Shown one piece after another: positions 1 through 64,000 of a stretch of DNA of 64,000 nt (positions are counted from its first letter, which is position 1; each line of letters opens with the position of its first letter). The stretch is from a virus, in IMG/VR virus record IMGVR_UViG_3300047471_000729, positions 1 through 64,000 of that record; one strand, 5' to 3'. The notes beneath the pieces are model-generated. The model ran no database searches. It was given only the letters and a program-made list of their open reading frames with translations, and was not told the origin of the DNA. The position numbers and the translations under genes are program-made.

Positions 1-2
1 CT

Positions 3-1271
3 GTCAACCTAACCACAATTTGGCGTGCCAGACCACTTGGTAACAATGCCAATGGCGGCGGGTACGATCCCGGCATAGCTGGCGCGGGAACCGATTACAG
101 TCAGCAGGATGCGGCGCAAGCCAGCGGTACCAACGGGTCCGCTACCGGAACCACCACATTCACCGCATCCGGTTTCACTTCTGCAATGGTGGGTAACGCC
201 ATCAATATTGCAGGGCAGGGGTTTTACTTCATTACCTCTTACACTAATGCCAGCAACGTTGTAGTAGATCGGGCATTAGGAACATTCTCGGGAGCAAGCT
301 GGAGATTAGGTGGAGGTTGGTCGGACTTTGTAACCAATACGACGAGCGCCGGTCCACTGGTGCCAGGGAACATCATCTACATCCTGGGTGGGGCTGCACC
401 GAGCTATGCTTCGCCGGATTACGCCGTATCGTATTTTACACCAGTTTCCGGTGCACCTGATCTCGGTTTGATACAATTTGTCGGCGACCCTAATACACCA
501 ATCAGTAATGGATATGGGGGACTGCCACTTATCAACTCGACCTATGGGATCATATTTTACCAATCGCAGTATTATGCTGTCCGTAATTTGTACATATTCG
601 CTGGTAGCACGACAGGCGGTGGAATAGTTCAGTCATATGTCGGGCCAGCCTTTATAACGGGGGTGGTTTACGACGAAAATGGTTGGGATCAGTCTTTGAC
701 CGGGCTGACAGGTCCGTGTCATGTGATTAACTGCGAGATTTTTAGTTCCATTCCTGCAAGAGCGGGATACACTTTCCCTGGTATTAACTGTGGTCCGTAT
801 GGGACGAGAATTATAAACTGCAATATTCATAACTGCCTTGGTGTTGGTGTAGTTCTAACTTGGATCGGAAGTATACATAACTCAATTATCGCAAAGAACG
901 GAGGCAGTGGGATAGTTTTTCAAGGGGATGGCAGCACTGGTTGGCTGACTGCTGTTTTCAACTGCACGATAGATGGCAACGGTGGACACGGCATAGAGAT
1001 TGGGGTGGGAAACAGTAACAACCAATCCCTGTTAGCCCAGACAGCAATCGTGGGTAACATCATCAGCAACCATACCGGGGTGAGTAAAGCGGGGATCGCG
1101 GTCACTACCAACCTCGCAGTGCAGAACGACCTGTGCAAGGCGATGGTGGATTTCAACTCTTTCTACAATAACGCAGTCAACTGTTCTGGCATAAGCGCGG
1201 GAGCGCATGACGTTGCACTGCCGTCTGATCCTTATGTTGCTCAGTCAACCCAGAATTATAAGTTAAAGTGA
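3..1271 (+). CDS. Right-handed beta-helix (pectate-lyase-like) virion/tailspike protein, 5'-truncated by the window edge
   Basis: The frame is open from position 3 (VNLTTIWRARPLGNNANGGG...) into the 186..1271 ORF. It has repeated NCxIxxNGGxGI beta-helix turns. Confidence 0.65.
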   Translation, partial: VNLTTIWRARPLGNNANGGGYDPGIAGAGTDYSQQDAAQASGTNGSATGTTTFTASGFTSAMVGNAINIAGQGFYFITSYTNASNVVVDRALGTFSGASWRLGGGWSDFVTNTTSAGPLVPGNIIYILGGAAPSYASPDYAVSYFTPVSGAPDLGLIQFVGDPNTPISNGYGGLPLINSTYGIIFYQSQYYAVRNLYIFAGSTTGGGIVQSYVGPAFITGVVYDENGWDQSLTGLTGPCHVINCEIFSSIPARAGYTFPGINCGPYGTRIINCNIHNCLGVGVVLTWIGSIHNSIIAKNGGSGIVFQGDGSTGWLTAVFNCTIDGNGGHGIEIGVGNSNNQSLLAQTAIVGNIISNHTGVSKAGIAVTTNLAVQNDLCKAMVDFNSFYNNAVNCSGISAGAHDVALPSDPYVAQSTQNYKLK

Positions 1272-1522
1272 TGGCGTGGGTCCGCTCTGGCGAATGCTGT
1301 AAATGTGGTGATTGTTGCCGGGGTGGTATCGGTAACCTTCCAGCACAACCAGATGGTGCCTGCCCGTTCCTAGAACGTGAAGAGGACGGACAGCGTCTTT
1401 GCGCCATACACGATTCTCAAAACACTTATTGGTCGCGCGGTTGCAATGTGTGGCCAGATCATCCCCATCAAATTAGGAATTACGATCGCTGCACGTTCAG
1501 TTTTGTGTGGCAGGATGACTGA
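1268..1522 (+). CDS. YkgJ/CxxCxxCC-type cysteine cluster protein (Zn or Fe-S)
   Basis: ECCKCGDCC...CPFL...LCAIH...CNVWP pattern. Overlaps both neighbouring genes. Confidence 0.7.
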   Translation: MMAWVRSGECCKCGDCCRGGIGNLPAQPDGACPFLEREEDGQRLCAIHDSQNTYWSRGCNVWPDHPHQIRNYDRCTFSFVWQDD

Positions 1523-4500
1523 TGGCCGTCCAAACTATCTATCTGCTGGGCACAGCGGGAGTTACACCGAACTTCTGGGGCAACACCCAACTTAACGGTT
1601 CTGCTCCAACTGCGGCCAATTCTGCCTTCGGCTGGGGACCAGCCAAGACCGCTGTCACTACGCCTTATTATCGTGGACGCTTAGGAGCAACCACTACCGG
1701 CTCTGATGCCGCTGTCTCAACCAGCTACAACGCGGGTCGAGCGACACCACAACCCGGCACTGGTACTGGTGCGGCGACGGCGGGCGACAGCTTTGTTGTT
1801 GGTCCACTAACTGGTACTTTTGCCGCTACCGCGTGGACCTTTAACTTCAATCTGCGCGCCGGGACAGCGGGGGCGATCGGCCATGTCAACATGCGGATGT
1901 GGCGTGGTACCCTTGCTAACGGTTCTAATGCTACACAGGTCGTCGCTAACACTGTGGGTGCGACAGTCACCCTATCAACCAGCGCCGATGTTAATAGCTC
2001 GATCACCGCCTCGCCGGGGCAGTTGGTACTCAACAATGAGTACCTGTTCTTTCAGGTAGAGTGGCAGGAAACCACTGCCGGATCGAGTAACAGCGACAAT
2101 GTCTTCTTCCGTATCGGTACGGCTTCGATCACCACCGCTGATTATGTTGCCGCCGCGACCGGCACGGTTGCTGTTACTGAGATTTCCGACACGATCGTCT
2201 CGACCGGTAGAACTCCCTATGTTGGCACGCTTGCTGTTACTGAGATTTCCGACACGATCGTCGCGGCAGGCGGTCCAAGGATAGCCGGAACGCTCGCTGT
2301 TACCGAGATTTCCGACACGCTCGTCGCAACGGCGGAAGGTCCAGCGGCTCCGATAGCGGTCGCCCCGTGGCCCCCAGCCTTCCCGCAACACGGCGCAGGG
2401 CAAAGTTTAGGTGTAACAAACTTTGCCGCACCGGGTGCGGTGCAGCCCTCGATCAGTGGGTTGGTCGCCGGTCCTTGGCCCCCCGCCTTCCCGCAGCACA
2501 GGGCGGGGCAGACAACCGGTGTTACCAACTATACGCATCCCGGTGCGGTGCAACCGGTTTACCAGATCGCTGATACTGGTATTGTTAATGGTAATCTTTC
2601 CCGGGCTGAAATACCGGATATACTGACAGCAACTGGCACTGTTCTAAGTGGTGTTGGTGGTAATCTCTCCCAGATTGAAGCGCTCGATACGATAACTGCT
2701 GCTGGCAATGTTCCAGTAATTGGTAATCTCTCTATTGTTCAGGCGTCACAGACCATCTCCTCTACTGGTACTGTGACCATACGTGGTACATTAAGTCAGC
2801 TACAGGCACCAAATACTTTATCAGCAGTTGCTAGGGCAACCGTTACTGGTACACTTAATCTTCCACAAGCAAATAATACAATATCAGCAACTGGTACTCC
2901 TATTGTTGCTGGTACACTTAATCAGAATCAAGCTAATAATACAATTATAAGTACTGGTACTGTTGTAGTTCGTGGTGTACTCAATCAACTTCAAGCAAAT
3001 CAAATAATCTCCTCAACTGGTGCTGTACTTTCGCCAGTCATTGGTACTCTAAGTGTTAATGAAGCGGCGGATTCGGTTTCTGCCACGGGCACGGTTGCTA
3101 ATCCGCTCGATGTTGTTTTGCTTTGTCACTTTGACACGGGATTTATTGACTTTTCGAACTACGCGCACAAGCTAACCCCGATTGGCAATGTCATCCTCTC
3201 AGGAGCCAATCCGAAATTTGGTTCTGGTTCTGCGAACTACGTCATCGGGAACGGTGCCAATTCAATCGACACCGGCAATTCGTCTGATTTTTACTTTGGT
3301 GCCGCGCCGTTTACGATCGAGGCTTGGTGCTATGCGACCCAATCGGGGACCGGTGACGGCTATGATCCGATCCTGGCCCAGTGGGACGCGGTCCTCGGTA
3401 ATGTCGGCTTTTTCTTTAATGTCTTTCCGCAGATCATGTTTTTCTGGAGTCCTGACGGCAACGCTTATTCCTACATCTCATCCACCGGGCCATTGTCGCC
3501 GTTAAACGCTTGGCACCATGTCGCGGCTGACCGAGACGCCACGGGCTTTTTACGTCTTTACCTAGACGGTGCTGTAGTTGCTTCTGGTCCGTGTCTAGAC
3601 AGTTTCTATCATTCGTCACTAACCACTCGGATCGGGAATGACAATAGTGCTGGTCGCGCGTTCCCCGGGTATATAGATGAAATAAGAGTGGTGCGGGGCA
3701 CCGCTGTCTATGGTGGTGCTTTTACACCACCGACAGCACCGTTCCCCAATCCATTACCTAGCGGTTTTAGCGGTTCGCTTAATGTTACCCAAGCTAATCA
3801 GATAATTACAAGTACTGGTACTATTGTAGTTAGTGGTGCTCTTAATCAACCACAAGCAAACAATACAATAGCGTCCACTGGTACTGTCACTATTCTTGGG
3901 ACGCTAAGTCAGTCACAAGCACCTAATACTTTATCGGCAGTGGTTAGAGCCACTGTTTCTGGTACGCTTAATGTTCTTCAAGCACCAAATACTTTATCAG
4001 CGATCGCTAGAACCAATGTTACTGGCACTCTTGGTCAGTTACAACCACCAAATACTTTAGTAGCAACTGGCTCGGTTCTTTCTGGTATTGGTGGTGCTCT
4101 TAATGTTCTTCAAGCGTCACAGACATTAACAGCGGCCGGTAATTCACCCTATGTTATCAAAGGTGATCTTAGTCAGCTACAGGCACCAAATACTTTATCA
4201 GCAGTTGCTAGAGTAACCGTTACAGGTACTCTTGGTCAGTTACAACCACCAAATGCACTTGTTGCGACGGGCAGTTTGGTTGTTAGTGGTACTCTTAGTC
4301 GGCTTCAAGCTACACAAACAATTACTACCACTGGTACAATCACTGTTGGTGGTGTTCTTAATCGAGTACAAGTATCTAATACAATAGTTTCTACTGGTGT
4401 GGTTGTTGTTACTGGTACATTAAATCAACTACAGTTATCAAATACTTTATCAGCTACTGGATCAGCTCTTTCTGGTATTGGTGGTGCTCTTGATGTTCTT

Positions 4501-5064
4501 CAAGCATCACAAACAATATCAGCAACCGGTAGTGTGCCTTATGTTGCTACACTTAATCAGGTTCAGGCGTCTAATACTATAGTTGCTACTGCTAGTCTTG
4601 TAGTTGTTGGTACACTTAATCGAACACAAGCAAATAATACAGTAGTATCAGAAGCTTCAGCTATTGCTGGTGGTGTACTCAATCTAGTTCAAGACAATCA
4701 GTCATTTATTGGTACGGGTAGAATTGTTGTTGAAGGTACTTTACGAGTTGCTCAAAATGATAACATAGTAAGTGCAACTTGCTTTGTTGATAAGATTACA
4801 GCAGATCTTGAAGTAGTAGAGACAAACGATACAATTACAGGATTTGCTTCTATTGGTGCTGCTTGGTTCCCTGCTGTTCCTGGTGTAATTCCAGGTACAC
4901 CACCTGATCGGATATTAGTTGGTGATAACCCTGATAGGCTGGTTGTTGCTGGTGAAAATGGTAGTCGTACAAGTACAGGCACTGCTCCTAACAGAACGAA
5001 CGTTGCCGGTGGTAATGGTAACAGGACAATATCTGTCCCATCCCGTCGTAGGATTGCCGCATGA
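1522..5064 (+). CDS. Large repetitive virion fibre/decoration protein with an internal LamG (ConA-like lectin) domain
   Basis: Many ~23-aa GxLxxxQAxNTIxATG repeats. Central LLCHFD...FTIEAW...WHHVA...LYLDG...GYIDEIRV motif of LamG jellyrolls. Confidence 0.7.
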
Positions 5065-5702
5065 TCGCAATGGTTGGAGCATTTAACCCACTCAAGTCGC
5101 AATCCAGTCCTATTGCGATGGATCAAAACCCATCTGTGCGCAGGGTTAGTGAAGACGGTCATATGCACGTTGAAAATAGCAACATATCAAAAGCGACTGT
5201 TAATCCATACTGGGGTGAAGAGATTCCGGACTATGAAAGATTAGGATTAGACCCTGCTAGAAAGTATTGGTTGTTAAGGCATCCCAAGGAATTGGCAAAG
5301 GGTGCTAGAACCTTTAACAACTTACCTATACTCGCGAAACATCAGCCTATTAGTTCAGATAAGCATCCAGCTGATTTAGTGGTTGGTTCTACTGGTACCA
5401 ATGCTGTTTATAGACATCCTTATCTGCAGAATAGTTTGGTTTTTTGGACAAAACCCGCCATAGATTCAATTGAAGATGGTGAACAGAGAGAGTTATCTTG
5501 TGCGTATCATTACGACCCTTTAATGACCCCAGGTATGTATGAGGGTCAGCACTATGATGGGATTATGACTAATATACGAGGCAACCATGTCGCGCTCGTC
5601 GAGGATGGCCGTGCGGGCTCGGATGTAGTTGTAGCTGATGCTGCTTTTGATGAGAATTTAGGTCATTGGTGGACTATTGTTCATGCTGTGGTTCGGATTT
5701 AG
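5061..5702 (+). CDS. Prohead maturation protease, DUF2213 family
   Basis: [24 protein letters not shown] and [19 protein letters not shown] motifs. Lies upstream of the capsid genes. Confidence 0.85.
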
Positions 5703-6290
5703 TTTACATTTATCGAAATGCCATCGCTTCAAAACCATTAGATTACTTTCCAATCCACAGTGTGGGCAATGAACTCTTATGTGAGCACCTGACTTTTGTA
5801 GAGATGCAGCTTTTCGACCACCAACAAGTCCTGCCTTTCGACCAATCTCTGAGCTTTGTTCTTTAGTTAGATTTATGCGACTTCTTAATCCAGCTTCATG
5901 ACCTTGTTTAGACTTTTGCTCAAATGTTTTCGACTCTGCTGAGGCTTTACCTGCTTTTCGACCGATTTCTGAACTTCTCTCTGGTGTTAATGCTTTAGCT
6001 CGAGCTAGCCCACCATTTCTACTATTACCTTTCCGGCCCATTAGGCTTCTTAGTTGTCTTCGTTTCTCTGGATCCATTGTTACAATAGGTATTTTGGAAT
6101 AGTGAACCGTGTCAACTTTGTAACCTTTCTTAATCTGCCACCACTTCTCACGATCACCAGCTTCTTTAGGTGTATTGCATACTTCAATAACTACAAGATT
6201 AGTTCCTTTTGGGTACCACTTTGCCTTTTCCTCTATAGTAAGCTGTGTACAACCAACCTTTTTCCCGGGTATTTCATAGATTATGTACAT
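5658..6290 (-). mobile_element. Free-standing homing-endonuclease-like gene (degenerate GIY-YIG-like N-terminus, basic repeats, C-terminal CPHC Zn motif)
   Basis: YIIYEIPGKKVGCT...EAGDREKWW N-terminus, repeated SSEIGRKAG, and HCPHCG...RWHFDKCK end. AT-rich and antisense within the head operon. Confidence 0.6.
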
Positions 6291-6339
6291 TAAATCGTCC
6301 TTGGCAAGTTGCTTCGTCTAATATAGCAGGAATAGTTAA

Positions 6340-7578
6340 ATGAGCAAGCAACTTCTAAAAGCATTACGAAAAAAGTACCGAACGCCACAAGATGCGGTGC
6401 GGGCGCTCGGCTTAGACGCCGCTCTTCTAGACGATAAGGAGGTATCTATGCCTGATCCTAAGCCCGTACCAAAGCCTGATACAAAACTAGCGCCGGCAGC
6501 TATGGTTGCCAAAGGTGCTCTGCTTACCTATCTCACACCTCGCCTCGCTCAAGATGCTGCACCCCTTGACTATAACTCCATTGTGCGTGGAGTTACGTCA
6601 AAGAACTTTAACAGCAGAAAGACCGACATCATCAAGACGGTCAAGTATGCGACCAAAGGCAAGTTGGCCAAGGATGCTGATATCCAGGATCTAGCCAACC
6701 TTTTGGACGCATTGTCACCTTCTGCGGGTCAGGCAGATGTTGAGGGTGGGATGATGCCTCAGGGTGGTGGTGGACCGCCTCCCATGCAGACGGAGCCCAA
6801 TGCTGGGCCGCCCATGGGTGCATCACCAGAGGAAGATGGTGAACCCGAAGATGTTGTTGCAAAGATTAAGGCATACCTTGAGCAAGAAGGGGTATCGCCT
6901 GAGATCTTGCAGAACCTTGACGCATTTCTCGCTGAGCAAGGCAATCCTGATCCTGACCTCAGTGGAGGTGGCGGCGCTCCTCCTCCCGACAATGGTGGTG
7001 GTGGCGGTGGTGGCGGCGGCGAGGAACAGCAGAGTAAAGACCCCAATGGAAACGGAGGAGATCAAGGTATGGCCAGCAACATTCCGCCCCCGACCGCAAT
7101 CGGCGGTATGGACGAAAACGAGCTTGAGGATTGCGTGAGCGACGAAGAGGAAGAGACCGAAGAGGAGCGCAAAAAGCGCGAAGAGGCAATGGATGAAGTT
7201 GTCCCCTCTGAGCAATCCGAGCCGGTGACAAAGACGGCAATGGACGCGGCAATCAAGCGCGCTGTTGCTCGTACTGTCCAGACCCAGAAGAACATTCGCG
7301 CAGCTGAGCGCTTTGTTCGTCCTTGGGTTGGTGACCTGGCTATGGATGCTGCTCGGCCGTCCGATGTTTACCGTACTGCCTTAAAGGCACTCGGTATGGA
7401 CTCGGCAAAGGTCGACAAGATGCATCCGGATGCCTTGTTGCCTGTGCTTGAAGCGCAGCCTCGGCCTAGTGTTCGTCGTCCCAATCAGGGCGGCCCGCGC
7501 ATGGCGGCGGATGCCAAGATTGAAGGCGGTTCGTTCGCTGAGCGGTTCGACTTCACCAAGAACATCACTATTCAGTAA
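6340..7578 (+). CDS. Capsid scaffolding protein (corresponds to the C-terminal part of DUF2213 protease-scaffold proteins)
   Basis: Acidic, low-complexity centre and AMDAAI...VRPWVGDLAMD...VYRTALKALG tail. A second strong RBS (AAGGAGG) precedes the internal ATG at 6448. Confidence 0.7.
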   Translation: MSKQLLKALRKKYRTPQDAVRALGLDAALLDDKEVSMPDPKPVPKPDTKLAPAAMVAKGALLTYLTPRLAQDAAPLDYNSIVRGVTSKNFNSRKTDIIKTVKYATKGKLAKDADIQDLANLLDALSPSAGQADVEGGMMPQGGGGPPPMQTEPNAGPPMGASPEEDGEPEDVVAKIKAYLEQEGVSPEILQNLDAFLAEQGNPDPDLSGGGGAPPPDNGGGGGGGGGEEQQSKDPNGNGGDQGMASNIPPPTAIGGMDENELEDCVSDEEEETEEERKKREEAMDEVVPSEQSEPVTKTAMDAAIKRAVARTVQTQKNIRAAERFVRPWVGDLAMDAARPSDVYRTALKALGMDSAKVDKMHPDALLPVLEAQPRPSVRRPNQGGPRMAADAKIEGGSFAERFDFTKNITIQ

Positions 7579-7604
7579 ATCCTGAGGTGATTTGCTGATA
7601 ACTA

Positions 7605-8588
7605 ATGGAGGTTTCAATGCCTTTGTTTCAAGCTCAGGTTTATCCGCAACAGGCACCTGGTGTAGAGGGTGACTTTTGCGATCACAATCCGCGGGCCACT
7701 GTGGATGCTGGCCCCGGTGGGCTGGTTGCTGCATCTGAGGGCGTGACTGTTGCTCGGTTTGGTTGGCTTGATGCCAGCATTATCGACCCGAACAATGCTC
7801 CGACCTTGGTTCACACCCGCGCTATTGGTGGTGTTATTGCACCGGCAGGGTTTGTTCATCGTGAACAGCAGGGCCTGATCACCAGTTACCTTGGTGGTGT
7901 CAGTATGCTGGTCCCCGGTGGCTTCCCCATTACTCTCCATCAGGCTGGTGGGTTCTTTGTTCTCAATCGGGGTACTACCTATGCCCAGTATGGGATGAAG
8001 GCCTTTGCTCGTCTGAGCGATGGTGCTGTGGTATTTGGTGCAACAGGTACTGCCCCGGGTGCAGCGACCGTGACTAGTTCGGTCGCAGCATCAACCTTTA
8101 GTGCCACCGGCTCAATTGCTGGTAATGTCTTGACTGTTAGTGCAGTTGGGGCTGGTTCTGTGGTACCTGGTTCCACAATCTCTGGTACCAATGTTGTAAC
8201 GGGTACCAGGATTCTCGGTCAGTTGAGTGGTGCTACACCTGGTGGTGTTGGTACTTATGCAGTCAGCATTGCCGAGCAGACTGTTGCCTCCACAGCAATT
8301 GCTGGTACCTATGGTACGATGACTGTCACCGTCGCCGGTGCAACTCCAATCGAGGTTGGTGATGCGCTGTCGGGTGGTACTGTTGTTGCTGGTACTTCCA
8401 TCACGGCAATGGGCCCAAACTACGGTCTGACTGGTACGGGTGGCCTTGGTACCTATGCTGTGGACAATAACACAGTGGTTGCCTCTGCTTCTCTTGGCGC
8501 CACTGACGCAATTGAGACCAAGTGGTTTGCGACCAGCGCAGGTGCGGCAGGCGAAATCATCAAGATGTCCAGCTGGCCGCTTGGCTAA
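7605..8588 (+). CDS. Head decoration/cement protein with an inserted pair of beta-rich repeats
   Basis: PGVEGDFCDHNPR, GFVHREQQGLIT and ETKWFATS motifs. Directly upstream of the major capsid gene. Likely start is ATG 7617. Confidence 0.7.
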   Translation: MEVSMPLFQAQVYPQQAPGVEGDFCDHNPRATVDAGPGGLVAASEGVTVARFGWLDASIIDPNNAPTLVHTRAIGGVIAPAGFVHREQQGLITSYLGGVSMLVPGGFPITLHQAGGFFVLNRGTTYAQYGMKAFARLSDGAVVFGATGTAPGAATVTSSVAASTFSATGSIAGNVLTVSAVGAGSVVPGSTISGTNVVTGTRILGQLSGATPGGVGTYAVSIAEQTVASTAIAGTYGTMTVTVAGATPIEVGDALSGGTVVAGTSITAMGPNYGLTGTGGLGTYAVDNNTVVASASLGATDAIETKWFATSAGAAGEIIKMSSWPLG

Positions 8589-8590
8589 GA

Positions 8591-8614
8591 AGTGGTGGGC
8601 TTAGTCCCACCACT
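8591..8614 (+). terminator. Intergenic hairpin
   Basis: AGTGGTGGG-cttagt-CCCACCACT, with no U-tract. Confidence 0.4.
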
Positions 8615-8671
8615 AATACAGTAACTACCGCAAGGATCACCAGGCGGTAATCCTTTATTCCGGAGGAACAA

Positions 8672-9841
8672 ATGCAAAATTTTAGTGGTGCGCGGGCTGC
8701 CTGGTCGGCTGATCGTGCGGAATGGGAAAATCGTGGTGTATATCTTCCCGCGATTACGGCATACACGCCGGAGTCTTGGAAGAACAACCCACAACTGGCC
8801 CAGGACGAGATGCTCCAGATGGCCCAGGATGCTTGGGGCTATGGTGGATACGGCCATAATAGTATGGCGATGGATGCACCGCCTCCACTATATACTGACC
8901 CGAACTCGGCAATCCCCGCCCTGCTTACTACGACTATTGACCCCGAGGTCTTTCGTATCTTGTTCAGCCCGAACAAGGCAGCGGAAGCGCTTGGTGGTGA
9001 AGTCAAGCGTGGTGATTGGCTGCAAGACATCATCTACTTCCCGGTCGTCGAGGCGACTGGTGAAGTGTCTAGCTATGGCGACTACAATGAGAACGGCAAC
9101 GCCGGGATCAATGTTGGGTGGCCGGCTAGGCAAAACTATCTCTTCCAGGTCATCAAAGAGTATGGTGAGCGGGAAGTAGAGCGTGGTGGTCTTGCTCGGG
9201 TCAATTGGGTGGCTGAGATCGATCGTGCAGCGGCCCAGACTATTGCCAAGTTCATGAACCTTACCTACCTGTTTGGTGTTGGTGGGCTCCAGAACTATGG
9301 CATGACTAATGATCCCAATCTGACTGCAGCCCTTAGCCCTGCTCCAAAGGCAGCGGCAGGCAACAGCCCGAGATGGATCATCAATGGTGTCATGAATGCA
9401 ACGGCAAACGAGGTCTATGCTGATATTGAGACCTTGTTCTACCAACTGGTCTTGCAGACCGGTGGGTTGATCGACACGGATACTTCGATGACCTTGTGCA
9501 TGTCACCTGGCGCCCAAGTCGCCCTGACGATCACCAACAGCTTCGGTGTCAACGTTCGTGACCTGATTGACAAGAACTTTGGCAATATCAAGCTGATCAC
9601 GATCCCGCAATATGCAGCTCGTGGGCCAATCATGCCGCAAGGTGTGGCGGCTGGCGAGTTCGTGCAGCTGTTTGCCAATGAAGTTGAAGGTCAGAAGTTT
9701 GCGTTTCCGGCTTACTCAGAGAAGATGCGCGCGCACCCTGTTATTCGCGCACGTTCGTCCTTCTCTCAGAAGGTCAGTGCAGGTACTTGGGGCACAGTGG
9801 TGCGGATGCCGGCAGCTGTTGTCAGCATGATTGGTGTCTAG
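8672..9841 (+). CDS. Major capsid protein, DUF2184 family
   Basis: NSAIPALLTTTIDP, GEVSSYGDY, RQNYLFQ...YGERE and EKMRAHPV...QKVSAGTWG motifs. GGAGG RBS. Confidence 0.9.
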   Translation: MQNFSGARAAWSADRAEWENRGVYLPAITAYTPESWKNNPQLAQDEMLQMAQDAWGYGGYGHNSMAMDAPPPLYTDPNSAIPALLTTTIDPEVFRILFSPNKAAEALGGEVKRGDWLQDIIYFPVVEATGEVSSYGDYNENGNAGINVGWPARQNYLFQVIKEYGEREVERGGLARVNWVAEIDRAAAQTIAKFMNLTYLFGVGGLQNYGMTNDPNLTAALSPAPKAAAGNSPRWIINGVMNATANEVYADIETLFYQLVLQTGGLIDTDTSMTLCMSPGAQVALTITNSFGVNVRDLIDKNFGNIKLITIPQYAARGPIMPQGVAAGEFVQLFANEVEGQKFAFPAYSEKMRAHPVIRARSSFSQKVSAGTWGTVVRMPAAVVSMIGV

Positions 9842-9844
9842 GCA

Positions 9845-9870
9845 GTTAGGGGGAAACTGGTCCCCCTAAC
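9845..9870 (+). terminator. Hairpin after the major capsid gene
   Basis: GTTAGGGGGA-aactgg-TCCCCCTAAC. Confidence 0.55.
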
Positions 9871-9903
9871 AATGTTTGAAATGATAGGAGGTAAAAGGTA
9901 ATC

Positions 9904-10455
9904 ATGGCTGATAGTATGCAAGTCCCGCCGCCCCAGCCACCGCGCCCAGCGGTCCCGTTCTCAAGAGGAGCAACAACGGGCGACACTGTATATGTCGCCT
10001 GTAAGCTCCCATCAGGGATTGTCTTGCGGGTATTTCAGTGGCAAGAATATATGGAGCCGCTGCGGGATGGTACAATGAAAGAATCGCGTAGAGCCATCCC
10101 TGTTGAAGGCGCCCAGTTTGTTTGTCGCGGACCTTGGATTGCCACAGCAGGCCAGGCATACAATTTCAGTAGTGCAGTCACTGAATTGTTACCTGGTGGT
10201 TATGCGATAACAGAAGGTTGTCCCAAAGATGTATGGGATGGCTGGCATATGCAGAATAAGACCAGTGATCTGGTCAAAAACCAGGTTGTCTTGGCCCATA
10301 AGGATAGGGCAACACTGATTACCGAATGCAAGCAATTGACTAGTGTTGTTACGGGTCTAGAACCTCTGGACCGTAATAATCCAAGTGCCAAGATGGGTGG
10401 TGTAGACAGAAGACTTAGGCTTGGCATCCTTGAGCAAGGGGAAGGCAATAGGTAA
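9904..10455 (+). CDS. Conserved virion-module hypothetical protein
   Basis: VYVACKLPSG...GGYAIT...TGLEPLD pattern typical of the gene after DUF2184 capsid genes. Good RBS. Confidence 0.6.
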   Translation: MADSMQVPPPQPPRPAVPFSRGATTGDTVYVACKLPSGIVLRVFQWQEYMEPLRDGTMKESRRAIPVEGAQFVCRGPWIATAGQAYNFSSAVTELLPGGYAITEGCPKDVWDGWHMQNKTSDLVKNQVVLAHKDRATLITECKQLTSVVTGLEPLDRNNPSAKMGGVDRRLRLGILEQGEGNR

Positions 10456-11297
10456 TGGCGTCCGATACAACATTTGGACCCATACTCCCAGCACCTGTGC
10501 GGGACTACTTTACCTTTGACTTTACCAATGAAATTGGTAATGTCCCGCCAGGTGCTACTAATACCAGTCCCGTTATCCAGTCAGCATTATGGACTATTGA
10601 TATTGAACCAACATCAGATCCGACTCTTGACTTGACACCATTGTCTAGGTTGATTGGTACACCTGTATTTGATCAGTATAAGACCAGTCAACTAGTAGGA
10701 GATATGGTTGACCAATGTATCTATGTATTGACTGCTCAAGTAGCCTTAGATGACGGAAGGATTTTATTGAAGTCTGGTGAATGTGTTTGTATGACATGGC
10801 AAGAACCCGTCTTGCCACCAGTAGACGCATTTGTTGTCAAGTTTGATTATGATAGATTTACTAGTGCTTTCCCTCAGTTTAGTGGTACAGATAGTGACGC
10901 CTTAGAAAGGATGTGGATTACTGCAGGATTGATATTTAGAAATGATGCGACTAGTCCTGAGCAGGATCTAAATACAAGAGCCTATTTATTGGCATTGTTG
11001 ACTGCTCACATTGCAACACTGTTTGCTGGACCAGGTGGTCCTGGTATGGGTGGGTATGGCGGTAGTGGAATGGTGGGAAGAATTAACAGCAAATCGGTAA
11101 ACGGTGTAAGTGTTTCCTCCGAGGGATTCCCTGGTGTTACAGGTACTCAGAGCTGGTATTTGATGACCCAGTTTGGAGCTTTGTTTTGGAAGGCAACAGC
11201 AGCCTATCGTACCTTCCATTATGTACCTGGGCCTGTTAGGTTTCCAACTTACTTTGGTTGGCCTTATGGTAGGTTTGGAGGACCTTGGTTGACTTAG
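10455..11297 (+). CDS. Head-tail connector (DUF4054-like) with an extra N-terminal beta domain
   Basis: FDYDRFTSAFPQF...LLTAHIA...GRINSKSVNGVSVS...WYLMTQFGALFWKAT in the C-terminal half. Confidence 0.75.
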   Translation: MASDTTFGPILPAPVRDYFTFDFTNEIGNVPPGATNTSPVIQSALWTIDIEPTSDPTLDLTPLSRLIGTPVFDQYKTSQLVGDMVDQCIYVLTAQVALDDGRILLKSGECVCMTWQEPVLPPVDAFVVKFDYDRFTSAFPQFSGTDSDALERMWITAGLIFRNDATSPEQDLNTRAYLLALLTAHIATLFAGPGGPGMGGYGGSGMVGRINSKSVNGVSVSSEGFPGVTGTQSWYLMTQFGALFWKATAAYRTFHYVPGPVRFPTYFGWPYGRFGGPWLT

Positions 11298-11501
11298 GTT
11301 GGGAGGTAGTGATGCCTATAGTGGAGCATGACGAACCCCGAAGTGAAACAATGTCATGGCGGCCCCTGCCATACCTGGCGCCAGGTGAAGTGGAGCGGAG
11401 GTCTGATATCACCGCTGTGTGGTCGGAAACGACGGGCGATGATGAGGGGCAGGCGGGAGCCGGTAAAGAGTAGCCCGCACTTTTGATAGGGGAGAAATGT
11501 T

Positions 11502-11822
11502 ATGCCGTTTGATGGTACAGGCTTTGATCCGGTAACCCGTAGGTTGATACTGGCGCGGGAAAGAGTTGAAGCAGGGTGGTGTAAGGGTACCTTTCGAACC
11601 AACCAACAAGAGTACTGTATGTTGGGTGCGATTGGATTCCGTTCTCTGAAAGAGATCACTGATAGTTTCAAGTCCTACCGGTCGCTTAGGTTTAAGGCAA
11701 TGATGCGACTGCAAGATGCCTTGGGTCATGATTGGTCCATAATAGCTTGGCAAGACAAACACAGGCGGACCAAGGAGGAAGTCTTAGCCATCTTTGATAA
11801 GGCTCTCACCCTTGTGGGATGA
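11502..11822 (+). CDS. Hypothetical protein (DUF6197-like)
   Basis: GWCKG...YCMLGAI...WQD...RTKEEVLAIFDKA pattern. GGAG RBS. Confidence 0.55.
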   Translation: MPFDGTGFDPVTRRLILARERVEAGWCKGTFRTNQQEYCMLGAIGFRSLKEITDSFKSYRSLRFKAMMRLQDALGHDWSIIAWQDKHRRTKEEVLAIFDKALTLVG

Positions 11823-11974
11823 GCCTGGTACTGAATGATGCGTTGGTATTGATATTTGTCTCTCAGATAGTGCTGGTGTTTGTATTGTTGGCTTGCTACA
11901 AAGCCGATATTCCAATCCGTATACTAGAGTTGATGATAATATTGTCATGGGGTTGGTTGTTGTGTTGTTTATAA
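11819..11974 (+). CDS. Small two-TM membrane protein, holin candidate
   Basis: Own translation: MSLVLNDALVLIFVSQIVLVFVLLACYKADIPIRILELMIILSWGWLLCCL. ATGA overlap with the upstream gene; upstream of the lysozyme. Confidence 0.35.
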   Translation: MSLVLNDALVLIFVSQIVLVFVLLACYKADIPIRILELMIILSWGWLLCCL

Positions 11975-12265
11975 TACTCTGGTTACGCGGTGTGGTGCTG
12001 GTGCTGTGGTTTAGTTTTCTTGGGATGCTGTTAACACATCCCATAGTTACTTTCTATTGGGTTAGTGCTAGGCCTATTCCCCTCACTTTATTGTCATTGA
12101 TTTGCTTGATGACGGTGCTCCCACCGCCCAGTCGCTAAGTTCCCTACTAATACTCACTCATACATCGTTTTCCAGGCGATTCTAGCGGTATTACCGGAGC
12201 GTCGAGTACCGCAGCATAGCTAGGATACTTCACCTCGATGTACACCCTGTAAATAGGCATTCATC

Positions 12266-12712
12266 ATGCAGATGTCAGACAATGGTCGTCGCCTCTTGAT
12301 GGAGCGGGAAGGCGTTAAGTTAACCGCTTATCAAGACAGCAAAGGCATTTGGACTATTGGGGTGGGTCATACCAGTGTGGCTGGCCCTCCAACAGTCACT
12401 CCTGGTTTGACTATTACCAGGGAAGAGGTAGAAGAAATCTTTGAAAGAGACATTGCCAAGTTTGAGAATGGTGTTTCCGCAAGACTAAAGCGTGAGGTTA
12501 ATCAGCATCAGTTTGATGCTTTAGTATCGATCGCCTATAACATTGGCTTAGGTGGATTTGGTGGATCCACGTTCTTGCGGCATATTAACGATGGTCTCAT
12601 TGAAGCGGCAGCAGATGCCATTCTAATGTGGAATAAACCACCTGAGATCATTGGTAGAAGACGTGCAGAAGCTGAACAGTTTCTTGATTTGCAACATGTT
12701 GCTCGTGTATAA
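12266..12712 (+). CDS. Endolysin, GH24 lysozyme
   Basis: REGVKLTAYQDSKGIWTIGVGHT (E-x8-D-x5-T triad), QHQFDALVSIAYNIG and RRRAEAEQF. Confidence 0.92.
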   Translation: MQMSDNGRRLLMEREGVKLTAYQDSKGIWTIGVGHTSVAGPPTVTPGLTITREEVEEIFERDIAKFENGVSARLKREVNQHQFDALVSIAYNIGLGGFGGSTFLRHINDGLIEAAADAILMWNKPPEIIGRRRAEAEQFLDLQHVARV

Positions 12713-12813
12713 TGCAGTCATTGGAACTATTAACAATCATACTGGTAGGTATAAAAGTGGTGGTGGACTCGGGGTTGTTTATCCTCTTGATCCTTAAAGT
12801 GTATCATTCATGA
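12712..12813 (+). CDS. 33-aa hydrophobic protein, possible lysis accessory
   Basis: MQSLELLTIILVGIKVVVDSGLFILLILKVYHS. TAATG and ATGA overlaps with both neighbours. Confidence 0.4.
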   Translation: MQSLELLTIILVGIKVVVDSGLFILLILKVYHS

Positions 12814-13619
12814 GAACAGTTGGTCTCCCCCCAGAACTTGCCCGTTCACGCTGGCGTCCTACCGCTACCCAGCGTAGGCAATTACAACGTGAACGGCAAC
12901 ATTTTGAGAAGGTAAGGCGGGCTGAAAGATATTATGCACAACAACTAAGAGCAGTTGCTCGTAATATTGGCATGATCATCAATGGTTTCACCCCAGGTGA
13001 TAGAGACCATTTACCTCAGCTAATAGAGCTGCTTAGTAGATATTCAGCAATGATTAACCCCTGGGCTAGAGTAACTGCAGCCCGCATGATAGCTGAAGTC
13101 TCACGTAGAGATGCAGGAGCCTGGTTTAGGCTTAGTAGGGAAATTGGTGTTGAGTTAAGAAACATGATTGAGAATGCCCCTATTGGTGGGGTAATCAAGC
13201 AAATGTTAGATGATCAAGTTACTCTAATCACATCTTTACCTATTGATGCAGGTAGAAGAGTACAGGAATACACACAAGACTTTGTTGTAGGTGGACGCAG
13301 ATATGACGACCTTGTTCAGTTGGTGCGGGATTCTGGTAATGTTACAGTATCTAGAGCCACGCTCATTGCGCGGACTGAAACGGCTAAGTGTCAATCGGCT
13401 ATTGTTCAGGCACGCGCACAACACATAGGTGCAGAACAGTATATCTGGAGGACAGTAAGAGATGCGGCTGTTAGGCGGGAACACAGGGCTTTGGAAGGGA
13501 CAATACAATCATGGGATGACCCACCCGTGGCTGAGGCCGGTGGTGAGCGCCATCACCCTGGTAACTTTCCTAATTGCCGTTGCTTCGCTGAGCCTATTCT
13601 TCCTGAGGTGATAGTGTGA
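12810..13619 (+). CDS. Head morphogenesis protein (Mu gpF / SPP1 gp7 family)
   Basis: RATLIARTETAK, YIWRTVRDAAVRREH and HPGNFPNCRC motifs. Confidence 0.9.
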   Translation: MRTVGLPPELARSRWRPTATQRRQLQRERQHFEKVRRAERYYAQQLRAVARNIGMIINGFTPGDRDHLPQLIELLSRYSAMINPWARVTAARMIAEVSRRDAGAWFRLSREIGVELRNMIENAPIGGVIKQMLDDQVTLITSLPIDAGRRVQEYTQDFVVGGRRYDDLVQLVRDSGNVTVSRATLIARTETAKCQSAIVQARAQHIGAEQYIWRTVRDAAVRREHRALEGTIQSWDDPPVAEAGGERHHPGNFPNCRCFAEPILPEVIV

Positions 13620-13887
13620 CAGACTATTACACAAGTCAACCTGGTAGTGTTCTCAAGTTTAATGACTTGGAACATAGTTGGTTAACCTTTAACCCCTGTG
13701 GTGTAAGAGTCAATCTAAAGACAGGTGAAGTAGTCATTCCTGAAGGTATAACGTTAGATGAAGCATCCCGCGCGTTCTGGGAAGGATTGAGTCACTTTTA
13801 TGGGGTTAAAGTTTAAAGTTTCGAAGCGCGCGCGCATCCATCCCGCGTACGCGCGCTTCGAAAAATAATCGAAAAGGAGTCTTTTTA

Positions 13888-14136
13888 GTGGGCATGATAG
13901 CCGCGCGGGTATGCTTGCATGGGAGGAGTATTATTGTGGAAGAATGGCAAGTCAGAGTCATGGAAGAGCGTCAGGAATTGAATGATAGACTACAGCGTTT
14001 AGCAAAATTCATCAAGAGTAAAGAGGCGTTTGCCTTAAATCATATAGACTTTGCCCTTTTGTATTCACAAGAGTCAGCTATGCGGTCATACTTAACCATC
14101 CTCAATCAACGTATTGATAGGTGGACTAATGCCTGA
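13888..14136 (+). CDS. Small coiled-coil phage protein (crAss001_48-like); likely start GTG near 13936
   Basis: WQVRVMEERQELNDRLQRLAKFI...LLYSQESAMRSYLTILNQRI. GGAGG RBS before the GTG. Confidence 0.55.
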   Translation: MGMIAARVCLHGRSIIVEEWQVRVMEERQELNDRLQRLAKFIKSKEAFALNHIDFALLYSQESAMRSYLTILNQRIDRWTNA

Positions 14137-14683
14137 TGACACAGACAATTACGACAAGATCACCAAGGCACTGGAACGCCTTGCTGATATACATGTCATG
14201 GTGGGCATTCCTGCTGCCAATGATCAGCGCAGTGATAAAGCACCCAGCAACGCAACATTAGGTTATATCCACGAGGTAGGTAGTCCAATCAACAACATCC
14301 CAGCGCGTCCATTCCTAGTACCTGGTGTCAGGTCATCTGAGCGTGAGTGGACAAAGTATATGGTGCAGGCTGGGCAGGCTGCCTTTCGTGGTGATGAAGG
14401 TGTACTTGATAGAGCATTGAATGCCGCAGGACAAACGGCTGTCACGGCGGTCAAGAAGACAATAGTTGCTGGCATTCCACCACCACTAAAGCCAGGCACC
14501 GTTGCAGCAAGGGCTAGGCATGCAGGGGATGCCGCCTTTAATCAGGCCTATAGGCAATGGCATGCCAATTATAGACCAGGTCATACAGAAGTAACATCAG
14601 GTGGTGTCACCCCATTGATAGATACTGCACAGCTAATAAACAGCATTACTTACGTGGTAAAGAAGCGTCCCGCACCACCTTAA
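14114..14683 (+). CDS. Neck/tail-completion protein
   Basis: VMVGIP...SNATLGYIHEVGSPINNIPARPFLVPG...PLIDTAQLINSITYVV. Confidence 0.75.
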   Translation: MIGGLMPDDTDNYDKITKALERLADIHVMVGIPAANDQRSDKAPSNATLGYIHEVGSPINNIPARPFLVPGVRSSEREWTKYMVQAGQAAFRGDEGVLDRALNAAGQTAVTAVKKTIVAGIPPPLKPGTVAARARHAGDAAFNQAYRQWHANYRPGHTEVTSGGVTPLIDTAQLINSITYVVKKRPAPP

Positions 14684-14774
14684 ACAACAACGTACACGCG
14701 CGCATATATACGCGCGCACGCACAAGTGGCCAAGTCCCCATTTTGCCTGTAAATAGGATCTAAAAGGCAAAGGC

Positions 14775-15191
14775 ATGCCAATACACAATGTAGATGAAGC
14801 ATTCGACCCTACCTTCTGGGATTACATCACTGTTGTCAGGCGTCAAGAGACTGTGAGCGGGCAAGGTCGCACGGTAATGAAGTTAGTCACTAGTCAACAA
14901 TTAGCGGTAGTAGTACCTGCATCACCAAATGATCTAAACAGATTGCCTGAAGCCGATATGATGAATAGAGCAATCACGATCTATACACCATACAGGCTAC
15001 AAAGTTCATCTATTAACCATCTCACAGGTAGTCAAACTTTACCTGATCAGATTGTCTGGCACAATACCACGTTTATTGTGCGTATACTTGATGACTATTC
15101 AGGTTATGGGCGAGGTTGGATTCAAGCAACAGCTGTGTCTTACGACTCTATCCCTGCCCCTCCCATACCAGATCCTATAGGCAGTGCCTAA
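14775..15191 (+). CDS. Head-tail adaptor/closure protein
   Basis: ITVVRRQETVSGQGR...PDQIVWH...DYSGYGRGW pattern, and position in the neck module. Confidence 0.65.
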   Translation: MPIHNVDEAFDPTFWDYITVVRRQETVSGQGRTVMKLVTSQQLAVVVPASPNDLNRLPEADMMNRAITIYTPYRLQSSSINHLTGSQTLPDQIVWHNTTFIVRILDDYSGYGRGWIQATAVSYDSIPAPPIPDPIGSA

Positions 15192-15517
15192 GATGACTAA
15201 AAACGAAGCTGATGAGATTATCGATAGGCTTGATAAACTTATAGTTTTACTGAAAGTCTTAATAGAACAGTCTAGAAAATCTGAACCGGTTCGATTGTCT
15301 GCTGATGACTTGTATAGTCTTACGCATAGAAAGACCTAACAAGTTCAGGCCTCCCAACTCGCCCCCGAGGTGGTACCGCCGGAGATATGGGAGAGAGGGC
15401 AATGCAAGTCCAACAGTTGGGTGGAAGGACTTGCTTCAAGTGGAACGCGACAGAAATGCGACAAGCCAGTAGTCAAGAGTCCACGGACTGGCACAGCCTT
15501 TCCAAGGGAGTAGACTC

Positions 15518-15907
15518 ATGCACAGTGCAGTTCGGACGCGGATACAGCGCAATGCTGACTACCATGCTGCGGTAGCCGAGCATTACACTTCTCTTCAAAA
15601 GAAGGCGACTAATGGCAATGGTGAGGGTCACCCCAATCCTGATGCACCACCACCGCCACCTGTAGAGACTGGCAGTGGTCGTAGGCGGGGTTCGGCACCT
15701 GTTGCTGTACCTGCAAATCACACCGGTCCTTCTTCTGAGGACTTGGCTAAACTGATCGAGACGCACACAGAAGCAGCCGCACAACTAAACGCTCTGCTTG
15801 TCAATGATAGGCAACAGTCAATAATCAAGGAGCGTGCCAAGCCTGCTGTTACTCGTCAGACTGGGACTATTAGGTCTGATCTCGCTAGGTCACTACGGAC
15901 CCACTAA
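15518..15907 (+). CDS. Hypothetical protein
   Basis: ORF with GGAG RBS, coupled (TAATG) to the next gene. Confidence 0.45.
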   Translation: MHSAVRTRIQRNADYHAAVAEHYTSLQKKATNGNGEGHPNPDAPPPPPVETGSGRRRGSAPVAVPANHTGPSSEDLAKLIETHTEAAAQLNALLVNDRQQSIIKERAKPAVTRQTGTIRSDLARSLRTH

Positions 15908-16605
15908 TGCCTTTTGTCCCTGACAGTAGGCAGGCAGGGTATCTTGGCCCGGAGCCGACGCCAAGACCACCGCACGATCAGTCATGGGAGAATTTCTTGC
16001 ATGACATCATTGCAGGGGTCACTGGTCTGCCACCCGATCTGGTTAGGCCTCGCTGGCAACCTGAGCCACCGAATATGCCGGCTTTTGGCACAGATTGGGT
16101 GGCGTTCGGCATAATGTCAACTGAGGTTGACTTTGACCCTTGGCTGGGTAATGATCCTCACGGTAACAATGGTCTGGGTCAACTAAAACTACAGGAACAC
16201 CAAATTGACACAATAATGTGTTCCTTCTACGGTGACAATGCAGGTCAGTACGCCAGCTTCTTTAGAAGAGGTTTCTTTATCTGGCAGAATAGGGCTGTGC
16301 TGCGGGCTAATGCTTGTGGTCTTGTTGAGATTAAATCAATGAACCACGCACCAGAGTTGTATATGAACCAATGGGTTAATCGAATAGATGTTGATCTTGT
16401 ACTTAGACGAGAAGTTAGGTACAACTATAACGTTGCAACTATTATTGGTGCACAGGTTGGTATTGAAGCAGAACCACCCTTTGAGAGCAGAAGGCATTTC
16501 CATAGGGATGTTGAGGTTGGCTCCGAGACATTATGGGATCACTATGCTCGTGGTCACTTTACCTACTGGGATGATGGTAGAACAAAGTGGGATGTAATAG
16601 AATGA
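15907..16605 (+). CDS. Tail terminator/neck protein
   Basis: GVTGLPPDLVRPRWQPEPP...WVAFGI...SFYG...QWVNRIDV. Upstream of the sheath gene. Confidence 0.7.
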   Translation: MPFVPDSRQAGYLGPEPTPRPPHDQSWENFLHDIIAGVTGLPPDLVRPRWQPEPPNMPAFGTDWVAFGIMSTEVDFDPWLGNDPHGNNGLGQLKLQEHQIDTIMCSFYGDNAGQYASFFRRGFFIWQNRAVLRANACGLVEIKSMNHAPELYMNQWVNRIDVDLVLRREVRYNYNVATIIGAQVGIEAEPPFESRRHFHRDVEVGSETLWDHYARGHFTYWDDGRTKWDVIE

Positions 16606-16819
16606 CTTCACTAATAGATCCCACCGTACCAGAAGAAGGTAATGCCTTTACTAGGGATGTCCGCAACAACTTTGCTATTGCTCAGGAAGAGATTACTGAA
16701 TTGCAGACTCAGGTTAATCTACAGATTCAACAGATTGCTGATTTGCAGATGCGTGTGACTATACTTGAGACCCAGTTAACTGGGTTCATCACCAAAGATC
16801 CTCCAGAGGAGTAACTATC

Positions 16820-18322
16820 ATGCAAGGCTTGAGCGTATCGCGCGTAGTCGACGTGGAGGTCAGCTTTGCGCCGATCGCCGCGCCTCTAGCCCGTTTCGAT
16901 ACTCTGTTGATTATGGGCGATAGTACCGTAGTCGACACGGGTGAAGCAATGCGGGAGTACAATACCATTGAAGAAGTCGCTGGTGACTTTGGTACTACCG
17001 CACCGGAGTTCCTGGCAGCAGAACTGTTCTTTAGTCAAGTACCAAAGCCTACCACACTATTCATTGGTCGGTGGGCAAGGACACCGACTTCAGGGCGCCT
17101 GACAGGTGGGCCTATGCCTTCCGAGGATCAGGTGATCAGCAACTGGACCTCAATCATCAATGGTGGGTTCCAGATCTCTGTTGATGGTGGTCCTGTTGTA
17201 TCAATTGTCAATATGGACTTTTCACTGCAGACCAACCTCAATGGTATTGCTACGATAATCAATGCCGCCTTTGCTGCACTTACACCAACACCTGTTCATG
17301 CACTCTGCACCTGGACTGGACATCAATTTATCATCCAGAGTACTACTACCGGTCCTACCTCATCGGTTAGCTTTCTGCTGCCACCGCCGGGGGCGCCTGC
17401 TACGGCTACAGACATCTCGGATAATATGCTGTGCACCGCTGCACTAGCCCAGCGTAGTTCGCCCGGTGTCGCACTAGAGACACCAGTAGACAGCGTGGTG
17501 CGGGTGGATGGTCGTGGGTGGTACTCGCTGATCTTTGCAGCTAGTGCACCATTGACTGATGCTCAGCACTTGGCGGTTTGTGGTTATATTGAAGCCGCAT
17601 CCGATAAGCATCTGTACGGCATCACCACAGCAGAGGCGACCTGCATTGATCCGGTCAATACTACTGATATTGGCAGCCAGTGCTCCCTGGCGGATTACAT
17701 GCGGACTGCCGTTCAGTATTGCGCCACCAATAGTTATGCTATGGCCAGCTTCTTTGGTCGCGCGCTAACTGTTAACTTCGAAGGTAGCAACACTACCATC
17801 ACAATGAAGTTTAAGGTGCAGCCAGGAATCATCCCAGAGCTGCTATCAGCGACTTCAGCTAGTACTCTTGCCAGCAAGCGTATCAACGTCTATGCTCAAT
17901 ACAATAATGGCACAAGCATTATTGAAGAGGGCGTGATGAGTGGTCGCGCTTACTTTGATGAGATGCACGGTCTGGATTGGTTGGCAAACCGCATTCAGAC
18001 TGACGTGTACAATGTCCTGTATCAGTCACCCAAGATCCCACAGACTGATCCAGGCATTCATGTGCTGGTTGCAACTACTGATGGTGCACTGTCACAGGGT
18101 GTCACCAATGGTCTTATCGCACCGGGTAGATGGAATGCACCTGGCTTTGGTCAGTTGGGGCAAGGTGACCTGCTTTCCAGTGGTTGGTATACCTTTGCCG
18201 CCTCAGTTGACACGCAAGACCAGGCACAGCGTGAAGCGCGCATTGCACCACTGATCCAGGTCGCGGTAAAGTTGGCTGGTGCTGTCCACTTCTCGAACGT
18301 GCTCATAAATGTTAACCGTTAA
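16820..18322 (+). CDS. Contractile tail sheath protein, DUF3383 family
   Basis: GLSVSRVVDV, FFSQVPKPTTLFIGRW, TITMKFK, KIPQTD and KLAGAVH motifs. Confidence 0.9.
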   Translation: MQGLSVSRVVDVEVSFAPIAAPLARFDTLLIMGDSTVVDTGEAMREYNTIEEVAGDFGTTAPEFLAAELFFSQVPKPTTLFIGRWARTPTSGRLTGGPMPSEDQVISNWTSIINGGFQISVDGGPVVSIVNMDFSLQTNLNGIATIINAAFAALTPTPVHALCTWTGHQFIIQSTTTGPTSSVSFLLPPPGAPATATDISDNMLCTAALAQRSSPGVALETPVDSVVRVDGRGWYSLIFAASAPLTDAQHLAVCGYIEAASDKHLYGITTAEATCIDPVNTTDIGSQCSLADYMRTAVQYCATNSYAMASFFGRALTVNFEGSNTTITMKFKVQPGIIPELLSATSASTLASKRINVYAQYNNGTSIIEEGVMSGRAYFDEMHGLDWLANRIQTDVYNVLYQSPKIPQTDPGIHVLVATTDGALSQGVTNGLIAPGRWNAPGFGQLGQGDLLSSGWYTFAASVDTQDQAQREARIAPLIQVAVKLAGAVHFSNVLINVNR

Positions 18323-18385
18323 GTAATTCTTGCTTTTAATTAGTACTCTGCTATCCTCTTGTGGGATACCGAGGAGTACTGAGCG

Positions 18386-19033
18386 ATGGATTACTACGTC
18401 TATGTACTGATTCGATCTGACAATGGAAAGCCTTTCTACGTTGGATGTGCCATACAACTAGGTCGGATCAGTACACATCTTTCAGGTAGGGATACAGCAA
18501 CAGGTACGATTGTTCGGTCTCTTCGTGATCTAGGATATGAAACCATTCCAATAATAGTGAGGGATGATATAGAATATAAAGAAGCTCGTTTGATTGAGAC
18601 TTGTTTAATAGATGCGCTTAATGGGTTGATTGTAAACAAACGTAGATATGTTGGTGGGTTTTGTGAAGAAACTAGACGTCGAATGTCCCTTGCCAAACTC
18701 GGGAAGCCTAGTGCAAGAAAAGGTAAAAGATATGGACCTACTGAGCGAGGTAAGATTGCTCAAGGACAATTAGGTTGGATAACAAATGGTGTTGAAGATA
18801 AAAGAGTCAATAAGAACAACCCTATTCCTGATGGTTGGTATCGAGGCCGAAGTTTAATAGTTACTCAACAAGAATTAGATAAACGAATTGAACAGAAACA
18901 AGAGAATCGAAAGATTTGGCTTTATCGAAATCGAAATCGATCTTGGATCACGAACGGTTTAAAGAGTAAAAGGCTTCTTGATACTGACCCTATTCCTGAT
19001 GGTTGGTATCTTGGACGAAAAGTCAACCGGTAA
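18386..19033 (+). mobile_element. Free-standing GIY-YIG-like homing endonuclease with NUMOD3-like and duplicated WITNG...PDGWYxGR domains
   Basis: YYVYVL...PFYVG N-terminus, EETRRRMSLAKLGK, and two WITNG repeats. Has its own CTTGCT-N17-TATCCT promoter-like sequence at 18328-18358. Confidence 0.7.
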
Positions 19034-19163
19034 GGTTAAGCCGCCAAGGCCAAGTCGGCCCGACATCACAGGGCTTTTGGTTCCTGTTGGGATCGGTACA
19101 GCGGTTTCTAATAATGGCGTGGTCGCCCCTCCTCTTTCGACCGCGAAATCCGGACTAACGATC

Positions 19164-19409
19164 ATGGTCATTACACAATACTGGATCGATGCCGTCCCCT
19201 TTGCCAGCGAGGAAGAAGCCCTCGCGGCAATAGCGGATTTCGATCTCTACCACCCACACGACCTCTGCATCATCCATCGTTTCTCTCGTGATGGTATCTT
19301 TGTCCGCGCCTTCGATTATGATGCAGGCTCTAGTGGTTGGCTAACAACAGATGTGCGGGACGAGCAGACGATAACTAATTGGTACTTGGCTCGATTTCGC
19401 GCTCCCTAA
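19164..19409 (+). CDS. Hypothetical protein flanked by two related hairpin elements
   Basis: 3' part of ORF 18978..19409. ATG 19164 avoids overlap with the endonuclease gene. Confidence 0.4.
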   Translation: MVITQYWIDAVPFASEEEALAAIADFDLYHPHDLCIIHRFSRDGIFVRAFDYDAGSSGWLTTDVRDEQTITNWYLARFRAP

Positions 19410-19510
19410 GGGTGGCGGGGTCGTCCCTCCTTCCCGTTTACGACCCTGAAATGCAGACTGGCATACTCTGTCCACCACGTATGCTGTTTCCTGTTTCTTA
19501 GGAGAACCCA

Positions 19511-19978
19511 ATGGCAACCTACAGTTTCCAAGACAACATGTGCAGCATCTCTGGCCCCAATGGCAGTTTTAGTCTTGGGGCTGGTGCTGGCGACGCTGAA
19601 GGTGGTATCAGTGTCGTGATGACAGAAGACAAGTCCACGATGACTATTGGCGCCGACGGTTCTGTAATGCACTCGCTGCACGCGGGCAAGTCAGCAACGG
19701 TCACGGTGCGCCTGCTCAAGACAAGCCCAACTAATGCTCAGTTGTCAGCAATGTATGCTGCGGATTGCGTCTTTAGTCAGTCGTTCGGCATCAATACAAT
19801 CTCGATAAGAGACATGGCGCGCAATGACGTTATTGTCTGCCAGATGTGCGCCTGGGCAAAGTTTGCTGACGTCACTTATGCCAAGGAAGGTGGCGAGATG
19901 ACGTGGACTTTCCACGCCGGTATTGTCGACTTTGTCCTTGGTACAGGTCTGGCAAGCGCGACTGGTATAGCAGCGTAG
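19511..19978 (+). CDS. Tail tube protein, DUF3277 family
   Basis: MATYSF...MTIGADGSVMHSLHAGKSATVTVRLLKTSPTNAQL. AGGAG RBS. Confidence 0.88.
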   Translation: MATYSFQDNMCSISGPNGSFSLGAGAGDAEGGISVVMTEDKSTMTIGADGSVMHSLHAGKSATVTVRLLKTSPTNAQLSAMYAADCVFSQSFGINTISIRDMARNDVIVCQMCAWAKFADVTYAKEGGEMTWTFHAGIVDFVLGTGLASATGIAA

Positions 19979-19988
19979 GAGTAGACTT

Positions 19989-20447
19989 ATGCAAGAACTC
20001 GAGCTTGGTACTTCCCGGTATCGCACCGGTAGGCTTGACGCGTTTAAGCAGTTTCACTTGTTTCGGAAGCTTATGCCTGTGTTTTCCGGAATGGGTGAGA
20101 CTTTTTCTGACATCGGACCAACCGATGGTACTAATGTCGCAATGGATGCCAACTTCTGGTCGGCATTGGGACCCGTTGCTACTGCGGTTGCTGAGATGTC
20201 ACAGCAGGATAGTGAGTTTATCCTGAAGACTTGTTTGCAGGTCGTGTCAAGATGGAACGGGCAAGCCTGGGTACGCATCACCATGCCATCCGGCGAACTA
20301 ATGTTCGAAGATATTGACATGATGGAGATGCTTCAACTAACCTTTGCTGTGTTGCAGGATAACCTCAGCGGTTTTTTCTCCGCACCCCTGCCCAACACTT
20401 CGGAGGAGGCAGGGGGTCAGGTTCTTCCGTATCCGTCGTCAGCATGA
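19989..20447 (+). CDS. Tail assembly chaperone
   Basis: YRTGRLDAFKQFHLFRKL...LMFEDIDM. Lies between tube and tape measure, with a slippery T TTT TTC site at 20372-20378. Confidence 0.8.
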   Translation: MQELELGTSRYRTGRLDAFKQFHLFRKLMPVFSGMGETFSDIGPTDGTNVAMDANFWSALGPVATAVAEMSQQDSEFILKTCLQVVSRWNGQAWVRITMPSGELMFEDIDMMEMLQLTFAVLQDNLSGFFSAPLPNTSEEAGGQVLPYPSSA

Positions 20448-20617
20448 ACGACGAAGAAGATTGGGTTATGCGCCCAGCCCTAGAGGGAATTTGTCTCTAC
20501 GAGTCGCTAGTTGACGGTACTTTGGATCTAGCTGATGTAGCGAGGATGAATGAAGCACTAAATGTCAGGGATGAGAACCGAAGCAGGTATGAGGAAGCAG
20601 CAAGGAATAGTAACTAA
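20444..20617 (+). CDS. Tail chaperone -1 frameshift extension (DUF6889-like)
   Basis: MNDEEDWVMRPALEGICLYESLVDGTLDLADVARMNEAL... This frame is -1 relative to the chaperone and is open back to the slippery site. Confidence 0.75.
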   Translation: MNDEEDWVMRPALEGICLYESLVDGTLDLADVARMNEALNVRDENRSRYEEAARNSN

Positions 20618-23600
20618 TGGCAGGCATCACAATCCAAGAATTCTTTGTTAAACTAGGCTTCCAGACGGACCCCGCGAGTTCGAAGCGTTTCCATGATACC
20701 ATGCAGAATGGTATTCGTGGGGTCAAGGAGTTTAGGTTAGCACTGATTGGATTGGCTATTGGTGCTGAAGAAGCTATTCGTCGGACGATGAATAGCTTTA
20801 ATAACATGTATCTCCTATCAAAATCAACAGGAGTACCAGTTGCTGCACTAAAGAGTTTCGAATTTGGTTTAAAGGCTGTCGGGATCCAATCTGAACAGAC
20901 AGCGCAAATTGTTAGTAAGTTAGCCGAAACCCTGCGTAAGCCAGGGAAAATGGAACAATGGCAGGGTTTGTTAAACACAGTTGGGGATACAAAACCAATC
21001 CTGAATGCTCAAGATGCCTATGTAAGACTGGCGACTGCCCTAGATAAAGCAAGAAGAAACGGTGGTGAAGCAACCATTCAGTATCAAATGCTCAAGAATA
21101 CGATTGAGAAAGGTGATCTTGGTATTGATCTTGATCCTATTCGTAATCTTTCATTAAATCTAAAAGATTATAACGACCAAATAAAGTTTCACAATGACCT
21201 AATGGTCAAGATGAAGCTTAATCAAGAGCAAGCTGCTGATGCTGGTCACAAGCTTTCTATGACGTGGGATCGAATAGTTGATATATTTAGTTCAGGTATT
21301 GATAAGATTGTTAGTGACAACTTTGAAAACATTAAAAAGATACTTGATGCAATAGGTGACTGGTTAACTGATCCCGAAGTTATTGACGGCTTTAAGCACA
21401 TCTTTGATGAGATGCGGAAGTTCTTTGAGGATAAGGACAATCGGGCTAAGTTTATTGAAGATCTAAAGTTAGTAGGGGAGGCGATAAAGGGTATTGTTTG
21501 GGTTGTTGGTAAGTTAATTGAAGGGTTTAAGTGGCTAAAAGATATAGTCGGTCCTGAATGGGCGGTGGCTATTGCTGCAGTCTTATTTATGTTTGGTCCT
21601 GCTATTGCGGGAGCTTTGATAAGTGGATTGCTTGGTGCACTATCAGCCGCTGCACTAGCGCCGATAGGTTTGGCGGTGGCTGGGGCAATAGCATCGGCGG
21701 TTGGCGGTTATCTTATTGGTGATGCTCTGCGCAAGGCGATTGAGAGCACCGAAATCGGCAAGCTGATCATGGACATGATCGCTCGAGCCATAACTGCCCC
21801 ATTCCTGCCTACTAAGACAGGTGTTCAAATTTCACCTGAAATGGCAAAGCGAATTGAAGATGCACGCAGGAAGGGCCTAATAAAAGATCGAGGACCGGGC
21901 ACTGGTAATGTAGAGAATCCTTATAGTGATTACGATACACCACAATATCAGCATGGCGGGATCGTTAACGCTAACCTGCATGATGGTGAGATGGTACTTC
22001 CTCGCAACATTAGCGAGGGACTACAACGAATGTTCGGTCCTCATCCAGATAATTTGCTTGAAAGTGGTGATCCCGGCCTTAGTTTTAAAGACTTCTTTGA
22101 AGAAGTTCAGCGTTGGTGGTCTGGTGATGCTTCTTTCCGTCCTATTGTCGATCTAGCTGACAGATTCTACGAAAGGATGTCCGAACTACTGATAAATGTT
22201 CTAGATCAGACTTTAAAGGCAATGGGCTATAAAGACGGTATCTATGGAGCAGCAGGTACTACCGGTGCCTCACCTGGTGCTGCGCCCGCTCCTGGTGGTC
22301 CCACTCCTGGTACACCTGGAACTCCGGGTTCCCCAACTGGTACACCTGGTGGTGGAGTTGAGTTCCCACCCGACTGGAAGCCTCCTGAAGGTACGCAAAC
22401 AACATCGTCTGGAATGGAAATATCACATCCAGAACGCAACAACCCAGGCAATCTGCGGGTTGGAGGTGGTGATTGGTTAGGTAAGAATACTAGACCTGGA
22501 CAGGCTTTTGAGAGTTTTGACACAATGGCGCATGGTATCCGTGCGCGCATCATTACTTACAATAGTTACTTTAAGAGAGGCTTAGATACGATTGCAAAGA
22601 TTGCTGAGGCTTCTGGGCCCGGATTTGAAAACAACATGAAGGCCCAACTTGAAGCTTACAAAACAGCAATGGGTGGTGATTATAACAAACCGGGTGGTGA
22701 AAACCTACCGATACAATTAACACCAGAAAACCTACGGAAATTAACTATAGCCGGTATCAGTTTCGAGCATGGTGGTAAAGGAGTAAAGCTTCCCAAGGGT
22801 GCTGGTGAAAAAGAAATAAACGAAGAGATGCTGAAGTTGATGGAGGAGCAAAAAGCGAGTGGTGGAACTGGTGTTCCAGGTGGTCCTGGGGATCCAAATG
22901 CTGTCTACGGAGAAAGGATTACTCCACAGTTGAAAGCTTTGTTGGCGAAGGTTGCTGCCGATCAGGGCGTCAAATTTGGTGTCCATTCAGGTATTCGTCA
23001 ACCAGGTGGTTCGGGTCGACATGACCCACGAGGAGGGATGGGTGCCGCTGACACGTACATTTACGACCAGAAAACCGGTCGTATGTTGAATCCAACAGAT
23101 CCCAACGATTTTGCTCGGTTAGGTCAGATTGCGGAAGAAGCTTATCGACTTGGTGCGAAAGGTATTGGGGCTGGTGAAGGTTATATGGGTGGTAGATCAT
23201 TACACATCGGTGGTACTGGCTATTCACCTACTGGCACAGCGTATTGGGGTACTGGTGAACATGAAGCAGGTGCAATGCCTTGGCTTAAAGAAGCGTATAG
23301 ACGAAGCCAACAACGACAAGTGGCTGCCGCTACTAAAAAGGTAGCAGAAACTGCTAAAAAGGCAACGGACGCGGCTACTGGTAGGGACCGTACTGGACCG
23401 CTGGTTGAGGGTGGCAAAACCTACCCCGAAGGTGTCATGTCTCCCAGTGAACTTGAACAATGGCACAACGCGCAGCAAAAGGTATCGGAAGTTACAGGTA
23501 CTAAGTTAGGTGGTGGTGCTGGTGGTGGTACATCAGGAAACAGACAGGTGGCAATGAATACAACTAACAACTATTACATCAATGGAGCCGGTGATCCTCA

Positions 23601-23682
23601 TCATACACAAAAGTTAATTGATGAGTCTCATAAGAGGCGTGGTCATGAAGAACAACGTAACTCAAGAGCATTTTTAGCGTAG
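20617..23682 (+). CDS. Tape measure protein with C-terminal lysozyme-like and peptidase M15-like domains
   Basis: IQEFFVKLGF N-terminus, helical body, hydrophobic segment, RNNPGNLR...FDTMAHGIRA, and SGIR...GRH...AAD...LHIG. Confidence 0.8.
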   Translation: MAGITIQEFFVKLGFQTDPASSKRFHDTMQNGIRGVKEFRLALIGLAIGAEEAIRRTMNSFNNMYLLSKSTGVPVAALKSFEFGLKAVGIQSEQTAQIVSKLAETLRKPGKMEQWQGLLNTVGDTKPILNAQDAYVRLATALDKARRNGGEATIQYQMLKNTIEKGDLGIDLDPIRNLSLNLKDYNDQIKFHNDLMVKMKLNQEQAADAGHKLSMTWDRIVDIFSSGIDKIVSDNFENIKKILDAIGDWLTDPEVIDGFKHIFDEMRKFFEDKDNRAKFIEDLKLVGEAIKGIVWVVGKLIEGFKWLKDIVGPEWAVAIAAVLFMFGPAIAGALISGLLGALSAAALAPIGLAVAGAIASAVGGYLIGDALRKAIESTEIGKLIMDMIARAITAPFLPTKTGVQISPEMAKRIEDARRKGLIKDRGPGTGNVENPYSDYDTPQYQHGGIVNANLHDGEMVLPRNISEGLQRMFGPHPDNLLESGDPGLSFKDFFEEVQRWWSGDASFRPIVDLADRFYERMSELLINVLDQTLKAMGYKDGIYGAAGTTGASPGAAPAPGGPTPGTPGTPGSPTGTPGGGVEFPPDWKPPEGTQTTSSGMEISHPERNNPGNLRVGGGDWLGKNTRPGQAFESFDTMAHGIRARIITYNSYFKRGLDTIAKIAEASGPGFENNMKAQLEAYKTAMGGDYNKPGGENLPIQLTPENLRKLTIAGISFEHGGKGVKLPKGAGEKEINEEMLKLMEEQKASGGTGVPGGPGDPNAVYGERITPQLKALLAKVAADQGVKFGVHSGIRQPGGSGRHDPRGGMGAADTYIYDQKTGRMLNPTDPNDFARLGQIAEEAYRLGAKGIGAGEGYMGGRSLHIGGTGYSPTGTAYWGTGEHEAGAMPWLKEAYRRSQQRQVAAATKKVAETAKKATDAATGRDRTGPLVEGGKTYPEGVMSPSELEQWHNAQQKVSEVTGTKLGGGAGGGTSGNRQVAMNTTNNYYINGAGDPHHTQKLIDESHKRRGHEEQRNSRAFLA

Positions 23683-25104
23683 GTGAACATGGCTGACGAT
23701 TCAAGTCAAGTAGCAAAGTTTCAAACTTCTAAACTAACTGCTCAAGCGGATAGTTGGACATCCCTGGCTGACCAAATGCAGCCGAGTAACGCACCTGGCT
23801 CGGCGCCTATATCTAAAGATGATAAGAATCATGATGCGCAATGGATGCGTAAACTGAGTTTTGTTTTGTATAGTCAGGGTTCGGGGGATGCGGCTAGTAA
23901 TACTACTCGTCTGACAACCCCTACCGCAACACCTGCCACCGCCACTACAAGAACACCAACTACTCGCACTGATAGTACTACTCTTCCTGAGGTTAGTGTT
24001 AATGCTAAAGCAGATAGTGCTCAATCTAGTGATGATAAGAGTAAGACTTCAGGTGGGATTGATCTCTCAGCTCTGAGGGTCTTCTTTAACATTAAACAAG
24101 CGGACGCCAATACACCCGCGACACTTTGGGCGCGCGTGTATAACATGGCTCCCACAACAATGGCAAAGGTTATTCAGTTTACCAGGATACAAGTACAGGC
24201 TGGATACAAGTATGCAAACTTTGGTTTGATCTTTGATGGTACGGTGGTTCAATACAAGAAGGGTAAAGAAAATCCAACTGACACTTATTTTGAGATACAT
24301 GCGGGTGATGGTGATCTAAGATACAACCGGGAAATAGTCACCACTCAGTACCCTGCAGGTACACAAGACTTAGTTCCCCTTAAGAATGCTGCCACGAAAT
24401 TGGGTATCAGCATAAGTTATATTGATCCAGAGGTTGGTTTGGATAAATCCCAACGAGATACAACTGAAATTGCGGCTGCTAGAGACGTAATTCGACAATA
24501 CATGGAAAAGAATGATGCTAAGTTCTTTATTGAGCATGGTAAGATTGTCATCCTTAAGAATAAGAATACCAGACCTGGTGCTCCTGTCATACTAACAACA
24601 AAGACTGGTCTTGTTAGTCTACCTGAGGTAACTCCTCAAGGTATTGAATGTAAGTGTCTGCTTAACCCGAATATTAAACTTGGTGGTACTATCAAGCTGG
24701 ATACAAGTGTCCTCTCCGGTGTACCATTTACCCCAGGTTCTTCTGTTAAGGTTGATAAAAATGGTAATATTCAAGGTGATTCTACAGGTGGTATAATAAA
24801 TCCTGTTGCGACTTTTGGTAAGCAAATGGAGTCAGCTTATTCCTCTCCAATTGGTTCTTATAAAGTTGTCTTGTTGGAGCATCAAGGAGACACTCGTGGT
24901 CTTCCTTGGTATTCCAATATAGTTGGTGTTGCACTTAATGATAAAGGAGAGACTATTCAAAATCCAGCTTCCGCAGCCAGTCGTGGTGCCCCAGAAACCT
25001 ATGGTCCGAAACAACCCACGCCTACCCCTACGCCTACCCCTACCCCTACTAGAACACCAACACCGGGATGGTCACCAACATTAGTTGCATCAAACCGGAG
25101 GTGA
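23683..25104 (+). CDS. Baseplate hub protein
   Basis: LRVFFNIKQ...RVYNMA...QAGY...IFDG...CLLNPNI...HQGDTRG.PWY motifs. Ends in a Pro-Thr tail. Confidence 0.75.
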   Translation: MNMADDSSQVAKFQTSKLTAQADSWTSLADQMQPSNAPGSAPISKDDKNHDAQWMRKLSFVLYSQGSGDAASNTTRLTTPTATPATATTRTPTTRTDSTTLPEVSVNAKADSAQSSDDKSKTSGGIDLSALRVFFNIKQADANTPATLWARVYNMAPTTMAKVIQFTRIQVQAGYKYANFGLIFDGTVVQYKKGKENPTDTYFEIHAGDGDLRYNREIVTTQYPAGTQDLVPLKNAATKLGISISYIDPEVGLDKSQRDTTEIAAARDVIRQYMEKNDAKFFIEHGKIVILKNKNTRPGAPVILTTKTGLVSLPEVTPQGIECKCLLNPNIKLGGTIKLDTSVLSGVPFTPGSSVKVDKNGNIQGDSTGGIINPVATFGKQMESAYSSPIGSYKVVLLEHQGDTRGLPWYSNIVGVALNDKGETIQNPASAASRGAPETYGPKQPTPTPTPTPTPTRTPTPGWSPTLVASNRR

Positions 25105-26317
25105 AAGAATGAGAACTCGGGAGCGTCAGCGTAATCGTAGACAACAAGATACTTATATGGAAGTATTACCACCTCATCCACGTCGGTATGGGGTGAGCCT
25201 TTATGAGCTTGCTCGTCCACCAGAGGGTGGTGATGATACCGGTTTAGTCGGGCAGGGTGATGCTGCATCCAACGCCCAAACTATTACTACTTCTTCGGGC
25301 GGAGACTTTGGTGGCGGTGGAGACGATTTTGGAGGCGGTGGTCAACTAACTCCACAACCTTCTGCTGCTACAAGTGTTCAACCACAAAATCTTTATGGTA
25401 ACTGGACTCCAGCATTGTTTATGCCACATAGACGCTCTATCGGTGGAATCATTGCTGAAGTGACAATTGAAGAAAATGGTACGGATGATGTTACGATAAC
25501 CGAGCACCCGGTGGAGCAGGGCGCACCAATTGCTGACCATGCGTTTAAGAGGCCCTCTACGGTTACCATAAAGGCAGGATGGAGTGTCCGTGGGTCATAT
25601 GACCTCTCCGCAGAAAGCGGTGTGTACGGGCTTCTACTAAGCTGGCAGGCTGCGCTTCGGCCCTTCGATGTCATTACCGGGAAGCGTAAGTATACCAACA
25701 TGCTGATAGAGCGTTTATCTGTCATTACAGATGAGAAGTCTGAATATGCGTTAATGGCTGATATTGTATGTAGGCAGGTGATTATTGTTGCAACAGCATC
25801 AAGCAACGTACAAACAGCATCTCAGTCTCCTTCTGATCAGAAGGAACCTGAGAAGACATCCCAACCAGAAACGAAAGGTGATCAACCAACGCGCGATATT
25901 GGTGATGGTGGGATGATTGAGCAGAGCTACCCGACGACCGCTACGCCGGTCACTGGCCCCGAGAGCCCGCCCGAGGGCGGCAACGACAGCGTCTTGCAGC
26001 CCGAGGGGCAGAAGGTCGAAAGCACCATCACCGGGCAGCCGATCGGCAGAGCCGAGGGGACCGACTCGCCACTAATCGGTCCCGGCCAGACCGGCACCGG
26101 CTCTACCGCGCTGCCGGGGAACGCCAATGAGACGCAACTCAACGAAAAGGGCATGACGACCAGAACTGACAGCAGCGGAAATTTCCTCAGCGTCAGCGCG
26201 CCATTAGCACCAAAGCAACAGAGGAGTTCAGTGTGGCAACGAACGTCGAGATCCCCACACGGTCAGGTCGTCCTTTCTCCGAGCGCGTTACGATACTTGG
26301 CATTGTCTACACGTTAA
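25085..26317 (+). CDS. Dit-like baseplate/tail tube initiator protein with low-complexity extensions
   Basis: TITEHPVEQGAPIADHAFKRP...FDVITGKRKYTNMLIERL. Confidence 0.75.
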   Translation: MHQTGGERMRTRERQRNRRQQDTYMEVLPPHPRRYGVSLYELARPPEGGDDTGLVGQGDAASNAQTITTSSGGDFGGGGDDFGGGGQLTPQPSAATSVQPQNLYGNWTPALFMPHRRSIGGIIAEVTIEENGTDDVTITEHPVEQGAPIADHAFKRPSTVTIKAGWSVRGSYDLSAESGVYGLLLSWQAALRPFDVITGKRKYTNMLIERLSVITDEKSEYALMADIVCRQVIIVATASSNVQTASQSPSDQKEPEKTSQPETKGDQPTRDIGDGGMIEQSYPTTATPVTGPESPPEGGNDSVLQPEGQKVESTITGQPIGRAEGTDSPLIGPGQTGTGSTALPGNANETQLNEKGMTTRTDSSGNFLSVSAPLAPKQQRSSVWQRTSRSPHGQVVLSPSALRYLALSTR

Positions 26318-26565
26318 CATTCAAATGGAACACGGTAATATCTTGTTGGACCGTGGATTTTGATGACGAAACTGGTACTAGAATGGTATTACATGGGATG
26401 CCTTTACTGACTGGTGCTGATATGCTTGAACAGTTTGGTTATATGCCTCTAGGGGATCAGGCGATACTAACCGTTATGAGTATCGGTCCTGATGTCTCAC
26501 CCGACGAGGTACCGAACTTTAATAATTTAGGTTCAGAGGGTCATCTCTACTTGACTACACCATAG
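26233..26565 (+). CDS. Baseplate plug-like protein
   Basis: YTLTFKWN...GMPLLTGADMLEQFGY...PNFNNLG...LY. Confidence 0.65.
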   Translation: MATNVEIPTRSGRPFSERVTILGIVYTLTFKWNTVISCWTVDFDDETGTRMVLHGMPLLTGADMLEQFGYMPLGDQAILTVMSIGPDVSPDEVPNFNNLGSEGHLYLTTP

Positions 26566-26574
26566 GACTAAACA

Positions 26575-29500
26575 ATGTCAAGTCCGTTTTATCACACCGA
26601 ACGGTATGAGGATTTTCAGGAGAATGACCGTCTCCGAAAGCAGGCTGATAGAGCTGATTTATGGACTTCTTTACCTGTTGTTATTGGTGAACATCAGGCG
26701 GCTCAGAATACGGTAACAATTGATCCTGCACTAAAACTAGCCTATGTAAATGATAAGGGTGTAATTGAATGGAAACAGATTCCAACAATCAAGTCCTCAC
26801 CCCTACTCTATTTGGGTGGTGGTGGGATGCACATTACCATCCCTGTAGCAAAGGGAGATGAAGGACTAGCGATCTTTGCTTCTCGTGGAATTGACGCTTG
26901 GTGGGCAAATGGAGGTGTTCAGAATCAAGATCAGAATAGGACTCATCATTTAACTGATGCTTTTGTTATTCCTGGTTTTCACTCTCAGCCTAACAAACTA
27001 AAGGATGTCGATACCACATCTATGCAGATGAGGACGACGGACGGCAAGACTAATTTCAACTTTAATCCGACTAGTGGCGGGTCAATGACTATGACCGCCC
27101 CTAATAATCCAACTACAATACAGGGGAAAGCGTTTAATACTACTGTTGATTCTTCTAATCATAACGTGGCAAATGGAGTCGCATACAATACACCTTCTAT
27201 TCGAGCCAGTGGCTTTATTGATGCCAAAGGTGGTTTCTTTGTTAATGGGCACCCAATTGGTACAGGTGGCGGTGGAGGTGGTACAGGTGGTGGAGGGGCG
27301 ATTATTAGTCCTATCCCACCTGTTGTACCCGATGCAGGTACTTTCTGGTGGGATCCAATTGGTGGGCAACTCTACGTCTGGTATGACGATGGTAATTCCG
27401 CACAATGGGTTGCTGCTACAAATATGCCAGGTCCGCAAGGACCACCTGGACCTGTTGGTAGTGGTACTATTACCGGTGTCATTGCAGGTATTGGCCTCTC
27501 CGGTGGTGGTACTAATGATATTGTCACTATTGATATGGATACTCCTGTCGCTATTTCTCTTGGTGGTACAGGAGCATCAGCACCGGTAGGCGCCTTAGCT
27601 AATCTTGGTGGATTGCCTATTGCTGGTGGGACGATGCAAGGGTTCTTGACCCTTTCCGCTGCACCAGCCCAGCCTCTACACGCAGCAACAAGAACCTATG
27701 TAGATACCGCTGTTTCACTTCTAGCACCAGTAAATAGTCCTCAGTTCACAGGCATTCCTAGGGTTCCGACAGCCCCTACCGCTACTAATGATACCACTAT
27801 TGCTTCTACTGCCTTTGTCAAGGTACAGCCGATCACATTTATTGGCGATATAGCGGGTTCTGGTACTCTTGGTAGTACCAATATCAATATTACCAATGTT
27901 GGTTTGCAAGGTCGTCCTGTTGCTATAACAGCACCAACCACTAATCAAGTACTACAATGGTCAGGTACCGCATGGGCACCTGCTGCTGTTGCTGGTACGG
28001 GTACAGTGACCACCATCAATGTTGGTGTTGGTCTTACAGGCGGTCCAATAATTAACATAGTTGGTACTATTGCACTAGCTGTTCCTGTTGCTGTTACCAA
28101 TGGTGGTACAGGTATTGCTTCAGGTAATGCTGGTGGGTTTGTATACTTTAGTAATGCCAACACTATTTCTTCTACAACAAATTGGACTATCGCTGGTGGG
28201 CAGATTGTAGGGGATTCCGGTAGTTCTATTACTGTAGGTGGATTAACAAGTCAAGGTCCTGGGACTGTTAATGCTGTTGGTCTTTACATAAATGGTGTGC
28301 CAGTTGGAACAAATTCCTTGTCTCTAACTGGTGGTACACTAACTGGTAGTTTAGGGATCAACGGTAGTGGTAGTATGCTTCTCTTTGGCAATCCAGGACT
28401 TGGTTTGCCAACAGTTATTTCTAGATCGATTGGAACTAGGATCGTCTTGTGGAATGGTTTATCCACTACCGAGGTTGATTATGCTATCGGGATGGATGGT
28501 GGTACTCAATGGTTTTCAGTTCCCAACAATACAACTGCTAGATTTAGGTGGTTTGGTGGCACCTCTGAAGCAATGTCGCTTGGTGGTAATGGGGTGTTGT
28601 CGACCACGGGCGTCATCACTGCGCCAGTGATGTTGGTCATGAGTGCTACCGGAGGCGGTCCCGTTGCTACTAACGGCATTGCCGTGAAAATCCCCAGCGG
28701 CGGCGAGGTCAACCTTATTCCTGGCAGTTCAGTCAATACCGGCTACATCGAGTGGAGACTGCCCAACGCAGCGGTGGGAGCCGGTGCCCGTCTTGCCTAT
28801 CTCGGTTGGAACTCTGGTACGACGTTTGGCTTGCAACTGGACACGGCGACTGTCTTCGCCATCAGTGGGACAGTCACAGCGCCCACCTTTGTTGGAGCCT
28901 TGACCGGCCAAGCTTCGCTCAACTTGCCTCTAACTGGTGGGACGCTCACCGGAAATTTGAACACCGTTGGACAGACCAATAACGGCTGGTTCTATACCGG
29001 AATTAACTCGCCAGCTTACCCGACTAGCTTTGGTGGTCTCGCAATTTCATGGAACTTTAACGTAGGACAGGGTGACGTAGATTTCTGGAATTGTTACACC
29101 AGTGGTAGCGGTTACACTTCATTCTTTTGGTATCAACTGACGACTGCTGGCTCAGCAGCAACAAAAGTGATGCAGGTTGGTCCAAGCGGTCTTCTGGTTC
29201 CATCTACGTTTCTAAAAACCGGTGGTGGGGCGAGCTACCGCATGTCGCCCAACGCCAACAACACCGGCATCGGCTCGTTTTGGTACACCGACACCAGCAC
29301 CATGTACTTGTTGCTGACCGCGAATAATGACGCTTGGGGTAGCTTCAACGGGCTGCGTCCTTTCGCGGTGGACCTCGCCACTGGCGTCGCGACATTCGGT
29401 CACCGGGTGACATTCAACCAAGGCGTGACGATCAGCGGTATCGGCCTCAACGCCTTGACTGTGACTGGCTGGAACATCGTCCTGCAAAACAGTGCGTCCA

Positions 29501-30777
29501 ACAATTACATCATGGCGCAGAACTCCGGCGGTTCCAACGTCAAGATATACGATGACGGCAACAGCCACATCGAAGCTAGTGCCCAGCTTTGGATTAACAA
29601 CGCCACCGGAGCTTATACTCAGATCGGCGGCGGGATGACTGTTGCCGGTGCGGTGCAAATCAACGGCGCCTCCAACACAAACGGAAACGCCACCTGTCAG
29701 GGGAACATCTACACCAACAGCATCGTGATGAACAACACTTGCTTACTGTATGGCAGGGACACTGCCGGAACTCAGCAGTGGTTGATCGGATGTTGGAACG
29801 ATAACACTATCTATGTCGGTGACAATTCCCGCACATTGCATCTGCGCGGCTCAGTAAACGTATTCGATAACCAAGTTCAATGCCCCACCATCACTGTTGG
29901 GGGCCTCCTTTGGCAGAACTACAACAGCGGCTGGTGGTGGACCGGAAGCCCGATCCACACCGACAGCGCGGTTCAGGCTGGTTTATGGATAACCGCCGGA
30001 ACTGACATCAGTGCTGGCGGTCAGCTCAGTTGCAGCGGCAATTTGAACGTCAGTGGGACATCGTATTTGAATGGGAATCAGACCCGCGTTCACGGCACCG
30101 ATGCCAACGATAGCCTTACCGTCACCTGTTCCGACTATAGCAGGTTTCTCACTATCAAACCCCAATCTCCCCAGAATAACTGGTGTCAGATGGGCTACTA
30201 TTGTGGTGGCGCCGGGTGGGGAACCCTCGAAATAGTCGGGCAGCTTTACTGCGACGGCTCGATGCATTGCGGCGATCTAACCGCCACCGGCTGGATTTAC
30301 GGTGGTGGCAACGGAGGAGCGCAAATTAGATGTTGGGCGGGTGATTGGGGCGCGATGTCCTACGCCATGAGCGGCGGCTACTTTGAGATTAGCCCGGATC
30401 AAGGCGTGTCCGGTTTCTACTTTCCCAATGCAGGAAACTGGTCCGACGCACGACTGAAGCTCAACATCCGCGACAGCGAGATTGATGCCCTGGCGGTGCT
30501 TGGCAGGATACCGGTGCGCGCCTTTGAATGGAACGATCACGGTCGCAAGCTAATGCCCTATCGGGACAGATCAGTAACATGCGGCCTCGTCGCGCAGGAA
30601 GTAGAGGAGCTAATACCCAGCGCGGTAGACATCCCGCCCCTTATCGGTGACGACATGAAGGCCATCCTTTATGAGCAGTTCCACCCCTACTATATCCGCG
30701 CTATCCAGCAACTAAAGGCAGAAAATGATGAGTTAATGGAAAGATTAACTAGGTTGGAGCAATCAATTGTCCATTAA
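26575..30777 (+). CDS. Baseplate spike (Gp138/gpV-like N-terminus) fused to a long tail fibre with C-terminal S74 chaperone
   Basis: LWTSLP...GGGGMHITIPVAKGDEGLAIFASRGIDAWW...HHLTDAFVIPG, then fibre repeats (LPLTGGTLTG), ending WSDARLKLNI...GLVAQEVE...AIQQLKAE. Confidence 0.8.
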   Translation: MSSPFYHTERYEDFQENDRLRKQADRADLWTSLPVVIGEHQAAQNTVTIDPALKLAYVNDKGVIEWKQIPTIKSSPLLYLGGGGMHITIPVAKGDEGLAIFASRGIDAWWANGGVQNQDQNRTHHLTDAFVIPGFHSQPNKLKDVDTTSMQMRTTDGKTNFNFNPTSGGSMTMTAPNNPTTIQGKAFNTTVDSSNHNVANGVAYNTPSIRASGFIDAKGGFFVNGHPIGTGGGGGGTGGGGAIISPIPPVVPDAGTFWWDPIGGQLYVWYDDGNSAQWVAATNMPGPQGPPGPVGSGTITGVIAGIGLSGGGTNDIVTIDMDTPVAISLGGTGASAPVGALANLGGLPIAGGTMQGFLTLSAAPAQPLHAATRTYVDTAVSLLAPVNSPQFTGIPRVPTAPTATNDTTIASTAFVKVQPITFIGDIAGSGTLGSTNINITNVGLQGRPVAITAPTTNQVLQWSGTAWAPAAVAGTGTVTTINVGVGLTGGPIINIVGTIALAVPVAVTNGGTGIASGNAGGFVYFSNANTISSTTNWTIAGGQIVGDSGSSITVGGLTSQGPGTVNAVGLYINGVPVGTNSLSLTGGTLTGSLGINGSGSMLLFGNPGLGLPTVISRSIGTRIVLWNGLSTTEVDYAIGMDGGTQWFSVPNNTTARFRWFGGTSEAMSLGGNGVLSTTGVITAPVMLVMSATGGGPVATNGIAVKIPSGGEVNLIPGSSVNTGYIEWRLPNAAVGAGARLAYLGWNSGTTFGLQLDTATVFAISGTVTAPTFVGALTGQASLNLPLTGGTLTGNLNTVGQTNNGWFYTGINSPAYPTSFGGLAISWNFNVGQGDVDFWNCYTSGSGYTSFFWYQLTTAGSAATKVMQVGPSGLLVPSTFLKTGGGASYRMSPNANNTGIGSFWYTDTSTMYLLLTANNDAWGSFNGLRPFAVDLATGVATFGHRVTFNQGVTISGIGLNALTVTGWNIVLQNSASNNYIMAQNSGGSNVKIYDDGNSHIEASAQLWINNATGAYTQIGGGMTVAGAVQINGASNTNGNATCQGNIYTNSIVMNNTCLLYGRDTAGTQQWLIGCWNDNTIYVGDNSRTLHLRGSVNVFDNQVQCPTITVGGLLWQNYNSGWWWTGSPIHTDSAVQAGLWITAGTDISAGGQLSCSGNLNVSGTSYLNGNQTRVHGTDANDSLTVTCSDYSRFLTIKPQSPQNNWCQMGYYCGGAGWGTLEIVGQLYCDGSMHCGDLTATGWIYGGGNGGAQIRCWAGDWGAMSYAMSGGYFEISPDQGVSGFYFPNAGNWSDARLKLNIRDSEIDALAVLGRIPVRAFEWNDHGRKLMPYRDRSVTCGLVAQEVEELIPSAVDIPPLIGDDMKAILYEQFHPYYIRAIQQLKAENDELMERLTRLEQSIVH

Positions 30778-33559
30778 CTTTCCTAATACCCCTCAACCGG
30801 GGGATGAGTGGACTGATTCTGGTGCGTCTTGGACGTGGGATGGAGCCAAGTGGGAAGCAACTACCTTTGCTAATGATGGTCCTTACCTGCCACTAGCTGG
30901 TGGTATGATGGCAGGTATGTTGACTTTGTTTCATACTGCACCAACTGCTGCCTATCATGCGACACCAAAAAATTACGTTGATTTGTTTGCCCCACTTAAT
31001 AGTCCTATTCTTACTGGTAATCCAACAGGGCCTACCAGGCCGGTCGGTGATAACAGTGCCAGCCTTGCTACTACAGCCTTTGTCAGCTCGTACGCACCAT
31101 TAGCTTCGCCCATCTTTATCGGCAACCCACGAGCGCCTACGCCGGCTTTAGGCGATAATACGACCACTATCCCAACGACAGCCTGGGTTAAGTCACAGGG
31201 ATATGGTACTGCATTGGCGTTTCTGCCGTTGACTGGTGGGACTTTAACTGGATTTCTATATATATCCACAGGTGGATCACCTGTACACGGTTCTACAGCG
31301 GCAGGGTTTGGTGCTACACGTTGGAGTTTTGCTGTAGCTCCTAGTGATGAAATTAGTACCGGAACAATTGATTATCGTGGTTTCGACACTGGAGCACTCA
31401 GTATTATTGGTGCAGGGACGGATGGTAGCAATCGTCGGATTCGTCTCTGGGACAATGTGTTGGTAAGTAATACTTTAACTGTTGGCGGTGGAGGTATATC
31501 GGCTGCAAATACGATTGCAAGCACCGGTGGCAATGCGATCATTACTTGGACGGATCGGACCAGTGGAGTGACATGGGGATGGTATGCTTCTGGCGGTTTG
31601 TGTCGATTGTGGGATGCCAATATTGGTGACATGCTCTCAATGTCCAATACTGGTAATCTGACACATATTGGTAACTATCACTATTTCTCTAACAGTGGTG
31701 GAAATGTTAATAGTTCAGGTGGTAATTTTATCTATTCTGATCCAAACTGGACGATATTCCATATAGGCACTGGTAATCAAGGAGTTCAGGTTCAAGATAC
31801 TAATGGTAATGCTCGTCACTTATTTTATAGTGGTGGTAATGCTTATCATGGAGGTCCTCTTAGCATACAAGGTAATAATGCAGTCGATAGTCTACTTATC
31901 TATAGGAGTGGTGGTACTGCTTATATGACGTTTAAGCCTGAGACTGGTGGTAACTGGTCTCAGATTGGTTACTACGGATCAAGTTTTGGCTGGGGTGGTA
32001 TTGAATTCCCGGGTCCGGTACAGTTTGATTCTGGCTTCACCACGTTAGGTAACCTTCAAGCCAATGGGTATGTGGTTACTAACAATTTATATCTGTGGCA
32101 AAGTTACATCTTTTTTATGGGTCAGACTAGCGCTGGACCCAATCACTGGGCTAACAATACAGATATGGGGTTCCGTTTAGGATCAGGGAATGGCACCTTC
32201 TATTTTCAGAATGTCAATGCTGCCAATAACTGTTTTATTGGTTCAGGTGGTGACATCTATGGTGCAACACTTCGAACATGGGGTGGTGGTGACTGGGGTG
32301 CAAGTACAGGTTTTGCATCTTTTTCCCAGCATATCTGGCGCTTTGCGATAAGTGGGGGTGATGGAGGTGCATCGGGTACAGTTAGTTACCGCGTTTACGA
32401 TTCCACCGCACTTTGTATTGTTGGGGCAGATAGTGGAGGGGTTCGACATGTTCATTTATGGGATGATGTAGTTATAGATCGTAATTTACAAGTCAATGGT
32501 GGGAATATCTATTTACCAAATAGTTCAGGAACCGGCGTAAATATTGTTAATGCAGGTGGTAATTGGTTGCATGTCTTTGATGATGGAAATGCTCATCTCG
32601 AAACTAACACCAGACTTTGGGTCAATCAGCAAACTGGTACTGATGTTTGGTTTGGTGGACCAGTTATTACAAATAGCAACTATTTTGTTTGGGTAAATGG
32701 TAGTGCAGGTATTGGTTCCGGTCAAGGTCCTTGCATGTATGGAGACAATAACTGGATTATTGCCAAGTTGGGTAGTGGGAATTCGGGATTTGCTGTCGCA
32801 GATTGGTATGCCAATTGGAATTTTCGAGTAGACTCTGCTGGATCAGTTAGTTGTGCGAATGTTACTGTTAGTGGAAGTCTCTTTGTCGGGGGATTACAGA
32901 TTTATAACAACGGCGGCTGGGTATTTGTTGCCAATTCCCTACAGGCCGGTGGCTTGTATTCACGCGGCGATATCTGGAACGCGGGGAGCATTAATTCCGG
33001 CAATCAACTGAACTGTCCTAACGCCTGCACCGCTGGTTATCTTCACAGTACCAGTGATGTTAAGGCAAATGGCTGGTTCACCAGTGGCATCGGTAATGGT
33101 GGCGCTCAAGTTAGATGTTGGGCGGGTGATTGGGGCGCAATGTCCTTCGCTATCAGCAACCAGTATTTCGAGATCAGCCCAGACCAAGGGCAATCGGGCT
33201 TTTACTATGCCCCGGCTGGTAATTGGTCGGATGCACGACTGAAATATAATATTCGAGATACTGAAGTTGATGCTCTAGCTGTCATCTGTGCAACACCTGT
33301 CCGTCGATTTGAATGGAACGAACGGGGACGCAAATTGATGCCTAATTCTGGATCGGACGTACTGTGTGGTTTCGTCGCGCAAGAGATTGAGGAAGTAATA
33401 TCCATTGCAGTAGATGCCGTTCCCCTTCTAGGCGGTGGTATGAAACGTGTCGTTGATGAACATCTCACACCATATCTTTTCCGTGCGATCCAACAGTTGA
33501 CTAAACGAATTGCAGTGTTGGAGGATCGGCTTGCTTCTACAGGTAATACAACGCTATAA
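30767..33559 (+). CDS. Tail fibre protein with C-terminal S74 chaperone
   Basis: FPNTPQPG...WTWDGAKW, APLNSPILTGNPTGPT...ATTAFV and SDARLKYNI...GFVAQEIE. Confidence 0.85.
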   Translation: MSINFPNTPQPGDEWTDSGASWTWDGAKWEATTFANDGPYLPLAGGMMAGMLTLFHTAPTAAYHATPKNYVDLFAPLNSPILTGNPTGPTRPVGDNSASLATTAFVSSYAPLASPIFIGNPRAPTPALGDNTTTIPTTAWVKSQGYGTALAFLPLTGGTLTGFLYISTGGSPVHGSTAAGFGATRWSFAVAPSDEISTGTIDYRGFDTGALSIIGAGTDGSNRRIRLWDNVLVSNTLTVGGGGISAANTIASTGGNAIITWTDRTSGVTWGWYASGGLCRLWDANIGDMLSMSNTGNLTHIGNYHYFSNSGGNVNSSGGNFIYSDPNWTIFHIGTGNQGVQVQDTNGNARHLFYSGGNAYHGGPLSIQGNNAVDSLLIYRSGGTAYMTFKPETGGNWSQIGYYGSSFGWGGIEFPGPVQFDSGFTTLGNLQANGYVVTNNLYLWQSYIFFMGQTSAGPNHWANNTDMGFRLGSGNGTFYFQNVNAANNCFIGSGGDIYGATLRTWGGGDWGASTGFASFSQHIWRFAISGGDGGASGTVSYRVYDSTALCIVGADSGGVRHVHLWDDVVIDRNLQVNGGNIYLPNSSGTGVNIVNAGGNWLHVFDDGNAHLETNTRLWVNQQTGTDVWFGGPVITNSNYFVWVNGSAGIGSGQGPCMYGDNNWIIAKLGSGNSGFAVADWYANWNFRVDSAGSVSCANVTVSGSLFVGGLQIYNNGGWVFVANSLQAGGLYSRGDIWNAGSINSGNQLNCPNACTAGYLHSTSDVKANGWFTSGIGNGGAQVRCWAGDWGAMSFAISNQYFEISPDQGQSGFYYAPAGNWSDARLKYNIRDTEVDALAVICATPVRRFEWNERGRKLMPNSGSDVLCGFVAQEIEEVISIAVDAVPLLGGGMKRVVDEHLTPYLFRAIQQLTKRIAVLEDRLASTGNTTL

Positions 33560-33601
33560 TTTGGGTTATTATCACCACACTACAACCTTAGGGGTTCGGC
33601 T

Positions 33602-34183
33602 ATGACTGATTATGCAGATGTTCCAACTATAACAACTCTTCATCAGGAAAGTCAAAACATTCAGAATGCTCTGAATCTACTTAATGCTGGCGGTACTATG
33701 TCGAATTTCACAGTCGCGCCCCCACCTCCGCCTACTGACGGATCTGGTATACCGTCCAGTACTATGTATATGTCGGTTAATATTTCGGTACCGGGTCCGA
33801 TCTCACCTGATATGACTCAGGCACTTATTGATACATTAACAACTAGACAGGCTGAAGTAGTATCGGAGTTAGCCGACTTAGGTGTTGGTCCCCCGCCACC
33901 ACCAATAACTGACCCGCCTGTAAACACGACGGCTCCCGTTGTCACACAGGTCGATACTAATCTTAATTCTACAACAGGTGTTTGGGACAATACACCAACT
34001 AGCTATACGTATTCTTGGCTTAGGGAAGATGGAATAATGGTCGGAACTCTATCGACTTATCCTATTGCCTTTGCTGATGTTGATCTCTCGTTTACCTGTA
34101 CTGTTACAGCAACAAATAATATTGGAACGACACAAGGTCCACCATCAAATAGCGTAGTTGTAGTCAGTCCACCCGCACCCTAG
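33602..34183 (+). CDS. Fibre-associated protein (paralog of 41264..41605) with a C-terminal Ig-like domain
   Basis: N-terminus aligns by eye with 41264..41605. PVNTTAPVV...GVWDNTPTSYTYSW...TCTVTATN Ig-like tail. Confidence 0.6.
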   Translation: MTDYADVPTITTLHQESQNIQNALNLLNAGGTMSNFTVAPPPPPTDGSGIPSSTMYMSVNISVPGPISPDMTQALIDTLTTRQAEVVSELADLGVGPPPPPITDPPVNTTAPVVTQVDTNLNSTTGVWDNTPTSYTYSWLREDGIMVGTLSTYPIAFADVDLSFTCTVTATNNIGTTQGPPSNSVVVVSPPAP

Positions 34184-34194
34184 GAGGATGTATA

Positions 34195-34434
34195 ATGGGT
34201 TCGCCTATGCCTAGTAGTGGTACACCTGTTCCTGCAACTCAACCGTTTACCATTAGATTGGAAGCGCAACAGTGGAATGCTGTATTGGCTGCGCTTGGTG
34301 AAGCACCCTATCGGGTTTCTGCACCATTGATCCAAGCGATTGGTGAACAACTTCAGACCCAGGCGAATCAGGCAGGTACCTCTGCCCCAAATGGGCTTGA
34401 TGTTGATATTGTGACATCTTCTCCGCCCAACTAA
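34195..34434 (+). CDS. Small hypothetical tail protein
   Basis: AGGAGG RBS. NAVLAALGEAPYRVSAPLI motif, common after phage fibre genes. Confidence 0.6.
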   Translation: MGSPMPSSGTPVPATQPFTIRLEAQQWNAVLAALGEAPYRVSAPLIQAIGEQLQTQANQAGTSAPNGLDVDIVTSSPPN

Positions 34435-34931
34435 TGAGATACCGCAAGCTTGACCAAAACGGCGATATGCAGTTTGGTCATGGGGCTGGTGACTTTTGGA
34501 AAGACCAACCGGAAGCGGTTGGTCAATCCATCAAGACTCGGCTGCTCTTGTTTGCTGGCGAGTGGTATCTTGATACTTCTGCGGGAACTCCCTGGGGTGG
34601 GTTCCCACTAAACCAGTCTGTTGTTCAGCAAGGTAAGATACTGTCTGAGCATACACAGTTCTCAAGGGATGCGGCAATTCGTGAGAGAATTATTACAACT
34701 GATGGAGTGATGACATTAAACAATTATGGAAGCGCGTTTAATGCTAATTCCCGCGCGTTTTCAGTTGGCGCACAAGTAGATACAGTTTATGGTGGTCCTA
34801 TTTCTGTAATTATCTCTCAAGTATTAGGTGCACCACCGGTTATTCAGTTTGGAGTCCCTCTTGCTCAAGAGAGACGTCCTGTAGCTCCCGTTTATAGATC
34901 CTTGCCAAGACCATCAACAAGGGCTAGGTAG
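34434..34931 (+). CDS. Baseplate wedge subunit (gp25/gp46-like)
   Basis: MRYRKLDQNGDMQFG...EAVGQSIKTRLLLFAGEWYLDTSAGTPW...VDTVYG. Confidence 0.8.
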   Translation: MRYRKLDQNGDMQFGHGAGDFWKDQPEAVGQSIKTRLLLFAGEWYLDTSAGTPWGGFPLNQSVVQQGKILSEHTQFSRDAAIRERIITTDGVMTLNNYGSAFNANSRAFSVGAQVDTVYGGPISVIISQVLGAPPVIQFGVPLAQERRPVAPVYRSLPRPSTRAR

Positions 34932-34933
34932 AA

Positions 34934-36124
34934 ATGGTTGCTCCCGTTGCAGTAATTGACTCGAATGGTATAACGATACCACTATATACTGATGTGCTTG
35001 CTTATCTGCAAGAACAATATCAATTGATTTATGGTAGTGATGTCAATCTGGATCCTGATACTCAAGATGGTCAGTGGATTGCGGTAACCGCATCAGCAAT
35101 TCATGATGCCAATCAGACTATGGTTGCAGCTTATCTATCCTATAGTCCAACCTTTGCACAAGGTGTAGGTCTATCAAGTATTGTAAAGATTAATGGTATT
35201 CGACGTCAGCGTCCCAGTGTTAGCAATGTAATAGTGCAATGTGTTGGTGTTGCAGGTACCGGTATTGGTGGTGGTATTGTAGGTGACCAGTTTAATCTTG
35301 GTACTCAGTGGGTTTTACCACCCGAGGTTACTATTCCACCGACTGGCTTAATTGAAGTAACAGCGACTTCTAATGTTGAAGGAGCAGTTACAGCAGATGT
35401 GAATACATTAACACACATTCTGACACCAATACCTGGTTGGCAGACAGTTACTAATCCAAGTGCTGCGGTACCTGGTCAACCAATTGAGACTGATGCAGCA
35501 TTACGCAGAAGACAAACAATCTCGGTAGCAAATCCTTCACAAACAGTGGTTGTTGGTATTCAAGGTGCGATTGAGGAATTAGCAGGTGTCGTCCGGGTTA
35601 TGGTCTATGAAAATCCAACTGCTGTTACTGACGTAAATGGTACACCACCCTATTCAATGGCTATAGCTGTTGAGGGTGGGGACATTAACGATATTGCCAA
35701 TGCTATAGCGTTAAGAAAGACACCAGGCAGCCCAACCTATGGTACCACTTCGGTTATGGTCTTTGATAGTCGTGGTATACCTTCGGTGATTAATTTCTTT
35801 GAGTTGACTATAGTGCCTGTAACGGTTGGTATTACACTGAATGCCCTTCCTGGATTTACTTCGGTAATTGAAACGGAAATCATTGATAGTGTTATCGCCT
35901 ATATGAATTCTCTGCCTATTGGTTATGATTCCTATCAGTCTAAACTAGTAGCTGCTTGTCAGGTGACTGAGCCTGATGGATTAACTTATGATGTTACTTC
36001 AGTTAGACAATCAAGAGATGGGAACCCTCTTGCTATCCAAGATGTGACAATTTCTTATATTGAAGCGGCAACCGCTGATCCCACTACGGTTACAATAACC
36101 GTCAATCCTCAGCTTAGGAGGTAA
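34934..36124 (+). CDS. Baseplate J/gp47-family protein
   Basis: IYGSDVNLDPDTQDGQ, GWQTVTN...ETDAALRRRQ and VEGGD motifs. Confidence 0.88.
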   Translation: MVAPVAVIDSNGITIPLYTDVLAYLQEQYQLIYGSDVNLDPDTQDGQWIAVTASAIHDANQTMVAAYLSYSPTFAQGVGLSSIVKINGIRRQRPSVSNVIVQCVGVAGTGIGGGIVGDQFNLGTQWVLPPEVTIPPTGLIEVTATSNVEGAVTADVNTLTHILTPIPGWQTVTNPSAAVPGQPIETDAALRRRQTISVANPSQTVVVGIQGAIEELAGVVRVMVYENPTAVTDVNGTPPYSMAIAVEGGDINDIANAIALRKTPGSPTYGTTSVMVFDSRGIPSVINFFELTIVPVTVGITLNALPGFTSVIETEIIDSVIAYMNSLPIGYDSYQSKLVAACQVTEPDGLTYDVTSVRQSRDGNPLAIQDVTISYIEAATADPTTVTITVNPQLRR

Positions 36125-36126
36125 TC

Positions 36127-36786
36127 ATGACTGGACTAACCGATCGCACGGCTCAAGGGCTCCTCGGTCACATCACTGGAAAGTTAGCAATCTTTCCTAT
36201 ACCAACAGTCTTTATTGGTTTATTTACAGCTGTTGGTAGTGATGCGGGGGTCGGGTTTACCGAAGTTGCCGGTGGGGCTTATGCTAGGTCGCCAACTACT
36301 GCAGCAACTTGGAATTCGGCAGCCGGGTCAGGACCTAGTGCAATCTCGAATGCGAACCCAATCACTTTTGCCATCTCTACGGCAGACTGGGGGACAGTCA
36401 CTGCCTTTGGCTTGTATGATGCAGTTACTGCGGGGAATCTACTTGCCTGGGATTACTTTGGTAGCTATACCTGGTTGCCAACACAGATTAGTGCAGCCTC
36501 GCCTGCGATCCTGTCGGTATCACGACATGGTTTCCTTACTGGTGACAGTGTTGTCTATTCTGCAGAATATGGCGGGAGTCCCCCGACTTTCCTGCAAGGT
36601 AACTTTACAGGACTTCTTGCTGTTACTAACCCACTGACAGATTCTTTCTCTGTCACATCCACAGGTTCGGCAGTCAACACTAATACCTCTGGTAATGGAA
36701 TGGTTCGTAAGGTTGCTTCGCAGCACATTGGTGTTGGTGTACAACCAACATTCCCATCGGGATCCTTGCTCATCACCTCTGCGTAA
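36127..36786 (+). CDS. Tail/baseplate structural protein with an inserted beta domain
   Basis: EVAGGAYAR...ISNANPITF...ADWGTVTAFGLYDAVTAGNLLAW, interrupted by an SPAILSVSRHGFLTGDSV insert. Confidence 0.6.
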   Translation: MTGLTDRTAQGLLGHITGKLAIFPIPTVFIGLFTAVGSDAGVGFTEVAGGAYARSPTTAATWNSAAGSGPSAISNANPITFAISTADWGTVTAFGLYDAVTAGNLLAWDYFGSYTWLPTQISAASPAILSVSRHGFLTGDSVVYSAEYGGSPPTFLQGNFTGLLAVTNPLTDSFSVTSTGSAVNTNTSGNGMVRKVASQHIGVGVQPTFPSGSLLITSA

Positions 36787-36814
36787 CTACTGTTTTGTAG
36801 GGCGTGGATGATCG

Positions 36815-38584
36815 ATGGATCTCTCTGGTCAGATAACGACCACATGCACAGCCAGGAATGATTATTCTGGCCAGATTCCTAACATAGCGTATACTCTATC
36901 TGGTCAAATAACCACTACAATCTCGGCTAGAAATGATTATTATGGTGGTGGTCCTCTTTACATATCCGGTCAGATCACCACAACTACTACAGCTAGTAAT
37001 CTCTATACTATTGGGCCAGCAAATCTAACAGGTAGGATTGTAACTGCCGCTAAAGCTTGGGGTGGTTTTACTGCTCCTTCTGGTACTGTCTTATCCGGTC
37101 GGATCACAACTATTAGTAGTGCTAATAGTTGGATTATTACTGGTCCACTCAATTTAACTGGTCAGATTTCTTCAACCAGTGCAGTTACAGGATACTTCTT
37201 TCAAGGATCATTTAATTTAACCGGTCGAATTACATCTACTAATCGTCTTCAAACTAGTGCCTTTATTCTAGGTCAGTTTTCTGGTCGCATTACTTCCACT
37301 AGCTCGGCTAGTGGATCACCATTTGTAATGGGTAGTCTTTCTGGTACAATAACCTCTACCACTACAACGAGTTCCTGGGCTAGGTTTGGTTTCCCCTTAT
37401 CTGGTCAGATTACTTCTATTAGTTCAGCCTCTACTCAATTCCAACCTACGGTTCTATTATACGGTACGATTAGTACGAGCGTTTCGACACTTGCTTCTTG
37501 GCCACCTTTTGTTACTTTATCTGGTCAGATTACTTCGACCTCATCCGTTCGAACGGATGGCGTATTCCCAGTAATAGCATTTGTTGCTGGTACAATTACT
37601 ACAACTGTATCAGCAGGACTATGGGGTAATTTTCCGGAGTTTCTATCTGGTGTAATACTTTCGACAAGCTCAGCTTATGCAGAGACCGTACTTGATACTT
37701 ATGTATCCGGTCAGATCACCACTATTGCTACAGCTCAAAGCATTCCACCACAACCGATAATAAATTTGATTGGTGGTAAGATCACCACCACAGTTACTGC
37801 CTCGTTTGGTGATCAGGTTGGGGCTGAGTTAGTACCACCACGTCCGCCTTATCCTGCTCCTTTCCCAACACAACCCGTAGAACATTATCTAGAATATATA
37901 ACTTCTGAGCATAATCAGAAGCCAAAATACATGGATACTATTGCCATAAGCGTTGATACTTGGGTTCAGGATCAGTTAATATCGGCAGGATTACCAGGGT
38001 TATTTGATATTGATTACGCTGTTGGGGAGCAACTGGACTTTGTTGGGCAGTGGATTGGTAAGACTCGATGGATTCAAGTACCTAATGCCTTCTTTAGTTG
38101 GGACGAGGAAGGACTAGGTTGGAACCAAGCGAATTGGAAAGGCCCAGCAGATTCTGATGATCATCTTCAGCGTCTTGATGACTATCATTATCGTATACTG
38201 CTATTTGCGGCTATAGCTGCCAATCACTGGGATGGTTCTGTACCATCAGCTTATGCTGCCTGGGATGCGTTGTTTCTCTATAGTGGTGTAACAGTGGTTA
38301 TTCAAGACTACGGTAATATGTCTATGATGTATGGGGTATTGTGGGCGACTGAACCGGATACCGTTCTGATCTCTATGCTTATAAACGGACATATGGATCT
38401 AAAGCCTGAAGGCGTTAAAATATTAGATTATATCTTTCAAGTCGAGCCTAATGTCGCATTCTTTGGCTTTGATGCCCAGAATGACACAATAGCTGGATGG
38501 GAAGCTGGATCTTGGGGTATCCTTGTGCCGCCTGGCTCGGGGTACGACCCGCTGCAACCAACAGGGATTACACCCAATGAGTGA
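36815..38584 (+). CDS. DUF2612-family baseplate wedge protein with an N-terminal repeat extension
   Basis: About 15 LSGQITTT-like repeats, then YITSEH.QKPKY...FDIDYAVGEQLDFVGQWIG...LDDYHYR...NHWDG. Confidence 0.8.
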   Translation: MDLSGQITTTCTARNDYSGQIPNIAYTLSGQITTTISARNDYYGGGPLYISGQITTTTTASNLYTIGPANLTGRIVTAAKAWGGFTAPSGTVLSGRITTISSANSWIITGPLNLTGQISSTSAVTGYFFQGSFNLTGRITSTNRLQTSAFILGQFSGRITSTSSASGSPFVMGSLSGTITSTTTTSSWARFGFPLSGQITSISSASTQFQPTVLLYGTISTSVSTLASWPPFVTLSGQITSTSSVRTDGVFPVIAFVAGTITTTVSAGLWGNFPEFLSGVILSTSSAYAETVLDTYVSGQITTIATAQSIPPQPIINLIGGKITTTVTASFGDQVGAELVPPRPPYPAPFPTQPVEHYLEYITSEHNQKPKYMDTIAISVDTWVQDQLISAGLPGLFDIDYAVGEQLDFVGQWIGKTRWIQVPNAFFSWDEEGLGWNQANWKGPADSDDHLQRLDDYHYRILLFAAIAANHWDGSVPSAYAAWDALFLYSGVTVVIQDYGNMSMMYGVLWATEPDTVLISMLINGHMDLKPEGVKILDYIFQVEPNVAFFGFDAQNDTIAGWEAGSWGILVPPGSGYDPLQPTGITPNE

Positions 38585-41264
38585 TGATAAAAATTCTCCA
38601 ACCGAACAAGACGATCTTGTTCCTGTTCCATATGCAGGTGTAGTTGGGACTGATTTTCTAACGTTTGCTGTTGGGATTGGGGCCAATGTTGAAGCCCAGT
38701 CTGATTACTTAGCTGACCCTCAGCGTCCATCAGGAAACCTTCCTGGTATTGCGCGGTCAAATTTCAATAACAAGGCAATAAGGCAAGGTACCTTTGTTGC
38801 TCATAGCCTTTGTCTCTGGGTCAGTCAGCAGATACAGGCATACATCCCTGACGACGGAGATGACATTCACTGGATTGCCGAGTTTAGTCAGGCTCTCGCT
38901 GACTTTATCATGATCACTATTCCGCCACCGCCTAATCTTGGTGCATATTTGCCACTAGCCGGTGGCACAATGACTGGTAATATTTCCTTTGTAGCAGGTA
39001 TTAGCACGATTCTGGCTAATAACACTTGGTACTATGGTAAGGATACTACTGGTCAGGCTCGTGGTCTTATCGTTAGGGGTGCTGATGATAACGTATTCAT
39101 CAATGATGGTTCCGCAACTTACGTTCATATTAACGGAACACCACTTCTCAATAACAACTTTATCTACTCCGGCAGAGACACTTTAGGGAACACTCAGAGG
39201 GTTATTGGCTTCCTGAGCGATAACGCTGTGCATGTTGGTGGTTCAGGTAATATCTGGCTGGATAGCATTGGTGGTTCAGTATACGCTGCAGGTAATATCG
39301 CTATTCCGAATAACAGCTACTACTACTGTCAAGATACAGCGGCAAACGAGAGAGCGGTACTGGGAATTAACACAGCCAATTCCCTAATGATTGGTAGTGG
39401 TGGTGTAGGTTCAACCGACATCTATGCGGGTGGGGCTAATACTATCAATCTTCACAATAATACACTTGCCCTTGGTCAGCTTCAGACCAATGGTTATTTC
39501 TACTGTCAGGGTGGTGAGCGAATCTATATCCCTGGTGGTAATGATCCGCTGCAAATCTACGCGGACAATGGGTACTACGCGCGCCTGCATTATGTGGTCG
39601 GTGGTACCCGAGACTGGAGCGAGGGCTGCCTTAGCAATGGTCACTGGGCTGTTGCTGATGAGAGTGCACACGTGGTCCGGATCGAGATTGATTTCAATGG
39701 GCAGTTCCACTGCTACAACAACGTGCAGATTGATGGTAGTTTAAATATTAGTGGTAGTGTGGGTGTTGGTAATCTTACAGTATACGGTGCTGCGCAAGTC
39801 AACGGTGGTATGAATGTCTATGGTGGGTTGACCGTTCAGACTGGCAACTTTAACGTAAATGGTGCCTCAGGATTTGGTGGTGGTGTGACCATGTACAATG
39901 GTCTCAACGTCGCCGGTGGTGGTACCACAATGGGATCACTCACTTGTGGCAACTTTGGAGCGGGAGGCTCAGGTCAGATCAATGGTGGTCTGACAGTCTA
40001 TAATGGTCTCAATGTTGCGAGTGGGAATGCTAGTGTTGCGGGTACGTTGACAGTTGGTGGTGTCACTTCGATTGGTTCCACCCAAGTTAATGGTAACCTC
40101 ACCGTAACCAACACTCTTCAAGTCAACAACTGGGCCAGCATCTATAATGGCCTGACTATTCAGAGTGGCAACTTTGGTTGTGCTGGATCGGGGCAGGTCA
40201 ATGGTGGTCTGACAGTCTATAACGGAATCAATATTGCCTCTGGTGGTGGTTATATTGCCGGTAGTTGGACCAGTGGTGGAAGTATGACTTGTGGGAATTT
40301 CTTGCAGGTCAATGGTGGGGCACAGATCAACGGTGGTCTCACCCTATACAATAGTATCTATGTTGTATCGGGTGGTGGCACGATTAACAGTTACTTGAAT
40401 GTCAATGGTACCACCGGTATTAGTGGCTACTGTCAAATCAATGGTTCGGCAGTCATCTATAATGGTTTGACTGTTGCTAGTGGTGATTGCAATGTTTCTG
40501 GTAATGTGAGTGGTGCTTCCTTCTCAACTGGTGGTAATGCTTATTTTGGTGGTCTTATCCACGTCGGTCAGATTCAGGTAGGTGGTCTGGCACCTATGTA
40601 TGATAATGGTGGTAATGTCTTAAATATCAGTAGTTCTGTCCAGATCCATGGCTCGCTTACAACAGACTACTTCAGAAGCTTGGGTGCGGTCGATTGTGAT
40701 CACGTCTACTCCTACAATTACTTACACGCTGACAACTATCTAGATGTTGATGGCTGGGCATATCTGCGTAGCGGTATACAAATATGGGGCGACGTATTCC
40801 AATATGCTGCTAATTTCCAAACTTATGGTCACATCTTCCCCGTTCCTAACGGGTCGCAGGAATGCGGAACGTGTCAGCACCAATGGCGTAACGTGTTTTC
40901 GTACAACTTTGCGACTGAAAGCGACCCCGATAAGAAACGCGATATTGCACCAATTCCGGAAGTTTGCCTTAGCCTGGTTAACGCCATCAAGCCGTCGACT
41001 TTCAAATGGCGAAACGCGGGTGAATTTGACGATCATGGTCGGCCAATGACTGAAGACCACCCATATGCAAATACCCATTGGGGGTTTATGCAGCCCGATG
41101 TCATGAGCGTTATGAACGACCGTGAGCGGAAACTGCCAGTTTTTGGTGGTGCCTACGAAGACATGGGAGTAAAGTTACTTCAGTACAATGAGCTTGTCGC
41201 GGTGTTGTGGCAGGCGGTGAGAGAACTTTCGTCTGAAGTTGAAGCCTTGAAGAGGAGAGCATAA
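38578..41264 (+). CDS. Tail fibre protein with C-terminal S74-like chaperone
   Basis: DFLTFAVGIGANV...GIARSNFNNKAIRQ baseplate-attachment N-terminus, GGLTVYNG beta repeats, and ESDPDKKRDI...HWGFMQ...YNELVAVLWQAVREL. ATG 38578 overlaps the previous stop. Confidence 0.8.
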
Positions 41265-41605
41265 TGCCTACTATTGCACAAATTCCAGATGCTCATGCAC
41301 TGCACACCCAATTGGATGCAGTCAACAAAGCGGTTGCTTTGCTTCAATCTGGAGCACCGGTTACCAATTTGACGGTGACCCCTGCTACTGATTTAACAAT
41401 TCCCACGATGGCTCCTCCTCTACCTGCAGCAGGAGCTATGGAAGCACCGCCAGTAGTGACACCTACGGTATATCAGCCACCAGTGACTATCATTCTTGAT
41501 CCACCAATCACTGATGCTGCGACGATTGATACCTTGATTACTGCGCTTCAGGTGCGCGCGGGCGAGATCACGCAAACTCTAATCGACAATGGGTATTCGT
41601 CCTAG
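41264..41605 (+). CDS. Fibre-associated protein (paralog of the 33602 N-terminal domain)
   Basis: Follows the fibre gene with TAATG coupling. Similar to 33602..34183. Confidence 0.55.
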   Translation: MPTIAQIPDAHALHTQLDAVNKAVALLQSGAPVTNLTVTPATDLTIPTMAPPLPAAGAMEAPPVVTPTVYQPPVTIILDPPITDAATIDTLITALQVRAGEITQTLIDNGYSS

Positions 41606-41705
41606 CTGCACCAGCCCAGAGATCGGCCTCCAGGCGATTCTAGCGGTATGTAATCGACTTCGTGGCACCATATAGCGCAGGCTTCCTTCCCTGCAATGTA
41701 CACGC

Positions 41706-41735
41706 AAAAAAAGGCCCCTACGAAAGGGGCCTTTT
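41706..41735. terminator. Bidirectional intrinsic terminator between convergent operons
   Basis: AAAAAAA-GGCCCCT-acgaa-AGGGGCC-TTTT. Confidence 0.85.
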
Positions 41736-41741
41736 CAGCGT

Positions 41742-42800
41742 CTACTCAATCGTGGGTGCTACGAATGCTAAGGTCCCCTTCTCGGTGCGGACGATCCGGT
41801 AGGTGGTGGTTGCCTCAATCCGTCGAACCTCTGCAAGTGCAGTCCGCATTTCCTCTTCTGGACTGATCTTGAATTCTCCGGCGGTGGCGGTGTGGACTCC
41901 GGAAACAATGTGAGGTCCGGAACGAATTATTTCTGGTAATGCCACTTTTTCCTCCTCTAATGGTTTGACAATTGCAGGTGTTGTGGGAACCTCAGTCACA
42001 CCAACCCAAACTTGGGGTTGAACGACCCGAGGTGGTACTGGAGTCAGACGATTGGCTGGGGTATTACCGTGAGGTTGGACCTGATCCAGCAAAAGCCTGA
42101 TCACAATGGTGTTGTCAACTACTAGAAACTCTGCAGGGCTTGGGCCGCATATTGGAAGGTCACCGCGAAGTTTCTCTCCTGTAGTACCGTAATAAGATAA
42201 GGTACGATCACTTAGGATCCTAGGTGAGGCTGCCTTGTGCAGAGTCCATTGGTCAGGACCATCACGTTCAGCCCGATACCCATTCCCTATCCCGACGTTA
42301 CCCAAGTTACGAGGAACGAGAAACTTTATTCGATCCTCATAGATAGCAACCCGTCCTATTACCGGATCGGGTGCTGGCTTTGTTTTAGGTACAAAGACCT
42401 TATTAGGTTCAACTGCTGGCATTTCGGGCTCCTTTACTTCTGGAGCTGTAGGTTCAGAGGCATATTCGATCCTGGGTATGTCCGGAATATTGTATTTCTC
42501 CGGTTTAGGTTCATATGGTGTAGGCAGTGGACCCAACATCTCTTCAAGTTTCTGCCTTGGCTTGGGTTCAGGTTTGGGCGGAGGCGGACCAAGTAACTGG
42601 ACAATGTCACGCTTCTTAATGTCAAGGTCCTTAGCACCACCGGACACTGAGTTGTGTAAGGTAATATCCCGCACCTTCCCATTATACAAGAACCTTCCGC
42701 GCGGGTGCCTGCTTTTTCGCAAGATGTCTACATGTTTGATCCCATAAGTCTCGCGCAGGAAGTCCTTGATTGCACTGTAATAGTTTGATGTTTGACTCAT
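41742..42800 (-). CDS. Hypothetical Pro-rich protein; N-terminus weakly HicA-like
   Basis: GAGGAG RBS and its own promoter/operator at 42860-42890. Confidence 0.55.
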   Translation of the reverse strand: MSQTSNYYSAIKDFLRETYGIKHVDILRKSRHPRGRFLYNGKVRDITLHNSVSGGAKDLDIKKRDIVQLLGPPPPKPEPKPRQKLEEMLGPLPTPYEPKPEKYNIPDIPRIEYASEPTAPEVKEPEMPAVEPNKVFVPKTKPAPDPVIGRVAIYEDRIKFLVPRNLGNVGIGNGYRAERDGPDQWTLHKAASPRILSDRTLSYYGTTGEKLRGDLPICGPSPAEFLVVDNTIVIRLLLDQVQPHGNTPANRLTPVPPRVVQPQVWVGVTEVPTTPAIVKPLEEEKVALPEIIRSGPHIVSGVHTATAGEFKISPEEEMRTALAEVRRIEATTTYRIVRTEKGTLAFVAPTIE

Positions 42801-42890
42801 ATCTACTCCTCATTTTGTCCCCCTATGCTCCCTTTTACGTTTTCCTTAAGTGATCTAGATCATATTGTATTTTGCGATACATTGCAAGCT

Positions 42891-42937
42891 AAAAAAGCAA
42901 AAAGAGGAGGCTGCGCCCGATCAAAACACAGCCTCCT
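42891..42937 (-). terminator. Intrinsic terminator after the PEP-CTERM genes
   Basis: AGGAGGCTG...CAGCCTCCT stem followed by T-tracts on the - strand. Confidence 0.65.
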
Positions 42938-42955
42938 TAAAGTTTTTTGTGTAGG

Positions 42956-43759
42956 TTAGGCTACTGCACCACCACCAAAGTTGCCTTTGCGGCGACGATA
43001 CCAACCGACCAGACCAAATCCGAGAATTGCTGAACCAAAGATGGTCAGCGAACCCGGCTCCGGGACTGCTGCTGCTGGCGCGGCTTCGACAAAGAACGAG
43101 TCTGGACCATCGTTCAACCCTGACATTCTCGCGAGGAACAACACCGTGTCGCCCACATGAATGTCGTTGTTGGTCAGGCTGAAACCAGAGATCGTGTAAT
43201 CGGGAAAGCCCGTGCCATTGTTGACATCCGGCACGTTACCAGTAGTACCGCCCGTGAAGCTGTCGAGTACAGTGTGTGTCGTCAGGTTCAGGAACCAGAA
43301 GCTATTCAGCGTCTCAGCGACGTTGGTTGAGTTGATATCGACGCCAATGCTGAACCTCAGATTGTTGGCAGCATCACCATTGGCAAGCAAGAATGCCAGG
43401 AGAGGACTACCTGAACCAACTTGATAACCAGTGGCGAACGTGTCATCGGCGAGCGTGTTGCGCCCACCGTTGCCTTGGTCCGAGAACGCTGAGATTGCGC
43501 TTAGATTACCTGCGTTGCTGTAATCGTTATATCCGAAATTCGCAGGCTGCTGTGGCTGGTTTTCCCCGCAGATCACGCATGGCGCGTTCTGCGGTTGATT
43601 ACCGCCAGGAACGAAATTACCAAGCGATAGGCTGCCTGAGTTAGTGGTGTTCCATTGCACCCCACCCAAGGTGACAAACGTGTCAGCCTTAGCCGGTGTC
43701 ATTGAAAGCAGAGCGCCGCAAGCGACACCTGCCATCAAAAGTTTCATTACAGTTTTCAA
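42956..43759 (-). CDS. PEP-CTERM sorting-domain protein 2
   Basis: Signal peptide (MKLLMAGVACGALLSMTPAKA) and C-terminal VPEPGSLTIFGSAILGFGLVGWYRRRK. Probable TTG start at 43759. Confidence 0.9.
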   Translation of the reverse strand: MKTVMKLLMAGVACGALLSMTPAKADTFVTLGGVQWNTTNSGSLSLGNFVPGGNQPQNAPCVICGENQPQQPANFGYNDYSNAGNLSAISAFSDQGNGGRNTLADDTFATGYQVGSGSPLLAFLLANGDAANNLRFSIGVDINSTNVAETLNSFWFLNLTTHTVLDSFTGGTTGNVPDVNNGTGFPDYTISGFSLTNNDIHVGDTVLFLARMSGLNDGPDSFFVEAAPAAAVPEPGSLTIFGSAILGFGLVGWYRRRKGNFGGGAVA

Positions 43760-43812
43760 CGTACTAACCTTTCTATAGTAATTGGTGGGGCCCCAAGACC
43801 CCACCAAACGTG

Positions 43813-44562
43813 CTAGGCAGAGGCGAGATTGCCCTTGCCGTTCTTCCGGCGACGCAGCTTACCCACGACACCCATACCAATAAGCGAGGTGCCAAAGATA
43901 ATCAGCGAAGCAGGTTCGGGCACCGCTTGCGTAGTGACGATTGATTGGGTACGCCCAACCAACGACGCACCAGCGATCAGCGTACCGGTGGTCCCTTCCG
44001 ACAGGGAGTAGGGACCGGTGCTGTCGAACACACCTGAAAAGTTCTGCGAGAACGAGTCAGGATCGACCACGGCAGCGTGCGTCAGGGTTGCAAGCAAAGT
44101 CCCCGGCAGATCAGTCGGGGTGTCCGCGCCTTGCGTGTTCGCCGCATCACCAAAGAACGTCTCAGTGACGCTGGAGCCGATACCGGATTGGAACGTCCCG
44201 GCGCCACTAGCGGTGAACGCCGTGACCGGACCCAAGAAGCTGGTCCCACTCACGGCAAGCTGAATCGAAACCGTACCCGTGTTATTGTTGATCACCTGAA
44301 ACGAGGAGGTGTTCAACGAGTTTGACGGTCCGATTACCTGAGTCTGTGCTGATCCGAGGAACTGCACACCGGCGATCGTCTGATTGGCAATTTGCAACTG
44401 ACCAACTGCGTTGTTGGTGTCGCAAGCTGCCTGATCTGCGCAGACGAATGAAGTACCGTTGATGTCTGCGGCGATCTGTAGTGTCGCGTTAGCCGAACCT
44501 GCCAACGCCAACCCACCCGCAAGGATGGTGCTGGCTAAGGCTAGGTTTTTGAGCTTACTCAT
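43813..44562 (-). CDS. PEP-CTERM sorting-domain protein 1
   Basis: Signal peptide (MSKLKNLALASTILAGGLALAGSANA), Ser/Thr-rich body and VPEPASLIIFGTSLIGMGVVGKLRRRK. GAGGT RBS. Confidence 0.92.
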   Translation of the reverse strand: MSKLKNLALASTILAGGLALAGSANATLQIAADINGTSFVCADQAACDTNNAVGQLQIANQTIAGVQFLGSAQTQVIGPSNSLNTSSFQVINNNTGTVSIQLAVSGTSFLGPVTAFTASGAGTFQSGIGSSVTETFFGDAANTQGADTPTDLPGTLLATLTHAAVVDPDSFSQNFSGVFDSTGPYSLSEGTTGTLIAGASLVGRTQSIVTTQAVPEPASLIIFGTSLIGMGVVGKLRRRKNGKGNLASA

Positions 44563-44598
44563 ATTTACCTCACTTTGCTAGTCTAGCTAGCAGAGCAT

Positions 44599-44614
44599 TG
44601 CAATAGCTATGCCA
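44599..44614 (-). promoter_or_regulatory. Sigma54 (-24/-12) promoter
   Basis: The - strand reads TGGCATAGCTATTGCA (GG-N10-GC), about 37 nt upstream of the PEP-CTERM start codon. Confidence 0.75.
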
Positions 44615-44631
44615 CTAGTGTCTTTGTTTGT

Positions 44632-44644
44632 TTTCAAGAGGTTA
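44632..44644 (+). promoter_or_regulatory. IHF-like site
   Basis: TTTCAAGAGGTTA versus the WATCAANNNNTTR consensus (1 mismatch), with a T-rich 5' flank. Lies between the sigma54 site and the enhancer. Confidence 0.55.
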
Positions 44645-44661
44645 GGTGTTCGAAGGGGTGC

Positions 44662-44708
44662 AAAGTGTAAAGTTTAGGCGACACTTTCATTGTCGGATTT
44701 TACACTTT
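44662..44708. promoter_or_regulatory. Palindromic enhancer-like site for a sigma54 activator
   Basis: AAAGTGTAAA...CGACA-N7-TGTCG...TTTACACTTT inverted repeat containing TGT-N12-ACA. Confidence 0.55.
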
Positions 44709-44883
44709 TTAGTGGGTTCTTTGGGCAATTATCAAAGTGCCATCGAGTTAGTACTCCTCGATTGTTCTTATGCCCACAGTGAGGGCATTCACCCATGCCC
44801 TTTGATGTAAAGAACCTCTCGTTAAAACTAATCGATCGTTCAGGTCGTTTATGTAGTGATCTAATCTCAGACGATTTTGTCAT
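44674..44883 (-). CDS. Small Zn-ribbon protein similar to the C-terminus of the 5658..6290 endonuclease
   Basis: ECPHCGHKNNRGVLTRWHFDNCPKNP versus [26 protein letters not shown]. Confidence 0.5.
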   Translation of the reverse strand: MTKSSEIRSLHKRPERSISFNERFFTSKGMGECPHCGHKNNRGVLTRWHFDNCPKNPLKSVKSDNESVA

Positions 44884-45335
44884 TGTACTTGATCCTTTTC
44901 ACGAAGCCACGTAGTAATATGTCGCTTGATGATCTTGGGATTGATATTTGGTGGTTCATCATGTGCCAAGATGAACTTGCCAACCAGCTCAACAGGGTCC
45001 GAGTCCACTGGAGGTAATCCTGTTTCAAGCCAATTCTTGACCAGTGGGAGTATATCAGGTGCAGTTATGATTAGTTCTTTGAATACATCACTAGCTGGGA
45101 TCGAGTTGGATGTGGAGGATCCAACCCTTAAAGCCCCATTGTCACCGATATAGTAGTTCTTCTCCCCATCTTTTTGATAGACTGCATAACGTTGTGATCT
45201 GGTTTGCTGTTTTGTATAACCCATCACTTCAAAGCCAGCGATATACTTTTCACGAAGTGTAGTGGGATTACGATGATTAACATGGCGACGTCGGACCGTA
45301 CGACGCCTAGGAGTAGTAAATTGTAAAGGCATCAT
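44880..45335 (-). CDS. Hypothetical protein
   Basis: ORF coupled by ATGA overlaps to its neighbours. Confidence 0.5.
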   Translation of the reverse strand: MMPLQFTTPRRRTVRRRHVNHRNPTTLREKYIAGFEVMGYTKQQTRSQRYAVYQKDGEKNYYIGDNGALRVGSSTSNSIPASDVFKELIITAPDILPLVKNWLETGLPPVDSDPVELVGKFILAHDEPPNINPKIIKRHITTWLREKDQVQ

Positions 45336-45532
45336 GCTTCTCCATCTTTGAATAACCAGGACCTAACTGCGCAATCCTTGGCCTCCAATAGTTTACGAAG
45401 GCAAGTGGTCTTCTCAGGGTTGTTTGGGTATGTGTCAATACCCGCTGCAAACTCCTGAAAGCTTTTGGATACAGGTTGCAGGTGCTCAGGCAGATGTTTG
45501 TACTCGAAAAACTGCATTAGGTAGTGAGGCAT
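45332..45532 (-). CDS. Small helical-hairpin phage protein
   Basis: FFEYKHLPEHLQPVSK...PEKTTCLRKLLEAKDCAVR. AGGAGG RBS before ATG 45532. Confidence 0.65.
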   Translation of the reverse strand: MPHYLMQFFEYKHLPEHLQPVSKSFQEFAAGIDTYPNNPEKTTCLRKLLEAKDCAVRSWLFKDGEA

Positions 45533-45560
45533 TGCGACCTCCTGCAAGTATCAACACAGC

Positions 45561-45596
45561 ATTTAGGCCGGATTGGAAACACCATCCGGCCTAAAT
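45561..45596. terminator. Hairpin downstream of the XRE gene
   Basis: ATTTAGGCCGGAT-N10-ATCCGGCCTAAAT (13-bp stem). Confidence 0.55.
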
Positions 45597-45597
45597 C

Positions 45598-45921
45598 TTA
45601 GGCTACTTGTTCTAGGTCCCCTCGAACATAACGAGGGACTGGAACAGGGCTTCCCCTAGTAAATTTTGCCGTCGCAAGACGCTCAAATTTTCGTAGAAAG
45701 GTCAGGTGTTGCTCGCTTTCCTGGGTTAGGTACCGAACAATCGGCTGACGCATTCTAGCCGGTAGCTTACCGATCCAATAGGTGTCGAAGGTTCGTTTGG
45801 AATTCTCTAGGCGGTTGTAAGTCCATAGGGAGATTCCAAGTGAATCAGCAACCTCTGTTTGCGTCAGTTCAGCGTTCATGCGCGCCTCGCGCAGTACACG
45901 ACCAATGTTTCTGTCCATCAT
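45598..45921 (-). CDS. XRE-family helix-turn-helix transcriptional regulator
   Basis: IGRVLREARMNAELTQTEVADSLGISLWTYNRLENSKR. Confidence 0.88.
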   Translation of the reverse strand: MMDRNIGRVLREARMNAELTQTEVADSLGISLWTYNRLENSKRTFDTYWIGKLPARMRQPIVRYLTQESEQHLTFLRKFERLATAKFTRGSPVPVPRYVRGDLEQVA

Positions 45922-46145
45922 TGCACCAATCCTGTGAGGCTCACTTGCCTACGTGTTATAAATAAGCATTTTTGCGTCGATTTGCAAGAACAGAAAGTGC
46001 GGCAGACGATATCGTTTCCGTGTAACGAACAACCCCTGGTTCCTACACTGGGGCTGGAAGGAGGACGGACGATATCTTGTAGGACAAGCTGGCATTACTA
46101 CCAGGCTTCATCCGCTCACCCGATGGAGATCCTCCTTCACCGTAA

Positions 46146-46463
46146 CTAATGGAGCATGTGACTGGTTGGGCTGAGAGGACGCACCGCATGACCCAAACGT
46201 TTCTTTTGCACGTTCTTTGGTACCAACTTTAGTCCGTTAGTCCGTTCAACGATGTCCCTGGGCTCATTGGCCGGTACGACTCGATAGACCATATGGGCGC
46301 CCGCTGCCCGAAGACGTCCGCGCTCGTAGTGACGCTGTGACACCTGGTCCCAGTTCTTTTCGTACTCGGGCGGGTAAGGGCGCTGGGCCAGATAGTCCTG
46401 CCATCCACGTGCGCTGTACCCGTTGGGCCTAACCTTTGGTAGGTGATTCGCATTCGAGCTCAT
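46146..46463 (-). CDS. Hypothetical protein
   Basis: AAGGAG RBS before ATG 46463 (MSSNANH), promoter at 46490-46518. The longer ORF-track start runs through that promoter. Confidence 0.55.
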   Translation of the reverse strand: MSSNANHLPKVRPNGYSARGWQDYLAQRPYPPEYEKNWDQVSQRHYERGRLRAAGAHMVYRVVPANEPRDIVERTNGLKLVPKNVQKKRLGHAVRPLSPTSHMLH

Positions 46464-46720
46464 ATGGGTTCTCCTTACTGACCCCTTAAATATAAGCGGT
46501 TTGCGATGAATTGCAAGCTTTAATTTGATCTCAGAGTGGGCAGCTTTAGCGGCATCGGCTTCAACGGGTTTCCCCTCCATCTATCCGCTTGACGACGTGC
46601 TGCCCGACGCCGGGAATTAACCCATGCCTAGGGCTTTTTTGCGGGTAGCCGTCCCGCTTCTCATCATGAGGGTTGCATCCTCACTAGCCGGGAGCTACCC
46701 CGGCTCGTCGGTAAGTCCAT

Positions 46721-47221
46721 TTAGGTGGCCATCAGTTCACGAGCAGCAGGACCGTCCTTCCGCCGCCTGCGCCGGCGCTTCAGAAAGGACGTCTGATCCT
46801 TCTCGTTCCAGGACCGAATGAGTGCCATGTCCAGATAGTCCAGATCGAGACCAAAGTCCTCATAGCCCTGTGCGATCACGTCCAGATAGTGCTGCCCAGG
46901 AGGCTGAACACCACCGTGGCACATCTGATACACCAGGACATCGGCAACCTTACCGGTCTTGACCATCTTGACCTTGATGTAGATCTTCTCATAGAGACCT
47001 CCACCAACGCCCTCATACATGTCAAGCTCTTTTTCACACTCCCTGGTGATCTTCCAAAGACCACCGGGGCAGCTTTCCTTGCGGTCGTACTCGATATCGG
47101 CTACACCGCGAAACACCAGGCGTGAGTGGGTGAGATGAAACGAGCCCAGCTTCTTGGCCTTGGGGCATCTGCGCTTCATCGCCTCGACACAGAGATTGCT
47201 TCCATAGGCGAAATACAACAT
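46721..47221 (-). CDS. Gamma-glutamylcyclotransferase (AIG2-like)
   Basis: MLYFAYGSNL...RCP...GGLW...LDMYEG. AAGGAG RBS before ATG 47221. Confidence 0.88.
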   Translation of the reverse strand: MLYFAYGSNLCVEAMKRRCPKAKKLGSFHLTHSRLVFRGVADIEYDRKESCPGGLWKITRECEKELDMYEGVGGGLYEKIYIKVKMVKTGKVADVLVYQMCHGGVQPPGQHYLDVIAQGYEDFGLDLDYLDMALIRSWNEKDQTSFLKRRRRRRKDGPAARELMAT

Positions 47222-47286
47222 GTCGGAATCTCCTTGCTGACTCCCTATATATATAAGCGCTTTGCGATGAATTGCAAGCCCCCGCA

Positions 47287-47568
47287 TCAAAAGATTTCGT
47301 CCTTGAGTCTGGGGTTGAGGCGATCCACACCGGGACCCTTGTGCTTGATCCACGGACCCGGCGGGTCGCCCTGACCGTCCCAAACTAACGTAGCAAGGAA
47401 CGCCTCGTGGCGGAGTTCGTAGCAATATCGACTGCTATAACCGGTCTCATCCAGACCTGTGAACAGACCAGTGGTAAAGTTCATATTCATCAGGCCGATC
47501 CACCTGCCGTCCTTGAGCTGTCGAACGTTTGTGTAGCCCTCTGATAGGAGCAGCTCTTCGGTGGTCAT
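47287..47568 (-). CDS. Hypothetical protein
   Basis: FTTGLFTGLDETGYSSRYCY...WDGQGDPPGPWIKHKG. Coupled to the upstream small ORF. Confidence 0.55.
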   Translation of the reverse strand: MTTEELLLSEGYTNVRQLKDGRWIGLMNMNFTTGLFTGLDETGYSSRYCYELRHEAFLATLVWDGQGDPPGPWIKHKGPGVDRLNPRLKDEIF

Positions 47569-47697
47569 GATCGATCCTGAATGATGTGAATGACGATGGG
47601 TGCACGCGGCATTGAGCCGAGTTGGTACCCCAATAGTCCACACGCTGCGATGAATGTGATTAGTATCACCGCAAGAATAACTTCAGACCAGTGCATG

Positions 47698-48006
47698 TTA
47701 ATCCATTCGACAAACTTCGAACTCACCACCGGGCTGCACAATGGCAACCCATGAATGATTGTAGAAGCGGATCAACTCATTCCGAAGAATGGTCTCGGCT
47801 AGCAGTTTAACCGGTGGGTCGCCTGGGTACTGCAGGTCACCATTGGCCAGCATGGTGAACCCCTGGAAAGGGACCCACCCGCCACCGTGACCATAGGACC
47901 GATCGAACTGCTCCCGCGCGGGCATAGGATTGCCCTCGTTGAGAAACAGTGGGATGTATCCGAGCATCTCGATCGTTGCCTGTGGGTGCTTCATCGTCCA
48001 GATCAT
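47698..48006 (-). CDS. Hypothetical protein
   Basis: GGAG RBS; sits in a chain of early genes. Confidence 0.55.
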   Translation of the reverse strand: MIWTMKHPQATIEMLGYIPLFLNEGNPMPAREQFDRSYGHGGGWVPFQGFTMLANGDLQYPGDPPVKLLAETILRNELIRFYNHSWVAIVQPGGEFEVCRMD

Positions 48007-48384
48007 CGGTTTCTCCAGTTATTAGATCCGTGCGCCGTTGCCGTGTGGTGTTGCTGCGCAGTATTTCGCCACCGTGTAAGGTGCGCCTTGGCGCACGGCT
48101 TGGCGTCGTGCATGTGGGTCATTGGGTCATCCTGGGCCATTGCTTGACATCCGTTCTATCAGTTCATCGGCGCAGTCGAGCCAATCGGTATGCATCTCGG
48201 GGTAAGCTCCCTCTTCACCCACCTGATCCCATGGACGGCTCGTCCGCATCTCGAACATGTCGTACAAGTGTCGGGCGAGGCGCTCGCGGAACTGGCTGTT
48301 CGACAGGGCCCGATGCCAGCCTGGATTGCGGTCGAGCCATTGTTTGATGGTGGGCTGCATTGTGATTACTCCTTGTAAGTCCAT

Positions 48385-48621
48385 TCAGTGCGTGGTTTCG
48401 GTTTCGTCAACCAGCAGGCCGATCCGAACGAGGTCGGCAACGAAATCTTCTGCGCTGCCGCACCGCACCCGCTTGCCCGTTTGTAGCAAGACTCTGCCTT
48501 GGGTCTCTTTCATAAACTTGCGATCGTTATCTGATTGCGTGAAAGAAATCTTGTGCAGTTCTTTCACAATACCCTCTGGGGTCGTTGCCCCCAGAGGTTG
48601 TCCATCATTGGTCCGGTACAT
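48385..48621 (-). CDS. Small protein adjacent to the amidoligase
   Basis: GAGAGGAG RBS; directly follows the amidoligase gene. Confidence 0.55.
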   Translation of the reverse strand: MYRTNDGQPLGATTPEGIVKELHKISFTQSDNDRKFMKETQGRVLLQTGKRVRCGSAEDFVADLVRIGLLVDETETTH

Positions 48622-48627
48622 AGCTGC

Positions 48628-49842
48628 TTATCTCCTCTCGGTGATGACACGATTGAGTTGAGCTACCCGCGCCTGCAGGAAAGCCAACTCGTTCGCAGGG
48701 ATATTAACCGTATTTGCAAAATTCTGCAAGGAATCATCTCCCTCGGGCTGCAAACCTTTCACGGCCGCGTCGTAGATGCGCAAGCAAACCCGTACCCAAT
48801 GCTCTGCTTTGTCGGCATCGACCGTGCCCTGGTGCTGCCTGAACTCGACCGTTGTGTGTCGCCAGAAGGCTGCGAGATTAACCTTGAGGAACCGCTCAAG
48901 TCTATTCTCCATTTGTGCGGGATAGCTTGGCATGATGTTTAACAAGCTACCCGCATATGCCAGCGCCAGCTCGTCTATATTGGTGGCGGCTGCAATTAGA
49001 AGCGACCTGGCACCATCTTCCACCCGCGCTTTGGTCGAGCGGCAATAACTATTGTTATTTGCACGGCGCGTCTGGGAAGTGATAGAGTCAATTGCGCCTT
49101 CATAGTGACCATAAAGCTTGATCAGATTGCGGAAGAAGTTAACATCTCGGCCTTCTGCGCCGATATGCACGTGAAAGCCTGCCTGGCGGCGAACTGTGCA
49201 GCCCTTTTCTTCCAGAAACTTCATCATCTTACGCATCTGCTGGATGCCCTCGCTGCCTTGCAGCACTGGGGACACCACTTCAATGCCATTTCTACGATCA
49301 CCAAGCGAACCGTCCTGCGTGATCTTCCACACATTAGGCCGGACGGGATCACGATAATAACCAATCACTGCTTGAAAGCCTGCGCTGATCATGTCAGCCA
49401 TAAGGCTGCGTTGACCCATATTCCGGGGCATGTAGCATTCGATCTCAACGCCGAATGTGTAATCGGTGAGGTCGGCGTCAAGCGCGGTGCTGAGTGCCAC
49501 AATTGCTGTGCTGGTGTGAGGCGCCCGTGGACCGCGAGGCGTCACTGTGCCTTCGGTCAACAGCACTTCCGGGAGCTGCTCCAGCAGGCTGGGCATCGGT
49601 AAGCGTTCAATCAGCCAGGTCCGATTTGTGTTTATCACCCGCTGGCGCAAGGCCAGCAAGCGAACGGCCCGCCACCGAACTGAGGTCCAATTGTTGGTCC
49701 ACTGATTGGTGTTCCACTGGGACACGCCACTCAGATGATGGCGTACCTGTGTTGCGATGGTCCGATACTCATTGTGGATCTGCTCGTCCCACCAGGCCGG
49801 ACCTTGGCCATTGATTGTGGGGGGTAGATTAATGCGAGGCAT
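48628..49842 (-). CDS. Putative amidoligase (COOH-NH2 ligase type 2)
   Basis: TFGVEIE, WKITQDGSL, IEVVSPVL, GFHVHIG and TVEFRQHQGT motifs. Confidence 0.88.
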   Translation of the reverse strand: MPRINLPPTINGQGPAWWDEQIHNEYRTIATQVRHHLSGVSQWNTNQWTNNWTSVRWRAVRLLALRQRVINTNRTWLIERLPMPSLLEQLPEVLLTEGTVTPRGPRAPHTSTAIVALSTALDADLTDYTFGVEIECYMPRNMGQRSLMADMISAGFQAVIGYYRDPVRPNVWKITQDGSLGDRRNGIEVVSPVLQGSEGIQQMRKMMKFLEEKGCTVRRQAGFHVHIGAEGRDVNFFRNLIKLYGHYEGAIDSITSQTRRANNNSYCRSTKARVEDGARSLLIAAATNIDELALAYAGSLLNIMPSYPAQMENRLERFLKVNLAAFWRHTTVEFRQHQGTVDADKAEHWVRVCLRIYDAAVKGLQPEGDDSLQNFANTVNIPANELAFLQARVAQLNRVITERR

Positions 49843-50338
49843 GAGCTTGTCTCCGTTCTGACAAAGCTATATATAAGCTTTTTGCAGCACATTGCAAGCT
49901 ATCATGCAAAATGATTTGAATTCTTTTATTGAGCGTTGTCAAAGGCTTACGATGGGTTTATGGACGAATTTCGGGCGACTGTACGGCACCGGAAGTGGGG
50001 GTTTCGGACCCTTCGAGTACATAGCAGTGGGATACGAATACCGCGCTCCACGAGCCTTGAGGCCGGCCTTTGTGAAACGACCCTTGAATGGACTTACGCG
50101 GCCGAAAACGTAACGAATCACTAGGACGGTGAGGCCGATCACGTTCAGACCGACCCACACCGCCAGAACTATTCCAGCGGTTAGCACCCCTAACCCCCCA
50201 CCCTTGAATTGAACCCAAAAAGTAGCAGCGTATTGCAATGCGGTGCAATAGCTAATTTCGCAGGTCAGGTATGCAAGTTTGCATATTGCAATGCGGTGCA
50301 ATATCGCTTACATTTCCTGAGTCAGATGGAGAATTTTT

Positions 50339-50536
50339 ATGAAGCTCTGGATTTTGACTTTCGCCCTTGACGACGACCACTTCGTTGGGACTTTCTCCAC
50401 CGAGGAGAAGGCGCAGGCAGCATCAGCTGCCTTTTCCAAGGATGCCGAGCAGGCAACGATGTGGATATCGATTGTCCCGGTCGAACTTGATAACGACGAT
50501 CTGGTCGATATTGAATTGTGCGGTACGGGCGACTAG
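50339..50536 (+). CDS. Hypothetical protein
   Basis: GGAG RBS downstream of a TTGCAA-N17-TACATT promoter. Confidence 0.55.
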   Translation: MKLWILTFALDDDHFVGTFSTEEKAQAASAAFSKDAEQATMWISIVPVELDNDDLVDIELCGTGD

Positions 50537-50780
50537 ACATGAGTTACCTCGTTGGACGACTGATCAACGAATACCAGATTCACGCATTCTACTACTGCCA
50601 GACCCTGGAAGAAGCAAAGTCTGTCTGTGCAGTTGAATGGGTTGGTCAACACAATATCTGGAGCGGCAAGGATTATGATGACGATACGATATACGTCATC
50701 ATAAAGCGGACTCCAAATTAAATCTCGTCTGAATGCTTATTTCCTTTTGCAGTTTTGTGCAAAGCCTATAAGCTTGCAAT

Positions 50781-51107
50781 ATGCCCGTCAGCAAGCAAAC
50801 ACCGCTAACAGCTCAAGCGACTCACGAGCATAATTTTGAGCAGTCTTACGCTGACTGGGAAGCCTCGGTGTTTGATAGGGCTGCTTACTTTGCAGTGATC
50901 GAGCTGCGCTATGGTGGGCGTGGCCAGCAAAGATACACAAAGTGGACGGTTCTCCCCTGGGCACTGCGCTATGCGCGGGAACATGTGGAGACCGGTCCCT
51001 GTGTGTATGCCGTAGTAGAGTCTGGAAGGTTTACAGTTCTCGACCGCGAAAAGTGGGATGATTGGGAAACACGTTGGCGTCGGTCTAGAGAACACATCAA
51101 AGCCTGA
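50781..51107 (+). CDS. Hypothetical protein, possibly leaderless
   Basis: The ATG lies about 6 nt after a -10-like TAAGCT. Confidence 0.5.
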   Translation: MPVSKQTPLTAQATHEHNFEQSYADWEASVFDRAAYFAVIELRYGGRGQQRYTKWTVLPWALRYAREHVETGPCVYAVVESGRFTVLDREKWDDWETRWRRSREHIKA

Positions 51108-51111
51108 CTGA

Positions 51112-52446
51112 ATGGAGTTATTCCCTTACCAGCGGAAGGGGGTAACTTTTCTAGAACGCAGAAAAGGTCGCGCTCTAATTGCCGACGAGATGGGACTGGG
51201 AAAGACAGTCCAAGTATTAGGTTGGTTGCAGCATCGACGGTCGTATAGACCTACAATCATAATCTGTCCTACGTCTGTCAGATTACACTGGCAATCACTT
51301 ATTCGCTTAATGTTGCACGAAGAGTGTTATCTGCCTTATTCTCAAACGGCTGCGGGTATAGGGTATGAAAATCAATCTTTCATTATCATTCATTACAGTA
51401 TTGTACCTTTCTGGGTTGACTGGTTAAGAGCTCTAAAACCAAAGGTTATCGTGGTGGATGAAGCTCAGGCTATAAAGACCAACAATACAAAACGCACCAA
51501 CGCTGTAAAGGCTTTGGCTCGTAAAGTCCCGCATGTTATTGGCTTGACTGGTACTCCGATCGTTAATCGACCAAGCGAAGCATTCAACATTTTGCAGATA
51601 ATTGATCGCAAAACCTTTCCCAATCAACGAAAGTATGCTGAGCGATATTGTGATCGTAAGCTGACATACTGGGGTTGGGATGAGTCTGGTGCAATCAACA
51701 TTCCTGAACTCCATGAGCTCTTATCTTCGGTTATGTTGCGCAGGCGCAAGGTGGATGTATTAAAGAGTCTACCACCAAAGATACGCAGCTTCGTCCCACT
51801 TGAGTTGACCAATCGTAAGGAATACACCGCAGCTGAAAAGGACTTTATTGGCTATGTAAGGGAAACAGAGGGTAAGGAGGCAGCGAAAAAAGCAAACAAG
51901 GCTGCGGCACTTACAAAGGTTACTTTTCTGCGTTTGTTAGCAGCTCGAGGTAAACTAGAACAGGCAATTGATTGGATTGCTAATACAATAGAGGAACAGA
52001 AGCTAGTTGTTTTTGCAGTCCATCGTGAAATTCTTGACCCTGTTTTTAACGCATTTCGTAAAGTTGCTGTACGAGTTGATGGTAGTGTAAATGAAGCCGA
52101 GCGTGGTCGTGCTATTGATCGGTTTCAGAAGGATCCAAAGTGCAGGTTATTCGTTGGACAAACACAAGCAGCAGGTACCGGAATAACACTGACCGCAGCG
52201 AGTAATGTTGCATTTCTGGAACTGCCGTGGACTCCGGGGGACTTGTTGCAATGTGAAGATAGGTGTCATAGGATTGGTCAGGTCAATTCAGTGACAATAC
52301 ATTATCTTCTAGCAGCAAACACAATAGATGAAAAGATGGCGGATCTGATAGACAGGAAGCGTAGAATTTTAGACTCCGTGCATGATGGGGAAACCTTCCC
52401 ATCAATCTTAGCTGAGTTGTTAAACCATTACAATAAACGGGGGTAA
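51112..52446 (+). CDS. SNF2-family (HARP-like) helicase
   Basis: LIADEMGLGKT, VVDEAQ, LTGTPIVNRP, GTGITLTAAS and QCEDRCHRIGQ motifs. Confidence 0.92.
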   Translation: MELFPYQRKGVTFLERRKGRALIADEMGLGKTVQVLGWLQHRRSYRPTIIICPTSVRLHWQSLIRLMLHEECYLPYSQTAAGIGYENQSFIIIHYSIVPFWVDWLRALKPKVIVVDEAQAIKTNNTKRTNAVKALARKVPHVIGLTGTPIVNRPSEAFNILQIIDRKTFPNQRKYAERYCDRKLTYWGWDESGAINIPELHELLSSVMLRRRKVDVLKSLPPKIRSFVPLELTNRKEYTAAEKDFIGYVRETEGKEAAKKANKAAALTKVTFLRLLAARGKLEQAIDWIANTIEEQKLVVFAVHREILDPVFNAFRKVAVRVDGSVNEAERGRAIDRFQKDPKCRLFVGQTQAAGTGITLTAASNVAFLELPWTPGDLLQCEDRCHRIGQVNSVTIHYLLAANTIDEKMADLIDRKRRILDSVHDGETFPSILAELLNHYNKRG

Positions 52447-52448
52447 CT

Positions 52449-52916
52449 ATGGAAGTAGCGATACCAACTAAGCTAGCGATTAAGTTCGCATACAGCACAG
52501 GTATTGAGGTCGGATACCTGTTTTCCGAAGCGGTGGAAGCCTATTGGAAGGCCACAATTGATCCCAAATATGACCCGCGCAAAGCATCTTTCAAGACTTA
52601 CGCCACCACCTGTGTCTATCGTCATCTCTGCAGTGTGATTGCGGAGTACAAGCGTAAGTATCCTGACTATGATCAGATTAGCGAAGACATGGTTAGTCAG
52701 GAACCTAGCCCCGAGGATGTTTACTATTTCAAGGAGATAGTGAGTCAGTTACCGGATGATGGTAAGTATGTGATCCATTTGGTGTTGGAAGTGCTGGATG
52801 GTATTCCTGCTTATCGGGCCCGTGCGGCAATTCGTAAAATGCTAAAGGGACAGTGGGCCTCTGTTCGGATTGACACAGCATTTCACTCTGTTAGCCTGAT
52901 GCTGAAAGAGGCGTAG
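52449..52916 (+). CDS. Sigma-factor-like protein (sigma70 region 2)
   Basis: LFSEAVEAYWKA...YDPRKASFKTYATTCVYRHL...SPEDVY. Confidence 0.65.
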   Translation: MEVAIPTKLAIKFAYSTGIEVGYLFSEAVEAYWKATIDPKYDPRKASFKTYATTCVYRHLCSVIAEYKRKYPDYDQISEDMVSQEPSPEDVYYFKEIVSQLPDDGKYVIHLVLEVLDGIPAYRARAAIRKMLKGQWASVRIDTAFHSVSLMLKEA

Positions 52917-53843
52917 TTGGACATCCTTGAAATCTACCGTAGGCATGGTGTGCACTATCAGACGGAAGGTGATAGGCATACCACGCGCGGGTGGGTCAAT
53001 TGTCGCTGCCCGTTCTGCACGGGCAGCCCCGGCCTGCATTTAGGCTTTAACTTACAACACAAGTTCTTTAGATGCTGGCGCTGCGGTTGGCACAGCACCG
53101 TTGATACATTGATTGAATTATGCCGCGTCTCATCCGAACAAGCTCGTCAACTGTACTATGAGCTTGGTGCCTCCGGTGGACCTTTTGTCCCGCGAGTGGA
53201 CAAGACATCAAGGCTAATCAATCTATCTCGGTACAAGCGGCCTACAGATGTTGGCCCCTTACGTCCTTCTCACAAGCGATACTTGGCTGGTAGAGGCTTT
53301 GATCCTGAGAAGATTGAAGCAGAATGGCATGTATGCAGCACGGGACCTTTAGCCTATCTTGACAATATCGACTACCGGTACAGGCTGTTCATTCCTATCG
53401 TGTGGAATGATAGAGAAGTGTCCTTTCAATGCAGAGATGTCACAGGCAAGTCAGACATCAAGTACCGAGCTTGCCCACTGGATCGCGAGGCTATGCACCA
53501 CAAGAATATCTTGTATGGCAGGCCGGATTGCTGGGGTTCCAGGGTCGGTATAGCGGTGGAGGGTGTCACGGATGTCTGGAGGCTGGGTGCTCAAGCCTTT
53601 GCCGTGCTTGGCATTGAGTACAAAATAGAGCAAGTGGTCCTAATCAAGAAGTTTTTTGATCGGATTGCCATTGTATTTGATGGGGATAGGCAAGCGCAGA
53701 GGCAGGCAAGAGAGCTGGGCTCTAGGCTGGATGCTATGGGAGTCGACACCTTTATTTACAAGCTTGATAAAGGCGTCGATCCCGGTAGCATGTCAGATGA
53801 TGATGCGAAGCATCTAGTTAAGACGCTTCAAACTCCGCGGTAA
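52917..53843 (+). CDS. DNA primase (Zn-binding + TOPRIM)
   Basis: CPFC...CWRCG Zn finger, VEGVTD, FDGD and DPG motifs. TTG start with GAGG RBS. Confidence 0.88.
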   Translation: MDILEIYRRHGVHYQTEGDRHTTRGWVNCRCPFCTGSPGLHLGFNLQHKFFRCWRCGWHSTVDTLIELCRVSSEQARQLYYELGASGGPFVPRVDKTSRLINLSRYKRPTDVGPLRPSHKRYLAGRGFDPEKIEAEWHVCSTGPLAYLDNIDYRYRLFIPIVWNDREVSFQCRDVTGKSDIKYRACPLDREAMHHKNILYGRPDCWGSRVGIAVEGVTDVWRLGAQAFAVLGIEYKIEQVVLIKKFFDRIAIVFDGDRQAQRQARELGSRLDAMGVDTFIYKLDKGVDPGSMSDDDAKHLVKTLQTPR

Positions 53844-53947
53844 GCACCTCTCGAGGCAGGGATGCAAGTCGTGCATCACGCATAAGGTCCAACTATCGTC
53901 GCTGTGAGTTGTATTAATTCACTATACAACGTTTGTTTTGGATCCAT

Positions 53948-55243
53948 TTATGTTACTCTTAAGTTATACTTAAGAAATCTTTTGACCAAAGTTGTTGACT
54001 TTATTCTACGTCGAGTTAATGCAGAAAGCATCATCATAGTTACTCCAACTATCACTATTGAAACTTTGTCGTTCATATCTCCCACAATGAAAATTGGTTG
54101 TAGAATTAATGTCATCAAAACTCCAGTACAAAATGTAACAAGAGAATTCTGACCTAAAAGAATGACTGGCTTGGAAACAGTCCATCTTAAGAATTCACTC
54201 TCTCGACTGACAAAGCTATTAATAACAATCACCACTGCTAGAAAATTAGCTAGTCGGACTGGTGCTAGAAATTCTTTACTTTGAAATAGTCTCCATGGCA
54301 AACCACCAGGAAAGATGAGTTCATTTACCGATGGTATGCTAAAAATTGCGCATCCTATAACAATAGTCCAAGCTCCAATAGTTATCCAATTCCATTTATT
54401 AACTATATAAATTTCTCTGTTCTTAATCGGAATAAACTCTGGAATTAGAATTCTTCTTCTATGAGTTTGAAGATGTCGAATTGATGCACCTATGACAAAT
54501 AGGAATTGCCATGACAAAGGATTTACCCAATGAGCACTGTTAAAATATGGAATATCCCACAATATAATTAAAGTCGAAAAGTAAATTGAAAAGGAAACTA
54601 GTAACGTTACCAACACATTCTTCCTAAGAGCATATAGAATAATCGGAAGAATTGCTAGGAGCATCATATATACTGGCAAAACTCCTAGAAATGGTACCTT
54701 AAACTTAAAAGAAACTAGCGCATCGATAGCTTGCTGAAAGACAGTATCAATTGAGATATAAGGAGATGACTCACCAGAAATTACTACATACAAAAAGTAG
54801 AATAAGAAAATCAGAAAGTTGGCTATGTATAGCTTACCAACTCGTTTGTAAATTTTAGTAGCTGTTGGTCGTATTCCATAGTTATTCAACATACTTCCAT
54901 AGACCAAATAAGAAATGTATCCTGAGATACAAATGAAAACCTCCGATGCATCGAAGAAAGTGAAATAGCGAAGGAGTAGCGGTGATCCATGAACATGATC
55001 ATAAAAGATCAAAATGAGAGCGATTCCTCGAAAGAAATCTACTCTGGGATCACGAGAGCTAAGGTAGTCAGCCGGCATCATTACACCGGTGGTACCGCGC
55101 CGATTCTCTTCAATCGGCAAAGTGTCGATATGACTTCCCTTCTGAAAATCAGCGCGTGGTTTTGGGAGACGGGACAATCTATGCTCCCAACGATACATCA
55201 TTTCGGCGTAATCCATAACAGTTCCTTTCATCTCATAAACCAA
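53948..55243 (-). CDS. opgC: OpgC-like membrane acyl(succinyl)transferase; start uncertain (possibly near 55082)
   Basis: RDPRVDFFRGIALILIFYDH, DASEVFICISG, VLPVY, NPLSWQFLFVIG and LGQNSLVTF motifs. About 10 TM segments; AT-rich. Confidence 0.8.
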   Translation of the reverse strand: MVYEMKGTVMDYAEMMYRWEHRLSRLPKPRADFQKGSHIDTLPIEENRRGTTGVMMPADYLSSRDPRVDFFRGIALILIFYDHVHGSPLLLRYFTFFDASEVFICISGYISYLVYGSMLNNYGIRPTATKIYKRVGKLYIANFLIFLFYFLYVVISGESSPYISIDTVFQQAIDALVSFKFKVPFLGVLPVYMMLLAILPIILYALRKNVLVTLLVSFSIYFSTLIILWDIPYFNSAHWVNPLSWQFLFVIGASIRHLQTHRRRILIPEFIPIKNREIYIVNKWNWITIGAWTIVIGCAIFSIPSVNELIFPGGLPWRLFQSKEFLAPVRLANFLAVVIVINSFVSRESEFLRWTVSKPVILLGQNSLVTFCTGVLMTLILQPIFIVGDMNDKVSIVIVGVTMMMLSALTRRRIKSTTLVKRFLKYNLRVT

Positions 55244-56484
55244 CGACTAATCACTTGCTTCACTCCTTTCATTGGGGAACCCCACCTTTGCCTTACTTCT
55301 TTGGCTTGTTTTTGTACTGTTATCTTTAATGGTGGATTGTGTCTTTTATGTAGTTCTTCAATTACAGCAGTGATGTCTCCTAACTTTCCATCAAAACCTA
55401 CCTCAAGAACAGCTAGTGACGCAATCGAATAGGCTTCAAGCAGACGTGGTACCCATTGTGTTCTCCGCTTTAGATCCATTGGAAGGATCTTTTTCCCCAC
55501 ATTATTTTCAAGATTCACCCAGTTTATTGCCCGGATTTTCAGCGTTTCCATAGTTAGAAGAGCATCATTCGGATAACCAAGTATTTTAATTTCATGTATC
55601 TTATTCCAAAACATCTGTTTATATTCATTAATCAAGCCCATTTCAAAGGTATAGCGCATGGCTCGGTGAAGTTTTTGATTACCTCGCTGTCCATGTTCCA
55701 AGTGGGTTAGTATGTGAAACCATGCGTCCTCAAACGGATCTCTACTGGGCTTCAGTCTAGGACGACGATACTTGGTGATGGATGAAGGTGTAACTTCCAC
55801 CACTTCCTTAACTTTGGGTAACGGTGCGGGTGGAGGCAACACAGGAGGAGTTAATAACTTAGGTGGTGCTTCCGGGTATACCTTGGGTGCACGTTTGCGC
55901 CTGGCCGCACCCGCGCGAGGTAGAGTAGATTTCTCAGGTGGAGCCTGAATTATCTCTGGTGGGATTGGTGGTACCTGCGCAGCATATGTCGCCGCTTCTG
56001 CTTCCCGACATCCGTTAATAAGTGCTGCAACCTTATCCAAATTAACCCCATTACCATTGGATTGCGGATTAGTTACAGAGACTTCGTTATTACAGGTAGG
56101 ACATGTATAAGCAGGTTTTTGATTGGAAGATGGCCAATGGGATAGATAACGTTTATTCCCACAATCTACACAAGCAGTCGTATCAGGCTTAAGCCGAATA
56201 AAATCAGAACGTTGCAGACGGGGAATATTTCCCCGACTGTTTTTTCCCTGATCATCTTGACGCTCAATGAGTGGGCGGACATATGATATAAATAACCGCC
56301 ATCGGGCAGTATGCAAACCTACATCAATCGGTGAATCTCCTCTGCCATTAATCCGGGAGGATCGGCGGAGGGCTAGATGGGGTGGAATTGATTCTTCCAC
56401 CCCAGCAAAGAGCCCTCCTAACCGAACCCAAGACTCTGGGTTCGCCGCTAGATTAGCGACGGTTTGTTGTCGCCAGGTTAGCAT
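55228..56484 (-). CDS. Hypothetical protein with a CxxC...CxxC Zn ribbon and Pro-rich linker
   Basis: CVDCG...CPTC. Overlaps both neighbours. Confidence 0.5.
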   Translation of the reverse strand: MLTWRQQTVANLAANPESWVRLGGLFAGVEESIPPHLALRRSSRINGRGDSPIDVGLHTARWRLFISYVRPLIERQDDQGKNSRGNIPRLQRSDFIRLKPDTTACVDCGNKRYLSHWPSSNQKPAYTCPTCNNEVSVTNPQSNGNGVNLDKVAALINGCREAEAATYAAQVPPIPPEIIQAPPEKSTLPRAGAARRKRAPKVYPEAPPKLLTPPVLPPPAPLPKVKEVVEVTPSSITKYRRPRLKPSRDPFEDAWFHILTHLEHGQRGNQKLHRAMRYTFEMGLINEYKQMFWNKIHEIKILGYPNDALLTMETLKIRAINWVNLENNVGKKILPMDLKRRTQWVPRLLEAYSIASLAVLEVGFDGKLGDITAVIEELHKRHNPPLKITVQKQAKEVRQRWGSPMKGVKQVISRWFMR

Positions 56485-57497
56485 ATCGGCGAGGCAGCCT
56501 GTGCTAACCCTGAGGATGCGGAACCACCCTGCATCCGAATGATCCTCTCGAGTTCGGCTTGCACCTTGTTGAGATGATCCTTCAAATCCAGAATCGCATT
56601 AAGGGAATCACGGGGATTTACCAATGCGGATAGATGCAGATGCTCAACTCCCTTGCTGGCCTGCCTGCTCAATCCACGGCAACCACCAATAAACTTTGTT
56701 CCCATAGTGGAGGAGGTCTTACCAACCCGGGACTTGATGCGACGCTGCTCTTCCTCGGCCTGATCGTGATACTTCTTAACCACGGCCATCTCAGCATCCT
56801 GTCCCTTGGTCTTTACGGCATTGACATCACGAACCATATTCTCAACCGTTCTGCCCGTGACGGAGTAGTAATGGGGCAGTTCGGCCGCCTTCTGATAGAC
56901 GATATCTGAGCCGATTTTATTGAGAGCAATGATTGTGTTCTGGGGTTGATTGCCATTATCGAAGTCGAACCCCAGCTTCGATGCACGCTTAATCCCCTGA
57001 TACTCATTCCAAGCACTCAATGCTGTGGCGGCGGGAATGTGGAACATCTTCGCCAGCTCAGGAATGGTAGTATTGGGAAACTTTTCGTGCATCGAGAAGA
57101 TATGATGCGTGACATCTTGCCTGGTATCACGCTTGCCTTCGATACCGTTAAGCAAGCGCAGCAACAGCTCCTGACGATACTGATCAGGCTCAGTCACGAT
57201 ATAAGCATCATGCCAGTCGAGTTTGCAGTCCTTGGTCGCCTTAATCCGGTGCATTCCTGTACCGACAAGGTATTTGGCTTGATCGACTGCAAAGACAACA
57301 ATCGCCGGAAATGGAGCGCCCTCAAGCATGGCTAGGCCATACTCGTTGACGAGCAAATCATCAATTTTTCGCCTTAGACGAGCTGGATTTTCCTCACTCG
57401 CCTTGAGATCAATATCGCTGAATAGCAGTTTCTCCACATAGCGAAACTTGTAGTTACCCTGCTTAAATAGGGCTTCAGTTCCTGCGTGTTTTGTCAT
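56478..57497 (-). CDS. ParB/Srx-like N-terminal domain protein
   Basis: NPARL...EYGLAMLEGAPFPAIVV...VGTGMHRIKA followed by an HTH-like segment. Confidence 0.65.
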   Translation of the reverse strand: MTKHAGTEALFKQGNYKFRYVEKLLFSDIDLKASEENPARLRRKIDDLLVNEYGLAMLEGAPFPAIVVFAVDQAKYLVGTGMHRIKATKDCKLDWHDAYIVTEPDQYRQELLLRLLNGIEGKRDTRQDVTHHIFSMHEKFPNTTIPELAKMFHIPAATALSAWNEYQGIKRASKLGFDFDNGNQPQNTIIALNKIGSDIVYQKAAELPHYYSVTGRTVENMVRDVNAVKTKGQDAEMAVVKKYHDQAEEEQRRIKSRVGKTSSTMGTKFIGGCRGLSRQASKGVEHLHLSALVNPRDSLNAILDLKDHLNKVQAELERIIRMQGGSASSGLAQAASPIC

Positions 57498-57587
57498 AAT
57501 CCTTTCCTTTCAATGTACGTCAGCAGTTAGTATATATATGCTCGCGCAACACATTGCAAGCTATTTTTGCGACGGCTTGCAATTCAT

Positions 57588-58472
57588 TCATTCTTCCTCT
57601 ATTAGTCCAGCTTCTCGTAATGCAGTTATATACGATTCGAGGTATGGAATCATTAGTTTCAACCGATTGACTAATTCGGTTGCAGATCGACCAAAATCAA
57701 TCTGTTCACCATTATCCGCCTCCCGACGTATATTATGTAAAAGTGCTTCTTGTATGGCAGTTACAAGTTTTCCAGGACTGTAATGTCGCGAATTCATAAA
57801 GTTTGAGATACTCAGTAGTCGGTCATCAATTAGTACCTTATCTCGAAGTAAGTTTGTAATTCTGGTGGGGTGTAGATGGACTCTACCATATTGTTGGGTA
57901 AAGGCTAGATGGTCCTGAATTGGTGCGTCTATTGGTGGACGTTCAACTTCACCCGGTTGTGTCCATGGTGTTAGGGTCATTGGTGGTATAACAATAGGTG
58001 TTCGCCTAACTGGTGCTTGGCGAACAGGTGTTTGTCTGGTTAATGGTGGGGTGGTAGATCTTTGGGGTCGATTTTGTCTTAATTCCTTTATTTTGGCTGT
58101 TTGTTGAGTTTTGGTCATTCCTATGAAACGGTGTTGTTCAGGAATAGGTAGATCTCGAGCGATGAACACAATTGAACCAATTGCAAATTCTTTTCGATCC
58201 ATAAGCTCTATTATTTCTGGAATACCTTTCTCAACGACAGTCACTGCTTCATATGCTGTGCTTCTATTACTAAGACCAACTCGTTTTGCTGCATCATCTG
58301 GACTTAGAAAAGCAACTCCAGTATACTGCAGTTGCTCTTGACGGTGGTCCCCACCATGCGGTCTCACAATCTTCTTGAACCAACCGGCTCGTTCACTGAT
58401 CTTGTAACCGTCTCGCATTTCGTTCTCGTCTATTTCAGGTATTATGATTTCATCGATGTTTATACTTGTCAT
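57588..58472 (-). CDS. ParB-related HTH protein (lacks a clear CTPase box)
   Basis: INIDEIII, GGDHR, AAKRVGLSNRSTAYEAVTVVEKGIPEIIE. Confidence 0.5.
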   Translation of the reverse strand: MTSINIDEIIIPEIDENEMRDGYKISERAGWFKKIVRPHGGDHRQEQLQYTGVAFLSPDDAAKRVGLSNRSTAYEAVTVVEKGIPEIIELMDRKEFAIGSIVFIARDLPIPEQHRFIGMTKTQQTAKIKELRQNRPQRSTTPPLTRQTPVRQAPVRRTPIVIPPMTLTPWTQPGEVERPPIDAPIQDHLAFTQQYGRVHLHPTRITNLLRDKVLIDDRLLSISNFMNSRHYSPGKLVTAIQEALLHNIRREADNGEQIDFGRSATELVNRLKLMIPYLESYITALREAGLIEEE

Positions 58473-58485
58473 TGTTCTATCTCAT

Positions 58486-58522
58486 AAAAGAGGAAGGCGG
58501 ACGGCTGTTGCCGCCCGCCCCC
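58486..58522 (-). terminator. Hairpin/terminator after the 58536 gene
   Basis: GGCGGACGGC...GCCGCCCGCC stem followed by a T-rich tract on the - strand. Confidence 0.5.
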
Positions 58523-58535
58523 TTTGATCAGTTTC

Positions 58536-59525
58536 TTATTGTGCTGCTTCGGCCAGTTCTGCAGGTTCGATAAAGCGCGGGAAACGCTCATCGGTGCGCA
58601 GAAAGAGACCATTGCGACCAATTCCCTTATCCTGTTTAAACAGATTGAATGCCTTGATCAGCAGAGCGAGACGTGGACCATACTTAAGATCCATGTCGTT
58701 CTCCTGAGTAGACAACAACTTGTTACGCAGGTGCAGGATGGGATCATGTTCGTCAAGATTTGCTCCGGAACCCAGAGGACGGAAGAAATCCTCAAGCACA
58801 TCGTTCCCGTAAAGCGTCAAGATCTTCGAAGCACTAAAGATCGCCGCCGGTTTGTTACCGATGACTTTGACTGCCGTAGGGTAGTTGGCCGAAACGTGAT
58901 GTGCAGCGGCTCCCACCTCAGGATGCTGGCGACTATAATTCAGCACTTCAATATTAGTGAAGGGCCGAATGACAGGTTGCTTGTTGGTAACGACCAGTGC
59001 ATTATGGTCGTATCGCCAAGCCAGCTTAATCGCACCCGCGACCGAAGCCGCCATGCCGTTTGCACCAGCTGTGTACAAGGCATCTGCCGCGTTCCTCGGC
59101 TTAGAATCGTCAATGAACGCAAACAGAGAGTCATGCACTGGTATATCACACACCACGTAAGTTTCGAATGTGACACCTGACATGTAGCAAGCCCATAGCC
59201 GATGCTGTGCATCCCACACTTGGCCATCAGTTGTGATCAAAATTGCCTGACCAGTCTTGATCCACATGTCCGCAATCATGCAAGCGGCATACTTACGGAT
59301 AGCTGAAAGTGAAAGCTTCCGATTTACCTTGTTACGCCGAAGGAGCTTCTCGGCGATTTCTGGTGTGATTGTGCACCAACCAGTGGTAACAGGAAGTTCG
59401 GTGGGAGGAAGTTGTGTAGCTGACCATTCATCGAACCTAGTGACCAACTCCTGAAAAGCTAGTGCACTACAAGTATCAAGGTCGATGGTGACAGCTGGAC
59501 TCCAAGTGGTATTAGGTTCTGGCAT
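58536..59525 (-). CDS. ParB/DGQHR-like domain protein
   Basis: ITPEIAEKLL..N..NRKLS...YA..M..D.W...G.VWDAQHRLWA. Likely start ATG 59525 (MPEPN). Confidence 0.65.
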   Translation of the reverse strand: MPEPNTTWSPAVTIDLDTCSALAFQELVTRFDEWSATQLPPTELPVTTGWCTITPEIAEKLLRRNKVNRKLSLSAIRKYAACMIADMWIKTGQAILITTDGQVWDAQHRLWACYMSGVTFETYVVCDIPVHDSLFAFIDDSKPRNAADALYTAGANGMAASVAGAIKLAWRYDHNALVVTNKQPVIRPFTNIEVLNYSRQHPEVGAAAHHVSANYPTAVKVIGNKPAAIFSASKILTLYGNDVLEDFFRPLGSGANLDEHDPILHLRNKLLSTQENDMDLKYGPRLALLIKAFNLFKQDKGIGRNGLFLRTDERFPRFIEPAELAEAAQ

Positions 59526-59718
59526 TTTTACCCTTTCTTCTGTGCGGACGACAAATTGTCTGTTGCACGCGCTTAATGTAGCGGAGTTCAAATTCGATTG
59601 CAAGATAAAAATTTTGCGTGTACTGCAATTGCAGATTATTGCATAACAGCTATGCAAAAACGCTTCAATCAACGCATTTTCTGCTTGCAATGAATTGCAA
59701 AATATGCTAGGCTCATAA

Positions 59719-59822
59719 TGCAGCAGGTTGCTGCGACCGTGTGCACAACGGGGTTCAATAACAGGGCAATCGCTCTGCCAACTATCTGGGTAGGAATGGC
59801 GAACCAGCAGCGACTTGTTGTA
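59719..59822 (+). ncRNA. Candidate structured RNA or 5' leader (multi-branch)
   Basis: 16-bp closing stem 59719-34/59807-22 plus internal stems. Begins about 6 nt after TTGCAA-N17-TAGGCT. Confidence 0.5.
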
Positions 59823-59845
59823 CTATCTTTGGAAAGGACAGCATC

Positions 59846-60016
59846 GTGGTATCAGCAAAAACATTACAAGAGATTGCAAAGGTCATCTTAAGGCATGTTA
59901 CACCTGAAGTGGCTGATGCGATATGCCAAGACCTGATGAAGGTTCAGGGAAACAAGAGTTATACAGATACAGTTCATCATCTGGGAATTCTGCTTCAAAG
60001 GATCACCCTAATCTAG
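59846..60016 (+). CDS. 56-aa hypothetical protein
   Basis: GGAAAGGA RBS, GTG start, VSAKTLQEIAKVILRHV... Confidence 0.5.
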   Translation: MVSAKTLQEIAKVILRHVTPEVADAICQDLMKVQGNKSYTDTVHHLGILLQRITLI

Positions 60017-60349
60017 CCTTGAATTGAGTCTTGATTTCAGGCCTTTCTAAGTCAAGACTCAATTAGCCTTTTCACTAATTCATAAAGTGATAAATAACTA
60101 AATTAACCTTTAGGTTAATGATGCGCGCGACCGTGCGTGCGCAGGCGTGCGTCATGCGCGCATATATACGCGTACGCGCGCAAGACGATGTAAGAGTCAA
60201 GAAATTTTTGGTGCTGGCTCAAATCAGGTATTGCTTTTCGTCGCAAGATCAGTTATATATATCTTTGGAGGTGTAGTACCTCCCAGGCCGGTTTTGATGC
60301 GTTCCGGCAACCCATCAATAAACGCACGCGGGCCAGGAGGCCCTATTAA

Positions 60350-60802
60350 ATGCCTGATGGTAACTTCAAACCACCCGCTCCACCCCTTCCAGCGACTATT
60401 GCTGATTGGGATGCAGCACGAGTCAATCGCAATTTGCCGAGGAGTCTCAATGATATTGTTGAAGAGATTCATCGTCGGCTAGTTGTCGATGATTCAGAGA
60501 CTGGTCGTGATTATCGTAAGTATCTGTTTGCTATTTGGCCAAGCGAAGCGATCGAAGGTGCGATCGTTTATGACGACGCCAAGGCAGCGATGATCATCCA
60601 GCAATTTGCGCAGGATGTTGGCATTGAAATTCCTGCGAGTAGCAACAAGATCGACCCGATCGTAAAGTCGCTGCACGTAACGCTAAGTCGTTATGAGCAG
60701 TCGAGAAAGCAACGTCGGGATGTGGTCCAAGGCATTCCTGTTACTCGTCGTCGTGGTCGTCCGCGTCGTAATCAGACCGACGATAACAACAACAACGAGT
60801 AG
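60350..60802 (+). CDS. Hypothetical protein with an AT-hook-like tail
   Basis: AGGAGG RBS. RRRGRPRR near the C-terminus. Confidence 0.6.
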   Translation: MPDGNFKPPAPPLPATIADWDAARVNRNLPRSLNDIVEEIHRRLVVDDSETGRDYRKYLFAIWPSEAIEGAIVYDDAKAAMIIQQFAQDVGIEIPASSNKIDPIVKSLHVTLSRYEQSRKQRRDVVQGIPVTRRRGRPRRNQTDDNNNNE

Positions 60803-60810
60803 GTATCTTG

Positions 60811-60840
60811 GGTGAGGGGGATCAGCCCCCCTCACTTTTT
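60811..60840 (+). terminator. Intrinsic terminator
   Basis: GTGAGGGGG-atcagc-CCCCCTCAC-TTTTT. Confidence 0.75.
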
Positions 60841-60854
60841 ATAAGGATGTAACA

Positions 60855-61949
60855 ATGCCTGAGGATAATGTCTTTCCAATGCCAACACCGTTAGATCGAC
60901 TAGCTGCCTTAATCCCACGAGATCTTGAGCGGCAGAAACTTGGCCGTCAAGAATGGATTGAAGGGTCATTCAATCTTTGTATCCACCTCGCTGAAGCTAA
61001 GGCACTTCATCCAGCGACTGTTGAATTCAGTCAGTGGTGTACTGATAACGGTTTTGGTGAGACCGTTATTAGTTCTGATAAAAGAGCCGCCGCTATTAAA
61101 ATGGGTCAGCAACCTGAGGCTTTACGTGTAGCATTAGAAATAACAAAACGTAGTTCGTTAGAAACAATCTACGATAACGACTTTAGAAGCTCGACTTCGG
61201 AACGTTCCGAAGTCGATAGCCGCGCGGATAGCTCAAACGAACCAACACCAACACCAACACCAACACCAACACCAACACCAACACCAACACCAACACCAAC
61301 ACCAACACCAACTAATACAACTACATCAAGACCAACACCAACACCAACTAATACAACTACATCAAGACCAAGAACGGAGAGACCAGTGCAAGAGCCACCT
61401 CGTGATAGGGTAGACGAGGTTCTTCGTCGACTGGATGCAGGAGAACCAGTCACTAGGGTTGTAATTGCTGAAGTGTTTAATTGTGGTGAAACCGCAGCAT
61501 CAAATGCAATCCTTGTAGCGCAAGTGGAACGTCGGATTAGACAGGAACCCACTCCAGTTGCTGTTACTGAGATGCCGGAGAATATGCGACAACGTTACGA
61601 AGCCGCAGTTCGAAAGGCAAGGCGGGAGTTGAAAGTAGAAATCACTGCTGAAGTAAGAGCAGAAGTTCATGCTAATTACGATGTAATGATTTCGGGTGTG
61701 AGGAGACGACTTGAGCGGGCAGATCGACTTATTGCGCGTGATCGTGGTCTTATGCTTCGTCAGGATTATCGAAAACTTCTCGCTGCCTTGCATGTGGATC
61801 ATAATACGTATGAACATGCGCGCGAGATGTTTGAACTAGTAAAACGGCTAGAAGATGTTCTGGTAAAACCAGATGATCCACCTAGCCTAACTTTACCAAC
61901 CAGTGCTGCGGGTCTTGCCGAATGGGCTAGACAACATAGAAGCAACTAG
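60855..61949 (+). CDS. Hypothetical DNA-binding protein with a Pro-Thr linker
   Basis: LAEAKA...EFSQWC N-terminal domain, (PT)n linker, HTH-like VIAEVFNCGETAA and a coiled coil. Confidence 0.6.
   Translation: MPEDNVFPMPTPLDRLAALIPRDLERQKLGRQEWIEGSFNLCIHLAEAKALHPATVEFSQWCTDNGFGETVISSDKRAAAIKMGQQPEALRVALEITKRSSLETIYDNDFRSSTSERSEVDSRADSSNEPTPTPTPTPTPTPTPTPTPTPTPTNTTTSRPTPTPTNTTTSRPRTERPVQEPPRDRVDEVLRRLDAGEPVTRVVIAEVFNCGETAASNAILVAQVERRIRQEPTPVAVTEMPENMRQRYEAAVRKARRELKVEITAEVRAEVHANYDVMISGVRRRLERADRLIARDRGLMLRQDYRKLLAALHVDHNTYEHAREMFELVKRLEDVLVKPDDPPSLTLPTSAAGLAEWARQHRSN
61241..61370 (+). repeat. (ACCAAC)n hexamer repeat plus a duplicated ~33-nt unit
   Basis: About 12 tandem ACCAAC units, then PTPTPTNTTTSR encoded twice. 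Confidence 0.9.
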
Positions 61950-61978
61950 CGAATGTAAGCCTTTAATTCTTAAAGGCT

Positions 61979-62010
61979 AAAAAGGCCCCGCCTTCGGGCG
62001 GGGCTTTTTT
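61979..62010 (+). terminator. Intrinsic terminator
   Basis: AAAAAGGCCCCGCC-TTCG-GGCGGGGCTTTTTT. Confidence 0.9.
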
Positions 62011-62071
62011 ATGTCTGATTTAATAATTCTAGATTGAATAGCCGTATATTAGCTAGGCGGAGGGAAGCCTA

Positions 62072-62851
62072 GTGATCGTTAAGCATGTCGAAATTAAACC
62101 AAAACAAGTAATCAGGAAATTTGAGTTTGAGCGGACTGAACGCTTTGTTCGGAATGCTGATAAGTGGTATCGTATTGTAGCTGAAATGCTGGCTGAGATT
62201 AGACTTGATCGCGCGCATATGCGGACCAGTGATCAACAGATTGTCAATTGGGTTAAGCAGATTAAGAGGTTTTCAAAGCAGTTAGCTGGTGGGGAACCTC
62301 CTATAGTCAGACTCTACACTCTGATTAAGTGGTACAAAGATCATTATGACGATGATGAGTACATCCCTAGGGTTGAGTCTGCTACATCATTAGTCAGCAA
62401 GTTTGAGAGGCTTGAAGCTGCGATGATTCGTAGGGTCAAGTTAAAGACGGCTAACGGACATGATTTGTCAATCAAACAGGTGTTGCAGCAGAACGGTATT
62501 ACACATCCTCGCATTGTTGATACAATCGAGAGGGATCTAGTTATTCCAGCCCGAAGGCTTCATCTGTCAGATATGACTAATGATGCGGTATTGACCGATA
62601 AGATTGTTGGACTGTATAACGAGATCCAGAATGAACGAGCAACGGTAAGACTCTCCCCTGCCGTTAAGCTGAACATTGGTGGCCCATTGGAAGTTATGCG
62701 CAGGTATATTAGTTGGCTAGCTGAAAAGGATTGGGATGCCAGTAGTAGAGTATTGAAATCAGACAGTCCAGCCTTTAACCAGTTTAGGCGGGATTTTCGT
62801 AATATGGAGGGTAATGACCCAGTAAACGGTAAGGAAAGGGTCTATGAATGA
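62072..62851 (+). CDS. Hypothetical protein, possibly replication-associated
   Basis: GGAGG RBS and GTG start. Upstream of the helicase gene. Confidence 0.5.
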   Translation: MIVKHVEIKPKQVIRKFEFERTERFVRNADKWYRIVAEMLAEIRLDRAHMRTSDQQIVNWVKQIKRFSKQLAGGEPPIVRLYTLIKWYKDHYDDDEYIPRVESATSLVSKFERLEAAMIRRVKLKTANGHDLSIKQVLQQNGITHPRIVDTIERDLVIPARRLHLSDMTNDAVLTDKIVGLYNEIQNERATVRLSPAVKLNIGGPLEVMRRYISWLAEKDWDASSRVLKSDSPAFNQFRRDFRNMEGNDPVNGKERVYE

Positions 62852-63515
62852 GGAAGAAGATTATGTCACCTAGTCGTGGGTTTTACAAGAGAGAAGACCG
62901 GGTATTCTGTCGATGTGAATTGTGTCGCTTGCGTTTCGGTCGCTTGCTTTACCGAAGAAACTCTAGTGGTCCGGCTTTGGGTATGGGTCGAGACGGTTGG
63001 AGTGAGTACAAACATGCCTATCCTGTATCAAGATGGGGTGGGCATCGAACTCGCTTTCCTCCCAAGGAAAGGGTTTATGAATGAGTTATCCTGTTGCTTA
63101 TGCTTTTATCTTTTACTTTGTAATGGGTGGTTTCTTTGCAAGTGGTGTTTACCGGGGAATGCGTAAGAACCCTCGCTATACTAGACGTGTGATTGTGTGG
63201 GTCACCGTTGTTATGGTTGTCTTTATTTGGCCTTATGGTATCTACCTTTTGTTGAAGGAAAGCGGGTATGTCTGAAAGTAGGTGGGGCGACCGATGACTG
63301 AGCTGATCGGCAGCTCGACATATTCCGGCGACGCTTGCCCGTCCTGCGGCTATCGCTACGGCCATGTTGAGCAAGACCACAAACCGGTGATTACGGTCTA
63401 CTACTCTGATCGTGCCGACCTCGCCATCGTCGGGTTTCGCTGCCCGCAATGTAACTACGAGTACATGCCCAAGAGATGTTGTCCTGAAACAATTGTAAGG
63501 CGGAAGGATAATTAG

Positions 63516-64000
63516 ATGTCTGAATTTATTGAGCGTAGGATAGTAACCGGACTGATCGTAAGCAATGAATTTGCTCGAAAGATAGTCGCCTATTGGCGAG
63601 ATGACTTGCTGGTCGCACCGGAATTACAGAAACTGGCTCGTTGGTGTGTAGACTTTTATGAGCAATACCACAAGGTACCCGATCGTGATATTGAAATGAT
63701 CTTTTTTGATCACCTGCGCTCCAATCGGATATCGAAACCAGAAGGTGAGTTGATTGAACAGATTCTGACTCGTATCAGCGATGATTACGAGCGTGGTGAT
63801 CAATACAATGCAGGGTATCTGTTTGACCGAGCAGTCGCCTATTTCCGCTCCAGGGAACAGGAAAACCTAAAGGAACAACTGGAAGATCTGACAGATAGGG
63901 GAGAAGTAGAGAGGGCAGATGATCTGCTTAGGTCCTACACTCCAACCAGTTACATTACTTCACTTGGGTTGGAAGTTGGTAGTGAAGAAGGTTACCGAGC
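63516..64000 (+). CDS. Probable replicative helicase (DnaB/gp41-like) N-terminus, truncated by the window edge
   Basis: Own translation MSEFIERRIVTGLIVSNEFARKI...WCVDFYEQYHKVP, open to the end of the window. No ATPase motifs visible yet. Confidence 0.5.
   Translation, partial: MSEFIERRIVTGLIVSNEFARKIVAYWRDDLLVAPELQKLARWCVDFYEQYHKVPDRDIEMIFFDHLRSNRISKPEGELIEQILTRISDDYERGDQYNAGYLFDRAVAYFRSREQENLKEQLEDLTDRGEVERADDLLRSYTPTSYITSLGLEVGSEEGYR

Follow-up and report, generated by a model that had tools for sequence, protein, structure and literature searches.

A soil phage cassette of two PEP-CTERM-type genes behind a predicted host PrsR/sigma54 switch

In this work, an uncultured soil phage (genome record 92,966 bp, ~93 kb) was found to carry two tandem PEP-CTERM-type genes behind DNA that has the layout of a complete bacterial on-switch, so that the phage probably makes the two proteins only when its host builds slime. 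Taken as a whole, the cassette is best explained as mobile cargo that relies on the host PrsR/sigma54 switch and on Sec/XrtA export to give its products a glycan-binding role at the cell surface, an account in which we place fairly good confidence. The interpretation of an earlier note, made from the letters of the window (the 64,000-nt stretch analysed here), is thereby largely supported. The features are collected in Table 1.

Table 1. Features of the cassette and its flanks (window positions, or residues for parts of the proteins).
Feature	Position	Strand	Description
Intrinsic terminator	42895..42937	-	14-bp stem then CTTTTTGCTTTTTT
Gene 2	42956..43747	-	263-aa PEP-CTERM-type protein, start MKLLMAG
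Gene 2 VPEP-TM-RRRK tail	42986-43066	-	Visible in sequence
Gene 2 signal peptide	residues 1-21		Sec-type, ends AKA/D; then beta-sandwich
Intergenic hairpin	43782..43807	-	11-bp, GC-rich, no T-run; -22.1 kcal/mol, z = -2.2
Gene 1	43813..44562	-	249-aa PEP-CTERM protein
Gene 1 VPEP-TM-RRRK tail	43834-43926	-	
Gene 1 signal peptide	residues 1-26		Sec-type, ends ANA/T
Gene 1 beta-sandwich	residues 28-212		Conserved Cys41/Cys47
Gene 1 RBS GAGG	44568-44571	-	
Sigma54 -24/-12 promoter TGGCATAGCTATTGCA (TGGCAT-N5-TTGCA)	44599..44614	-	GG 44613-44612, GC 44601-44600
IHF-like site TTTCAAGAGGTTA	44632..44644	+	One mismatch to WATCAANNNNTTR; within 51-nt spacer
Enhancer-like region	44664..44706	-	AGTGTAAA-N27-TTTACACT inverted repeat
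Motif 1, 'PEP-CTERM box' GTCGCCTAAACTTTACA	44666..44682	-	Predicted PrsR binding site

The cassette lies among phage genes, with those for the tail sheath, baseplate and capsid to one side and that for a helicase to the other. The record is a metagenome assembly, and the cassette has a GC content of 55% against 47% for the phage, which would suit host DNA misjoined to the phage contig, or a prophage flank. Read mapping had been named by the earlier note as the way to expose such a chimeric host insertion, and assembled contigs speak clearly against one: those from two soil or rhizosphere runs (X1 and X2) each cover 40500-47000 unbroken with 0 differences, a third run (X13) covers the cassette stretch with overlapping contig pieces, and since both junctions are thus crossed by contigs from three runs, the cassette is not an assembly chimera. 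The stretch is present in 23 DNA runs, which possibly belong to a single campaign and possibly include the source sample. Homologues were also recovered from more than 30 viral contigs, some of them with direct terminal repeats, and the viral copies group as a clade. With phage genes on either side in addition, we regard a misjoin as extremely improbable.

Searches of the phage record for tyrosine integrase, resolvase and ParB gave nothing convincing; a 532-aa ORF at 63516-65114 matched DnaB_C and Resolvase, both below threshold only. Integrase was likewise absent from five relatives of the phage, so the classic picture of a prophage moron may not apply and 'lysogenic conversion' over the long term lacks support. 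A search of the 64-kb window for tRNAs was negative. The statement of the earlier note that the window encodes neither an exosortase nor a sigma54 activator extends to the full phage record, which contains no PrsR, XrtA or RpoN and no PrsK/R or EPS genes. Among INPHARED cultured phage genomes neither gene has a homologue, and, judged by capsid and sheath, the closest cultured phages are ones of Proteobacteria, with <50% identity, and gave no host assignment. A cyanobacterial host was considered and dropped, the homologues and the cis motifs being proteobacterial; cyanobacteria would be without sigma54.

Both ORFs were found on the minus strand with the Sec signal peptides and VPEP-TM-RRRK tails noticed earlier, and each protein combines a signal peptide, a Pro-Glu-Pro motif, a hydrophobic helix and a basic cluster (C-termini VPEPASLIIFGTSLIGMGVVGKLRRRK for gene 1 and VPEPGSLTIFGSAILGFGLVGWYRRRK for gene 2). 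A longer reading of gene 2 from an alternative TTG start (283 aa) is unlikely. The expectation that both ORFs would be recognised by the PEP-CTERM model TIGR02595 was borne out for gene 1 (20.2 bits, cut-off 16) but not for gene 2 (12.4). On PF07589 the two scored 17.9 and 16.2, below the gathering score of 20.7; Haft et al. (2006, PMC1569441) report that this model recognises only 22% of true PEP-CTERM instances. None of the named PEP-CTERM subfamily models was reached (best score/cut-off: PepA NF033554, 24.8/80; EDSAP-1 NF041538, 27.6/100; THxN NF038125, 20.4/85; XDP1 NF041927, 17.5/125). A role as virion components was also considered and dropped, as the signal peptide and sorting tail speak against it.

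These scores, together with the lack of an exosortase in the phage, could also be read to mean that the tail is a plain inner-membrane anchor facing the periplasm and makes no use of exosortase, serving for example in superinfection exclusion or in a block to DNA entry. A plain anchor would not need the PEP residues, yet across 47 homologues E216 and P217 never vary and P215 hardly does, and the gene goes together with the PrsR box and with genomes positive for XrtA. This alternative is accordingly judged quite improbable, and processing by the exosortase of the host remains the preferred reading of the tails.

Gene 1 has more than 256 homologues; its phage copies form a clade of their own, and the family is rare among cellular genomes. 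Its AF2 model (pLDDT 88.5) superposes over residues 25-214 on beta-sandwiches with Z 8.1-9.3 over 119-145 residues at an identity of 5-11%, the matches including Bd1399 (Z 9.3), SGBP-B (8.8) and CBM61 (8.1), where the best chance match typically has Z 7-8. The predicted fold is like that of carbohydrate-binding modules (CBMs) or other glycan-binding domains, at Z values within the range usual for any beta-sandwich. For gene 2, which has more than 500 homologues plus 19 further viral contigs, the model (pLDDT 80.7) gave no Foldseek match at E <= 0.001, and the best VIA Z was 6.8. A trace of gene 2 in RNA came from one soil metatranscriptome run (5% of words) and is too little to claim transcription; the sole RNA-library match, a 154-nt contig on 43020-43173 with two differences, may represent a relative or DNA carry-over.

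Upstream of gene 1, three elements proposed earlier were recovered. First, the TGTAAA...TTTACA inverted repeat is real, with arms AGTGTAAA at 44706-44699 and TTTACACT at 44671-44664 that enclose GACA-N7-TGTC; a 17-nt GTCG...TTTACA motif has the promoter-proximal arm as its 3' end, and from its letters the whole may be read as two inverted GTCG...TTTACA half-sites. The closest phage copy (L001) has the same nested inverted architecture in DNA that cannot be aligned. The distal part of the region overlaps the last codons and the stop of a 69-aa ORF (44674-44883). Second, the IHF-like site is present with one mismatch, where chance would give about 0.07 per 51 nt. Third, no other -24/-12 match on the two strands of the 92,966-bp genome scores as high as the sigma54 site, and transcription is predicted to start near 44588. 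In order, GTCGCCTAAACTTTACA is followed by a 51-nt spacer, TGGCATAGCTATTGCA and 36 nt to the ATG, a composite that occurs once in the 93-kb genome. In the published description of the 'PEP-CTERM box', the first motif has 17 nt and finishes with TTTACA, 62.8 +/- 10.6 nt (range 32-92) separate it from a sigma54 promoter with -24(GG)/-12(GC), and the start codon lies 23-221 nt further downstream (Haft et al. 2006, PMC1569441); compared on that description, the phage region has the same layout.

The switch is conserved beyond this phage. The same composite stands ahead of 13 of 19 phage and bacterial homologues with spacers of 41-62 nt, and a sigma54 score of at least 9 was found upstream of 11 of the 19 against 1.3% of background windows (shuffles, P<=0.0005); in about half of the phage homologues the sigma54 match is weak or absent. 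Scanning of four alphaproteobacterial genomes gave 38 matches to the composite pattern against 0 for reversed-pattern controls, and 19 of the 30 sites fetched precede PEP/PAP-CTERM ORFs. IHF-like sites were located in the spacer at 7/12 family loci and 16/30 regulon sites (background ~0.07 per spacer), most of them oriented alike and equally far from TGGC (17-20 nt). Gibbs sampling found GTCGG...TTTACAG, although it misplaced the window's own site owing to a 1-nt spacing difference. Comparison with bacterial PEP-CTERM upstream motifs, where the earlier note had called for those of the host, turned out positive, with sigma54, TTTACA and IHF-like elements recurring at matching spacing. PrsR, exosortase/XrtA and RpoN scored above curated cut-offs in all five bacterial carriers of a gene 1 homologue that were tested (for PrsR, G001-G005). 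Transcription of pepA has been reported to depend on RpoN1, and prsK to be needed for flocs (PMC9850573).

The cassette ends as had been proposed, in an intrinsic terminator whose 14-bp stem and T-run (-22.9 kcal/mol, z = -3.9) were matched by 0 of 200 shuffles. The hairpin between the two genes may serve to stabilise the RNA or to terminate part of the transcription; in L020 and L021 this position is taken by a different hairpin. It also holds that the cassette is free of the TTGC-N8-GCAA phage operator, which occurs 13 times in the window against 1.5 expected and nowhere between 42888 and 45531. On the minus strand from 45335 to 44562, no terminator-like site separates gene 1 from the same-strand early ORFs upstream, so read-through is possible and 'independently regulated' is unproven.

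These observations bear on a different account of expression, in which the box is an inherited relic and the genes owe most of their expression to transcription running on from the operator-controlled early leftward promoter of the phage (operator 45532-45547), in each infection and whatever the PrsR state of the host. The missing terminator agrees with it, as do the tight packing of the upstream ORFs, the loss of a good -24/-12 match in several phage homologues of gene 1, and the absence of a PEP-CTERM box ahead of gene 2 homologues in other phages. However, none of the three cis elements is damaged and their spacing is canonical, and the promoter, besides being the best in the genome, scores as high as any bacterial copy, where drift would be expected of a relic decaying in 47%-GC DNA. 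We therefore consider expression mainly by read-through unlikely; it and sigma54 control are not mutually exclusive.

With respect to mobility, the cassette is a patchwork in which L001-like and L020-like genes are combined, and its position varies among phages: elsewhere its neighbours are terminase, primase-helicase or portal genes. The earlier description of an independently regulated moron stands as regards the own promoter and terminator, the missing phage operator, the deviant, GC-rich composition and the variable site, and falls short on insulation from upstream transcription. On the strength of these sequence features, the cassette is best explained as a unit of cargo that moves horizontally among soil phages. 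Metagenomic homologues number roughly 750, and this abundance, together with the spread over more than 30 viral contigs, makes the strategy look common in rhizosphere and soil viromes.

We propose the following course of events, assuming that the host of the phage possesses PrsK, PrsR and XrtA. Host RNA polymerase with sigma54 would read the cassette from the -24/-12 promoter (44614-44599). This promoter would stay silent until host PrsR, once phosphorylated by PrsK, occupies the GTCG...TTTACA box ~50 nt upstream, and contact between PrsR and the closed complex would be made by an IHF-type bend at 44632-44644. Gene 1 and gene 2 would be co-transcribed, with the intergenic hairpin possibly lowering gene 2 expression, and transcription would stop at the terminator (42937-42905). 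Sec would then export both proteins, with the C-terminal helix holding them, and host XrtA would process them at the PEP motif. Their destination would be the exopolysaccharide matrix (its interior or its surface) or the outer surface. As the mature domains are predicted beta-sandwiches, that of gene 1 CBM-like, they probably bind glycans of the host surface or matrix. In this way the phage may alter the surface of a slime-producing host, e.g., so that receptors are masked against other phages or aggregation is changed.

A bolder proposal, which we advance only tentatively and think more doubtful than probable, is that apparently virulent soil phages captured an enhancer-dependent host promoter and feed phage-specific glycan-binding proteins into the host exosortase pathway, so remodelling the matrix that surrounds the infected cell, with the gene 1 family as a mainly phage-borne lineage of exosortase substrates. 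If so, rival phages might be blocked, progeny kept in the floc, or host PEP-CTERM proteins out-competed for XrtA. More generally, phages would be able to plug into an enhancer-dependent, signal-controlled host promoter instead of a constitutive one, which would couple viral expression to the biofilm state of the host. Among bacteria of soil, sediment and sludge, PEP-CTERM/exosortase systems occur widely, and to our knowledge the function and sorting of their substrate proteins are still largely unexplained. Small, two-gene phage cassettes with a defined switch offer a compact handle on PrsR/sigma54 control and exosortase processing, and on how one substrate by itself influences aggregation and phage adsorption. 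The literature we searched contained no paper describing phage PEP-CTERM/sigma54 cassettes, and three known systems come closest.

First, cellular PEP-CTERM genes under the PrsK/PrsR/sigma54 box (PMC1569441), such as pepA of Zoogloea and Aquincola (PMC9850573), share the signal peptide and PEP-TM-basic tail, the compact unit preceded by a long upstream region of its own, and the 17-nt motif ending in TTTACA followed by a spacer of ~50-60 nt and a -24/-12 promoter; the bacterial relatives of the phage genes, in the carriers tested, likewise sit in genomes with PrsR, XrtA and RpoN. Unlike them, the cassette is phage-encoded, has no exosortase, PrsK/R or EPS genes of its own and places two genes in tandem; its N-terminal domains score far below the named-subfamily cut-offs, and its phage copies form a separate clade of a family rare in cellular genomes. 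Second, phage morons and lysogenic-conversion genes (lambda bor and lom, O-antigen-modifying genes; concept in PMC3594210) are similarly self-contained units of promoter, gene and terminator, with foreign base composition, variable position among phages and an envelope-acting product dependent on host regulation, the last two being what the sequence suggests for the cassette. In contrast to morons, the promoter here is predicted to be enhancer-dependent, through sigma54 and a two-component regulator, rather than of the sigma70 type, and the product would need a dedicated host sorting enzyme; as the phage and its five relatives have no integrase, expression may fall in productive infection. Third, the carbohydrate-binding modules CBM61 and CBM4/6, Bacteroides SGBP-B and Bdellovibrio Bd1399 resemble gene 1 in its predicted jelly-roll or beta-sandwich, from which gene 1 differs in its identity of 5-11% and gene 2 in having no match above Z 6.8.

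The phage record in IMG/VR (92,966 bp, of which the window covers the first 64 kb; 98% complete by CheckV, GC 47.2%) was assigned to a tailed phage from its gene content, and the cassette was located within a leftward block between the structural module and the helicase/amidoligase module. Searches of the phage detected no tyrosine integrase and no convincing serine recombinase or ParB, and the window yielded no tRNA. A 532-aa ORF matched DnaB_C, AAA_25 and Resolvase, all below threshold, and probably encodes a helicase, not a serine integrase. In addition, the phage carries an OpgC-family acyltransferase (PF10129, E 3e-62), a second phage gene whose likely role is to modify periplasmic glucans or the host envelope. 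Near the amidoligase (phrog_2443), the phage encodes an AIG2-like gamma-glutamyl cyclotransferase domain protein, and the two together point to a system for peptide ligation or modification. A 1180-aa protein encoded where the structural block starts has a Laminin_G_3/ConA-like lectin domain (E 1.6e-20).

Features of the cassette and its surroundings (window positions unless another record is named)
Feature	Position or length	Strand	Remark
Major head protein, tail sheath, tape measure, baseplate hub and wedge, S74-chaperone tail fibres	up to 41.6 kb	+	
1180-aa lectin-domain protein	1522-5064	+	
Gene 2	42956-43747	-	263 aa
Gene 1	43813-44562	-	249 aa
-24/-12 element to gene 1 ATG	36 nt	-	GAGG ribosome site inside
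Sigma54 -24/-12 element TGGCATAGCTATTGCA	44614-44599	-	
IHF-like site TTTCAAGAGGTTA	44632-44644	+	one mismatch vs WATCAANNNNTTR
Spacer, motif 1 to -24/-12 element	51 nt	-	
Motif 1 GTCGCCTAAACTTTACA	44682-44666	-	
69-aa ORF	44674-44883	-	ends within enhancer region
AIG2-like protein and amidoligase	46721-47425 and 48628-49842	-	
Helicase, amidoligase genes	beyond 48 kb		
OpgC-family acyltransferase	53948-55243	-	
532-aa ORF	G000:C1:63516-65114 (whole phage record); L039:117-1715		

The earlier note had named a chimeric host insertion among the findings that would undo its reading, and this is contradicted by two runs whose run-specific contigs (32 kb and 26 kb) cross 40500-47000 with 0 differences; in a third run the same interval was covered by overlapping pieces. 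Between 98 and 100% of sampled words of the cassette stretch were present in 23 DNA runs (2023 soil or rhizosphere metagenomes), which may include the source sample and may belong to one campaign. The palindromic operator TTGC-N8-GCAA occurs 13 times in the window against 1.5 expected, from 42872 to 60246 and clustered in the non-structural half, and this set resembles a repressor or operator network of the phage. As had been noticed, the cassette stands apart from it, with no copy inside and the nearest ones flanking it at 42872 and 45532.

Both tandem ORFs were present as first described, each encoding a Sec signal peptide, an all-beta domain of ~190 residues and a tail of VPEP, hydrophobic helix and RRRK. 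The proposed run of the PEP-CTERM model TIGR02595 (cut-off 16 bits) recognized gene 1 (20.2 bits) and left gene 2 below the cut-off (12.4 bits). Both fell under the gathering score of the Pfam PEP-CTERM model, which recognizes only roughly one true instance in five (Haft et al.; PMC1569441), and neither protein is a member of a named PEP-CTERM subfamily. Across 47 gene 1 homologues, E216, P217 and the cysteines C41 and C47 were invariant and P215 nearly so. AF2 models were confident beta-sandwiches (pLDDT 88.5 for gene 1 and 80.7 for gene 2). For the gene 1 model, the closest superposition was with Bdellovibrio Bd1399 (Z 9.3); next came a Bacteroides surface glycan-binding protein (8.8), CBM61 (8.1) and then many further carbohydrate-binding modules; these matches to a predicted structure suggest, not decisively, that the domain binds glycans. 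The gene 2 model gave no clear structural match.

Upstream of gene 1, the sigma54 site that had been read as TGGCAT-N5-TTGCA proved to be the top -24/-12 match genome-wide on both strands, and the full composite of motif 1, spacer and this element occurs once in the phage genome. The reported TGTAAA...TTTACA inverted repeat was also recovered: its right arm is the TTTACA of motif 1, and its left arm together with an inner GACA-N7-TGTC forms a second, inverted half-site. The stop codon of a 69-aa ORF with a CxxC...C zinc-ribbon-like motif overlaps motif 1.

This arrangement recurs in homologues. Among 19 gene 1 loci (the phage under study, 10 other viral contigs and 8 bacterial genomes), 11 had, no more than 130 nt from the start codon, a -24/-12 match with a score of >=9, compared with 1.3% of background windows, a count reached by 0 of 2000 shuffles. 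The full composite was present in 13 of the 19, with spacers of 41-62 nt. The suspected IHF-like site likewise kept its position: it was found inside the spacer at 7 of 12 loci (~0.07 expected per spacer), six sharing offset and orientation. Around half of the phage gene 1 copies have weak -24/-12 elements. Three of them (L003, L004 and L005; roughly -165 to -40 relative to the ATG) keep the GTCGG...TTTAC motif with no GG-N10-GC match, and this subclade may have lost its sigma54 element or had it replaced. In 17 further viral contigs, gene 2 homologues lack the box and are usually solitary. A box-like composite (GTCAGTGAGATTTACA-58-TGGCAACGTCATCGCT), conserved between two contigs (L026:582-656 and L030:4832-4906, minus strand), faces away from the gene 2 homologue, inside apparently coding DNA.

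The pattern GTCG-N5-7-YTTACA-N40-66-GGC-N7-TTGC matched 13, 9, 8 and 8 times in four alphaproteobacterial genomes, and its reversed control 0 times. Nineteen of 30 fetched sites precede an ORF with a PEP- or PAP-CTERM tail; an IHF-like site is present at 16 of the 30. All five bacterial genomes with a gene 1 homologue encode exactly one PrsR, one XrtA, and RpoN over curated cut-offs.

The cassette has a GC content of 55%, against 41-47% in its flanks. Gene 1 DNA is 86% identical to a gene on a 59.5%-GC viral contig with unrelated flanks, and gene 2 is 87% identical to genes on other contigs that have another PEP-CTERM gene as their upstream partner, which makes the cassette a mosaic. Homologues in other phages neighbour terminase, primase-helicase or portal genes, and tandem PEP-CTERM pairs occur in five gene 1 contigs. 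Integrase genes were detected in 2 of 5 gene 2 contigs and 0 of 5 gene 1 contigs. Direct terminal repeats are present in three gene 2 contigs; their records (G013, G014 and G015, of L033, L034 and L035) are phage genomes of 36-69 kb, so PEP-CTERM cargo resides in whole-looking, terminally redundant records.

In a maximum-likelihood tree, the 11 viral gene 1 copies formed one group (support 99/98), outside which fell the alphaproteobacterial copies and two betaproteobacterial ones on long branches. Of 401 sampled alphaproteobacterial genomes, only 1 had a gene 1 homologue, and that one was the query's own source. The nearest ESM Atlas clusters were 58-82% viral, judged from few labelled members, and metagenomic relatives numbered >256 for gene 1 and >500 for gene 2. 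No paper on phage-borne PEP-CTERM genes or exosortase substrates turned up in full-text searches.

Judged from the sequence logic and its conservation, the most likely reading of this cassette has four steps. First, the promoter would be read by the host sigma54 holoenzyme. Second, PrsR would activate at the box, with an IHF bend. Third, the proteins would be exported via Sec. Fourth, exosortase would sort them into the matrix, where their beta-sandwich domains would bind surface glycans. Since no terminator was found to separate the cassette from the early ORFs upstream, read-through may supplement or replace sigma54 control. Because the phage has no detected integrase, expression may take place while slime-forming cells are productively infected, and not in a lysogen.

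In Aquincola, RpoN1 is required for pepA transcription and prsK for flocs (PMC9850573). Before proteobacterial PEP-CTERM genes, Haft et al. (2006; PMC1569441) described a 17-nt motif ending in TTTACA, which they attributed to the response regulator PrsR, then a spacer of 62.8 +/- 10.6 nt (range 32-92) and a sigma54 motif. The phage region, with motif 1 as its 17-nt motif, has the same motif order as this PEP-CTERM box, and its spacer lies inside the published range.
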